Below are positions 1 to 64,000 of a stretch of DNA of 64,000 bases, piece by piece. The stretch is from positions 605,444-669,443 of the forward strand of contig CDMY01000243.1 in the NCBI GenBank assembly GCA_001179505.1. The letters are read 5' to 3'. How positions within the stretch are numbered: position 1 is the stretch's first letter; each line of letters begins with the position of its first letter. Below the pieces are notes generated by a model, which saw only the letters and a program-made list of their open reading frames with translations, was not told the origin of the DNA and ran no database searches. The position numbers were made by a program, and so were the translations under genes. This DNA is from Vitrella brassicaformis CCMP3155. Its lineage: Eukaryota; Protista; Chromerida.

Positions 1-203
1 GAGAATTTACGATCCGCTCAACGGCCAACGGCTGGGAGGGATCGCAAACGCCATCTACCCCATCTTCCAACGCTACCTCCCCATTTCTCTCCTCGCCTTC
101 CTCCCCTCCCAGCGACTTCTGAAAGCCGAATCCTTCTGCGCGTTCCTCTTTTGCTTTGTGAGTCCGTTCCGTTGGCCCTGTATCGGCTCTCCTTCCCGTT
201 CCC

Positions 204-1314
204 ATGGCTCACGTTCCGCAGCACACTGACAGCAGGGTCAAAAACAGTAACCACCAGCCGCCCTTCCCCCTCCCCCCCCATCGTGTGCTGCTGTGTGTGC
301 AGGCTGCTGATGTGGAGGATCCCAAGGTGTCGCTGGCTACCGAAAAGCCCAAGCGCACCGCCCTTAAGGTGCTGGCCATCGTGGGCGGCATCGTCCTGAC
401 CGCCGCCTGCCTCTTTGGCATCATGCTCGCAGCTGTACAAGGTGGGTAGAGCAGCAGCTGTCTGCTGGGTGAAGTCCTGCTGCATCCTGTCTGCACTGTG
501 TGTGTGCCATCAGTGTCTAAGGAGATCACGGTCTCTGATGACGAGCAGCTGGTGAACAGCAAGGACAGCATGCCCCTGAGGTTCAGCGAAGCGCTCGACA
601 GTCTGCCCCTGGAGGGCCTCGCATTCCTCCCGCTGAACGAGATTCAGAAAATGGAATCCCTCCACATCAACGTATGTGACGAAGCCAATAACAGAATGGG
701 GGGACCACACTCGCTGAATGTTTCCCTGTGTGTGTTCGTGTCGCATGGCATGTGTGTGTATGCTGCAGATGCCAGAACAGGGCTCTGAGCGTGTGTACAA
801 CATAGAGGGTGTGTTCCGCGACCTCACCACCAACACTACTGAGGTTCACCTCTCGCTCGGACACAAACTCCTCACATCACCAGGTGGGCGCTGCAGCATT
901 GCCCAGGAGAGGGAGGAACACAAGCAAGGGACCAGCCAAACACGCGACACGCTCTGTTTGGTCGGTGCTGTGATTGCTGGCCACTCAGGCAAGTTTTCCT
1001 TGGTCGATGAGAAGGGTGCATTCGTGTACAGCGGCGAGTACGACTTCGAGTACGTCAGCACTGAGGAGCTCGAGAAGCTCATCAAGGAGGAGGCCGACAC
1101 AGCCAACGACAAGGAGGGCAGCAGACGCCGCCTTGGTTTCGGCTTTAGCTTGGGAGGTTTCGGCCTCCGTCTCAGCAGGGGTGGGTATGGAGGTTGGGGG
1201 AGAGGTTACTATAGCGGCTACCGCTACCCCTCCTACTACGGCTGGGGTGGCTATCGCGGTTACAGCTATCGCCCCAGGTACTATGGAGGGTACGGCCGCT
1301 GGGGCTGGTGGTGA
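204..1314 (+). CDS. Multi-exon protein with N-terminal hydrophobic anchor and C-terminal Gly/Tyr/Arg/Trp-rich tail
   Basis: Exons ~303-441 (VLAIVGGIVLTAACLFGIMLAAVQ hydrophobic segment), ~513-670, ~769-883 and ~989-1314 are joined by short GT-AG introns. The last exon encodes ...KEGSRRRLGFGFSLGGFGLRLSRGGYGGWGRGYYSGYRYPSYYGWGG...RWGWW*. The start codon is uncertain. Confidence 0.7.
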
Positions 1315-2167
1315 GATCACCCGCCCACCCACTCGATGATCGAGATGGAGTGAGTGACGGGCGTTTCTTTGTCAATCGCACATGTGTACACGCGCACGAG
1401 GGAATGAGCGAGATGTACAGAGAGAGCGGGGGAATTGCACGATCGCAACGGAAGGGATACAGTAGATGTACTAATGGACTGCCAGAGCAAGGCAGGCAGG
1501 CAGGTGGATGGCATGGATGTGTGTGGGGCGGTTGGCGCACCCGTCGACCGACGGGTTTTGATGCGCCAAAGGCATCCCAAGTCCCTATCGGTGTTGTATG
1601 ATGTGATTTTAGTGTTGTCTTCTACGTCCTCTGGCGTCCTCTTGGCATACCTGTCTTTGTGGTGCTACCTGATACGCCAAATGCAAGCATCTATTTGCCC
1701 ATCTGACAGTCAGGTGTATCGGATGGAATTTTGCAAGTGCCTTGCGTGTCTACGTATACGGAGCGAGAATAGAGCAGAGCAAAGCAAGATCAGCGAACTG
1801 TGCACATTGGTCTGCACAAGTGTCTTGGTGATCGTGGCTGTTCTGCAGTGTCACTTTATAGTAGATTTTAGTTGAGGTTTGGAATGGATAGCTGCCGGAT
1901 GTATACATCGCATGCTGGCGATACAGATATCAATCCTCTGCGCAACGCTCTTGAGCTCCCACACCACCCGCACACCAGTGGAAACAAAAGCCTGCATTTT
2001 TCGAGCCGCTTGCTGTGGTGGAATCGATGGTGTTCACTCAGGAGAAGGTCTGCCCTTGCTGTGAAGCCGGCCAAACATGCATTCGACCGACAAAGCGGAA
2101 AGCTCGAAGCTGAGCGCGCATCTTTCCCTTATGAGAAGCACGAAGATCAACGAAGCTATCTGCAGTC

Positions 2168-3689
2168 ATGACGATTCCCTTTGGTCTTCAGCAACGAATC
2201 ACGTTGATGCCATCTCAGCAGGGCGAGTCGGCAGGAGAGCCGCCATATGTCATTGCCATGCGGCTGTCGTGCGACCAATCAACCGCCCTCGCAGCCACGT
2301 CAAGCCCAACTCTCGTCCTCTTCTCGCCTCATACGCTCTCCGTCACCGGCCATCTGACGGGCCACACCGCGCCTGTCACTGACGCATGCTGCTTCCAGCA
2401 GAACGCCTCTTGTGTGGCCTCGGTGGGCAACGATGGCCACGCCCTGATTTTTGACATACGGAGCTCTGCTCAGCCTGCGGTGCGCTTCAAGGTGGCAGCA
2501 AAGACCTCCGAGGAGGTCAACAGCTGCACCGTGGGTGGAGGGGATGGGATGCTGGTGGCGTCGTGCGACAGCAAGGTGGTGGTCTATGACCTACGGGCGG
2601 GCAAGAAGCGGACGACGTACGAGTACCACTCTGACGTGGTCAACTGCGTCCGGTTCCATCCTTACCACAGCCACTGGCTGCTCTCCGCAGGTGTCTGTCT
2701 GACTGTCTGGCTGGCTGGCTGGATCCATCTCTTTGTGTGGGTGGGTGGGTGTGTTCAGGTGACGACACGAACATCTGTTTCTGCGACACCCAGCAGGACA
2801 ACACGAGCCAGGAGGGAGGGCCTGAAGACGAAGACTCAGCCATGTTCGGAGAAGAGTTCCTGCAGGTCGGCTCAGCGTACACCAACACGTGCCGACAGTC
2901 GGCAGACTGGCAGCCTGCCTGTTCGTGGTTTCCTGTCCTCCTCAGGTGCTTCCCAACGAGCTGAATGTTGCGTCGTTCAACCTGATCGGCAAAGAGGCCT
3001 CCCTCCTGTGTGCGGTGTCGACTACCAATGACGTGTCAATATTCGACCTGGACACGTGCAGCCGCCTGGCGCACTTCCAGTCGATAAGGGAGCATCCCCT
3101 GCTGCAGTATGAAGACTCAGGGGGCTACGTGGTCGACACCATGTGGGACGAAGTGACAGAGAGGCTGTTCATTCTGGCCGGTGGGCGGACACGCACGAGA
3201 GATCGAGGGAGAACGGCACATGCGGGCCGGTGTCCTTTTTGTAGGGTCGTCTCTGGGTCACTTGTTGCTGTTCCATGCCAACCTGACGACATCAACGCCG
3301 GCAGCGACGTTCGTCAACAGAGAGACCCAGGGGACGGGCCATCGAGCGGTCGTCAGGTATCCACAGGCTTCACACCAACACCATAGCAGGCTGTCGATTT
3401 GCCCGTCCTGTGTTGTTTGTAGGTGTGCGTTGTCGATACCCACCAGTGGCTCTGAGGCTGCCCGTCTGCTCACTGCTGGGGAGGACGGCCTCGTCTGCCA
3501 GTGGGCGCAGGTGCAACAAGCACCTATCGTCGAGCTCGATGCACATGTCATCCTCGTGTCTGTGTTGCGATGCAGGATTCGGTTGAGGGCGGTGCGTCAT
3601 GGTTCAAGTTGCACAATCACAAGGTGCCGAAACCGGGGACGAGCGAGAAGGGGGAGGCGCGCAGACAGCGACGGGCAGCGCCCTACTAG
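2168..3689 (+). CDS. WDR89: WD40-repeat protein, WDR89-like
   Basis: About 6 exons with canonical introns (~2691-2758, 2866-2945, 3181-3245, 3356-3422, 3511-3576). WD motifs include GHTAPVTDACC, VASVGNDGHALIFDIR, YHSDVVNCVRFHP...LLSAGDD, GHRAVVRC and LLTAGEDGLVCQW. The WDR89 assignment is recognised from memory, not from a search. Confidence 0.75.
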
Positions 3690-4929
3690 CCTTGTTCTGT
3701 CCGGCTGATCGAACACTGGATGTGTACACATTGACATCAATACTGATACGTCGGTGCTAACAGTCCTCTCACACACGCGTTCGCATCATGAAAGAGAGGC
3801 TTTCTACGCACAATGGTGACCACCCGCTCGCCACTGCGCCGCTCCACTCTGACATGGGAAGTGAAACGACACACGTACAGTGGGAGAAAGGTCCTTCAAG
3901 ATATAAAATGTAGGCAGCGATACAGGCAGCCTGTTGTGCATCCACACCCACACCCAGCACCCACATCTCCACGATTACAAAAACCGATCGGCACGAGTCA
4001 GTCAGTCAATCAGAGTCAGTCGTCTCGTCCATGGAAACATCCGCTGCTCTGCTCACCCACACAACGACATCCATCGATCAGCCATCAACACACAACACAG
4101 CCGCCCAGCCACCCAGGCCCTGACCAACACCATCCATCCATCCACCCACCACCAGCCGACCTCCCGCCCCCGACAAGCACCACCACCACCCGATTTTTCC
4201 GGTGCTTGGTCTACGACAATGTAGACAGACGGGGTAGACAGCGACACACCGCACCCACGCACACCGACAGAACGTAATCAACACAAACGGAAAGGGAGTG
4301 TCCACACCACCATACGGAAGGACAAAAGGAATGGGACAGAGGAGACTCAAAAGGACGTACATCCATACCATGGACAAAAACAAGAAACAGCCATCCTCCC
4401 CCGTCTGTCTACATATGGGCCCGCGGGGGCCTCTTCTCCTGGTGGTGGTGGGTAATGGGTGGTAGGTGGGGTGCTTCTGCGTGGCCGATGGCCTCCAGGA
4501 GGTCACTGTTGCCGGTGATGGGTGCTGGTGGTTGTGCCTGGCCTGCAGCAGCAGCAGCAGCTTGGATGGGGGAGGGAATGGGGCCAGGCAGCGAAGAGAT
4601 CTGCACACGCGGCACGGCACGGTACGCACAGAATGAGCAGGGCATTGTCAGTCAGTGGGTGTGGTGCCTCTACCTTGCTGGGCTGTGGTGCGGCTTGGGG
4701 TCTCATTCACGCTCGACGAGTTAGTTACAGTAGTAGAAGAAGGGTTGGTTGAGTGGGGCGGATGGTGAGCGCCTCCGCAGCGGCACACCTGAACGCATCA
4801 CACCACAACAGGCACACAGCCACCATGGATGAGGTGCCCAGGGTTTCCAGTCTATGGCCCCCACCCATTCACTCACCGTAGCTGATGATGAGGGAATCCA
4901 AACAGATGGCTGCTGGCCATCGTGTGTGT

Positions 4930-7480
4930 GTACCTAGGTCTTCTCACAAACAGCCTGCAGTGGGGAGACCCGACCCACCCACAATGCCCTTATGTGGTGC
5001 GAAGGGATCACTCAGCGAGGTCGACACAGCCCGCCGACTCGCCGATTGGCCGTCGTGATGCAGACTTCGCAGTTGGCTGTGCTGTTGGGCTGCACCTCGA
5101 ACAGAGACCGGCCGTCCTGGAACGACAGAGCCCTCTCACACGGGGCCAAACCGACAAAGCCACCTGCACACATTCAGCCATGGACAGAGCTGCACCAGTG
5201 TGTGCGTGTGTGTGCGTGTGTGTGTGTGTGTGTGGTCTGTGCCACCGACCCTGTTGGTGCTTGTTGTCCGTTAGGGTTGAAGCGGAAGAGCTCCCGCCCA
5301 TCGCCACTGGCGGCCGCCTCGAGAGACGAAGTTAGCGTCACTCTCGCGCCAGCCGTGTGGACGCGGCCGTGCTAGACCTGCAGGCACTGGTCCTCGCCGA
5401 TGGATGTGATGCCGCTGATGAGTGTGACTGTCGGGAGGCCATAGCCGATCAGGCGGACTGTGTTGATGCCGTACAAGTCGTGGTCGTGCCGACCCATCAC
5501 CACCTGCATGGCCTTGACGCGCCTCGGTGCGTCGAACAACAGATCCTGACATACCACACAAGACACAACACGACACACATGTCTCAACCGGCCTCTCCGT
5601 CTCTCACTCATTGGCTGCTTGCCTGCCTGGTCGAATGATCCCTCGGTCCGTTCCCACGTGCGCATGGGCAGCGCTATCTCGTACTCGCAGGTCGCCGGTC
5701 TCTCTGTGCGGCGTGGGGTCTTGTCCTCTCTCATTGGCGGCGGCAAACACGCGTCAGCCCAGCACTCAGGCGGATCCCGCCCGGTAGCTGACAATCGACA
5801 CGGCATCGAACGCACCTGGTAGACCCGCCCGATGACGGCCATGGTGTCGGGCGAAAGGATGGGGAAGTCCTCCACCCACTGAGTTGCTGATACCCAGACC
5901 CACCTCGCCGTGACTGTTGACCGTCACGTGGGAGTCCAAGCGGCCGGGGCTGGGCGGGGCTGACGCACCTGCCTTGGCGACTCAGTGCTGTGGAGAGACG
6001 GCCACGTCGAGAGGTCTTGACGGCGCACTTGCCCTCGAAGGTGAAGTACTCCAGCCGCAAACCCAGCATTTGGTCAGCCTGGACCCAAGACCGTCTTGAC
6101 GCCAATCCTGAGTGAGCGAGCAACGGACAACGCGCACACATATCCACACACACATATACAGACAGACATGGGTTGGATGCGTGGCTCTTTGCACTGCTCT
6201 GCACGTGTTGTGTTGTGTTGTGTTGTGTTGTGTTGTGTGTGGGTCCCCGGGGGTTTGGACGCTTACTCTTGAATGTATCTGGTCAGTAGCTTCCACACAC
6301 CCATGGCTTTGTCGATGGAATGGACGCCATTTCCAGCTCATGGTTCTCACGGATCTTATCCACACCAACGATGCAGCCGCTGCTGCGACGCCCACCACCT
6401 CTACCTCCTGCCCGCACTCTCGAGGGGCGCAGTAGGTCTGCACTGATGCCGCTGGTCGGAGGCCGAATGGTGCGCCGAGAGAGGGGAGGAGGTAGGGGGG
6501 CTGCTGAGTGTCTCCCTTGGTGGTAGAGCTGGCCTTGGTGTGTGGGCTGCTGCGACATGGCACGCGGCTCGGCATCTGCAGCGCGGAGACGGCACTCCTG
6601 CGGCCTGACACGAACCCACGACCACCTGCGACAGCCATGAGAACATGACAAGAAATGAGAGATGACCTCCGCCGTGTGTATGTGTGTATGTGTGGGTGGT
6701 CAGGTAAGGTACCTCTGTTCGATACTATGACGGCCCTCATCTCCCATCCAGATCAACACGCCGGACGTTGGGCTTCTCCCCGTCATCCACACCCACACCC
6801 ACAGCAACACCAACCTGGCCCTCGTCTCCATCCAGAACCAAGACCCCCAGCCATTCGCCCACCACCCACCGTACACAGCAGGCAGCCCTCCATTAGTCAT
6901 GAGCCCGCACATCCGCCCACTCACTCATAATTGCACCTCACGCCAGATCAGAGAGACAGAATAGCCTTGGCAGCCTTATCAGAAAGACAGATCAGAGAGA
7001 CAGAGAGAAAGAGAGACAGATCAGAGAGACAGAATGGTCGTGCAGTTGTGGCGGCACAGAACAGCAAATTCTGATACACAAATGGATGGAGACATGGATG
7101 GCATGTGCGGCATGTAGTCTGTGTATTATGCTGACGTACCGAGTGCGGGGTATTCCCATTCGATGATGATCCTGTCAAGCCTCGCCGGCTCCCCCAGGTC
7201 GATGTCGAATGTGACATGGGTGGGGGGCACGGGCGGCCCGCTCTCGTCAACAATGGGCAACACGGATTGATGAAAGGACCGACATGACGGCAAGGCGTCC
7301 CCAACTGCACCAAACACATTTGCACACACAGAGGATTGGACACAGAGATGACCATTTTCTACATCAGACGGCAAATTACCTGGGCCGCTCCCATTTCTTG
7401 ACGCGGGCGCGCAGAAAATGAGAGTAAAAGACCTCGAGATATAAAATGCAGACAGCAATTAGGCCACCAGGCCCTATCGA
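4930..7480 (-). pseudogene. Degenerate CCp/LAP-like (ricin-B plus discoidin/F5-8C) adhesive protein gene
   Basis: Exon SFDQ|DLLFDAPRRVKAMQVVMGRHDHDLYGINTVRLIGYGLPTVTLISGITSIGEDQCLQV*...GDGRELFRFNPNGQ (5548-5270) and PCERALSFQDGRSLFEVQPN (~5170-5090) resemble the ricin lobes of apicomplexan CCp1/CCp2. VTFDIDLGEPARLDRIIIEWEYPAL (~7230-7140) resembles a discoidin strand. There is an in-frame TAG at 5372-5374. Confidence 0.6.
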
Positions 7481-7741
7481 CAGAAACAAAGAGACATTTG
7501 ATATGAGGCCAAGGTAATGTCCCTTCTGTCTCATGTGCTTACCGCCTTTCGGTGGCCATGAGAGGGACTTGTGGCAGCTTGCGGTCACCAGCCTGACCCA
7601 CACCCACAGAAACACCAACCTGACTCTCGTCTCCATCCAGAACAAGACCCCCAGCCATCCGCCCACCACCCACCGTGCACAGCAGGCAGCCTTCCATTAG
7701 TCATGAGCCCGCACATCCGCCCACTCACTCATAATTGCACC
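6790..7741 (+). repeat. ~150-bp direct repeat pair (6790-6938 and 7597-7741)
   Basis: Both copies contain the near-identical block cacccacacccacag...ctcgtctccatccagaac...cattagtcatgagcccgcacatccgcccactcactcataattgcacc. Confidence 0.85.
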
Positions 7742-7797
7742 CCACGCCGTATCAGAGAAGAGACAGAATGGCTCGTGGCGACAGTATCAGAGAAGCT

Positions 7798-9770
7798 TTA
7801 TGCATCCCCCATCGGATATATGACCCCCGCCCACTCCTTCACCAGCAGCACCAGCACCTTCACCGCCGCCTCCGCCGACTCGGTCGTCCGCCGCTCGGCC
7901 CGCTCGTTCATCACCAGCTCCGCCACCACGATGGCCGCTGCGTCAGTCAGGCTGAAGCGCTCCGGCCTCTTCTGGAGCTCCAGCAAGCGCCTGACGACAC
8001 CCTCGACGTCCACGGCCTGCTGAGGTGGTGGTGCGAGGGAGGGGCGTCTTGGGTCTGTGGGGCTGTTGGGTCGGTGGGAGGGGGGAAGACCTGTTGGCGT
8101 CTTTCTTCGCGGATTTTGTGCAGACGGTTGATCTCCCGCCTGAGGTCAGCCAGCCGCTTATCCAGCAGCTGCAACTCGTCAATGCCCTCGTCACGCTTCT
8201 TCTCAGTGGCCCACACGGCGCGCCTCTGCCACTCGTCCGGGGGGATGGGGATGATGTTGGGATTCTCCGCCGTCTGCTGTTGGGTGCCGATGATGGCCTC
8301 GTCAAACGTGACGGCTGGCAGGTCCCTCTTGACGTCTGGCAGGATCTGGTGGGGGTACAGAAATGACAGAGCCATGCCGCCCACCGTCCACAGGTCGACG
8401 TCGGGCTGCCAGCCGGGGTAGCCCCAGTGTTTCTGCGCCCACTCGCCGACTGCCGTGGGATTGGTGGGGGGGCCGTTGGGTGTGCTCGAGGGGTCGATGA
8501 CGGCCTTGATGTGGGGCGGGGCGGAGGTGAGTGTGTTCATGATGTGTGTCTCGTACGGCACCGCCAGCGTCTTGCCCCCCCTCGTCACCAGACTGCCCCT
8601 CTCCTGCCCAGCGGCGTCGATAAAGGTGGGCACCGGCACCACCACCTGCCGACTGCCCCCGCGCACCACCGACGCGTTGACCTTGACGAATCCGACGAGG
8701 ATATTGTCGAAAGTCGCGTCGGTGGCGACGTAGGTGGAGCAGATCGGCAGCTCCTCGGCCGTCTGGACCGCGCTGGTGCTGGAGGTCATGCTGCCGACGG
8801 CCTTGGCAACACTAAACACAGGCACCTGAACCACACAAACACACACACATACAAACACAATACACCCATGGGTGAGCTCACTCTTTACGCCAATCCGACT
8901 GTCTGTCTCACCTTGTGGATTTGCCCTGTCTGTCTGTCTGTCTGTCTGTCTGTGTCTCTCACCTTATGCATTGCGTTGGTCTTCATCAGCAGGTCTATGA
9001 CGCCGAAAACGGCACCCACCTGCTTCTTCCCCATCTTCTTCATTATGGTCTTCCTGATCTCCTTGCCGTTGGCCATCTGGATGCCCGCCTCCTGCGCCGC
9101 TGTCGGCTGAGCTCCGCTGTCCAGCAGACGCAGCGCCGACACCTCGCCAGGCGGATACAGCTGGACCCGCAGCGCAAGAAAGCTGCCGAGGGGCTGGCGT
9201 CGGGCGTCGTACTGGCCGTCGATGTTGCCAACGACAGCGACGCCGTCCTGGCCGGGCTGCTGCTTGGGCGGCGCCTCCCCCTCCCCACTCGCAATGTACA
9301 GCGAGTAGATCGGTCCCCCCATGGTGTAGAGCCCCTGCGCCTGCCGATACTCGCCCGCGAAGGCCTCCTCTAGGGCCTCGCGGACGGCGGACGGCACCGC
9401 GCCCTTCTTGCGGGCGAGCTCGGGGAGGGCAGGGGGCGGCTGGGCGGTGGGGGGACGGCTCTTCTCCGGATGCTGAGTGGTCAGCAGGTATAGGAATGCG
9501 GGCTCGACACTCCTGGACAACCTGCAACCAAACGAGCAATCCACACAGTGAGTTACAGGGCAGACCGAATGAGATGTGCAGGACGATGTGGCACTCTCTG
9601 TGTGTGGCATTACATACCTGCTGTGGTCGTCCTGGTCGCCTCGAGGGGCCGACGCGCCCTCCCCACGACAGCTATCAGGTGCCTCCTCGGCAGGGCCAGG
9701 GGGACTCTCAAAACACGGGGCAGCGGCTACATTCTCGGCCTCCGTCTCCTCCTCTCTGCCGGGGAGTAAT
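7798..9770 (-). pseudogene. Kinase-like family copy A (both lobes present, one frameshift)
   Basis: Exons ~9770-9618, ~9522-8963 (ends ...MKTNAMHK at GTGAG donor) and 8825-7798 (starts VPVFSVAK after TTCAG). A 1-nt deletion near 8024 relative to copy B (CACCACCTCAGC vs CACCACCCCCAGC) splits ORFs 7947-8858 and 7798-8013. Confidence 0.75.
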
Positions 9771-10189
9771 TCTGAATGAGTCACGCACACATCACAAAAC
9801 AGACAGACGAACAGGCAGGACGATTTGATGAGCGCTTCTTCATTTGGTCGGTCGGCAGGCATGTGGTTCGCTTACAGTTGTCGGGTTTCTGATCTGTGTT
9901 GAGGTTGCCGACCTTGTGCAACTCCTCGACGCTAGAAATGAAAGTACAAGACCTCGAGATATAAAATGCAGGCAGCAATAAGGCCACCAGGCCCTATCGA
10001 CAGAAACAAAGAGACACATGATATGAGGCCAAGGTAATGTCCCTTCTGTCTCATGTGCTTACCGCGCCCGCCGGGGAAATGGAGGAGGGGGGATCCATCC
10101 ACCACACCCAGCACCCAGCAGCACACCACATGGGCTCGGGGGCCAGGATAAACAACCCGAACCCCAAGGCCATTGCTTCAACAGCAGCA

Positions 10190-11390
10190 CTAGCACCTTG
10201 ACCGCCGCCGCCGCCGACTCGGTCGTTGCCGCTCGGCCCGCTCGTGCATCACCAGCTCCGCCACCACGATGGCCGCCGCGTCAGTCAGGCTGAAGCTCCC
10301 CGACTTCTTCTGGAGCTCCAGCAACGGCGTGACGACACCCTCGACGTCCACGGCCTGCTGGGGGTGGTGGTGCGAGGGAGGGGCGTCTTGGGTCTGTGGG
10401 GCTGTTGGGCTGATGGGAGGGGGGGAGACGTGTTGGTGTCTGTCGGGATTGATTTCGTGCAGATGGTTGATCGACCGCCTTAGGGTATCCAGCCGCCTAT
10501 CCAGCAGCTGCAACTCGTCGATGCCCTCCTCGTCAGGCTTCCTTTCGGTGGCCCACACGGCGCGCCTCTGCCACTGGTCCGGGGGGATGGGGATGATGTT
10601 GGGGTGCTCCGCCGTCTGCTGTTGGGTGCCGATGACGGCCTCGTCAAACGTGACGGCTGGCAGGTCCCTCTTGACGTCGGGCAGGATCTGGTGGGGGTAC
10701 AGAAATGACAGAGCCGTGCCGCCCACCGTCCACAGGTCGACGTCGGGCTGCCAGCCGGGGTAGCCCCAGTGTTTCTGCGCCCACTCGCCGACTGCCGTGG
10801 GAGTGGTGGGGGGGCCGTTGGGTGTGCTCGAGGGGTCGATGACGGCCTTGATGTGGGGCGGGGCGGAGGTGAGTGTGTTCATGATGTGTGTCTCGTACGG
10901 CACCGCCAGCGTGTTGCCCCCCCTCGTCACCAGACTGCCCCTCTCCTGCCCAGCGGCGTCGATCACGCCATCTTGACCCTGCTGCTGATTGAGCACTGCA
11001 GGGGACACCACAGCACACACAAAATGTACCGCAGAGCTGAACATTGACCTCAACAGGCCTATAGTTCTTCCCTACCTTTCTGATACGGCTCGAAACACTT
11101 TTGGCACTTCAGCTGCGCGCCGTTATCAAATGAGAAGTCGACAAATATAAAATGTAGGCAGAGATCGGACCTGCACATCGACACAAAGAGACACGATCAG
11201 AGTGGTCGCTGCGCTGATGTCTCAGTTTGTTTCCTCACGCACACATTCGTCCGCCCCGCGTCACCAAACTGCCCCTCTCCTGCCCGGCGGCATCGACAAA
11301 GGTGGGCACCGGCACCACCACCTGCCGACTGCCCCCGCGCACCACCGACGCGTTGACCTTGACAAATCCGACGAGGATATTGTCGGTGCC
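10190..11390 (-). pseudogene. Kinase-like family copy B (C-lobe only, interrupted by a ~285-bp insert)
   Basis: DNILVGF...DAAGQERGSLVTRGG (11390-11250), then a foreign insert (11249-10964), then IDAAGQERG...WQPDVDLWTVGG...AELVMHER (10963-10190). The C-terminus is frameshifted. Confidence 0.75.
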
Positions 11391-12120
11391 ACGCTCATGC
11401 ACCCCGTCAACCACCACGTGCGTCTAGCGGCTGTGGTCGTCGCCCGTCGCCGAGGCACTCGCACTTCCCTGGCTCTCCTTCATCGCACCCACGATGCGGC
11501 GCAACAAGATGCCTGCATGCAGATCCAGAAGCAACACGCAGTGGTGTGTGTCGGTGCGGGAGTGAGTGAGTGAGTGAGTGTGGCCCATTCCCTTTGCCTA
11601 CCGCTGGTGCAGAAGAGGATTTTGGTGTGTTTTGATGCGTTGATGTTTTCCTGTCCGATCTGCCACCCCACCAGGCCGCCCACCTGGTGCTGGCCGTCCT
11701 TGGACAAACCCCGCGTCATGCACTCGTACGCGACACGCCTGACATACACATGGATGGATGCTGGCTTTTGCTCGTGTCTTGTGTGTGTGTCGGTGTGGGT
11801 GCGCACTTTGCGACGCTTGTGGCTGCGAGTCGGCGTGGCTGCGACACGATAATGCGGACGTCACGGCTCGTCTGCAGGGCCTCACGCAAAATGAACTGGG
11901 GAAGCTGCACACACTCACACAGGGAGGGAGGGAGGGAGAGGAGAGACGGACCAATACAGTGGGTTGGTGTTTGTGTTGTGGGTTTGGGTGTGGTTGACGG
12001 ACCTGTGTGGTTTTGCCGCTGCCAGTGGCGCCGTGCAGGACGATGCACTGGTGGTCTCGCAGTGCATCGATGAACGTCTCGTGGTGCGCGTGGACCGGCA
12101 GAATGGGAAGCCCAAACTCG
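11390..12120 (-). pseudogene. DEAH/RHA RNA helicase fragment (DHX36/DHX57/TDRD9-like), copy 1
   Basis: Spliced exons 12120-12003, 11904-11807, 11738-11602 and 11512-11390 give LPVHAHHETFIDALRDHQCIVLHGATGSGKTTQLPQFIL...SQPRRLAATSVAKRVAYE...ILFCTSGILLRRI...*THVVVDGVHER, i.e. motifs I, Ia, Ib and II only. There is a TAG at 11424-11426 and DEVH is changed to DGVH. Confidence 0.85.
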
Positions 12121-12209
12121 CTGTGACACAACGCACACGACACACCACACATACCACATCACATCCGTCCACCCTGTCCGTCAGTCCGATGGCATTGCGT
12201 CGTGATGGC

Positions 12210-12509
12210 NNNNNNNNNNNNNNNNNNNNNNNNNNNNNNNNNNNNNNNNNNNNNNNNNNNNNNNNNNNNNNNNNNNNNNNNNNNNNNNNNNNNNNNNNNN
12301 NNNNNNNNNNNNNNNNNNNNNNNNNNNNNNNNNNNNNNNNNNNNNNNNNNNNNNNNNNNNNNNNNNNNNNNNNNNNNNNNNNNNNNNNNNNNNNNNNNNN
12401 NNNNNNNNNNNNNNNNNNNNNNNNNNNNNNNNNNNNNNNNNNNNNNNNNNNNNNNNNNNNNNNNNNNNNNNNNNNNNNNNNNNNNNNNNNNNNNNNNNNN
12501 NNNNNNNNN
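12210..12509. other. Assembly gap (300 N)
   Basis: Run of N. Confidence 1.
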
Positions 12510-13225
12510 CGTCAACCACCACGTGCGTCCAGCGCCTGAAATCGTCGCCCGTCGCCGAGGCACTCGCACTTCCCTGGCTCTCCTTCATCGCACCCACGAT
12601 GCGGCGCAACAAGATGCCTGCATGCAGATCCAGAAGCAACACGCAGTGGTGTGTGTCGGTGCGGGAGTGAGTGAGTGAGTGAGTGTGGCCCATTCCCTTT
12701 ACCTACCGCTGGTGCAGAAGAGGATTTTGGTGTGTTTTGATGCGTTGATGTTTTCCTGTCCGATCTGCCACCCCACCAGGCCGCCCACCTGGTGCTGGCC
12801 GTCCTTGGACAAACCCCGCGTCATGCACTCGTACGCGACACGCCTGACATACACATGGATGGATGCTGGCTTTTGCTCGTGTCTTGTGTGTGTGTCGGTG
12901 TGGGTGCGCACTTTGCGACGCTTGTGGCTGCGAGTCGGCGTGGCTGCGACACGATAATGCGGACGTCACGGCTCGTCTGCAGGGCCTCACGCAAAATGAA
13001 CTGGGGAAGCTGCACACACTCACACAGGGAGGGAGGGAGGGAGAGGAGAGACGGACCAATACAGTGGGTTGGTGTTTGTGTTGTGGGTTTGGGTGTGGTT
13101 GACGGACCTGTGTGGTTTTGCCGCTGCCAGTGGCGCCGTGCAGGACGATGCACTGGTGGTCTCGCAGTGCATCGATGAACGTCTCGTGGTGCGCGTGGAC
13201 CGGCAGAATGGGAAGCCCAAACTCG
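12510..13225 (-). pseudogene. DEAH/RHA RNA helicase fragment, copy 2 (tandem duplicate of 11399-12209)
   Basis: Same exons as copy 1 but with TGG (DDFRRWTHVVVD) where copy 1 has TAG. The copies are therefore not identical. Confidence 0.85.
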
Positions 13226-13329
13226 CTGTGACACAACGCACACGACACACCACACATACCACATCACATCCGTCCACCCTGTCCGTCAGTCCGATGGCAT
13301 TGCGTCGTGATGGCCTTCTGCACCAGCGG

Positions 13330-14525
13330 CCATCCTCGTGAGACCGATGAGAATGTTGTCATACGTGGCGTCGGTGGCCACATACGTCGAAGTCGGCGGC
13401 AGGGACTCGGTTGTTTGGACGGCGCTGGTTCCTGACTGCATGGCCTTGAGGGCGTCGGCTGCGTTAAACATTCTCACCTGAACAACACAACCACTCACAC
13501 ACAAGTGCACCATGTCGATCTGTTTCGTGTCTCACCTTATGCATCGCTGAAAGGGCTTAGAAGCCAGGATACAGGCGCACCTGCACCAAACACACACAGA
13601 CAGATCACAAAACTCACTATCACAAAAGTCATTCGCCGCTCCTGCTCCTGCCTTACAGAATGGATGTCGTTGACTGGACAGTGCAGAAGCATGAGAACAG
13701 AGATTCTTCGGGATATAAAATGTAGGCAACGATACATCTGCAGCAGACACAGAAACATCCGCACTCATTGCCGACTTTTTCCATTCGTTCTGCTTCATTT
13801 ACCCTCTTCCTTTCCACCTCCTTGGCGCCGTTCATGACCGATCAGGTTGGCGGGGCAACTTGAGAAACGACAACAACAGGCGATCAGCCGGACAGCCTGA
13901 CAGACACAAGGGTATATCCACCACTCGTGTACTCACACACACATGGATGGACTGATGTGCATTCGCTTACATTCACCCCCTCCCTGCTGCATCTGCTGCC
14001 GCGGAACCTCCTCGCCCTCGCCACTCGCGACGAACAGCGAATAGATGGGCCCGCCCTGCGTCAGCAGCCCCTCTGCCCCACCATACCCGCCGCCGAATGC
14101 CTGCTCGATGGCCGGCCTCAGCAGGGGCGGCACCACGCCCTTCTTGATGGTGATCTCGGGCGGCGGCGGTGGGTTCTTGGGGGCAGCATGGTGCCGTGAC
14201 AGCAAATACAACATGGTGGGCTCCAGACGGCTCTCGGGCGCGTCAATGACCTTGCGGACGACGGGCAAGGTGAGCGGCCCATTCTGCAACACCGGGAAGG
14301 TCACCGTGGGCCGCTTGCTGGCGATGCCACGGGGTTCGTCGTCCTTGCCGTCCAGCGTCCACCGAGCCGCACCGGTGGAGAGCGGCACTACTGTGGGTGG
14401 TGGTGTTGGTGGTCCTGCTGGTGCTGTTGGCGGGGCGGGGGCGTGTGCGCCCTCACTGGCCTCCTGGCACAGCGGTGCTGCTGCTGCAAGTGGGCTGGTG
14501 GGTGCGGCATGGTGGCATGACGACC
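13330..14525 (-). pseudogene. Kinase-like family copy C (diverged, fragmented)
   Basis: AARWTLDGKDDEPRGIASKRPTVTFPVLQNGPLTLPVVRKVI...GLLTQGGPIYSLFVASG (14400-13970), AMHK donor (~13540) and exon VRMFNAADAL...STYVATDATYDNILIG (13477-13340), which abuts the helicase fragment. Confidence 0.7.
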
Positions 14526-14611
14526 TGAGGACAAAGGGAAACGACAAACAGACACACAGTGAGAGCGCTGCTTCACTAAAGGGGAGACTCTCTCCCTCTC
14601 CCTCCCTCTCC

Positions 14612-14643
<32 letters not shown>

Positions 14644-15189
14644 ATGTGTGCGTGTCGTGTACCCACCTGTCGTGTGGGCTGCTGTCCCCCTCCTCCCCTC
14701 CCTCTCCCTCACGGGCGGCCTCTATCTCCCTCTCCTGTCCACTGGGCAACACTGATTGATGAAAGGACCGCCACACAGAAAGCACACCAGAGGTCATTCA
14801 TCTCATCACCGTAGTCGCCCATTTCATCCGCCTTGCTGTCGTGAGTGCTTTGGCTCACCCTCACTAAGTGTCGCCGGCGCGCCGCGCCCCTCCTCGACGT
14901 CGGCCTCTCCTCTCCCCTCCTCCCGGCTGTCCCTCTTTCCCGGCTCGTCCCCAACTGCACCAAACACATTTGCACACACAGAGCCATAGGCACAGAGATC
15001 ACCCTTTTCTACATCAGACCGCAAATTACCTGGTCGCTTGCATTTCTTGACGCGGGCGCGCATGAAATGGGAGTAAAAGACCTCGAGATATAAAATGCAG
15101 GCAGCAATTAGGCCACCAGGCCCTATCGACAGAAACAAAGAGACATATCATTGTGGGTAAGTTAATGTGCCTTCTGTCTCATGTTCTTA

Positions 15190-17450
15190 TCGCACTCTGG
15201 TGACCGCCCTTGGCCCCCTCCATCGGTGTCTTGATGGTCTTCTGCACCACAGGCACTGTGAGGGGGGAAGACGTGCTGGCGTCTGTCGCGGCGGATTTCG
15301 TGCTGGCGTCTGTCGCGACTGCCTTAGGGTATCCAGCCGCCTATCCAGCAGCTGCAACTCGTCGATGCCCTCCTCGTCAGGCTTCCTCTCAGTGGCCCAC
15401 ACGGCGCGCCTCGGCCACTGGTCCGAGGGGATGGGGCTGCTGTTGGGATTCTCCGCCGTCTGCTGTTGGGTGCCGATGACGGTCTCGTCAAAGGTGACGG
15501 CTGGCAGGTCCTGCTTGACGTCCGGCAGGATCTGGTGGCAATACAGAAATGACAGTGCCGTGCCGCCCACCGTCCACAGGTCGACGTCGGGCTGCCAGCC
15601 GGGGTAGCCCCAGTGCTTCTGCGCCCACTCGCCGACTGCCGCGGGGGTGCTGGGGGGGCCGTTGCGTGTGCGCGAGGGGTCGATGACGGCCTTGATGTGG
15701 GGCGGGGCGGAGGTGAGTGTGTTCATGATGTGTGTCTCGTACGGCACCGCCAGCGTCTTGCCCCCCCTTGTCACCAGACTGCCCCTCTCCTGCCCAGCGG
15801 CGTCGATAACGCCATCTTGACCCTGCTGCTTATTAAGCACTGCAGGAGACACCAAAGCACACACAAAATGTACCGCAGAGCTGAACTTTGACCTCAACAG
15901 GCTATAGTTCTTCGCTACCTTTCTGATACTGCTCGAAACACTTTGCCACTTCAGCTGCGCGCCGTTATCAAATGAGAAGTCGACAAATATAAAATGTAGG
16001 CAGAGATCGGACCTGCACATCAACACAAAGAGACACGATCACAGTGGTCGCTGTGCTGATGTCTCAGTTGGTTTCCTCACGCACACATTCGTCCGCCCCG
16101 CGTCACCAAACTGCCCCTCTCCTGCCCGGCGGCATCGATAAAGGTGGGCACCGGCACCACCACCTGCCGACTGCCCCCGCGCACCACCGACGCGTTGGCC
16201 TTGACAAATCCGACAAGGATATTGTCGAAGGTCGTGTGGTTGCGACGTACGTGGAGCGGGGCGGCAGCTCCTCGGCCGTCTGGACCGCGCTGGTGCTGGG
16301 GCGCTGGCGACGGCCTTGGCAACACTAAGCACAGGCACCTGAACCACACAAACACACACACAAACACACAGAATACATTCATTGGTGAGCTCACCCTTTC
16401 CATCCCTCTGCCCTGTCTGTCTGTCTGTCCGTCTGTCCCTTTGTGTCTCTCACCTTATGCATTGCGTTGGTCTTCATCAGCAGGTCTATGACTTGGCGGT
16501 GACGGCAAATACGGCACCGACCTGCCAGTCGTCCTCCTCCTTGAAGTTGCTGCTCCCCACCAGCCTTTTCATCTTCTTCCTGATCTGCCACCCGTGGGCA
16601 ATCTCCTTCATTTTGGTGCGGTTGATCCGCTTGCCGTTGGCCATCTGGATGCCCGCCTCCTGCGCCGCTGTCGGCTGAGCTCCGCTGTCCAGCAGACGCA
16701 GCGCCGACCCCTCGCCAGGCGGATACAGCAGGACCCGCAGCGCAAGAAAGCTGCCGAGGGGCTGGCGTCGGGCGTCGCTCTGGCGGTCGATGTTGCCAAC
16801 GACAGCGACGCCGTCCTGGCCGGGCTGCTGCTTGGGCGGCGCCTCCCCCTCCCCACTCGCAATGAACAGCGAGTAGATCGGTCCCCCCATGGTGTAGAGC
16901 CCCTACGCCTGCCGATACATACTCGCCCGCGAAGGCCTCGTCTAGGGCCTCCCGGACGGCGGGCGGCACCGCGCCCTTCTTGCGGGCGAGCTTGGCGAGG
17001 GCAGGTGGCGGCTGGGCGGTGGGGGTGCGGCTCTTCTCGGGATGCTGAGTGGTCAGCAGGTAGAGGAATGCGGGCTCGAGGCGCTCCTTTTGCATCCTGA
17101 TGGTCTTCTGCACCACAGGCAGTGTGAGGGGGCCGTTGCGGAGCCTCTGGAAAGAGACAGCGGCGCGTTGGATGGCGACGCCATGAGCCGATGCTGTCCC
17201 CCTCTCCAAAGTCCACTCGGCCGCCTTGTGGAGTGTTGGTGCTGGTGCTTCTGGTGCCGTTGGTGCCTCTGGTGCTGCTGATGCTTCTGGTGCTGCTGGT
17301 GGGGCGGTGGCATATGTGCTGTCGGCATCGTCCTCCTCGGGCAGTGGCGCCGTGGGTGGGGCTGGGATGGGTGGTCCGGGCGCCAACACGCCCTCCTCCC
17401 TCTCCTCAACACACTTGGACACTCTGCATCCAAACGAGGCGTCCACACAG
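15190..17450 (-). pseudogene. Kinase-like family copy D (frameshifted, with the same ~280-bp insert as copy B)
   Basis: AAEWTLERG...NGPLTLPVVQK...EAFAGEY, a 4-nt ATAC duplication at ~16917 causing a frameshift, then GGPIYSL...GSFLALRV...MHK, exon 16336-16090, insert 16089-15810, and the C-lobe 15809-15300. Confidence 0.75.
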
Positions 17451-17499
17451 ACACAGACAGACCAAATGAGATGGTTAATGAGATGGAAGTCTCTCTGCG

Positions 17500-19330
17500 T
17501 GTGGCCTTACCCGTTGTTGGTGTCATGGCCGCCTCCAGGTGCAGACACGCCCTCCTTCTGCTCCCTCTCCTCCTCAACACTCCTGGACAACCTGCAATCA
17601 AACGAGCAATTCACACAGTGAGCGACAGGGCAGACCGAATGAGATGTGCAGGACGATGTGGCACTCTCTGTGTGTGGCATTACATACCTGCTGTGGTCGT
17701 CCTGGTCTCCTCGAGGCGCCGACGCGCCCGCCTCACGACAGCTTTCAGGTGCCTCCTCGGCAGGGCCAGGGGGACTCTCAAAACAGGCGGCTACATTCTC
17801 GGCCTCCGTTTCCTCCTCTCTGCCGGTCGGCTGGTCGCCCTCTCCACTCTGCTGCTGCTGGCTACTCAGATCGGGGAGCTCTGGTGCTGCTGCTGGCGTG
17901 GGGGCGGCTTTGTTGGCCTTCTCCTCTCTCTCCCCCTCCTCTGTCACGCCGGCCGGGCCGTGGCTGTTCTCATCTCTGGCGGGCTGCAATGCGGCGGCGG
18001 TAGCAGCCTTGTGGTGGTGGCTGGTGGGCTGCTGGCTCGATAAATCATGCACATGCACATGGATCCCTTCCTCTCCCGGCTGAAGACCGCCATTAAGCGG
18101 CCCAGCTCGAACGATAGCAGCAGGCCCCGGTCCGCTGGGGTGGATAGGTGGCCGTGGCCGTGGTGCGGCGGACGTCGTGCGGGGAACCTGCTGGTATTGC
18201 TGCGGTCCCATCAGTGGTGGGGTGGCCGTGGCCGTGTAGATGGGCCGCAGCGGGGCCGGGCGCGGATACGCAGCCACAAACCCCAAATGGGGGGGTGGGG
18301 GTGGGGAAGGGGATGGGGATGGGGGTGGGATGCAGCAGGAGGGCCGTCGCGCTGCTGCAGAGCCTCGGCGAGGTGCCTGTCAGCTGGTCGTCGGCCGAGG
18401 GACCGCGAAGGCCTCCTCTAGGGCCTCCCGGACGGCGGGCGGCACCGCGCCCTTCTTGTGGGCGAGCTTGGCGAGGTCATGGGGCGGCTGGGCGGTGGGG
18501 GGGCGGCTCTCTTCGGGACGCTGGGTGGTGAGGAGATAGAGGAAGGCGGGCTCGAGTCGCTCCTTTTGCATCCTGATGGTCTTCTGCACCACTGGCAGTG
18601 TGAGGGGGCCGTTGCGGAGCGTCGGGAAGGAGACAGCGGCGCGTTCGATGGCGACGCCATGAGCCGACGCTGTCCCCCTCTCCAAAGTCCACTCGGCCGC
18701 CTTGTGGAGAGTCGGTGCGGTGGCTTCTGGTGCCGTTGGTGCCTCTGGTGCGGGTGAGGCTTCTGGTGCTGCTGGTGGGGCGGTGGCAGCTGTGTTGTCG
18801 TTGTCCCCCTCAGGCAATGCGGCTGGGTGTGGGGCTGGGATGGGTGGTGTGGGGGCTGGCGTGGGTGAGTCGGCTTGGCCCTGCACCTCAAAGGACGATC
18901 TGATATCGGCAATTCACGCAGACACAGACAGAACAGAATGGAAGTCCTCTGAGTGTGTCATTATTGTACCCATTTCGATCGTCACGGGCACGCCCCCCTC
19001 CCTCTCGTCAACACTATCGGACACTCTGCGACCAAACGAGGCGTCCACACAGACACAGACAGACCAAATGAGATGGGTAATAAGATGGAAGTCTCTCTGC
19101 GTGTGGCCTTACCCGTTGTTGGTGTCATGGCCGCCTGCGGGCATCGACACGCCCTCTTCACGCACACTAACACCTCCCTCCCCGGCAGCCGTGGGGGCAG
19201 TTGCGATGGCGGCGGCACTGCCTCTTCCCTCCTCTCCCTCTCCCTCTGTCGTGGCGCCCGGCGCTGTCGGCGTCGGCGCGTCTGTGGCAGCCTCGTGGTG
19301 GTGGCTGGTGGGCTGCTCCCTCGGTAGAAC
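17500..19330 (-). pseudogene. Kinase-like family N-terminal modules and truncated N-lobe (copy E)
   Basis: 18886-18405 repeats AAEWTLERG...EEAF and is joined at ~18405 to the Pro/His-rich N-terminal module (MGFVAA...RAGPLNGGLQPGEEGIHVHVHD, homologous to 44360-44700). The DQDDHSR exon/intron at 17700-17590 and the GHDTNNG exon at 17510 and 19110 are also duplicated. Confidence 0.7.
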
Positions 19331-20903
19331 ACGCACATGAATCCCTCCCTCTCCCGGCTGGAGACCGCCATTCTTAAGCGGCTCAGCTCGAACGATAGCA
19401 GCAGGCCATCCATGCCGGTATCTTTGAGTCGGTTGAAGAGGGAGACGGGCTTGCTCACTGAGGTCACACACATACCAGTGCCACCACACAGGGAGCGATG
19501 GCCGAGTGTACTGTATGTCTCTGTCTGTATGTCGCTGTACGTCAGTATCGGGCCGGAGGCTGTCTGCCAACACTCTGACACGTTAACAGCATGGAATGGG
19601 AGTAGCGGCCTGCGCGTGCGATCAGACGGGCAGAGACACGCAAAGAACAGAAGAGACATAAGGAACGTCATAGAATAGAATATGTCGCATCCTTCGTCTT
19701 GCGTACCTTCGAAAGAACTTCTCAGCTGCGAAATCAACGATTAAAGCTTGCGCCGTCGCCTTGGAGTGAACTGATGGCGACACTGGCAGAAGCTTGATGC
19801 GATGGGAATATATGGGGCTTAGCTTTGCCTTGTACCATTCACCTCCCACTTTGTGTCCTGAAGGCAGAAGAGCAATACAGGCAAAACGAAACGCATGCGA
19901 TGCCACACGATCTATTTTTCCAAAGCGATGATTCCCGCTGACCTTTCTTTCCTTCTGAAAAGGCGTACCTGCAGCTGATCGTCCTCTTCACGGCTGGCGT
20001 CCGTCAAGTCTGATGTCAAGTCAGAGGAGCACTTCTACCATCATCATTGTGTGTGCGAAACACGTACCTGAGAGATGGTCCTCGTGGCGAGCAGCTCAGT
20101 TGGCGCCATCGTGATGCTGGTCCATACATAGCGGCCTGCCTGCATCTGAAGGAGTGCCAGGAGCAGGCAGGCCAGACAAGCAGAGACAGACACACAGAGG
20201 AGTGGAAGAGATGTGAGTGACAGAATTGAACAATGTGTGTAATCCTCTTTCTTGTGTCTGTCTTCACGTGCGTACCTGCGCGGAAGGTAATCATAGTGTC
20301 GTCACACTGGCACGAACAAAGCCAGAAGGAAACCCGTCTGTCTACGGCCGCAACAAACGACAAAAGCCCCCAAACAACAAGAGCTAGCGTGCTATACAAG
20401 CATACATACACACACACGGCTGCCGGTCTTCATTCAGTATATTGTCCATTCATTTGGTATGCGTGCGTGTGTCTGTTGAGGGGCGGTGGAGTGGGATTGA
20501 TGGTTTCAAGGAGAAGAGGAGAGGGCCGTAAAAGGGTGCTTGTTGCTGTATGTGTTGCCGTGGCGTCGATCCGCGTCCACAAGTCGGGGCCGGGTTTCGT
20601 TACCCGTTTGATTGAGCCCGTTCGATTGAGTGATGCGTAGAAGGCCACGAGGCGACCGGGAGAAGAGTTTGGCCCTCATTTTCTTGCACAGAGGGAGACG
20701 ATGGGGGGAAACTTCCGCCTACTCTCGTGTTGTCGACGGCGGCGCTACACTGAGAATATGCTCAGCTTTCCTCGCTTGTTTTCGCTCACCGTCTTTCTTT
20801 TTCTTTGCCTGGAGCCGACACGAGTTGTCTGTGGAGCAGCAAGGGCAAATTTAGCGTCAATACTGATTCACTCTCAGTGTACCCTGAACACCTGATCCAC
20901 TGA

Positions 20904-21870
20904 ATGCTTCATTCACCTGTTGAGGACTCCGTTGAGAAAAGGAGACGGCCATCAGAACAAAACCCCAAAATCTCATCTGCACACAAACACGCCAACAGGC
21001 ACCATGAGATGACCAAATCAGATGACCGCAGGACCACGCAGTCATCCTCGGACATCATGCATACACCATACCAACGCGGCACTCAATCCAACGATGTGAA
21101 TGTGTACTCACCTGAGACAATGTTCAAGGTTGAAGACAAAAGAAGGCGCCCGCGCTCTCAGCTGACGCCAGACAGGTGTCAGGCAGTCTCCACCCATTCA
21201 GCAGAAGCCAGGGCGACACATCTGAGCTCGAGGCCTCCCTCGCGGCACAACGGTAGAGGAAGGGAATGGCAGACGACATTCGGACAAGTTGGGAGGGACG
21301 AACCACACACAAGCCAACCAAAGGATGAGGGAGCCTCAGGCTGAAGTCACTTTCTGACGGGCGGGCGGGTCAGGGGCGGTCAGGTGGACTCGTCCTCTTC
21401 GCAAACGGCGAGCGGAGGGGGCCGCGTGGGCCTCGAGCGGATGGCGCCCGCCGATTTAAGCCGAAAAAGGAGAAAAAACGGAGGAGATGTGAGGCGAACA
21501 CTGAGGAATGAGGAGAGCTGGGGCGTGGAAAGTGTCTGCTGTTTCTTTTCTTTGACAAAACCGTCTCGAGACGGCGAGATTTCGAATTCTCGCCGCGATT
21601 CTCGCCACAAGCTCGCATCTCCCCTGGCCAGGCAGAGCAACACACCAACCATTTTTGGGATCACTCAATCGGCTACGCGACCACCATCGACGCAGGGCTC
21701 GTCACCCATCAGCAAGGACACTGCAGACACCAGGAAAGCGGCTGATGGTGAGAAGATGCTGTTGAATGTCGGCGGGGTGATGATGGAATTCCCTCGTCAT
21801 CCAGCTGCTCCGCCGTGATCTGCGGGGCACGTGTTTGGCTGCTCACGAGCGGTGCTGGATACGATCAGTT
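20904..21870 (+). pseudogene. Degenerate BTB/POZ (KCTD/T1-type) domain protein
   Basis: ORFs 20904-21344 and 21384-21818 are in the same frame, separated by one TGA. The frame ends GEKMLLNVGGVMMEFPRH, the LNVGG start of a T1-type BTB, and shifts into LLRRDLRGTCLA. Confidence 0.45.
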
Positions 21871-22303
21871 ACGCTCAGCCGTGACCAGACCATGGCCGTG
21901 AGTGATCCCGGCCATCAGACAGTCTGACAGACACTCCCACACAGCCAAGTGCTTGTCCGAAAACACGCAAACGGCCATCCATCACGCTCACACACGCGCA
22001 TGCTAGACTTCGCAAGTAGTGTGGGTGGCTGCTGTGGCACACGACACCACACCGATACACACAGACAGCATCCTAGATGGAGATATCTGTGCAGTAGGGA
22101 GAGGCTGTCTGTGTATTGTATTGGCTTGGCTGTCTGACTGTCAGAGGGGTTTGCCCATCTGCGTGGGTGACGAATGCGAGGTGAGGGCAGGAAGACAGAC
22201 AGATAGTACTAGCTATTCACACCGGCAACTAACAATTTCCCCCCTCCCCTCCCCTCCTCAGTTCCTCCAGCCCTCCTCATCGTCGAGCCCCATCTCCCCC
22301 CCA

Positions 22304-24745
22304 TCACCATGACCATCTCCTCAGCCCCTCCAGCCCCCCCATCCCCTCAGTCCCCCGAGCCCCCCCACACCATGACCACCTCCGGCCCTCCCACGGCCGC
22401 ATCACCATCTCGACGGTCAATTCGTGCTCGGCCGGCCGGACTACCAGCTCCTCAATCGACGAGTCCTCACCATCGAACCGCGCGTAGGTCGGTCGCGTCA
22501 CCTCCATGCCGTACTCGGCCATGTCGTTGCGCACACGGCCCTGGATGAACAGCAAGATGAGCTCGCTCTCGACTAAGGCAGCGGCTTCAGGTGCGGCGAA
22601 GATGTCAGCTCGCTCGGTGAGCTTGAAGGTGGCGTGTTTGGGCCGCAGCTCATGGACGAGGCGGAAGAGGTCCCGCAGCCGCTCGAGGACGCTCTCGGCT
22701 CTCGCGTTGTAGATGTTCTGAAAGTTCTCGTCAACGAAAAACTCCGTATCGATGGGTCTGATCTCGATGGCGAGCTCTTGCACTTTGGGGTACTGGCGGG
22801 TGGTCTGGGGGGAGGGGAAGGCGACCGGGGCGGCTCGGGTGAGAGACAGCGGCTCGTCATATGCCATCTCCAGCTTCTGATCGGCGCACACACAATGCGG
22901 GGTCGACTGATAAGGCACACTATGCGCGGATGGATGGTGGATGGCAACACCAGATAGATGTACCTTGAGCGGCTTTGGCTTGATGCCCTGCTGAATGTAT
23001 GCGAGCGCCTCAGAGGCCACGATGCCGCTGACCGTATGCGTCCACAGCTTGTCCACGGCAGGCCACCCGAGGTACACGTGTGTGAGGGCGGGGAGGGATG
23101 AGAGGAGGCGCGAGAGTCGGTTGGGCGTGGGGGGAGGGATCAGGTACTCGGGATCGCAAGTCGGCTCATGTTTGAGACCGTCGTCCGTCAGGTAGAGCTC
23201 CGTCACGTTACTGAATCGACACATCCACACACACATCCACAGCGAGATTACGTGAAGCGCCTTTATTGCTCTCTTTCTCTGTCTCACTCACCAGAGTGAT
23301 TTGAGCGTGCCCTCCTCGGTCAGCCACTGTGGGATGCCGTTCAAAGACCCGGCATCGACATCTTGGTTGTCTTTGGCGAGCTCGACCTCCAGGCGCCTGG
23401 CGTTGTTCAGCCGGATGCCGCTGAAGTGCAGGCTGGTGGAATCGCTTTGGCCATAATTAGTCGTCAATGACACGGTGTCGCCCCCTCCCGCGTGCCGTTT
23501 GACGGTCTCTACCCATGTGAGGGTCTCGGCAGTCGGCGGACCCTCTGTGCTCTCATCGCCGCACTCGATGCGTGTCACACCTCCTTGCCGCACCACTCCC
23601 CATCCCATCTGCTCTGCCGCCTGAATCGTCCCCACCGAGTCTCCGCTCATGTAGGGTCGATCGAACGGGTCACGGACGATGTCGAGGGGGCAGTGGATCT
23701 TCAGCTGGCGCTTTGTGGAGGCCCCCGACGGAGAGGGGGGGAAGGAGGGGGAGGGGGCATCACACGCGCTGCTGGACGACGCCGCCGTACCGCCGCGGGG
23801 CGTCAGCTGGCGCAGCAACGTCACCAGCTTGCTGGTCTCCCTGTCGCTGCCACCCAGCTTGAGGTGGCCGACGTGGCGCAGATTCTTGAGCGATGAGAGG
23901 GCAGCGGTAGTGAGGGGTACGCTGGATTCAGCCTCCCCTTCGTAGCAGCACAGCAGTGGGTAGATGTCCAGGTGGCTGAGGGATCGGGACGAGCCCAGGA
24001 TAAAAGCCAGGCTGCCATCAAATGCGGCCCTCTTGGCTGCAACGGAGGGGGGCCAGTCTGCCGTGATGCACTCGCCCGCGGAGACCACCTTGCCGGTGAT
24101 GCACTCGCCCGCGGAGACCACCTTGCCGGTGAGGCGCTCGAGTGCTGGGCACACGAGCTTCTGCTGCTGGAAGAGATGCAGTCCATCGAGGCTGTCCACC
24201 TCAACCGACGTGACCGACGGAAACACCGCATCGGGCCCCTTGACCTGTGCCACCGGCAGGTCGCTCGCCGCGTCCTCCTCAGACGCTTCGCCACCATCTG
24301 CATCACCGTGTCCATCTCGCTGGTTCTTGGCTTGTGTCGTCTGGATGGCTTTGAGCGTGTCAGTGTGGTGGACCAGCTGCAGCGAGACGAAGGCGAACAG
24401 CCGCGCCCGGCCGATCTCCTCGACCTCCTCCTCTTTGGGCAGCAGGATGACGGCGTGCTGCTGCTGCTCGAACGTCACCAGGCTGCCGTTGGGCCCCGTG
24501 CAGCTGAGGTCGTGGTTGGGACGGTGCCAGTTGATAACGCGGATCAGCGAGTAGATGGCCCAGTAGAAGGCCCGGCAGACACAGCTCATCGCCAGGCGCT
24601 CGTTGACGGACTCATACGATGACACGTTGAGCCAGATGAGCCCATCCAGAAGGCTCGTGAGGGTCTTCGGTGCGCTGCTGTTGGATGAGTCATGGCTCTG
24701 GGCCGGAGGGGCTGTACGAGGGCGTTTGGCTGGCGGGCCGTCCAT
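22304..24745 (-). CDS. Lineage-specific protein with F-box-like N-terminus and LRR-like helical repeats
   Basis: Three exons 24745-23292, 23210-22964 and 22876-22304 with GT-AG introns. It starts MDGPPAKRPRT (NLS-like), followed by LTSLLDGLIWLNVSSYESVNERLAMSCVCRAFY (F-box-like) and LRR-like CPALERL, LSHLDIY, LKNLRHVGHLKL and LPALTHVYL segments. Confidence 0.75.
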
Positions 24746-25399
24746 CGCCCAGCAGACACACACCAGAGATCAGCTACGCTACGCTGCTACAGCTTCCTGC
24801 AGGTCCACACACACAGACGCACACAGGACAGAGGATGACGCGCCGTCTGTCGTGCTGTTTCTCCCGGCCCGCTTACAGTTAGTGCGATGGATGTACGGCT
24901 GCATGACCCTCTCGTCCATCTTGGCCCGGCCGTCTATGCCCTCTGGTGGCGGTCGGCGCGTCGTTGCATCATGTCACTCATGTTTGTCGGAATTTGAGGG
25001 TGCGCTACCACAGGAACACCTTACCAAACGGTCAGGCAGCAAACTTGCTCCTTTCCTGCGCGAGAAAGGCAACGCACAGCCATTCTTCTCGGCAAGATTC
25101 TTCTTCAACCTCTGCGAGCTTAGCACATCCCGTCGAGAGAAGAAGAGGAGGAAGGGTGCTTCACGCCACCAGGCTTGCAAATCCAACAGGGAGAATGGAA
25201 AACACGCGCATGCATTCATAACAATGACATGGATGTGGATCTGTGGCACTCTCTCGAGTGGTGTGAGCCAGTCATCCCCCGCTACCTACTCATTGCTCTT
25301 GTCACTCGGGCGAACCCAGAGATGGCGAGCCACCGCACAGCAGTGTTTGTCTCAAAAGGCGGCCAGCCGGGCACTCGGTCGGCATGCTCTCAGGTCTGT

Positions 25400-27165
25400 C
25401 TGTAGACAGACAGACAGACAGACGAATAAATAGACTGACTGGGTGGTCGATAGGCTGGCTGCCACACAAGGCGATGGATGGACGCTCGCTTCCACAGTTC
25501 ACACATTCATTCTCCAAAAAGAAGACGCGTCGAGACTACCAGTCACCGGACAACACACACAAATGGAGAAGCAAAGATGCACACGGCCCAATCGATCGAC
25601 GACAAACCAGAGGGAACCACCCCTCCACAGCGCCCACAGAGTCAAACCACCGACTGATCGATTAGCTCATCCATCTGTGTCCACTCCTGCCCCTCTCCTC
25701 AGCTCGCCAAGGGCGCGGCCAGAGGAAGGCAAACAGCAGTGATGGGCTAGTGGTTGCGAGGCGGTGTGGCGAGGAAACGAACAAACACAACACGCAATGC
25801 ATTGATTGCATTGCCCCGCCCGGCCCGGCCCGTCCACAGCTGCCGATCGATCCCCCGCTACTCCTGAGGAGCGGCGAGGGCAGAGCAGCAGGGGACTGAC
25901 TGACTGACGAGGGAATGCGCTGCGGTGACAGAAAAGACCGACCGACCGACAAACGACGACAGCCATTCATCCATCCATCCATCCATCCACCTCTGCCACA
26001 CACATTCTTCCCCCAAAAGGAAGACGGATGACAACCGACACTCCCAACCATTCCGTGACTTCGCCCAACCGCCCATAAGCACAGTCGACCGACACTGAGT
26101 GCCCCCGAGGCCCAACACACATGAAAAACAAAAGATGGAGAAAATACAGATTGATCGACGACAAAATGAAACCCACGAGACACCACAGGCGGCACCCATC
26201 CGACCAGCCAGCCAAAGTCTTTGTCCGTCTGTCTGTCTGTTGCGGCATAGAGCACCATGCGCACACCTACACCTGCCTCCCTGTGTGTCGTCCTTACGTG
26301 TGTGTGATCCAGCCCAGCCAGCCAGCCCTCGTGTATGTGTGCTGGGAGCAGAGAGAGGGATGAGTGGTGGATGGAAGGAAAGATACCGTACAGTCAGTCA
26401 CTCGGGCACCCGGGCAGACGACACATGAGCGGAACCAGCCACACGACGCCCTCACAAATTGGCGGGGCAGACAGACCAAACAAGATACTCACACATAACA
26501 CACATACACACATTACAATCAGCACACGCAGGGCAGCCAAATGACGACAAATCACAGACAAAGAGCGGGACAAATCGAAAAAGAGGCACGCGTGTCAGTC
26601 TGGTGCGTTTAGGTGAGTGTGGGCTGACGGAGACATCACAGCGTTACGCTTCGCTGATGTTGAAAGAAACACCATCACACACCATTGGCAGGCAGGCCAC
26701 CCATATCAGCCGTATCTCTCTGGTTCTGTGAAACCCAGCCCTACAGCCAGGCCATCCCCATCGTCTCCTCCCGCCCCTATTGTCCCTATCAGTCAGTCTG
26801 TGGGTGTTTGTTATGTGTGAGTGTGTGTTGGGTCAGTTGTGTGTGTGTCCCTCCCTGCACCAGCCGCAGCACATGCCCTCCGGGAACATGAACGACCACA
26901 CCTTGCTCCAGAAGCCCGCCGTCGGCTGCTGGGCCGCTCCCTCTGTGCCGTCCTCTGTCGTCAGCTCGCTGCCCGTCTCAGTGTCCTCCTTCGGCAGACG
27001 CTGGTCCTCGCCAAACACGAACACACTCTCTGCATCCACACCCACACATATGCCGCATCGTCTCGCGCTTCCATCTCGTGTGTGTGGACCCACTCACCTT
27101 TCGAGACGGTGGGCAGGTTGGGCGTCTTGGTGCTCACGCAGTGCAGCGGCCGAGCCGACAGACTC
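25400..27165 (-). repeat. Left arm of ~1.8-kb inverted duplication (partner 39350-41235)
   Basis: The reverse complement matches 39350-41235, including exons LSARPLHCVSTKTP(N/I)LPTVSK and VFVFG(E/G)DQRLPKEDTET...FW(S/G)KVWSF(M/L)FPE plus the downstream non-coding DNA. Confidence 0.9.
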
Positions 27166-27830
27166 AAATCGGAATCAGCTGCGGCCGCCTGAGTGAAGCG
27201 CAGTGACAACACCGAACACAGAGACCGTACGGTCTCCACCGCTCTCTGTTCAACTCATTGTCTGTATCTGCACCTCATCGATGGGTTCTTCTGGCGGTGA
27301 TTCGGCAGCCACCTCAACAGCACTCTCACCACCGCCGGCACGAGTCGGTGCGACGGCGGTGCTTCTGGTGGTGCCCAACCGTCCCTCACGGCTGCGTCCG
27401 TCCACGCCTCCGCTGCGGAGTCTTCCTTGCGTGAGATGGTCGAAGGCCTCACCACCGCAGCGCGGGCCGCGTCACACGGCCCACAGCACAAGAATGACGC
27501 CGGATCACCCGCTGCTGCTGCTACACCACAACATAGCTGCAGCAATGTTAAGAACGGCAAGAAGACTTTCTCATGTCCTTCGCTCACCTTGACTTTGTCC
27601 TGCAGCAGCCGAATCCTTTCGCGCACCACATCCGCCTCGGCAGGCAGCTGAGAAGAGAACCGCACACAAGCAAACAGCAAACAGGAGAGCCGTGTGTAAC
27701 GTGAGCAAACGCACAGAGCATCACGACCCGACGCCGCCACGGTGCCCGGTCCGAATCCCCGGACATCTTTGCGAGCTTGGATATCCGGAGCAACGAATTC
27801 AAGTGTGTTGCAGGTATGGCGCATCAGACC
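26880..27830 (-). pseudogene. Possible degenerate TPR-gene paralog or chimera sharing 3' exons with the 38020-39650 gene
   Basis: The last two exons match the TPR gene. Upstream pieces LNSLLRISKLAKMSGDSDRA and LPAEADVVRERIRLLQDKVK loosely resemble its KALLRRACARRLSGDLDGA and READAEMALLAHHIQQQKAK. Confidence 0.4.
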
Positions 27831-28106
27831 CACTCAGCGACGAACGAAATACAGCCGTACACATTGAATGCATTTGTTGTAATTCATGTGTGTGGTGTGC
27901 AGCCTCGGGTCGGACCGAAGCGGCAGAGGCGGGCTGCGGATGGCTCCAAGGACAATGCACACGAGGAGTACGCGCAGTGCGCACCGAACACAACTCGTCC
28001 ACAGGGATCATTCACTTGAACGCATGGATCATTGTGTGCAGCCATGGCCGGATGCTGTCGGGCTGTCGTCGGGTCGGTAGACAATTGACTGTGTTGGTGT
28101 TGAGCG

Positions 28107-28331
28107 ATGAGCGATTCGGAGGCGGTGGCGAAGCGGCAGAGGCGGGTTAGTAGAGATGAGGAGACCAGTAGTCAGGAGGCAATGACGGACGGCCAGCACC
28201 AGCAGCAGCAGCAGGCCACGGCATCGCACACTGCCCACAGCATAGATCTGGAGGCCTTTGCACAGTGCTTCAGCCAAGTCGTAAGATGCACCAAACGAAC
28301 CACTGGCAAACACACACATCCTCATTGTCTC

Positions 28332-28383
<52 letters not shown>

Positions 28384-29508
28384 TGTGGCACTCAGCCTGT
28401 TGTCGTTGCCTACGTCTTCTCGTTCGTGTCGCTTCATTTGGTGGCGGCGCTGCCCCAGCGGCTGTGGCGCCACGTCGGCTGCCAGATCACCCAGCTGGTC
28501 ATGGACACCTATGACACGGCCGAGCGGCACTTCTGGTGCGGCCTCTCTTTCGCTGATGCCTTCGAGTGGGGCCGGCGGCTCACACGGCTCAGGTCCATCG
28601 TCGTCAAGTATCCCCCTGGCCTCCGCATCCCAAAAGGCATCCCAGAGCGGCGACACGATGATGACTTAGACATCCCTCTACCGCTGATGAGGGACAAGAT
28701 CGTCACGGCATTGGTGGAGGGCCACAGCGATGGGCGGAGAGCCACAGCGGCCACAGCATCCGGGCAGCAGGCGTCAACCACCTTGGAGTCGATAGAAATA
28801 AGCGAGGGCGAAGAGACCATCATCTTCGACGAGGTCGAGGGTCGCGATATCCGAACTGCCGGACAGGCAGCCGGAGGACGCCGAGCAGCCTGACCCACTT
28901 GTGCTTGACAACATGCCCGACAACGCATTCCCGGCCGCATCGCGTCTCTCGATGCCAGTCTATCGTCAGTACGCGATTGGCAGCAGGCTGGTGACCAAGA
29001 TGCCCGTCGTCAAGAGCATTGACCTCATGGAACCGACAGAGGAACAAGCAGTGGGCGTGCTGCAGGCGGTGGGCGTGGACAAGTCGTTGGAGTGTTTCGA
29101 GGCCATTTGCGTGACGGATGTGGGCGAGGGCGGGCTGGCGTGGGGGGACATGGCGGACCAACTGCCGGCCATCAAACGGCTGGATCTTCGTGTAGAAGGT
29201 GAGCTGCCAACAATCGGCAGCTCTCGCACGCCAGCCCATTGGATGTTATGTATGCCTGTCTGTGCGCAGTGCCTGAGGATTTGGGTGATGGCGATGCCGC
29301 CGGCGAGTTCGGCATTGCCTGCGTCAAGTCGCTGCTCAAAATCCGAGGCATCGAGGAGATCCACTTCGGGCTGTCGGGGCCTGGAGGAGATAGCTTTTTG
29401 CGGCTGGTGCAGGAGCGGACACAAGGCAACACCATCGCGGGGCTGGAGGGGCGGTACGACATCGACTTGAGACTCCAGCGGCTCACTCTGAAACGGCTTG
29501 ACACTTGA
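28107..29508 (+). pseudogene. Lineage-specific expanded-family protein (F-box-like start), one apparent frameshift
   Basis: MSDSEAVAKRQRR..., exon PVVVAYVFSFVSL...FEWGRRLTRLRSIVV...LVEGHSDGRR...TLESIEI, an apparent shift at ~28845 into SELPDRQPEDAEQPDPLVLDN..., and a final exon ...LTLKRLDT*. Confidence 0.6.
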
Positions 29509-29938
29509 CGAAAGACAACAGGTGCGTGCGGTTTGGCTACCTTGGATATGGGCGCGGTTCTCCATTGCGGGTGATGTGTGTTGGGCTGCATTGTTGTTTG
29601 CCCGCCAGGTCGCCCGGCCCATGCCAGCTGTAGAATGGTGGAGAGGGAGGGGGAGGGATTTTGGGGTGCCGCGATGAAGGGATGCTCTCGTGGCGTGTTT
29701 CGTGACTGCCCGCTGCATGGACTTGTACAGATTCATGTGAGAACCGAACGTTGAAAAGGCATCGAAATGTCAGTATACAAGGGTTGCATTCGCCCCATGT
29801 CGGCCCCGCCCCTCACACAGCTGCATGCCATTCACTCATCGTATCATGGGCGCAGTACCCCTACACGTGTCATCTCTCATGGCATTCCATCGACATGGCA
29901 CCAAAAGTGACTGTCTCTCTCAATTATTGACACCGTCT

Positions 29939-31900
29939 TCACCCATCCAGCTGCACCTCCACATCGTCCCTCGGCACCTCGCCCGCCTCCTCCTCGGCAC
30001 ACTCCTGAAAGTCGTCCTTTTCGCTCTTGGTGCCTGGCGAAAGGTCGCCGATCAGCGCATTCGCCTCGTCTGCGGCGACTGGAAAGTTGGGTCTTGTGAC
30101 AGAATGGAAGACGGATTGGCGGGGGTGGCGGTGACGGAGGGGTGGGGGCGGCAAAGGGCAGCTCCTGCTGCTGTCCGTTGACGAAATGATGGCGGCTCCC
30201 TCGGGCGGCGTGATGAAGGCAGCGGGCATCGCCTCAAAGGCGCCTTCAGATGGGTCGCCTCCCAGCACCAGTGGGGTGGTCTGCAGCACGTGGCTGTGAC
30301 CCCTCGCCAGCTCCTTGCCCTTCTCCAGGACGGGCTGGGCCATCTTCAGCACCAAGTGGAGGAAACTGCCGTCCTTCTTTGAGCGGTATGACGGCCGTCT
30401 CTGTCTCTTGGCGTGGCGGGGGTGACGGGGGAGGGGGTGGGGCCGAGGGCGGGGCTGCCTGCTCGGTGCNNNNNNNNNNNNNNNNNNNNNNNNNNNNNNN
30501 NNNNNNNNNNNNNNNNNNNNNNNNNNNNNNNNNNNNNNNNNNNNNNNNNNNNNNNNNNNNNNNNNNNNNNNNNNNNNNNNNNNNNNNNNNNNNNNNNNNN
30601 NNNNNNNNNNNNNNNNNNNNNNNNNNNNNNNNNNNNNNNNNNNNNNNNNNNNNNNNNNNNNNNNNNNNNNNNNNNNNNNNNNNNNNNNNNNNNNNNNNNN
30701 NNNNNNNNNNNNNNNNNNNNNNNNNNNNNNNNNNNNNNNNNNNNNNNNNNNNNNNNNNNNNNNNNNNNNGGCTGCCTGCTCGGTGCTGGCATACTCGTCA
30801 AGCTGGGCGAGGGGCGTTGGCAAGCTGCTCGCGAGATGTGGCGAGGGACTGGCGAAGTGTCTTTACTTCTCGCCCCAGCAGCTGAAGTATCACCAAGGTC
30901 ACACTCACATGATTGCGTGGATGAAGGGTCCTGTTGGTGCGAGAGCCGGTGTTACCTTTTTCTGCACGTTGAGGTCTTCGATGGCCTTGTTCAGCTCCTC
31001 CTCCTCTGCTGCATGGCGGGCAGCCGTGTCCTAACCAGACAAGGATTGCGAAGAAACGGATGAACTGTGTGTGATGAGATCTGGTCATATCATTACCTTC
31101 AGCTCAGCCGTCAGCAGGTTGTGTTCGGCCCTCAGTCGAGAGACCTCCTTATCGAGAGCACTCTTCTCCTCCTGCACACAGACAGACGAACCCATCGCAC
31201 TTGATGAGTCAGTCGCCCCACAGTGGTTGGTGGTCGCGTACGGTGAGCGTTGCGATTTGCGCGTCCTGTGTGTACCCATCCGAGCCTCAATCTCACTCTC
31301 GCGACGCTGGAGAGCCTGACAATGACACACACTGACACAGACAGAGTCAAGTTGGCGCTGATGGAAGTGCTCTCGGAGCTCATTCTTCTGTTTCTGACCT
31401 CCTGAAGCTCATGGCTGTCGTCAGCAGTGCCGCCTCGCACTCCTGCAGCTTTTGGACGAGAAACGACTCCACCTGATGATTGTCCACAGCAGGATGAATC
31501 ACCATGCATCGCCCAGCGCCCTTCTGTGGTGTGCATCCACTCCTCCCCCGGCGACATACCTTAAGCAGGTTCTGCAGCTGTGCGTCGGCATCCTCTTTGG
31601 AGCTCTTCAGCTGCGTCAGTTCCTGCAGCACCTCCTCAGACATCCTGCCAGCGACAACAGAGGCACTGGCCTTGCTGCCCTCACTGCCGCCCCTAGCCCT
31701 CCTCAGCGACTTGGGCAGCAGCCGTATCTCTTGACCTTGGAGGACTTCTTGGCCTGCTGCTGTTGGGAGGACTCGCCGCCCTCCTTGCCATTGTCGCCTC
31801 GCAGATCAACGGTTTCCCACTCGCGAACGTGCTCGGGTGAGTTGTCCTCTGACAGAGACGTGTAGAAGCCAACAGACGCAGACGCTGCGGCAGGTGGGAG
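29939..31900 (-). pseudogene. Multi-exon coiled-coil protein, frameshifted
   Basis: Heptad-rich exons MSEEVLQELTQLKSSKEDADAQLQNLLK, VESFLVQKLQECEAALL, EKSALDKEVSRLRAEHNLLTAELK and EEEELNKAIEDLNVQKK have canonical splice sites. Frameshifts appear near 31385 and 30808. Confidence 0.55.
30470..30769. other. Assembly gap (300 N), probably a negative gap
   Basis: The same 17-mer GGCTGCCTGCTCGGTGC lies immediately on both sides. Confidence 0.95.
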
Positions 31901-32114
31901 TGGGGGCGATGGCGGGGGCGGCTGGGGTGAAGGTGGGTGGAGGTGGTCATGGCCAGAATGAGCCAACACACGATTACAACGAAGGTATGTGTTGCGACGG
32001 CCGTGCCGGGTGAGCAGCTGAACACAGGCGGCAGACAAGACGGACGATTCATGATGCCATAGCGGACGGACACATTCGGCGCATCCCATTCAGACAGGCA
32101 CCCGTGAGCTCCTA

Positions 32115-32275
32115 CCTGCAGCTGTCGTCGCTGCCCAAACAGAACGTGACTTTGCCCTGAGCCGCACCCTTGGCGGCCGTCAAGGCCATGCCCGTCGTCA
32201 TCCCATAACCCTGAGACAACTCATCCTGCAACACACAGAGAGGGAAAAGACGAAAAGGAGATTATGGTGATAACA

Positions 32276-32308
<33 letters not shown>

Positions 32309-33000
32309 TGCTTACGATGAGTATGAAGTGGCACTTCTCGTTGGGCGAAGGGTTCTCGGCGTCGCACTTCGGCCCGGCGTAGCGAGTGGCGATGATAGAC
32401 TGACTCGTCACGGGACCAGGGGCCTTCAGACCCACACCGATGGGCGTCTGCACCAACCACATACACAAAGACATTCACACACACACGGACAATCCACACA
32501 TGCGATGAGAGCGTGTCTTGGTAGGTGGCGTACCTGAGGGTGGTCGTGCAGGTCTTTGCCGACGTTGGGCATGTCCTTGACCACATCGATGCCGGCCGCC
32601 TCGAGCATCTCCCGCGGGCCCAGCGCGAGGAAGATGCAATCAAGCTTCCACGGCTGCTGGATTCAACGCACAGCTGGCAAGCAGTGACCGTCACAGCAAT
32701 TGTCACAGCAGGCTGCAAAACAACGGCACACCGCCAGAACTGCAACCATCCACCACACACAGACATGCCACACACACACACACAGAAAGCACTCACGTGC
32801 GGTGCCACCGCTCTCGCCATCTGCTTGCCTGTCCCTCTCTCGCCTCACTTTGTCAGATGAGGTCAGATCAGCGCCGCCAGCTGGGAGATGACGACACGCC
32901 TGCTGATCGATATCATCTCGGCACCACTTGGTGCACCACACAGGCACTCCGCGCAGCCCTACAGTCGCCAAAAAGAACAAGAGATCGCCGGCCGCTCAGC
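32115..33000 (-). pseudogene. GMC (glucose-methanol-choline) oxidoreductase fragment
   Basis: LGPREMLEAAGIDVVKDMPNVGKDLHDHPQ matches the GMC consensus GIGP..L...GI.V..DLP.VG.NL.DH. It is flanked by the exons RRVVISQLAALI*P (like REVILSAGAI.TP) and AQGKVTFCLGSD (like SRG.V.L.S.D). Stops and frameshifts are present. Confidence 0.7.
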
Positions 33001-33300
33001 CTTTAAGCTCGCGGATGTGAAGTCATTGCTTTGTCTGATCAGTCTGCCATCTGTCCATCGATTCATGTTGACTAGTTCACTCCATCAACCACGCTGAGCC
33101 GCACAGATCGCATCCACAGCCCCACCCCCCCATGGCTGTCAGGGATCCCATTGATATCATTGTGTGTCTGTGGTAATGTACACCGGCCATCCGACACACC
33201 CGAATGCATATCATCCGCCTCGCTATCGCAAACCGCCATCATTGCGCGCACACGTCACTCGCACACAGCCACTCTGCTACAGACAGACAGACACACAGAC
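32640..33300 (-). repeat. Left arm of ~0.65-kb inverted duplication (partner ~41450-42050)
   Basis: 41450-42050 is the reverse complement, e.g. ctgagcggccggcgatctcttgttctttttggcgactgtagggctgcgcggagtgcc. Confidence 0.85.
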
Positions 33301-33714
33301 ACACACACAGGCATGCAGTCGCCTTCTTCAGCGGCGTGTGGCGAGGAGCTAAATGGCTCACGTAGGATGTAGTATTCTGGGACGTATGTGTGTCGTCATT
33401 CACCAGTCGGCCTCCTCGTCTGATCAACCACACACACACACACACACGCACACACCTGCCTGTCCGTCCGCCTGTTCATCTCATCTATCTGTGAGCATGT
33501 GTGTGGTACCCCGGTTGGATGGTGTGTGGTGCCCGCGGGATGGCGGAGGACGGCTCGAAGCAGGGGCAGCAGCGTAGCGGTCGTCGTAGCCTCCCTGCTC
33601 GCGGGGCGGGCGGCGATCGCGATCGTCCTCAAACTCCTGACCGATTCATTGATTGGGGACACACAGACATACACACGTTGATCCGGACTCCATGACGACA
33701 TGAATGTGTGGCAT

Positions 33715-36700
33715 TCATTCACACCGTCCCCGCCCGCCCCATCGACTCACTCGGTTGTTGCGCTTCTGTCGGGGCGGTGCAGCGCCGCCGCGGCGCTCGT
33801 CACGATAGTCCCAAGGACGCATCACGTCTGAGGGGGCACACACAAGGCAACACATACATACAGCACACCCACACCGCCCGTGTGTCGTATGTCTGTGTCT
33901 GTGCCTCTGTGTGGTGTGGTGTGGTGGTTGCTGACCCTGTCCAGCGCCCATCCCAGGAACCACAGCAGGGTCGTTGTCACGGAAGGCCCGCATGTTACCG
34001 CCGTAGCCCCCACCACCGCCCCCGCCACCACCACGCCCGTCACGGCCGTCGTACTCGTCCTCATCATCTAGGACAACACGGAACACTGAAACTGGTGGCA
34101 ATCAATGTCGGCTCGCTGTCTGCCCTGCCTTTGTGGTGGTGGGGGTGCTTACGCCGTCCGCCGTATTGGTCGCGGTGGTCACGGTTGTAGTCACGGTCAC
34201 GGTCCTGACGCACACCGACACACACGCAGGCACAGATCTGCATGTATGTCGAGACGGCATCATCTCATCCATCTGGCTTACGTCGTTGTATTGGTAGTTG
34301 TTGTTGCGCCCCCCTGTGCGTTCGACGTCCTCCTCGCGAGGCCGGTAGTTGTTGTTGTTGCGCCCCCCGCCGTCACGACGGCCGCCACCACCACCACCTC
34401 CACGACGGTCAGGCGTGTCGTACTCATCCTCATACGCTGAGTTGATAAAGAATGCCATCCACACGCAATCGATCCGCCGCTCCATGTGTGTGAGGGCATC
34501 CATCTCTCTGTGTGTTGCTTTCCACTTACTGTCTCGGCCTCGGTCGCAGTCGCGGCTGTCTCGCTGCTGTCGTCGGCTGTCTCGGGGCGCGCTGCCGGAG
34601 CCGGGGGGCGGGGCGGTTGAGGGTAGGTACTGCATGAGCTGGGCCAGCTGCTGCTGCATCTGCTGCTGCATCTGCTGCTGCATCTGTGCCTGCTGCTGCA
34701 TCCGCTGCATCTCCTCCTGGTGCTTGCGATTGTTCTCGGCCAGCTTCTCGCGGTGCATGGCGGCCTGGGCCTCGCTCTGCTGCTGCATATACTCCATCAT
34801 CGCTGACGTGAGACAATGGGTGAGAGGGGGAGGGAGGGAGGGAGGGGCGCGCACACACAGACAGAGAGACACACCCACATGGACGGATGGAGAGATGGCT
34901 GTGTTGCGGGGGATGTGTGTGTATGTGTATGTGTGTGTGTGCGCGCACCCTTGAAGTCGGAAGCCTGTGGCTGGGGGCTGACGCCTGGTGGAACGGAATG
35001 GAATGGAAGGGATGGAGGAAGAGGCAACAAGACAACAGAGGAGGCACGCGTAAATCGATTCTCTGTCTTCCCTCTCAGTCGTGTGTGTTTGGTGGGGTGG
35101 GTCGTACCGTTGGTCGATGCAGCCGCAGCAGCAGCGCCACCTCCAGTGTTGGTGTTGCCGCCCCATCCTCCGCCCCCGACAGACGCCTCGTTGCCCCACC
35201 CGCCGCCAGAGGATGATGCCGCACCTGCGCCGTAGCCACCTCCACTAGGAGAGGTACCGCCCCAACCTCCTCCACCACCGCCTCCAGCACCAGACGAGTT
35301 GCCTCCAGCGGCAGCGGCAGGTGAACCCGACTCCCCAGGAGACGGCAGCAACTCCCCAGCCTGAAGTAATTGAGATTCAAATCAACGTCACGTCAGCTGC
35401 ACTGACTCGACTCTCTCAGTCACTCACATGGCTGCTGGGACCACCTGAACCCGACGCCCCACCACGGAGTCTCGCCACGCGTTCATTGTAAAACTTCAGA
35501 CGTGTTGGGCCGTCCGGGCGGCTCAGCTGCTCCAGAAAGTACATCAGTCTGTCCTTGAACTGGTTGAAGAGGTTGAAGCGTTCCTCGAGAGGCAGCACCT
35601 GGGTGGCCCTGTCTGCATCTTTGTGGAAGTCGGTGCACAGCGCTGCCGACCCCTGCAGGTCCCCATCCGTCTTCCACCGGCGGCGGAGGGCCTCTTGCTG
35701 TGCGTTCACGGCAGGCCGCCACACGAAGTTGGTCACTCTCCCGAGGTTGAACTCGTTCAGGGGAGCCAGGATGTCGGAGATGTGGCGCCTGATATGGGCC
35801 GGCGTATCCGGGTGACTGGCGTAGTTGGCGAAACCCTCCTCCGTCTGAACCAAGACAAACACGCGGCCAAATAAAGCACCGCTCCTTCGAGTGGCTGACT
35901 ATGTGCGTGAGGGCCTACGTGACGTGTTCGATACATACCAGGTTCAGCCGACTAGTGATCATCTCGCGGAAGCTACGATACTCGGGATCGGCAGCACATC
36001 CAAACAGACAAACTGATAGGCAGACAGACGACCAGATAGGCAGACAGACAGACAGACATCCAAAAGTGAGCATGACTCGTGTTCATGCTTCTTACATCGG
36101 CAAGCGGGGTCGCTAGGGTCGAAGGTATCCCTGTACTCGGCCGGCACTGTCTCAGGTGTGTGCACCACCAGCCTGATCCAACCCAGCCTCCCATCCAGCA
36201 GCAGCTCCTCTCCCGCCCCCCGTGTCAGCTCCATGCCCCACGACAGGCGATGGCCGAAGAGGCCATATTGGCGCATGCTCGCCGGTCGGCTGTCGATTTC
36301 CGCCTTGGTGCCCGCGCGCCCCACATCGCGCTCGTCCAGCTGGAGGGGCAGCCTGCCCACATCGCGCTCGTCCAGCTGGAAGGGCAGCCGGACGGACTCG
36401 AGTTTCTTGGCAAGCTGCAGCAGCGGCACACTCCCTGACCAGTCGCCCCCCACCTCTATCAGGTGCCGCAGACGGATCAGCCGAAACACGCGACGGCGAC
36501 TGGTGGACTGACGCAGCGGCTGGTAGTCGATGATGTTCTCCAGTCCGTTGCTCTTGATGAGGCCGTCGATGGCCGACGTCACGGCGGTCTCGACTGCACT
36601 GCTGCCGGCGTGTGACGTGCTGGCCATGGTGTTGTTGACCTGGGTGAGAGTGGTGGTCTCATCGCCCTCTGGACCGATCCATCCGGCGAGTGTGTGTTGG

Positions 36701-37585
36701 AGCTCGGGTGGCAGGCCGTACAGCCGCTGCACGAACAAGTGTGGGTTGGACGGGACGGCACCACCATCACCACCATCACCAGCACCACCACCAGCACCAG
36801 CAGCAGCAGCGGCGGCGGACGACGCCGCCGCGGCATCGCCCAGCGAGCTGTCGGCACCGACCTGACCCTGCAGACACCGCCGCATGCCGGCCCGCATAGT
36901 GACGCCACTCAGCAGGCCCACATCGAGTGTGTACCTTCTTCTCATTTGGTGCGGTTGTCTTCTTGAGTGCGAACTTCTTGAAGTTGCCCTTCAGCTGCAC
37001 ACATCGCATCGCATCGCATCAATCACACACGCACCCACAGAGGGCAAGGTGAATGTTCACAGCATCCATCCAGTGTTGCGCACCCACCAGAGCCAATCCT
37101 TTTAGGTCCGACACGGCAGACTTGTAAGCCTCCATGGACGCAGAGAGCTTCGAGAGCGCACCGTTGGCCATCTTGACTCGAGATGCTCTCATGGGCGACT
37201 CCTGCACACACACACACACACACACATGCCGCATTCACTCACACACGTCACACTTACACATCCCTCTCAGGTCGCTCACCGCGGCCTTTGTCGCCAGGTA
37301 CTTGAGTGCCTCTGGCGGCCCCTGTCACACACACACACAGAACACACAAATAGCGAAGGCATGGCTGATGTGGTGTGGTTGTGCCGCAGGTGACAGAGAG
37401 AGACCTACCTGTGAGTGTAGGCCCTCATGAGCTACTTGCGCGTGGCTGCCGAGCAAACCGCCACCTTGCAGAGCGGCTGACACACACACATCAATGGGCC
37501 GTCATGCGTGTGTGTGTGTGTGTGTGGTGGTGGTGGTGGTGCCTGCCTTCAGCTCACCTGCAGCCGCCGCCTGTTGGTTCATCAT
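33715..37585 (-). CDS. Multi-exon protein: lineage-specific domain followed by GGGW-, Gln/Met- and Arg/Asp/Gly-rich low-complexity C-terminus
   Basis: About 13 exons can be chained through canonical GT-AG sites from MMNQQAAAA (37585) via GPPEALKYLATK, LKGNFKKFALKK, GQVGADSS...FGHRLSWGMEL...FDPSDPACR, TEEGFANY..., AGELLPSPGES...GGGWGG, MMEYMQQQ...QQQMQQQ and AYEDEYD to ...RWGGRGRCE*. Confidence 0.7.
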
Positions 37586-38019
37586 GGTGTGCTATGTGTC
37601 AATCACTCACCAACGAGCGAACACCTGCACAGCACAGACACCAACACGAGATGGGATGAGCAGGGGCGGTGTGATTGATGAGCAGTGGCGTGGTGCTCAC
37701 CCGCCAGACAGCTGTTCTGGTCTGTCATCGATTCCTCCTAGCAGACGTCCATGGCGGATAGATCATCCACCTGTGCTGGAAACGGAAACCAGCCACAAGC
37801 TATCAAACCCAAAGGCGGCAGCAATCACGCCCCTGCGATGACTCTAAATCAAAAGGCGGGGGCGGCGTGTGGGTTAGGGTCCATCCGCGACAGAAACCGA
37901 TGTGTAAGCTCGCTGATCTGAGAGCGTCAGCTGCCTTCTTGGAGTCACTGATCGGACAAGGAAATGGCAGCTGACGCTCTCTCGAGGCCGTTGAATTGCT
38001 GACTGTATCTCTTTCGACA

Positions 38020-39650
38020 ACGTTCATTGAAGTTTGCGGCAGCCGTCCGCGCCGATCCTCCGCCCCTTCGTCGAGCGATTGCGGGAACGTTGCGCCGCCA
38101 TGGCGGGCCGGGAAGAGTACTCGGGAGGTGCCACTGGCACCAAAGACGCGGGGATGGCCACTCGACAAGGTGAGAGGGGATGACTGCACTGTGAGTGTGT
38201 TTCCTCACTCCATGGGTTTGCAATGGGCTGCCTTTGCGTTGTCAGGTGGTGGTGGCACGAGTTCCGATGCATCAGAGTTGGTCGGGCGCCAGTTGGCAGC
38301 GAGTCGCCACAACGACAAACGAGGCACTGCATGAGTCGCATCCCACCGGTCTGTGTGCCTTCCGTTCTTCAGTGCGAAGGAGCACAAGGCTGAGGGCAAC
38401 GACCTGATGGCCAAGAAGAGCCCCCGAGCGGCTCTGGCGACCTACATGAAGGCCATGGAGGCACTCGAGGCGGTCAAGTCCGTTGACATGGGGTCGTGGA
38501 TGGCCCACACCGACAAGGTGCGGCAGCTCACCATGAGCGTCTGGAGCAACTCGGCCCTCGCCGCCCTCAAGGCCGACCTGCTGGACGAGGCCCTCACCTA
38601 CGCCGACCTGCTGCTGGCCCACGATGACACACCCGAAGGTGACCACAGCACAACGAGAGATGAGTGCATTCATGGACTCATCTGTGTGTGTGTGAATGTG
38701 TCTGCAGGCGTTGTTGCGTCGCGCGTGCGCCCGTCGGCTGTCTGGCGACTTGGATGGCGCCGTGGCCGACCTGCGCAAGCTGAAGGCATCACACGAGAGC
38801 TACGGCAGGGAGGCCGACGCCGAGATGGCCCTCCTCGCCCACCACATCCAGCAGCAGAAGGCCAAGGAGCACCAGGTGGGCAGACATCGACATGCACGTG
38901 ACGCGTGTGTGTGTGTGTGTATGTGTGTGTGTGCATGTGTCTGTGTGTTGGCTCCAACAGCTTTTCGGTGGCATGTTTGAGAAGATGTCGTTGTACGGGG
39001 CTCCTGACGGGCGTGACCAGGGGGAGGGGGAGGGGTCTGAAGAGAAGAACTGGGTGATGATGGAACAAGACAAGAGCCTCATCGAGTTGGGGACGGGTTA
39101 TGCCTTCCGCCCCGCCAAGGCCCCCAGAGGCACACAACACATCGGTCAGTGGCACTGGCGATCAGAAGCACCTTCTCCACTCTGCAGATCCGATCCCTCT
39201 CCTCCTTTCCTTGTGTGTGCAGAGTTGCCACCTCTGCGTTTCTTCGACGACCAGCCATCGGACCACCCGGCGACGCGCAGCAGTGCGGGCGTCTTCACCG
39301 TCGGCTCGGCCACCGCCACCGAGGGACGCACCAAGCGCGCCTCCCGCCGTCTGTCGGCTCGGCCGCTGCACTGCGTGAGCACCAAGACGCCTATCCTGCC
39401 CACCGTCTCGAAAGGTGAGTGGGTCGACACACACGAGATGGATGTGCGAGACGATGCGGCATATGTGTGTGTATGTGTGTGCGCAGAGGCTGTGTTCGTG
39501 TTTGGCGGGGACCAGCGTCTGCCGAAGGAGGACACCGAGACGAGCAGCGGGCCGATGACAGAGGACGGCACAGACGGAGCGGCCCAGCAGCAGACGGCGG
39601 GCTTCTGGGGCAAGGTGTGGTCCTTCCTGTTCCCGGAGGGCATGTGCTGC
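38020..39650 (+). CDS. TPR-domain protein (FKBP/cyclophilin-40-type three-TPR clamp)
   Basis: AKEHKAEGNDLMAKKSPRAALATYMKAM, VWSNSALAALKADLLDEALTYAD, ALLRRACARRLSGDLDGAVADLRKL and the following QQKAKEHQ|LFGGMFEK helix. The start and the final exon are not resolved. Confidence 0.75.
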
Positions 39651-41235
39651 GGCTGGTGCCGGGAGGGACACACACACAACTAAACAACACACACTCACAC
39701 ATAACAAACACCCACAGACAGACTGATAGGGACAATAGGGGCGGAAGGAGACGATGGGGATGGCCTGGCTGTAGGGCTGGGTTTCACAGAACCAGAGAGA
39801 TACGGCTGATATGGGTGGCCTGCCTGCCAATGGTGTTGTGTGATGGTGTTTTTTCCAACATCAGCGAAGCGTAACGGTGTGATGTCTCCGTCAGCCCACA
39901 CTCACCCAAAGGCATCAGACTGACACGCGTGCCTCTTTTTCGATTTGGCTCGATTTGTCCCGCTCTTTGTGTGTGATTTGTCGTCGTTTGGCTGCCCTGC
40001 GTGTGCTGATTGTAATGTGTGTATGTGTGTAATGTGTGAGTATCTTGTTTGGTCTGTCTGCCCCGCCAATTTGTGAGTGCGTCGTGTGGCTGGTTCCGCT
40101 CCTTTGTCGTCTGCCCGGGTGCCGAGTGACTGACTGAACGGTATCTTTCCTTCCATCCACCACTCATCCCTCTCTCTGCTCCCAGCACACATACACGAGG
40201 GCTGGCTGGCTGGGCTGGATCTCACACACGAAAGGACAACACACACGGAGGCAGGTGTGGGTGTGCGCATGGTGCTGTATGCCGCAACCAACAAACAGAC
40301 AGACAGACAGACGGACAGACAGGCAGACGGACGGGAAAAGACTTTGGCTGCCCGGCTGGCTGGTTGGCTGGTTGGTCGGCTGGATGCCGCCTGTGGTGTC
40401 TCGTGGGTTTCATTTTGTCGTCGATCAATCTGTATTTTCTCCATCTTTTGTTTTTCATGTGTTGAGCGTCGGGGGCACTCAGTGTGTCGGTCGACTGTGC
40501 CTATGGGCGTTTGCGCGAACTCACGGAATGGTCGGAATGTCAGCTATCATGCGTTTTCCTTTTGGAAAATATATGTGTGGCATTGGTGGATGGGTGGCTG
40601 GGTGGCTGTCGTCGTTTGTCGGTCGGTCGGTCTTTTTGTCACCGCACTGCATCGCATACCCTCGCCAGTCAGTCAGTCCACCACTGCTCTGCCCTCCCCG
40701 CTCCTCAGGAGTAGCGGGGGATCGATGGGCAGCGGTGGACGGGCCGGGCGGGGCAATGCAATTAATGCATTGCGTGTTGTGTTTGTTCGTTTCCTCCCCA
40801 CACCGCCTCGCAACCAGCCAGCCCATTACTGCTTTTTCCTTCCTCTGGCCGCGCCCTTGGCGAGCTGAGGAGAGGGGCAGGAGTGGACACAAATGCAATC
40901 GGTCGGATGGAGGGAGGGTTGGGTGTCGTGTCGTGTTGTGGGTTTCTTTTTGTCATCGTCGGTCTATCGATTCGTTTCTCCATCTCTTCAAGTTGTTTTT
41001 TCCATTGATTGGTTCGGCTGTCATCAGGGGAACTCAGCCAGTGTGTCGGTGTTTCTTTTTGCCCTTTTGTCGACTGCGTGTAAGTGTGTTGGGGGGGACT
41101 CAGGGGATGGCTGGCGTGTCAGTACTGACCCGTCTTCTTTTTGTGCGTGGGATGTCAAGGCGAGCATCACCACGTGGGACAGCCAGCCCATCGACCACCC
41201 AATTAGGTACTCAGACTGTCTGTCTGTCTGTCTGT
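39350..41235 (+). repeat. Right arm of inverted duplication (partner 25400-27165)
   Basis: Reverse-complement match to the left arm. Confidence 0.9.
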
Positions 41236-42509
41236 CTTGCTCTCACCTCGCCCCCCACACCCACACTTAGCCAAGTGCTCTGATTGATACATAGCCAGGC
41301 CAAGCCAAGCTGAGCTGTTCTTGTGTGCATGCCGTCTGTGTGTGGGTGTGTGGCAAGCACCCACCCTCCCACACGACTCGCTCTCAGACAGACAGATCAA
41401 GGGGGCGGTGTAGTCTTATCTACTGCCGCGTCCGCTGTGTGTGTGTGCGTACTGTCTGTCTGTCTGTCTGTGGCAGAGTGGCTGTGTGCGAGTGACGTGT
41501 GCGCGTAATGGTGGCGGTTTGCGAGAGCGAGGCGGGTGATATGCATCTGTCTGATGGCCGGTGCACATAACCACAGACAATGATATCTTAGATGGGATCC
41601 CTCACAGCCATGGGAGGGTGGGGCTGTGGATGCGATGTGTGCGGCTCAGCGTGGTTGATGGAGTGAACTAGTCAACATGAATCGATGGACGGATGGCAGA
41701 CTGATCATGCAAAGCCAATTGCAATGGAAACCGTATCTGCGAGCTTAAAGGCTGAGCGGCCGGCGATCTCTTGTTCTTTTTGGCGACTGTAGGGCTGCGC
41801 GGAGTGCCTGTGTGGTGCACCAAGTGCTGCCGAGATGCTGTCGATCAGCAGGCGTGTCGTCATCTCCCGGCTGGCGGCGCTGATCTGACCTCATCTGACA
41901 AAGTGAGACTGTGAGAGGGACAGAAAAGGCATTAGCGACGGCACTGCATGTGTTCTCTGTGTGTGGCTGTGTGGCAGGGCTGTGCCGTGAGCTGCGGGTG
42001 GCTCAGCTTGCCAGCTGTGCGTTGAATCCAGCAGCCTTGGCAGCTTGATGGCTCAAGCTGTGCGTTGAATCCGCCGTGGCAGGTTAATTGCCTCTTCCTC
42101 ACGCTGAGTGAGAACGGCGGATTTTCCATCGACGGGCAGACCAACCACAAGTCCGGGTGTGGCGAGATCATGCCGTCGCCAATACGACGGCATGTGGCTG
42201 AGGATGGCGTGTGGCGCTGGCGGTCTGTCAGGCACGAGGTCAGCTGAATGGATGATGACAGCACTCGAGAGGCGGCTCCCTTGATGCAGCCGCCGCAACA
42301 ACCGTTGCTTTCTCTGCTTGGTCTGTGTGCAGGTGAGGATTGCTGTGGTTCCGGTTCCTCAGGAGGGCTGGTCCTACGGACTCACTCACGAGAGCGGACA
42401 GCCACCCACAAAACACGACAAACAGGTCGGTGGGAGGATGGGTGGCAGAGACAACACACAACACACCTGGCTGCATGTCTCTCGTCCATCCCCTGTGTGT
42501 GTGTGTGTG

Positions 42510-42830
42510 CCGTCAGCCATGGCATCGTCTGTCCCGCGATGAGCTCGGGTGCATCTTCGGCTACCTGTACCCGTGGGAGCTCGAGCGGCTGGAGGCCTCG
42601 CTGCGCACCCCGCTGTTTCTCCTCGCCCCCGCCCACTACTCACACCTTTCCATCGATGCATCCGATGACGAGGCCGTTCTCCTGTGGACGGCTATGCGTT
42701 ACCGGCACCAAGCAGGGCGACCTTCCCTGTCTGAGAGGGAGAGAGGGCGGCATTTATCGCCGCTCTCCTCCATGTGCACTGGCTCGGGAGCAGCGGACGT
42801 GTGGCTGGCCGTCGTGGTGGGGTGCGTCGG
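42510..42830 (+). pseudogene. Fragment of lineage-specific F-box-like family gene
   Basis: WHRLSRDELGCIFGYLYPWELERL...HYSHLSIDASDDEAVLLWTAM, with no recognisable continuation. Confidence 0.5.
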
Positions 42831-43809
42831 TATTCTTTATGTGTGTGTGCGTGTGTGCGTGTGTTGTGTGTCTGGATGGATGGATGGATGGTCAGTGTAC
42901 TGGCAGTTTCTTCAGTACCGTAGCGCAGGCACCCACTCACTGGTGTGTGTAGTTTGCTGGATGGCTTTCCTTCGCAAAGGTCACAGGTAGGGAGATTGAC
43001 GCGGCATTGGTTGCTGTAGATTCCGTGAGCACAGGCAGGCAGGCAGGAGAGAGAGAGAAGTGTGCACTAGTTCACGGGCAAGTCTGTCTGCCCTCCTGCC
43101 CTCTCGTCTGTCTGCCTGTTGTGTGTGAGGCAGCTTGCTGTGCTGAACCGCACACAACGTGTCGTCTTTCTGTGGTCGACGGAGGGCGAATTGATGGATG
43201 GATGGTAGTAGGTAGCCAGTTTCCCTTCGCAAAGGTCACAGGTAGGCACATTGACTGACTGACTGACAGACAGGTATGCGCCGAGTAGTGTGCGGCATTT
43301 TATGTGTGTTGTCTGTCTGCTTGGGCGAGTGCATTTATTCTGCTTGCTGCTTCACGTGGGCCCAGGGAGGCAGACAGGTCAGAGGCACCAATGAATGAAC
43401 TCAACCAGACAGACGTACATCCATTTCATGTGTGTCTGTCACGTGTGTCGGTCGATAGGGGCAGTGCAGGGAGGCCGGCAGACAGACAGACAGACAGGCA
43501 GGTGGAGAGAGGGACACATCCAACAGGCAGCTGCAACTGGAGAGAGAGAGATAGAGGTGACTTGCTGCCTGTGCGGACAAACAGTGGCAGTGTCATTACA
43601 TGGTGATGGCTGGGCGGCAACGGAGCCGCTGGTCTGTTCAACACCGATAGATTATCCACACAAAGCCACACCAAGACGCCCTGACAGCCCATCGTCACCA
43701 CCAAAGTCAATTGAGATCTCCGCCCCCTCAGTGCATTTGAGTGATATTTGTCCTCCAAACGGTCTGTTTGTGCTCATCAAGTGTGCCGTCAAAGCCAAGG
43801 GGCGGGGAG

Positions 43810-46800
43810 ATGGCCACAAATACTGTGCGAGCTGGATCGCCTCCCTTCGCGAAGAGAAAGAGAGTAGAAATGGCGCCGCCCAACGTCGCCTGGCATCCAG
43901 CACCGATGCCCTGTCATCCTCATTATTGCTATCCGCCTGGACGGCCGGCACTTCCGCTCATCAACCCGCCGGCGTCCTATGGCTACCACGAGGGGCTGTC
44001 GCGACACTACTATCCCGTCCCCGCCACCGCGCCCGACGCCCCTGAGGGCCAGCAAACTGAGATGTGCGCCCCCTGTGAGGCCGCGGTCAACGCCGCCCGT
44101 GCTATGGACCAATGGTTCCGAGAGCAACTCGCGAAGATCGGCGAGTCGCTGCGGCAGTGCGGGTGCTGCCTCGTCAGCGGACCAGAGAGCCAAGAGGCTC
44201 AGCGGCCGAGCGGTCCCTCGGCCGACGACCAGCTGACAGGCACCTCGCCGACCACACCTCGCTGGGGGAACGTTGCACCCCCCCGGGCTCTGCAGCAGCG
44301 CGACGGCCCTCCTGCTGCATCCCACCCCCACCCCCTTCCCCTTCCCCACCCCCACCATATGGGGTTTGTGGCTGCGCACTCGCCCCCGGCCCCGCTGCGG
44401 CCCATCTACCCGGCCACGGCCACCCCACCACTGATGGGACTGCAGCACCAGCAGGCTCCCCGCACGACGTCCGCCGCACCACGGCCACGGCCACCTATCC
44501 ACCCCAGCGGACCGGGGCGGCCTGCTGTAATCGTTCGTGCTGGGCCGCTTAACGGCGGTCTTCAGCCGGGAGAGGGAGGGGTACATGTGCATGTGCATGA
44601 TTCATCCAGCCAGCAGCCCACCAGCCACCACCACGAGGCTGCTCCAGCCATGCCGCCCACTACAGAAGACGACCACCACGGGCAGGCCAGCAAGACAGAG
44701 GAGGGAGAGAGAGAGGAGAAGGCCAACACAGCCGCCCCCANNNNNNNNNNNNNNNNNNNNNNNNNNNNNNNNNNNNNNNNNNNNNNNNNNNNNNNNNNNN
44801 NNNNNNNNNNNNNNNNNNNNNNNNNNNNNNNNNNNNNNNNNNNNNNNNNNNNNNNNNNNNNNNNNNNNNNNNNNNNNNNNNNNNNNNNNNNNNNNNNNNN
44901 NNNNNNNNNNNNNNNNNNNNNNNNNNNNNNNNNNNNNNNNNNNNNNNNNNNNNNNNNNNNNNNNNNNNNNNNNNNNNNNNNNNNNNNNNNNNNNNNNNNN
45001 NNNNNNNNNNNNNNNNNNNNNNNNNNNNNNNNNNNNNNNNGGCTGGGCGGCCACGGACCCGCTGGTCTGTTCAACACCGATAGATTATCCACACAAAGCC
45101 ACACAAAGGCGCCCTGACAGCCCATCGTCACCACCAAAGTCAATTGAGATCTCCGCCCCCTCAGTGCATTTGAGTGATATTTGTCCTCTGAACGGTCTGT
45201 TTGTGCTCATCAAGTGTGCCCTCAAAGCCAAGGGGCGGGGAAATGGCCACAAATACTGTGCGAGCTGGATCGCCTCCCTTCGCGAAGAGAAAGAGAGTAG
45301 AAATGGCGCCGCCTTACGTCGCCTGGCATCCTGCACCGATGCCCTGTCATCAACATTATTACTATCCGCCTGGACGGCCGGCACTTCCGCTCCTCAACCC
45401 GCCGGCGTCCTATGGCTACCACGAGGGGCTGTCGCGGCACTACTATCCCGTCCCCGCCACCACGCCCGACGCCCCTGAGGGCCAGCAAACTGAGATGTGC
45501 GCCCCCTGTGAGGCTGTGGTCAACGCCGCCCGTGCTATGGAACAATGGTTGCAGAAGCAACTCGCGAGGATCGGCGAGTCGCTGCGGCAGTGCGGGTGCT
45601 GCCTTGTCAGCGGACCAGAGAGCCAAGAGGCTCAGCGGCCGAGCGATCCCTCGGCCGACGACCAGCTGACAGGCACCTCGCCGACCACACCTCACTGGGG
45701 GAACGTTGCACACCCCCGGGCTCTGCAGCAGCGCGACGGCCCTCCTGCTGCATCCCACCCCCATCCCCACCCCCTTCCCCACCCCCACCATTTGGGGTTT
45801 GTGGCTGCGCACTCGCGCCGGCCCCGCTGCGGCCCATCTACACGGCCACGGCCACCCCACCACTGATGGGACTGCAGCACCAGCAGGCTCCCCGCACGAC
45901 GTCCGCCGCACCACGGCCACGGCCACCTATCCACCCCAGCGGACCGGGGCGGCCTGCTGTAATCGTTCGTGCTGGGCCGCTTAACGGCGGTCTTCAGCCG
46001 GGAGAGGGAGGGGTACATGTGCATGTGCATGATTCATCCAGCCAGCAGCCCACCAGCCACCACCACGAGGCTGCTCCAGCCATGCCGCCCACTACAGAAG
46101 ACGACCACCACGGGCAGGCCAGCAAGACAGAGGAGGGAGAGAGAGAGGAGAAGGCCAACACAGCCGCCCCCATGCCATCAGCAGCACCAGAGCTCCCCGA
46201 GCTGAGTAGCCAGCACCAGCAGCAGAGTGGAGAGGGCGACGAGCCGGCCAGTAGAGAGGAGGAGACGGAGGCCGAGAATGTAGCATTTGCTGCCCCGTGT
46301 TTTGAGAGTGCCCCTCGCCCTGCCGAGGAGGCACACGATAGTGTGCAGGAGGAGGGCGTGTCTGCGCCCGACTGTGACCAGGACGACCACAGCAGGTATG
46401 TCAGGCCACACACAGAGAGTGCCACATCGTCCTGCACATCTCATTTGGTCTGCCCTGTCGCTCACTGTGTGGACTGCTCGTTTGGTCGCAGGGCGTCCAT
46501 CTGTGTNNNNNNNNNNNNNNNNNNNNNNNNNNNNNNNNNNNNNNNNNNNNNNNNNNNNNNNNNNNNNNNNNNNNNNNNNNNNNNNNNNNNNNNNNNNNNN
46601 NNNNNNNNNNNNNNNNNNNNNNNNNNNNNNNNNNNNNNNNNNNNNNNNNNNNNNNNNNNNNNNNNNNNNNNNNNNNNNNNNNNNNNNNNNNNNNNNNNNN
46701 NNNNNNNNNNNNNNNNNNNNNNNNNNNNNNNNNNNNNNNNNNNNNNNNNNNNNNNNNNNNNNNNNNNNNNNNNNNNNNNNNNNNNNNNNNNNNNNNNNNN

Positions 46801-48493
46801 NNNNNNCACCATTTGGGGTTTGTGGCTGCGCACTCGCGCCCGTCCCCGCTGCGGCCAATCTACACGGCCACGGCCACCCCACCACTGATGGGACTGCAGC
46901 ACCAGCAGGCTCCCCGCACGACGTCCGCCGCACCACGGCCACGGCCACCTATCCACCCCTGCGGACCGGGGCCTGCCGTTATCGTTCGTGCTGGGCCGCT
47001 TAACGGCGGTCTTCAGCCGGGAGAGGGAGGGGTTCGTGTGCATGTGCATGATTCATCCAGCCAGCAGCCCACCAGCCACCACCACGAGGCTGCTCCAGCC
47101 ATGCCGCCCACTACAGAAGACGACCACCACGGGCAGGCCAGCAAGACAGAGGAGGGAGAGAGAGAGGAGAAGGCCAACACAGCCGCCCCCACGGCACCAG
47201 CAGCACCAGAGCTCCCCGAACTGAGTAGCCAGCACCAGCAGCAGAGTGGAGAGGGCGACGAGCCGGCCAGTAGAGAGGAGGAGACGGAGGCCGAGAATGT
47301 AGCATTTGCTGCCCCGTGTTTTGAGAGTGCCCCTCGCCCTGCCGAGGAGGCACACGATAGTGTGCAGGAGGAGGGCGTGTCTGCGCCCGACTGTGACCAG
47401 GACGACCACAGCAGGTATGTCAGGCCACACACAGAGAGTGCCACATCGTCCTGCACATCTCATTTGGTCTGCCCTGTCGCTCACTGTGTGGATTGCTCGT
47501 TTGGTCGCAGGGCGTCCATCTGTGTTGAGGAGAGGGAGCAGGACGAGGGCGTGTCTGCGCCCGGAGGCGCCGAGGACGACCATAGCAGGTATGCAATGCC
47601 AGGGGGAGTGACACATATCATTTACCCCATGGCGCACCGCATCTGTCATCTGTTTGTCTGCCTGTTGGCTGTTTCCCTTCATCCTCAGGTCGTTGATGAG
47701 TAATGTGATTAACGAAGCCGCCGACGCCCCACACCCCCCCGCGCCGCCAACACCAGCACCGCCCACAGCACCGCCGCCCATGGGCGCGGCTGAGTGGACC
47801 CTCGACGACAAGTACAAGAAGCCGAGCGGGGTTGCCAGCAACCGCGACGAAGTGACCTTCCCCGTCCTGCTCAATGGTTCTATGAGCCTGCCGGTCGTGC
47901 GGAAGGTCATCAAGTCGCCAGCGGATCTCGTGGAGCCCGCCTTCTTGTACTTGTTGTCGAAGGACCACCTCAAGGCGAGCAGCCCCCCCGCAGACACGCC
48001 TGCCGACACCGCCACCCTGGCCCAACAGAAGGGCGTCGTGCCCCCCTTCATCCAGCCGGCCATCATGGAGGCCTTCAGGGGCGAGTACCGGCGAGCCCAG
48101 GGGCTGTTGACGCTGGGGGGCCCGGTCTACTCCCTGTTTATCTGCAGTGGAGACGGCGAAGAGGAGCTGCCACAGCAGCAGCAGGTGCAGCGGGGGGAGG
48201 AGGAAGTGGTGGTGGTGCGCGACCTTCACAACGCCACCGACGGCCGTCTGCGTCCGCACGGCAGCTTCTTGGCGCTGCGCGTCCTGCGCTTCCCGCCGGG
48301 CGAGGCATCTGTCCTCGACCGGCTGGGAGCTGGCGCGAGTGCCGCCAGAGAGACTGCCGGGATACCGATGGCCAACGGCCGGCGCATCAGGGAGACGATG
48401 GTGCAGCAGCTGGGTGTGAGTGAGGAGGAGTGGGAGGTGGGCGCCGTGTTTTGCGTCATCGACCTCCTCATGAAAACGATGGCTATGCATAAG
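43810..48493 (+). CDS. Kinase-like family copy F: tandemly repeated N-terminal exon(s) plus intact N-lobe exons; C-lobe exon presumably in the 48571-48870 gap
   Basis: MATNTVRAGSPPFAKRKRVEM... occurs at 43810 and ~45243. Exons 46813-47414, 47511-47588 and 47689-48493 splice in frame (DHSR|ASI, DHSR|SLM, ends MAMHK|GTGAG). Gaps at 44741-45040 and 46507-46806 interrupt the model. Confidence 0.65.
44741..45040. other. Assembly gap (300 N)
   Basis: Run of N between near-duplicate blocks. Confidence 1.
46507..46806. other. Assembly gap (300 N)
   Basis: Run of N between near-duplicate blocks. Confidence 1.
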
Positions 48494-50016
48494 GTGAGAC
48501 ACGAAACAGACAGACAGACAGACAGATGGGGGGACTGACGGATGGATGGGTGAATTGTGTGTATGTATGTNNNNNNNNNNNNNNNNNNNNNNNNNNNNNN
48601 NNNNNNNNNNNNNNNNNNNNNNNNNNNNNNNNNNNNNNNNNNNNNNNNNNNNNNNNNNNNNNNNNNNNNNNNNNNNNNNNNNNNNNNNNNNNNNNNNNNN
48701 NNNNNNNNNNNNNNNNNNNNNNNNNNNNNNNNNNNNNNNNNNNNNNNNNNNNNNNNNNNNNNNNNNNNNNNNNNNNNNNNNNNNNNNNNNNNNNNNNNNN
48801 NNNNNNNNNNNNNNNNNNNNNNNNNNNNNNNNNNNNNNNNNNNNNNNNNNNNNNNNNNNNNNNNNNNNNNGCGGGCGGATGGCTGGAGGGCTGCGTGTTG
48901 CGTCAGTGTGTTGGGGGCTGGATGGCTCGTGTGTGTTCGTGCGGCGGTCTTGTTCGTGGAGAGATAGACGGCTCAGTGGGCGGTGGGCGGTGGGCGGTTG
49001 ATTCCATGACTGACTGACTCGTGCGATGACTTTTTCCAAGGACATACACACCACTACTCTCTCTGTGTGAAATGTGCAGGAGGATGGCCACGCGACACAC
49101 ACACTTAGCCAGCCACCTGTGCACTTTGCCTACTACTTGCTGCCCACTGAGGGCTCTGTTTGTTTGTCGACCTGACCTCTCGGCTGCACACTAACTGACA
49201 GACAGACAGACAGACAGACAGATAGACAGACAGCGGTTACTGGCTGGATGCACACACACGTCTTCACATCACACACATGGCATTACAGTACGCTCATCCA
49301 CACACACAGACGGCCCGCCGGCTTTTGGTTCCGTTGCGGCGGTTTCTGTCCGTTTATTCCCTTCCTCCGTCACTGAGTGAGTCAGCCGGGCGGGCGGCTC
49401 TTTCTTGTGGGTGGCTGAATGTGTGTGTGCAAGCACCTGGCTCCGTCTCACACGCATCGCTGCGTCGGCCCTCGTCCGCCGCCTACTGATCCCCCCCATC
49501 TGAGCTGTGGTGTGTTCGCTACGCTACGCAGACGCACTCACTCTTGCTGACACTCATCCATCCATCCATCCGTTTGTTCTTTGCGGCTTCTCTCCGTTGC
49601 GGCACATTTGCCAGCCGTCGCTGTGCTCCATTGCCTCCGCAGGCCGTGTGTGCGGCCGTCGTGTGCGTGTCGATGACCGGCGAGCTGAGAGGTCTGGTCT
49701 CCGCCGTCTGGCCGCCGTGTGGCCGTCGCCGCGCGGCAAAGGCGTGTAAGATTTGTGTGGCGCTGTCCGTTCGTTTTGTTAGGTCGGCTGGTGCCCTGCT
49801 GCACAGACAGACAGGCATCGATAGTGTTTCTGTACTGATTGGGGTGATGGATTTGCGTGCTGCGTTGCACTGCCCTGAGTGCCCCCTCTCTCTGTGGTCT
49901 CTCTATGTGTATGTGTGTTGTGCCAGTGTACATATCCAGTCGATATGGCTCTGTGTCTGTCTGTCTGTTATCTCTGTGTCTGTCGACACGCCTCAGTGAC
50001 AATGTGCTCAGCCATC
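47968..50016 (+). repeat. Left arm of large inverted repeat (partner 61177-64000, extends past window end)
   Basis: 47968-48570 is the reverse complement of ~63395-64000, and 48871-50016 is the reverse complement of 61177-62335. Inner ends are ...gtgctcagccatcc (50016) and ggatggctgagcac (61177). Confidence 0.9.
48571..48870. other. Assembly gap (300 N); the inverted partner implies ~1.05 kb of real sequence
   Basis: The corresponding interval in the right arm is ~62336-63395. Confidence 0.9.
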
Positions 50017-52248
50017 CGTTTTTACTTTTTCAGACACCATCTGCCGTGTCTTTGGACACTCCCATCTGCCTCAACTGTGAGTGCCCAGCACCAAGACGCG
50101 GCCACAAGCAAGCGAACGAGTGGCCCGTCTCGCCTGTATGTGTGTGTGTTTGCAAATTGCGTGTGTGTTGACGTGTGTGTTGTGGATATTGTGGGAGAAT
50201 TGACTGCCCATCTTTGCACATGTGAGTTAGTTCTGTTTGTTCTGTTTGTCTTTCTGTGACGCCAACTCACATCGTCTCACCAAACCCACACACACAGCGC
50301 GATTGCAACATCTCTACTTGTAGAGCAATATTGCCGCCGAAGGATCAAGCACACAGCATGCACCCCTACCCCCACCCCCACCCCACCTCTTTCTTTCCGT
50401 CCCGTCTGTCACCATCCCTATGACGCCCTCACGCCTCTGCCGTTGACGAAATCTTGTGGCTGACACAAGAGAGGCGATAGCAGATGGGTTGCTTCTTGTT
50501 CCATGCCGTGGGCGGCACGGTGTGCTGCTGGAGCGCCTCGACGAGGAGCAGCAGCCCCCCTTGCAGGCGATATGGAAGTCGGGCTTGCTGCCCTTCTTCC
50601 ACCCACACAGTTCTCTGTATCGGGATTGAGCGCATCTGATCCACACCGGGTTGGCGCGTTCAAGTTGAGCCGCTTTCGCTGGCGGTCGCTCTGCTCACAC
50701 CTCCCTCCCTTCCTCACGGCCTTCCCACGCTGAAGCTCATCTCATCAGCCTGGAGAAACAGGAGAAGACGACCGTGTGTCAATCGATTGGGATCAGTGAC
50801 AAACACCTACCGACCTCCTGTAGAATCAGCGTCAGCATGCCTGTGGTAAGCAAAGCACAACGATGAGCCATGACACTGAGCTGCGTCGATGGACACAAAC
50901 ACAAACAAGACAACCACGCCCCCGCTGCACTGCAAAAACCACCTGCAACAGCCACCCCAGACCATCCAGACACGCAGAGCAGCATATGGTCATTGATCCT
51001 TGCCCCCCTCGCCCTTATTTGCCTTCCCTCACCTCATCAGAGCCCCTCCAGCCACCCTCGCCGCCCCAGCAGGCTCCAACGAGGCCGCGGCAGCTCGCAG
51101 TGGCGATCAGAAGTGCCCATTTACGGCACAAAGGCCGGACTTCGTTAGAAGGTCGCCCCAAGCCCCCCACTGACCCCCACAGGCGAGAAAGGCAGCGCCC
51201 GAGTAAGGAAATCGATCGGTCGTTCCGGGGGGCCGCAGTTGAGCACGATTTCACTTCATGTCACCGTAGTCGACCGCAAGAACCTCCCCATAGCTTCCAA
51301 AATGCCAAAATCGCCCAACTCAGCAACAAAGCTCGCTGGCTAAGCTCGCAGTGCTGCGTTGAGACTTTCTCCTCTCCGTTCGACGTGTACAGGCACCATG
51401 AAGGACAGACAACACTGCAGAGTGCGAAGCAAATTGCCATTGACCATTCCGATGGCTCTCTGCTGGAGAGCCCCACCACGGCCTTTGCCTCTCTGCAGAG
51501 GGTGTTCCCTGCAGCCTTATGGTCTCTAGGGCTGCTGTCTGCAGCCTACTGAGGCGCACTTTCAGACGAGGTACGGACTGACGAGCATTGGGAGTGATGT
51601 GTGTGGCGTGACTAGGAGGGAAACACTGACACACTCTCCTCTCTCCGCTGCGCCGTATGGCTGCAGGTTCCTCGCTCAGGGTGCGCCCCCGCTGCTGCAG
51701 ACGGGCGCCCTCGACCACCTGAGCCTACGGCCTCCAAATTTGGCCATTTGAGGTGGTCTTTTCGGCGGCACGGCCAAGGCCACAGGGCCCTGCCGGAAAA
51801 GAGCCTCAAAAACACAACTGAATCTTCTGTAGGCCTTGCAGAGCGAGTGTAGAGGCCACTACGGTCAGACTGGCTGCCTCCGAAGCCCGCACTAGCTGAG
51901 CTGCCCTCTGCAGCGCCGTTCCCCATGTGTTTGATCCCTCGATGGAACGTTGCTGCTTTCCGCAGTGATTGTGTCCTTCACCATGTTGTGTGCTGCAGGC
52001 GAAGGCCTCGCGCGATTTGACAATGGTCTCTTTGGTGGAGGGAAAGGAGGATCGCGAAACCTCAGCTAAGCTCGCAGACGCCCCTCTCCCAAAAGATCTT
52101 CCCTCTTCTCTCTTTCTCTGTCCTCTGGTGCAGTCGACTGGTTACCCTGTGGACCACCTGAGCTGCCTCTGTCCTTGCTCGTCCCCCGTCCTCTTGCCGC
52201 CTCACCGTCGCTGTCTTCATCCCTCTCCCGCGGGGAGCGGTCTCCGTC

Positions 52249-55200
52249 ATGGACCCCTCCCCTTCCTCCTCCTCCTCCTCCTCCCCTCCCGATCCCCCTC
52301 CCCCTCCCCCTGGTCCGTTCTGGGCGCAAGTCACGGACGGCGCCACGTTCGCCGTAGATGGCATCGAAAGCGAGCCACAGGAGGTCAAGGACATCGTGGA
52401 GTACTTAGGGCGGCACACCGAAGGGCGCGTCGGCACCTTGCTCGGCTTCACGGCCACCGAGAGCAACTTCGGCGACTGGAGTGGGGTAGTCAACGGGCGG
52501 CAGCACAATGCCACTGTCGCCCTGACGGCAGACACACCCCCCGAGCTGCTGCAGCAGAGCGTGACCCTCTTCGACAACATGAAGACGTACCAGGTGGCGG
52601 TGCGATCCAGTGCGGTGGAGCACATCTCGGGCCTCAAGACCGATTTCGGGAGAGAGAGAAAGGGGGTGCCGCTCAAGGTTGGGCCTCTCCTATCGCCGGA
52701 GCAATTGAGGGCCCTCCCCCGTGTGAGGAGCACCCTTCCGGACCACATCAAGGCTTCAGGAGACAGCTTGGGCCTGCCTAGGCCCGCCGACACCAAGGAC
52801 ATGGATTTCATGATCATCAATATCGAGCCCAGCAAGACTGTCTTCAGCTTCATGGACGAGGACTTCTCCAACGAGCTCGCAGGGCTGCCTACCGGCTTCC
52901 CGGTGTTCTTTCGGACGGAAATGAGAGGGTAAGTAGAGAACAAAACAGAAGACAGGATCGAACACACCCACGAGCGCACCGAATGTATGTATGTCTGTCT
53001 GTCTGTCTATCTGTCTGTCTGTCTGTCTGCCCACATGCAGGGTGTCAGATGTGTTCCAGGTCTCAGCTGCGGAGTCGCGGTACGGACCAAAAGCAGCGGG
53101 GCTCTGCGCGCTGGCGTCGGCGCGTGTGTTGCAGAAGGAACTGGAGGCCGGCAAGTCATCTGGTGCGCTCAAACCATACAAATGGGACGGGCTACACATC
53201 GACAGACATTCAGCACGGACCCGAATGCGTGTGTTTTCTTGTGTGTATTTGGTCTCAGCTCGGGCCTTATCTGGTGCGTTCATACCACCACGACCAGAGG
53301 GAGCCCCACCACCACGATCAGACAAAGCCTCAGCTCGGTCGTGCCGACCACCCGCACGCTCACACTCCCGCTCCCCGTTCATCCCCGCCCCAAGCGCCGC
53401 CCCCACAAGCCACAGCGAGAGCAGCCGCTCCGCACACACAGCAGCAGCAGGTATGTGCGCCACTGATGCCCACACAAACAACAGACATACATTCATTCAC
53501 ACACTCATCGGCTCATTTTGGCTCTTGTGTTTGTGTGCTGCTGTCTGTCAGTTCCGTCGGCTGGATCTACCTTCAAAGTACCACCACCACCAGCCAGACC
53601 CCCACCCGCCCCACCAGCCGGGCACCCCCCACCACCAACACCACCACACCCACAACGCCCGCTCCCACGGCTCGCACCCCTCCCCCAGTCCATCCCCGCG
53701 CCCCCACAAGCGCCGCCCCCACAAGCCACAGCGAGAGCAGCCGCTCCGCACACACAGCAGCAGCAGGTATGTGCGCCACTGATGCCCACACACACAACAT
53801 ACATACAAACATACATTCACACACACATCGGCTCATTTTGGCTCTTGTGTCTGTGTGCTGCTGTCTGTCAGGTCCGTCGGTTGGATCTCCCTCTCCCTCT
53901 CCCTCTCCCTCTCCCTCTCCCTCTCAGCCACCACCTCCTCTCCTCAGTCCCACCATCTCGGCCATGTTCTACTACCTCACCTACGGCATTGCCAAAGAGC
54001 GCACCCTGCACCTTCTGCTGACGGATGATTTCTGCAAGGAGATCAAGCAGGAGCTCCAGTACATCAAGACCCATGCGATGGAGTCTCACAGGGCCGGGCC
54101 AGACCACAGGCCCGGGCTGGACGCTGCGCCAGACCACAGGCTCAAGGTCCTTGATCGCGGTGAGCAAAGGGATGGATGGAGGGATGAGGGTGCCACGGCG
54201 TGAGGCGATTTGTGACTGTGATTTCTCTTTGCAGTGCTCAGCGGCGGGCCTGGCTACGCGTGTGCCTCCAATCCGACGCTGTGCGAGTACCTGTGCCACA
54301 TCAACGAGGTCCTCCCGATGACGAACAGTGTGGCGAGAGAGTGGAGCGACACCCCCCTCCTGCCTGCTGCTGCTGCGTGGGGGCATCACGGGCGCAAAGG
54401 TGCTGAAGCAGCTCATGAAGCTGGATCTGATCAAGGTGCTGCATGCGCTGCTCATGCGCATCAAGATGAAGTGCGGCACCAACGACATCACGCAGGAGCA
54501 GACCAGCGCGCTGGTGGACTCTATCGCCTACAAGGCGCTGGACGAGTATGTGTCGTCGGATCGGCCGCAACGTAAGATGGGTGCACACACATCACACACA
54601 CACACACACACACACACAGATCGGCTTATTCCTGCTCTGTTTGCTATCAGTTGGCGGTATGATGCGGCGCGAGGTGCAGGAAGCCCCCAATGCCAGGCAG
54701 GACAACACCGATGACCAGCCCATGGCCGCCGCCACTGGTCTCGCCGGCGTCAAGCGCAGCCACGACACCATGACGAGCTCGGCCGCCCCGTCAGCTGACG
54801 TGGGCATGTCGGCTATGGCCGACAGTGCCCCCGTGGCGCCCGTGGGTTCGAGCGGTGCCCTCCTGTCAGGTGAGACAACACACACATGACATGCACATGA
54901 CGACCACAGCGTACCATTCTATTTTTATTTCTTTTCTGTCTGCTGTCAGGTCCTTCAAGTGCTGCGTCTGGCCCTCTCCCTCTCTCCCACCCGCTCCCAT
55001 CCCCCCGTCTCTGCCGCACACACAGGCGGCCGCCACGGCCACCACCACCATGACAGCCCCGCCGCCCCGCCCCCGTCCCCCCGTCAGCATCAAGGTGCGA
55101 GTGGCCGAGATGAAGATTGGACTGGAACTCCCTGCCGGCGTGACCTTCACGTTGCCGGGAGGGAAGCCGGAAGGGATGCCGGGAGGGATGCCGGGAGGGA

Positions 55201-56097
55201 CGGCCGAGCGGGGGGACCAGAACGGCCTCATGCAGGTCGGGCAGCAGGGCGTTTCCCTGCACTCCCACAGGACCACGCACGGCTGCCACGCCAAGGCCCG
55301 GCAGGATCTGCTGGCAGAGAAGGGCATCATGGCCGAGATGCAAGACACCACAGGTGACGGCGATACCACACCTACACCCACCCACCCACCCCCCTCCCCC
55401 ACACCACACATCCACCGATCGATCCTTCCACAGAGACTCACTTGTCTGTTGTGTGTTGTGCAGCATTCTTGCAGTTTGTTTGCAAGGATCTCGACATGGA
55501 CGTCACCCTCGCCAACCCCACGCCCCACGGCCCAGGCGGCACCGAGGACGAGGGCACGCTGCGCGTGTCCAGGATCGACACCAACACCAACACCCTTTTC
55601 GTCATTGGCGACGTCGAGCACCAGCTCGACTCCACCCTCGACGCCTACGAGCTGCCGTTGGGCTTTGGTCTGGGTCGCGCCCTCAAGGAGGCGGCAGCGG
55701 CCGACCCACAGAGGAAGGGCCGGTGCGTGTGGTGCATGTGTCGGCGGACGTCGAGGACAAGAAAGGCCTGCTCAGGTCCGAGGGCTATTACGACATCATG
55801 AGCATTGGCGGCGAGTGGTACGGGCGCACATGCTGGGCCTTCTCGGACGGCAGGAGGGTGCTCGAGAAGGTGTCGAAGAGCAACAGGCAGGGAGTGCTCA
55901 GGGTCAGGCCCCTCAGGCTGATTCCCGTCCAGCAGCCGACTCCCGACGGGCAGCCGTGCGCCCCAGCACCCCCCTCCATCCACCAGCCTGCCAGCAGCAG
56001 CAGGGAGGAGGGACGAGAGGGCGAGGAGGAGGAGGACGATGACAACTCGGGCGGGAAATTCTCAGAGGGTGAGGAGGATGAGGATGAGGATCTCTGA
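52249..56097 (+). pseudogene. Large multi-exon lineage-specific expanded-family protein with Pro-rich linkers and acidic tail; at least two apparent frameshifts
   Basis: Exons PFWAQVTDGATFAV...FPVFFRTEMR, VSAAESRYG..., AMFYYLTYGIAKERT..., VLSGGPGYACASNPTLCEYL..., PVSIKVRVAEM..., AFLQFVCKDLDMDVTL... and ...GEEDEDEDL*. Frame changes occur near 54370 and 55700. Confidence 0.6.
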
Positions 56098-59000
56098 GCA
56101 TGGTCAAGGAGGGGGAGGGAGGGAGGGCGGGCGGGCGGCTGCTGGTGCTGTGGTCGGCGGGCCGTCTTGAGTCGGTGAAGCTCTCTGTTGCCGTCCTGTG
56201 CCTGCTGTTGGGTAGGTATGTACCCGGCTGGATGTCCGTGTGTGTGTGTGTATGGCGTCGCACATATGGGGGTGTGGTCTTGGTGGTGGGTTGCTTGCTG
56301 TGCCTGCCTGCCTGAGTCAAGGGCTGACCAGTAGCTTGATGGATGGATGGATGGGTGGGTGGTTCATCCATCAGACCAGACAGACACCATCTGGAGCGTG
56401 CCTGACAGATAGTCATAAAGACCATGATGGCCTACTCACGCTCCCACCCACCCACACACTCTCTCTCTCTCTCTTTGCCTGTTTCCTAGAAGGGCTGTTT
56501 GCCGCATCATGCCGCATCATGGCGAACGGGTGAATGGACGGACGCTGTTTCGCGCTTGGTGTAGGGGCCGTACCATGCGCTTGGTCGCGTTGTGTGCATT
56601 TGTGCTTTGGCGCTTTTCTCTCTGCTAGCCCCCTTTCTCCCGATCTGTTTGTCTGACTGTCTGCCTGTCTGCCTGTCTGACTGCCTGCCTGCCTCATTCA
56701 CTCATTCACTCACTCACTCATTGCTGTAGCTGGGGGTATGGCCGCCGACGATGTCGCTTGCATGGTGCTCACATGGCCAGGCGCCCCACACAAAGCCGTT
56801 CGGTGTGCGTGGCGCATGGTGAATGTGGCTGCTCATAGGCCATCCCCATGTGTGTATCATGCCTGCGGCCCTCCCTCCCTACGTGTCTGCCAGTCGGTCG
56901 ACACCCAGTGGACATGGTGTGTTGTGTGCTGATTGACCACTCACTTACCGCGGAGCTATGCTGCGGGGCGATGGGTGCGATGGGAGGGCAGCCACGGGGG
57001 GCTGTGCGTGGAGGTTAGTGATGGAGGGGTCAGCGAGGCTGGTGGGTGGGTGGGTGGGTGAGCGGGGTTTGCTGTCCGGGCGGCTCAGTGGTGGGTCGGT
57101 GCGATCGGCCTGGTGTGTGTGTCACGGTGTGCGCGTGAGAGAGAGAGAGAGTGACACTAAGGGCTGCTGCTTTTCTAAACGTTTAAGTGTTTCTTACCTA
57201 CAGTATGCGAGCAGAGAGCGACACACGACCGACCCGACCCGACCCGACGTGGACCTGCCGGGTGTATCGTGTGTGCGTGGGTGCAAGTGTGTGTGTGTGT
57301 GGCCAGGCCAGTGTTGCTCGCCCTGTGTTTTGGTGGTGCCGCCTTTTCGCATTTGTGCAGTTGCCTGCTGATCGTTCCCTCCCCTCCCCAGCTCAGCTTG
57401 TCGATCTATCAGCTCTAAGACTTATGCCCTTTATCCATTCTCCTTTTGCCTTTCCTCTGTTTGCCCATTTCATGATCGAAACGGTCAAGTCGCTCTGTGC
57501 GTGTATGCCTGCCTGCCTGCCTGCCTCGCTCACTCATTCACTCACTCACTCACTGACTCATTCACTGGGTATCATGCCTGCGGCTCTCTCTGCTTGTCTG
57601 ATCTCCTTCTGGTGGCCGGTCATGGTGTCTGGTTGGTCGACAGTCTTGGTCAAGGAGACGAAGGGAGGGAGGGGTGTGTGTCGTGTGGTGTCGGTGAGGC
57701 TCTCTGCCGTCGTGTGCCGACTGATTGGGGGCGAGGGACGAAGGATGGATGTGCGTATCTGCCTGGCTGCCCGTGTGTCTGTGTGTGGCTGTATGGCCGT
57801 TCACGTGGCGCCACACATGTGGGGTCTCGTTTTCGTGGTGTGGATCGGCTGGGCGTTCTGCGCCTCTGCCTGCGTCTGCCTGACTCAAGGGGGATCAAGG
57901 ATGGATGGATGGATGGATGGTATGACAGCCACGTGCCCGACCGATAGCTATACAGACCATGATTGCTCACTCACCAAATGCCTGTTTGCTTGTAGGTACT
58001 GAGTGGCTGGGATGGGAGGGAGGGGAGAGGCAGGCTGCAGAAGGGCTGCTTGTTGCGTCATCGCGGTGCGTCATGGCGGATGGAGTGCACACACATTCAC
58101 AGAGCGCTGTATGTGCAATGGATGGATCGGCAGACGGACGGACGGGTGCTGTGTGGGCGGATCGATGCGGTTTTCTGTTTGCTGCCGTGTGCCTGTCGCC
58201 GTGGAAACGGCATAGAGGGGCACCTGTGACGCGACAGCAGGGACATCAACGGCTGCTGTGTTGTGTGCCTGATGCCCTTGGTGCGGGTTTTGGATGCGGC
58301 CCCCTCTCCCCCTGAGTCTTGCCCGTATGCCTGCCTGGTGCCATAGGCCGTCAGACTCATACACACAGACATGAGTGTCCATCCGCCTCGATCGACGGTC
58401 CATCCTGTCTCTTTCTTTTGCCTTTGTCCTCCTGTCTGCCTGTTGGTGCCCTTCATGTCATGGCAGCCTGACGTCGTCTTTTGCGGCCTTTTTCCTATTG
58501 CCTTTGTGTGTGTACTCCCACAGAAGCACATCATTTGTGTCTTTTGTTGATGGGACCGGGGCGTTAACTAACGCACATGTGCCCATACGTATGCATCTAT
58601 ATTTGTCGGCACGCTCTATACGAGTACACCACCCCATGCCCTTTGCGCACATGCCCGTGCCCGTGTTTGTCTTGTTTCTTTTTCTGTATAGGGTCGCTGC
58701 TGTGCCGGCGGTCGGTCGACCGTCTTCTTCCTCTGTCTGTCTGTGTGTGTGGTGGGTGAGCAAGAGCACCTGACGCACACACAACACACACACACACACA
58801 CTCATATGGGAGACAACAGAGGAGTGCCGTCTGTGTGGGCGTTTTGCCATGAGCGTGTGGGCGCTGGTGGCATGCAGATGGACGGGCCGTGGGGCCACAC
58901 ACACAAAGGGCCCCTGCTCCGCTGTTTTGGCGTTTTGTGTACTGAAGGGGACGGCTGATTTGACGGGATGGGGCGGGAGAGGTCGGTACGGTGCCTGTGC

Positions 59001-59329
59001 GGAGGGCAACGGGTTCATATCTGCTGGCTGGGAGGGCTGTGGCCGAGCAGTCCGTCTACTGTACGTGTGGATTGCGACCGACCGATGCGCCCACAGTCAT
59101 GGGTCATGGTGTTTGCATGGGTCCACCCGTCGGGACTGCATATCTCTCTACCTGTACAAGTAGCACTGACTCTCACCCAAGGAAGTGGGAGGGAATTTGC
59201 GTTTTGCCCGACCGACCGCCCGCCGCATTGCCTTTTTATGCAATCCAGGCCGACAGCAGCCATAACTTTGCGCTGTGATTTGATCTCCTTCATTGGCCAT
59301 CACTTGCTCCGATTGCCTGCCTGCATTCC

Positions 59330-60690
59330 TTCGTGTGCGTGTCTGCGTGTGCGTGTGCACCCCATGTGCCGACCTGTTGAATTAAGGACTCTGTCTGTCT
59401 GCCGTGCCTGTTTCATGTTGACACGTGCCTGCGGCCTTCAAGTCTCTCTTCGTTTATGTGCGTCTGTCGGTGGTGCGTTGATGAAGGCAGCGGGCTGAGA
59501 GGTGACTCTCACGCCCGCGTGCCTTTGTCGACACATCACCACAAACCTGATGCCCCGGTGCCTCCGTGTGTGTGTGTGTGTGTGTCCTCTTTCCTTCTCT
59601 CCCCTTTCTCCCCATGTGTCCATCGAAGTGGTTTAAGATGCATGCAGCCCTGCTGTTTGTTGCCTCTATCGATTGGGAAGTTTTAATACGACGGGCGATT
59701 GACTTTATTGAGAGCAGGCCCGGCCGCCTCGTGCAAAGCACATGGCTGGCCCGGACTGAGGTCTTTTCTGTTTCTTTCGTCTGGCCGTGTGTGAAATAGG
59801 AAGCGAGAATCACAGCCAGCTTATCGACCACCCAGTCACTTCGTCTGTTCGTCTGTCTGCCTGTCTGTCTGTCTGTCTGTATTGCCCTCACCTCCCACCG
59901 CACACCCAAGCCCCTCTGACTGAACAGACAGACAGACAGACAGACAGCCAGACAGCCAAGGCAAGCCAGGTCGAGTTGAGCTAAGCCCCCTCTCTCCCTC
60001 CCTCCTCCCTTCTTACTACACAGATGATTTCACGTGCGTACCGTCTGCATGTATCCAGACGGTACGCACGTGAAATCATCTGTCTGTCTGTCTGTCTGCC
60101 TTGCCTGTTTTGTGTTGACACGTGCCTGCGGCCTTCAAGTCTCTCTTCGTTTATGCGCGTCTGTCGGTGGTGCGTTGATGAAGGAAGCGGGCTGAGAGGT
60201 GACTCTCACACTCGCGTGCCTTTGTCGACACATCACCACAAACCTGATGCCGCGGTGCCTCCGTGTGCCCATACGTGTGTGTTGGACATATATTCCAGGC
60301 CTATATGTCCAGTATGTTCATGTGTGTGGATGTGATGTGATGACAGTGAGGCGCTCCGTCAGCACGGCTGGCTGGATGCGATGGATTTCGTTGATACACG
60401 TATGGATGGGGTGCATGCAAAGCACGTCGTCCCCCTCCCCCTCTCTCCCTTCTATCTATCTACGCTGCCGTGTGTGTGTCTGTTCTGTCTCCTTCTCTCC
60501 CCTCTCTCTCCCTATGTGTCCATCGAAGTGGTTTAAGGTGTGCATGCAGCCCCGCTGTTTGAGGCCTTTATCGATTGAGAAGTTTTCATGTGACGGGCGA
60601 CTTTGTTGAGAGCAGGCCCGGCCCCCACGCGCAAAGCACATGGCTGGCCCGGACTGAGGTCTTTTCTGTTTCTTTCGTCTGGCCGTAATG
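59330..60690 (+). repeat. Diverged tandem duplication of non-coding DNA (~59400-59790 vs ~60110-60685)
   Basis: Shared blocks gttgacacgtgcctgcggccttcaagtctctcttcg...gtcgacacatcaccacaaacctgatg and ...gcaaagcacatggctggcccggactgaggtcttttctgtttctttcgtctggccgt. Confidence 0.85.
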
Positions 60691-61176
60691 CACGTCGTCC
60701 CCCCCCTCTCCCTCCTGTCTATCTACGCTGCCTTTGTCTTCTCAATGTACGTACTCCCTGTCTATGTGCCCCTTAAGGGATTGGTCGTGCGTCGGTGGTT
60801 GGGCATGTGCGTGAGAGCTGTGCTCCCCGCCCCACCAGCCATCCATCGACGCACCAACCAATCCACTTGCCTTTTATCCAGTCAGAATATCTTCAATAAG
60901 ACGATGGCCGACTGTGTTGTGCATGTGTCTGTCGGTGCAGCGATCCTCTTTGCGACTGACTGGATGGGTGCACACAGTTGTGTTCGCCCTCCTGGTCCGC
61001 AAGAGATGCGATGCACGACATGACACACGCACGCTCAGATGGCCGATACGTATCAAACGATCAAAGGGAGAGAGACCGTATCGATGGACCTACATGTAAT
61101 GCGATGTGAAAGCAGAGTTCTCTCAGTCAAGAGCAGCCACGCACTCCCTCATAAGAATGCATCATGATAAAATAAG

Positions 61177-64000
61177 TGGATGGCTGAGCACCTTGTCACT
61201 GAGGCGTGTCGACAGACACAAAGATAACACACAGACAGACACAGAGCCATATCGACTGGATATGTACACTGGCACAACACACATACACAGAGAGAGACCA
61301 CAGAGAGAGGGGGCACTCAGGGCAGTGCAACGCAGCACGCAAATCCATCACCCCAATCAGTACAGAAACACTATCGATGACTGTCTGTCTGTGCAGCAGG
61401 GCACCAGCCGACCTAACAAAACGAACGGACAGCGCACCAGAAATCTTACACGCCTTTGCCGCGCGGCGACGGCAACACGGCGGCCAGACGGCGGAGAGCA
61501 GACCTCTCAGTTCGCCGGTCATCGACATGCACACGACGGCCGCACACACGGCCTGCGGAGGCAACGGAGCACAGCGACGGCTGGCAAATGTGCCGCAACG
61601 GAGAGAAGCCGCAAAGAACAAACGGATGGATGGATGGATGGATGGATGCCAGCCAGAGTGAGTGCGTCTGCGTAGCGTAGCGAACACACCACAGCTCAGA
61701 TGGGGGGGATCAGTAGGCGGCGGACGAGGGCCGACGCAGCGATGCATGTGAGACGGAGCCAGGTGCTTACACACACACATTTAGCCAATTCAGCCACCCA
61801 CAAGAAAGAGCCGCCCGCCCTGCTGACTCACTCAGTGACGGAGGAAGGGAATAAACGGACAGAAACCGCCGCAACGGAACCAAAAGCCGGCGGGCCGTCT
61901 GTGTGTGTGTGGATGAGTGTACTGTAATGCCATGTGTGTGATGTGAAGACGTGTGTGTGCATCCAGCCAGTAACCGCTGTCTGTCTATCTGTCTGTCTGT
62001 CTGTCAGTCAGTGTGCAGCCGAGAGGTCAGGTCGACAAACAAACAGAGCCCTCAGTGGGCAGCAAGTAGTAGGCAGAGTGCACAGGTGGCTGGCTAAGTG
62101 TGTGTGTCGCATGGCCATCCTCCTGCACCTATCACACAGAGAGAGTAGTGGTGTGTATGTCCTTAGAAAAAGTCATCGCACGAGTCAGTCAGTCAGTCAT
62201 GGAATCAACCGCCCACCGCCCACCGCCCACTGAGCCGTCTATCTCTCCACGAACAAGACCGCCGCACGAACACACACGAGCCATCCAGCCCCCAACACAC
62301 TGACGCAACACGCAGCCCTCCAGCCATCCGCCCGCACCTCCCCGCCGGCCATGGCAGCTTATGCAGGGCCCTTGGGGTACTCCACACCCGCCCAACGCTC
62401 CACCAGCAACTCTAGCAGGTCCACCGCCCTCTTGGCCCTCTCCCTCGTCCGCCTCCCGACCTCCACCGCCATCACCAACTCGGCCACGATTATGGCGGCC
62501 GCCTGGGTGAGGGAGAGCGGCGGCCTCTCCTCCCGCATCTCCAGCAGTGTCTTGACGACGGCCTCGTTGTCGTGTGGGGCGGCGGCGGGGAAGGCGCGCT
62601 GGCGCCTCTCCTGGTCGATGCCGTACCAGGCATTGATGCCGTCGCGGATGACCGCCAGCCTCTCGCTGAGGAGGCGCTCCTCCCGGACGGTGCCCTTGGA
62701 GGAAATGCCGTTGAGGATGCTGTCCTCATGATCGCTCCTCTCGGTGGCCCAGACGGCCCGCCGCTGCCACGCCCGCCTCTTCACCGGATTGCTGTCCGGC
62801 TTCTTGGCCACCTCCTCGTCCACCGTGTCCCGCCACTGGCGCATGGCTGTGGCCCTGAAGGCGACCTCCGGCACCCCGTCCTTGACGTCGTTCGGCAGGA
62901 CCTCATGGCAGGCCAGCATGGCCAGTGCCGTGCCCGCCACAGTCCACAGGTCATCTGCCGGCTGCCAGCCCGGGTAGGCCCAGTATTTGTGGGCCCACTC
63001 GCCCACGGCTGTCGGGCTGCTGGGGACGCCGGTGGACGTGCGAGAGGGGTCGATGAAGGCGGGCGGCTCCTGGCTGAGCTGGTTGATGATGGCCGTCTCG
63101 TATGCCACCGCCTTCGTCTTGCCCTCGAACGTCACCAGGCTCCCTTTCTCGTGGCCGGCAGCGTCGATGAGTGTGGCCACGGGCACCACCATCTCGCGAC
63201 GGCCGCCGCCCACCGACGCGCTGACCTTGACAAACCCGACGAGGATGTTGTCATAGGTCGCGTCGGTGGCGACGTACGTCGAGCTGAGCGGCAGCGTCTC
63301 GGCCATGCTGACAGCGCTGGCAGTGGGGGACATCGTGGCGCGGGCCTTGGCCACCTCAAACACACTAACCTGAACAACACACACACAAACACACATACAT
63401 ACACACAATTCACCCATCCATCCGTCAGTCCCCCCATCTGTCTGTCATTCTGTCTGTCTGTCTGTTTCGTGTCTCACCTTATGCATAGCCATCGTTTTCA
63501 TGAGGAGGTCGATGACGCAAAACACGGCGCCCACCTGTCACTCCTCCTCACTCACACCCAGCTGCTGCACCATCGTCTCCCTGATGCGCCGGCCGTTGGC
63601 CATCGGTATCCCGGCAGTCTCTCTGGCGGCACTCGCGCCAGCTCCCAGCCGGTCGAGGACAGATGCCTCGCCCGGCGGGAAGCGCAGGACGCGCAGCGCC
63701 AAGAAGCTGCCGTATGGACGCAGACGGCCGTCGGTGGCGTTGTGAAGGTCGCGCACCACCACCACTTCCTCCTCCTCCCGCTGCACCTGCTGCTGTGGCA
63801 GCTCCTCCTCGCCGTCTCCACTGCAGATGAACAGGGAGTACGCCGGGCCCCCCAGCGTCAACAGCCCCTGGGCGCGCCGGTACTCGCCCCTGAAGGCCTC
63901 CATGATGGCCGGCTGGATGAAGGGGGGCACGACGCCCTTCTGTTGGGCCAGGGTGGCGGTGTCGGCAGGCGTGTCTGCGGGGGGGCTGCTCGCCTTGAGG
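61177..64000 (-). repeat. Right arm of large inverted repeat (partner 47968-50016)
   Basis: See left arm. Confidence 0.9.
62359..64000 (-). pseudogene. Kinase-like family copy G (intact C-lobe exon, premature TGA in N-lobe exon)
   Basis: Exon 63369-62359 is open (STYVATDATYDNILVGF, ATLIDAAG, AVAYETAI, ADDLWTVAG...WAGVEYPKGPA*). The N-lobe exon has GAG TGA CAG at 63538-63540 where copy F has GAG TGG GAG. Confidence 0.75.

Follow-up and report, generated by a model that had tools for sequence, protein, structure and literature searches.

A gene family restricted to Vitrella brassicaformis with a likely diverged kinase C-lobe in its last exon, and its defective copy at positions 7798–9862

The minus-strand locus at positions 7798–9862 of a 64-kb stretch of the Vitrella brassicaformis CCMP3155 genome (the whole 64,000 nucleotides are called the window here) raises the question of whether this alga carries a private family of genes for kinase-like proteins and, if so, whether the copy found at this locus could make one. 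The original prediction, made from the letters of the window, held that the locus belongs to an unannotated, lineage-specific, multi-copy family with a cryptic protein kinase fold. It was built on a series of short motifs, all of which we located on the minus strand where they had been placed. We refer to this locus as copy A, and we used its three open reading frame (ORF) pieces, together with the full-length paralog P0003, as tblastn queries. Family pieces were found at seven places in the window, with DNA identity between copies of 67% to 95%, as follows.

7798–9862, minus strand: copy A, a defective paralog (from tblastn and comparison with copy D)
10170–11423, minus strand: copy B, part of exon 3 only, with its own 1-base frameshift in the tail
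13325–14316, minus strand: copy C, a diverged fragment limited to the beginnings of exons 2 and 3
15257–17983, minus strand: copy D, all three exons, of which exon 2 is frameshifted and interrupted by a stop; more indels
18404–18736, minus strand: copy E, a 5′ fragment of exon 2, annotated within CEL96702.1 (P0002)
44650–48496, plus strand: copy F region, a repeated N-terminal exon and one intact exon 2 (47840–48496)
62359–63999, minus strand: copy G, an exon 2 interrupted by an in-frame TGA, then the intron and an intact exon 3 and tail

No copy in the 64-kb window is intact, every one of them being either a fragment or interrupted by stops or frameshifts. The copy F region has no exon 3 downstream of its exon 2, and copy G reads TGA at 63538–63540, where copy F has TGG. 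The annotation of copy G, CEL96717.1 (P0001), begins only at an internal Met, and its DATYDN motif lies at 63247–63264. The description of the family as unannotated is correct for copy A but not for other members, which are annotated as hypothetical proteins.

Several features of the surrounding DNA bear on how the copies are related. The N-terminal exon of copy F (MPPTTEDDHHGQASKTEEGEREEK...) occurs three times in tandem, at 44650–44739 (a fragment), 46082–46507, and 47101–47529, and is followed by the single exon 2. Copies B and D have in common an insertion of ~290 bp in exon 3 (10964–11250 and 15811–16094, respectively), flanked by a duplicated IDAAGQERGSLVTRGG-coding segment (IDAAG..TRGG), and because they share this insertion, we regard these two copies as sister duplicates. 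Copies A, B, and D are each followed, at a distance of a few hundred bases, by a 130–250-bp repeat, 90–95% identical (7296–7545, 9936–10065, and 14946–15193), and since it is absent elsewhere in the window and from the two other loci, it is the 3′ flank of the duplicated unit. A mobile element was rejected as an explanation because the repeat is found only beside these three copies, in that flanking position, and ten neighboring long ORFs that we scanned contained no transposon domains. Among unrelated neighbors, an ORF at 2168–3031 (plus strand) has WD40 repeats (Pfam WD40, 38 bits), and one at 34102–35199 (minus strand) has a weak TFIIA alpha/beta-like Pfam match (E 4e-6, below cut-off) that is probably due to low-complexity sequence.

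Copy A itself consists of the following parts.

9618–9762, minus strand: exon 1 remnant, acidic and of low complexity
8963–9521, minus strand: exon 2 remnant (front half), with GLYTMGGPIYSLY, GSFLALRV, AGIQMANGKEI, and VIDLLMKTNAMHK
8826–8962, minus strand: intron of 137 nt, GT..AG, phase 0, between AMHK and VPVF
8028–8825, minus strand: exon 3 body (kinase C-lobe-like), with STYVATDATFDNILV, IDAAG, AVPYET, YPGWQPDVDLWTVGG, and WQRRAV
8020–8027, minus strand: 1-base deletion relative to copy B, shifting the frame ahead of the conserved tail
7798–8019, minus strand: C-terminal tail, helical and conserved (..SLTDAAAIVVAELVM..RRT..AVKVLVLLVKEWAGVIYP), with the stop; its frame differs from that of the exon body

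On the minus strand, GSFLALRV is at 9164–9187, with its Arg codon at 9167–9169, and the exon 3 motifs are at 8703–8720 (D-x4-N, as DATFDN), 8607–8618 (DAAG), and 8376–8402 (YPGWQPDVDLWTVGG, DVDLWTVGG). The exon 3 body continues past WQRRAV as a coiled-coil/proline-rich linker. Copy A is truncated at its 5′ end, its homology to copy D beginning at 9762 and running downstream, so that the start of exon 1 is missing. It also has an internal deletion of 493 bp relative to copy D, whose positions 17080–17572, corresponding to the end of the intron and ~100 codons of exon 2, are not found in copy A, and a 1-base frameshift ahead of the tail, at ~8021–8025. As assembled, copy A at 7798–9862 cannot encode the full protein.

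Could copy A and its neighbors nevertheless be functional genes, with their lesions being short-read assembly errors in repeats or small introns that have not been recognized? The contig of one public DNA run has an extra base at position 8021 along with an adjacent substitution, and the contigs of two other public DNA runs end at this site (breaks at 8021–8041), so the frameshift of copy A, taken alone, could be an assembly or paralog mix-up. Furthermore, a 71-nt GT..AG interval at 8020–8090 would, if removed, restore the frame of copy A. However, copies B and G, P0004, and P0003 read through this same interval in frame, and the 5′ truncation and the 493-bp deletion are large structural differences. 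The change in copy G is a clean TGG to TGA, copy D carries several independent lesions, and no sequence from copy A or copy G is found in the one RNA-labelled public run, the remaining public runs being genomic DNA. We therefore consider it very unlikely that these copies are functional.

The only intact member that we found is CEM29384.1 (P0003, 798 aa), encoded on another contig of the same organism.

1953–2345, 2435–3220, and 3331–4545 in contig CDMY01000675 (L001): the three exons of the CEM29384.1 gene

This gene has a phase-0 GT..AG intron of 110 nt between GMHN and VAIF, and the GT..AG intron of copy A agrees with it in both position and phase, from which we conclude that these are real, related, intron-bearing genes. 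Thus, the intron at 8826–8962 in the spliced product that had been proposed for the locus is real, but in order to read that product out of copy A, one must ignore the frameshift near 8021–8025. More copies of the family were found on CDMY01000675 and on a second contig, CDMY01000759 (L122). The latter holds copy H (5353–7388, minus strand), which is unannotated and near full length, with a frameshift just past the alphaF-like helix and an odd in-frame insert ahead of YPGWQP, as well as P0004, a C-terminal half copy. P0006 is a second, partial copy on CDMY01000675. Two annotated models, P0005 and P0007, look rearranged or chimeric: in CEM29392.1, the N-terminal part of the family is fused straight to the post-APE part with the core skipped, and in CEL93603.1, an unrelated N-terminus is fused to the middle of the family. 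Either the copies themselves have been rearranged or separate genes were merged during annotation.

Vitrella brassicaformis CCMP3155 was the only source of relatives in searches that covered ~15 billion public proteins. Exon 3, compared exhaustively by phmmer with 1.84 billion representatives, gave three matches, and a word-indexed profile search of a 5.8-billion-protein collection gave four, all of them from Vitrella. Two of the family's database relatives sit on the window's own 669-kb contig, and the literature that we searched contained no description of the family. With members at seven places in the window and on two other contigs, and with relatives in Vitrella only, the proposal of a lineage-specific multi-copy family is borne out, and judging from gene structure and these searches, this is a paralogous, intron-bearing family of three exons that is private to Vitrella brassicaformis.

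Whether the proteins are kinase-like is a harder question, since conventional searches do not recognize them as such. HMMER scans against Pfam, by which the kinase assignment was to be checked according to the original prediction, gave it no support, as the exons of copy A, P0001, P0003–P0007, and other pieces were all blank for Pkinase, even at E 10. Searches of the PDB by phmmer and with profiles returned no kinase, and the matches that they did return (TbRSP63, AlkB, and an enterochelin-binding protein) were dismissed as low-complexity or chance. A home-made kinase HMM, run against single family members with hmmsearch, gave weak matches to the alphaF region only. Standard hhalign runs likewise aligned only the alphaF block, over 21–23 columns, with a probability of 29–40% and P of 3e-4 to 6e-4. 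The blank Pfam and PDB searches and the short match in standard hhalign speak for an orphan family with no kinase fold at all, in which the kinase-like motifs, chiefly a D-x-W-S/T-x-G helix and a D-x4-N-ILV strand, would have arisen by convergence or chance.

To set against these results, we have profile–profile alignments with kinase domains that were retrieved through DNA patterns for HRDxKPxNI, a set of 101 bacterial Hanks-type and 30 viral domains. When the family profile was aligned by hhalign with 101–131 of these domains, P was 1.5e-4 to 4e-4 and the probability 35–51%, with collinear alignment over 224–271 columns. The Arg of LALRV was placed on the beta3 Lys, VIDLL on beta5 and the hinge, S-T-x-V-A-T-D-x4-N-I-L-V on G-I-I-H-R-D-L-K-P-E-N-I-L, and D-x-W-T-V-G on alphaF. 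Probabilities across the domain did not exceed 56%, and block shuffles showed that the bulk of the score came from the alphaF block, so we tested the segments one by one. AlphaF alone was placed at its proper template position with P 1.5e-5 and a probability of 80%, a match confirmed by the standard hhalign runs. The segment from the hinge to the catalytic loop also found its proper place (P 0.0097), and the tail matched best, although weakly (P 0.12), at the helices that close the kinase domain. The front half and the IDAAG segment failed to land at their proper places.

As controls, the block shuffles were uninformative because the blocks retain the alphaF motif, and we used alternative frames and unrelated ORFs instead. 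Exon 3 alone scored 36.2 against the kinase profile in hhalign, with P 1.1e-4. The frame controls, which were the same aligned DNA in five other frames with equal depth and relatedness, scored 7–13 in ten alignments of other reading frames of the exon 2 and exon 3 DNA, and none of 87 unrelated ORFs from the window exceeded 18.4. For exon 2 in its true frame the score was 17.0, with the match at an incorrect position. Three separate segments align with kinase profiles where they should and in the expected sequence, and alternative frames of the same DNA score far lower, both of which argue against an orphan fold.

The language-model searches point the same way for the back half of the protein. 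An ESM feature search with residues 200–798 of P0003 returned kinase families only (score 0.94, 187–195 shared features), as did one with exon 3 of copy A (0.89), and the automatic annotation in UniRef names a C-terminal fragment of the family, CEM29386.1, 'Protein kinase domain-containing protein'. Exon 2 of copy A had Ribosomal_L1 as its best match (0.87, with low recognition), and non-kinase neighbors of the front half are a further point for the orphan reading. Predicted structures are of low confidence: AlphaFold2 models of P0003 residues 176–798 (from a 16-row alignment) and of P0001 (from a 12-row alignment) had pLDDT of 49.8 and 45.9, both unreliable. The first of these low-confidence models gave only noise in Foldseek searches against the PDB and in a wide VIA-align search, and the lack of a kinase match above noise among the AlphaFold models also favors an orphan fold. 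For the low-confidence Atlas model of P0003, the best structural neighbor was a Pkinase cluster (TM 0.40, against 0.26 for the runner-up). In the low-confidence P0001 model, the catalytic Asp terminates one strand, the Asn begins another, a third stops just ahead of IDAAG, and helices follow at xYE and at D.W..G, an order that fits a kinase C-lobe.

Taking these results together, we think it likely that the last exon is homologous to the kinase C-lobe, and a full bilobed kinase domain in the family is plausible; an orphan family with no kinase fold we judge unlikely. The cryptic protein kinase fold of the original prediction thus survives in part, since exon 3 resembles a C-lobe both in its ordered profile matches and in the ESM searches, but the proposed N-lobe has no profile or language-model signal.

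If the C-lobe reading is right, the state of its catalytic residues becomes the next question. We aligned the most diverged members (P0003 and copies A, G, and H; 38–57% identity), and 116 of the 467 columns (25%) were invariant, including the D and N of TD-x4-N-ILV, IDAAG in full, the Glu in xYE, and YPGWQP..D.W. By our own calculation, the five named residues would all be invariant by chance with a probability of ~0.25^5, or roughly 1e-3. The exact D-x4-N spacing that had been pointed out is confirmed, TD-x4-N-ILV being invariant in all four members and set by hhalign on HRDLKPENI; the His and Arg of HRD are missing, however, the motif being [A/S]TD. IDAAG is invariant and in the low-confidence model follows a predicted strand, as DFG does, and hhalign does not set it on DFG. 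The replacement of the ATP-binding Lys by Arg is seen in copies A, D, F, and G and in P0003, but copy H has Lys (LALKV), and Lys at this beta3-like position is confined to that one frameshifted copy.

Two other proposed kinase elements do not hold up. The four-way alignment has no Glu conserved across the family in the candidate alphaC region. As for the glycine-rich loop, the GGPxY motif put forward for it lies ~50 residues ahead of LALRV, whereas GxGxxG lies ~20 residues ahead of beta3 in kinases, and the segment that hhalign does set on this loop has no conserved Gly. The HRD His and the DFG Phe are regulatory-spine residues of kinases, and at these positions the family has Ala/Ser and Ala, respectively. 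The pseudokinase flavor suggested for the family fits with Arg for the beta3 Lys, [A/S]TD for HRD, and DAAG for DFG. Because of the Arg at beta3 in all copies but one, the small spine residues, and the lack of a conserved Gly-rich loop or alphaC Glu, the intact protein is most likely a pseudokinase-type binding or scaffold protein, one that may still bind nucleotide or metal, and most likely no canonical phosphotransferase.

From these comparisons, a layout of the protein can be proposed. An acidic or proline-rich low-complexity N-terminus would be followed by the conserved front half, a diverged C-lobe, and a helical tail that would sit behind a coiled-coil or acidic insert. Within the putative C-lobe, [A/S]TD-x4-N-ILV would be the catalytic loop, IDAAG would stand at DFG, xYE at APE, and D-x-W-x-x-G would be alphaF, so that the catalytic Asp, the Asn, and the DFG Asp, which serve in metal and phosphate handling, would have been kept.

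The retention of these residues could also mean that the proteins are active atypical kinases or nucleotide-transferring enzymes such as AMPylases, which would work with the Asp/Asn/Asp triad and an Arg or Lys at beta3 and without a Gly-rich loop, the copies being a case of adaptive diversification. Such activity would agree with the invariance of the catalytic Asp, Asn, and DFG Asp equivalents at 38–57% identity, with the Lys at beta3 in one copy, and with purifying selection, as dN/dS between the old lineages is 0.3–0.65. But the copy with the Lys is frameshifted, the spine His and Phe have become Ala/Ser and Ala, neither the alphaC Glu nor the Gly-rich loop is conserved, and the majority of copies are broken, with copies A and G absent from the RNA-labelled run. 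We regard active enzymes of this sort as rather unlikely. The more specific idea, that intact members form a new kinase-like branch in which the Gly-rich loop, the His/Arg of HRD, and the Phe of DFG have disappeared and the triad and Arg/Lys serve a non-canonical transfer such as AMPylation, in a birth-and-death cluster of a chromerid alga, seems to us improbable.

Between recent duplicates, dN/dS is mostly ~0.5–1.2, with two short pairs lower (0.26 and 0.42); a value of 10.8 for exon 2 of copies A and D was discarded as an artefact of the frameshifted end of copy D. This pattern, together with the lower values between old lineages, is that of birth-and-death evolution, in which parts of the genes would be duplicated locally, in tandem or in inverted orientation, and the duplicates would then decay. 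Its members are most likely fast-evolving, largely decaying, pseudokinase-like proteins. Overall, we favor the reading that the back half of the family is a diverged kinase C-lobe, that copies are born and decay through partial duplication, that the product of an intact gene is of the pseudokinase type, and that copy A is a defective member, and we consider this combination reasonably probable.

Among known domains, the closest comparison is with the eukaryotic protein kinase (ePK) domain (Pfam PF00069, PROSITE PS50011). The family shares with it the order and spacing of D-x4-N and then ILV, of an xDxxG that carries the Asp and follows a beta hairpin, of a helix with xxE, and of a D-x-W-[ST]-x-G alphaF, and in the profile–profile match only its back half is collinear with the domain. 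Unlike the ePK domain, the family escapes Pfam at every threshold, conserves neither a Gly-rich loop nor an alphaC Glu, and has [A/S]TD in place of HRD and DAAG in place of DFG. It also has long inserts between the Asn and DAAG, between xYE and alphaF, and before the tail, and its front half is unrecognizable as an N-lobe. Arg in place of the beta3 Lys is also found in KSR-type pseudokinases. We take the family to work like the ePK domain, from which it probably descends, although it departs from that domain in several defining features.

The family had also been likened to the ROPK and FIKK expansions of Apicomplexa. ROPK of coccidia (including the pseudokinase ROP5) and FIKK of Plasmodium resemble it in being lineage-restricted within alveolates, multi-copy, and fast-evolving, with degraded catalytic motifs. 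However, ROPK and FIKK are recognizable kinases that carry signal peptides or export signals and are used by parasites against host cells. The Vitrella proteins have no Pkinase match, the N-terminus of CEM29384.1 (MPPTREEDHH...) is acidic and hydrophilic with no hydrophobic signal by inspection, Vitrella is a free-living alga, and the family is small and consists mostly of pseudogenes or fragments. With neither a signal peptide nor a parasitic context, the analogy is weak, and it breaks down over secretion, recognition by kinase profiles, and biology. The Toxoplasma WNG (with-no-Gly-loop) kinases offer another alveolate example of a kinase-like domain that lacks a glycine-rich loop. Unlike the Vitrella family, WNG kinases are secreted proteins that retain the beta3 Lys and HRD and that kinase profiles detect.

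The original prediction had ranked this family as the best candidate for an undescribed system in the window. With the flagged copy and all other window copies truncated or broken, we would call it a modest curiosity, and what is new about it is a strongly diverged relative of a known kinase domain rather than a new system. Its practical value is limited because the family is tiny and mostly broken, copies A and G are absent from the RNA-labelled run, and there is no link to a known pathway. If the kinase-like reading is true, the family would represent a lineage-private branch of the kinase superfamily that has diverged beyond the reach of Pfam, and it would do so in the closest photosynthetic relatives of Apicomplexa. 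It would then serve as one more example of the erosion of kinase domains into pseudokinases and of the way in which gene copies are made and discarded in chromerid genomes through local partial duplication.
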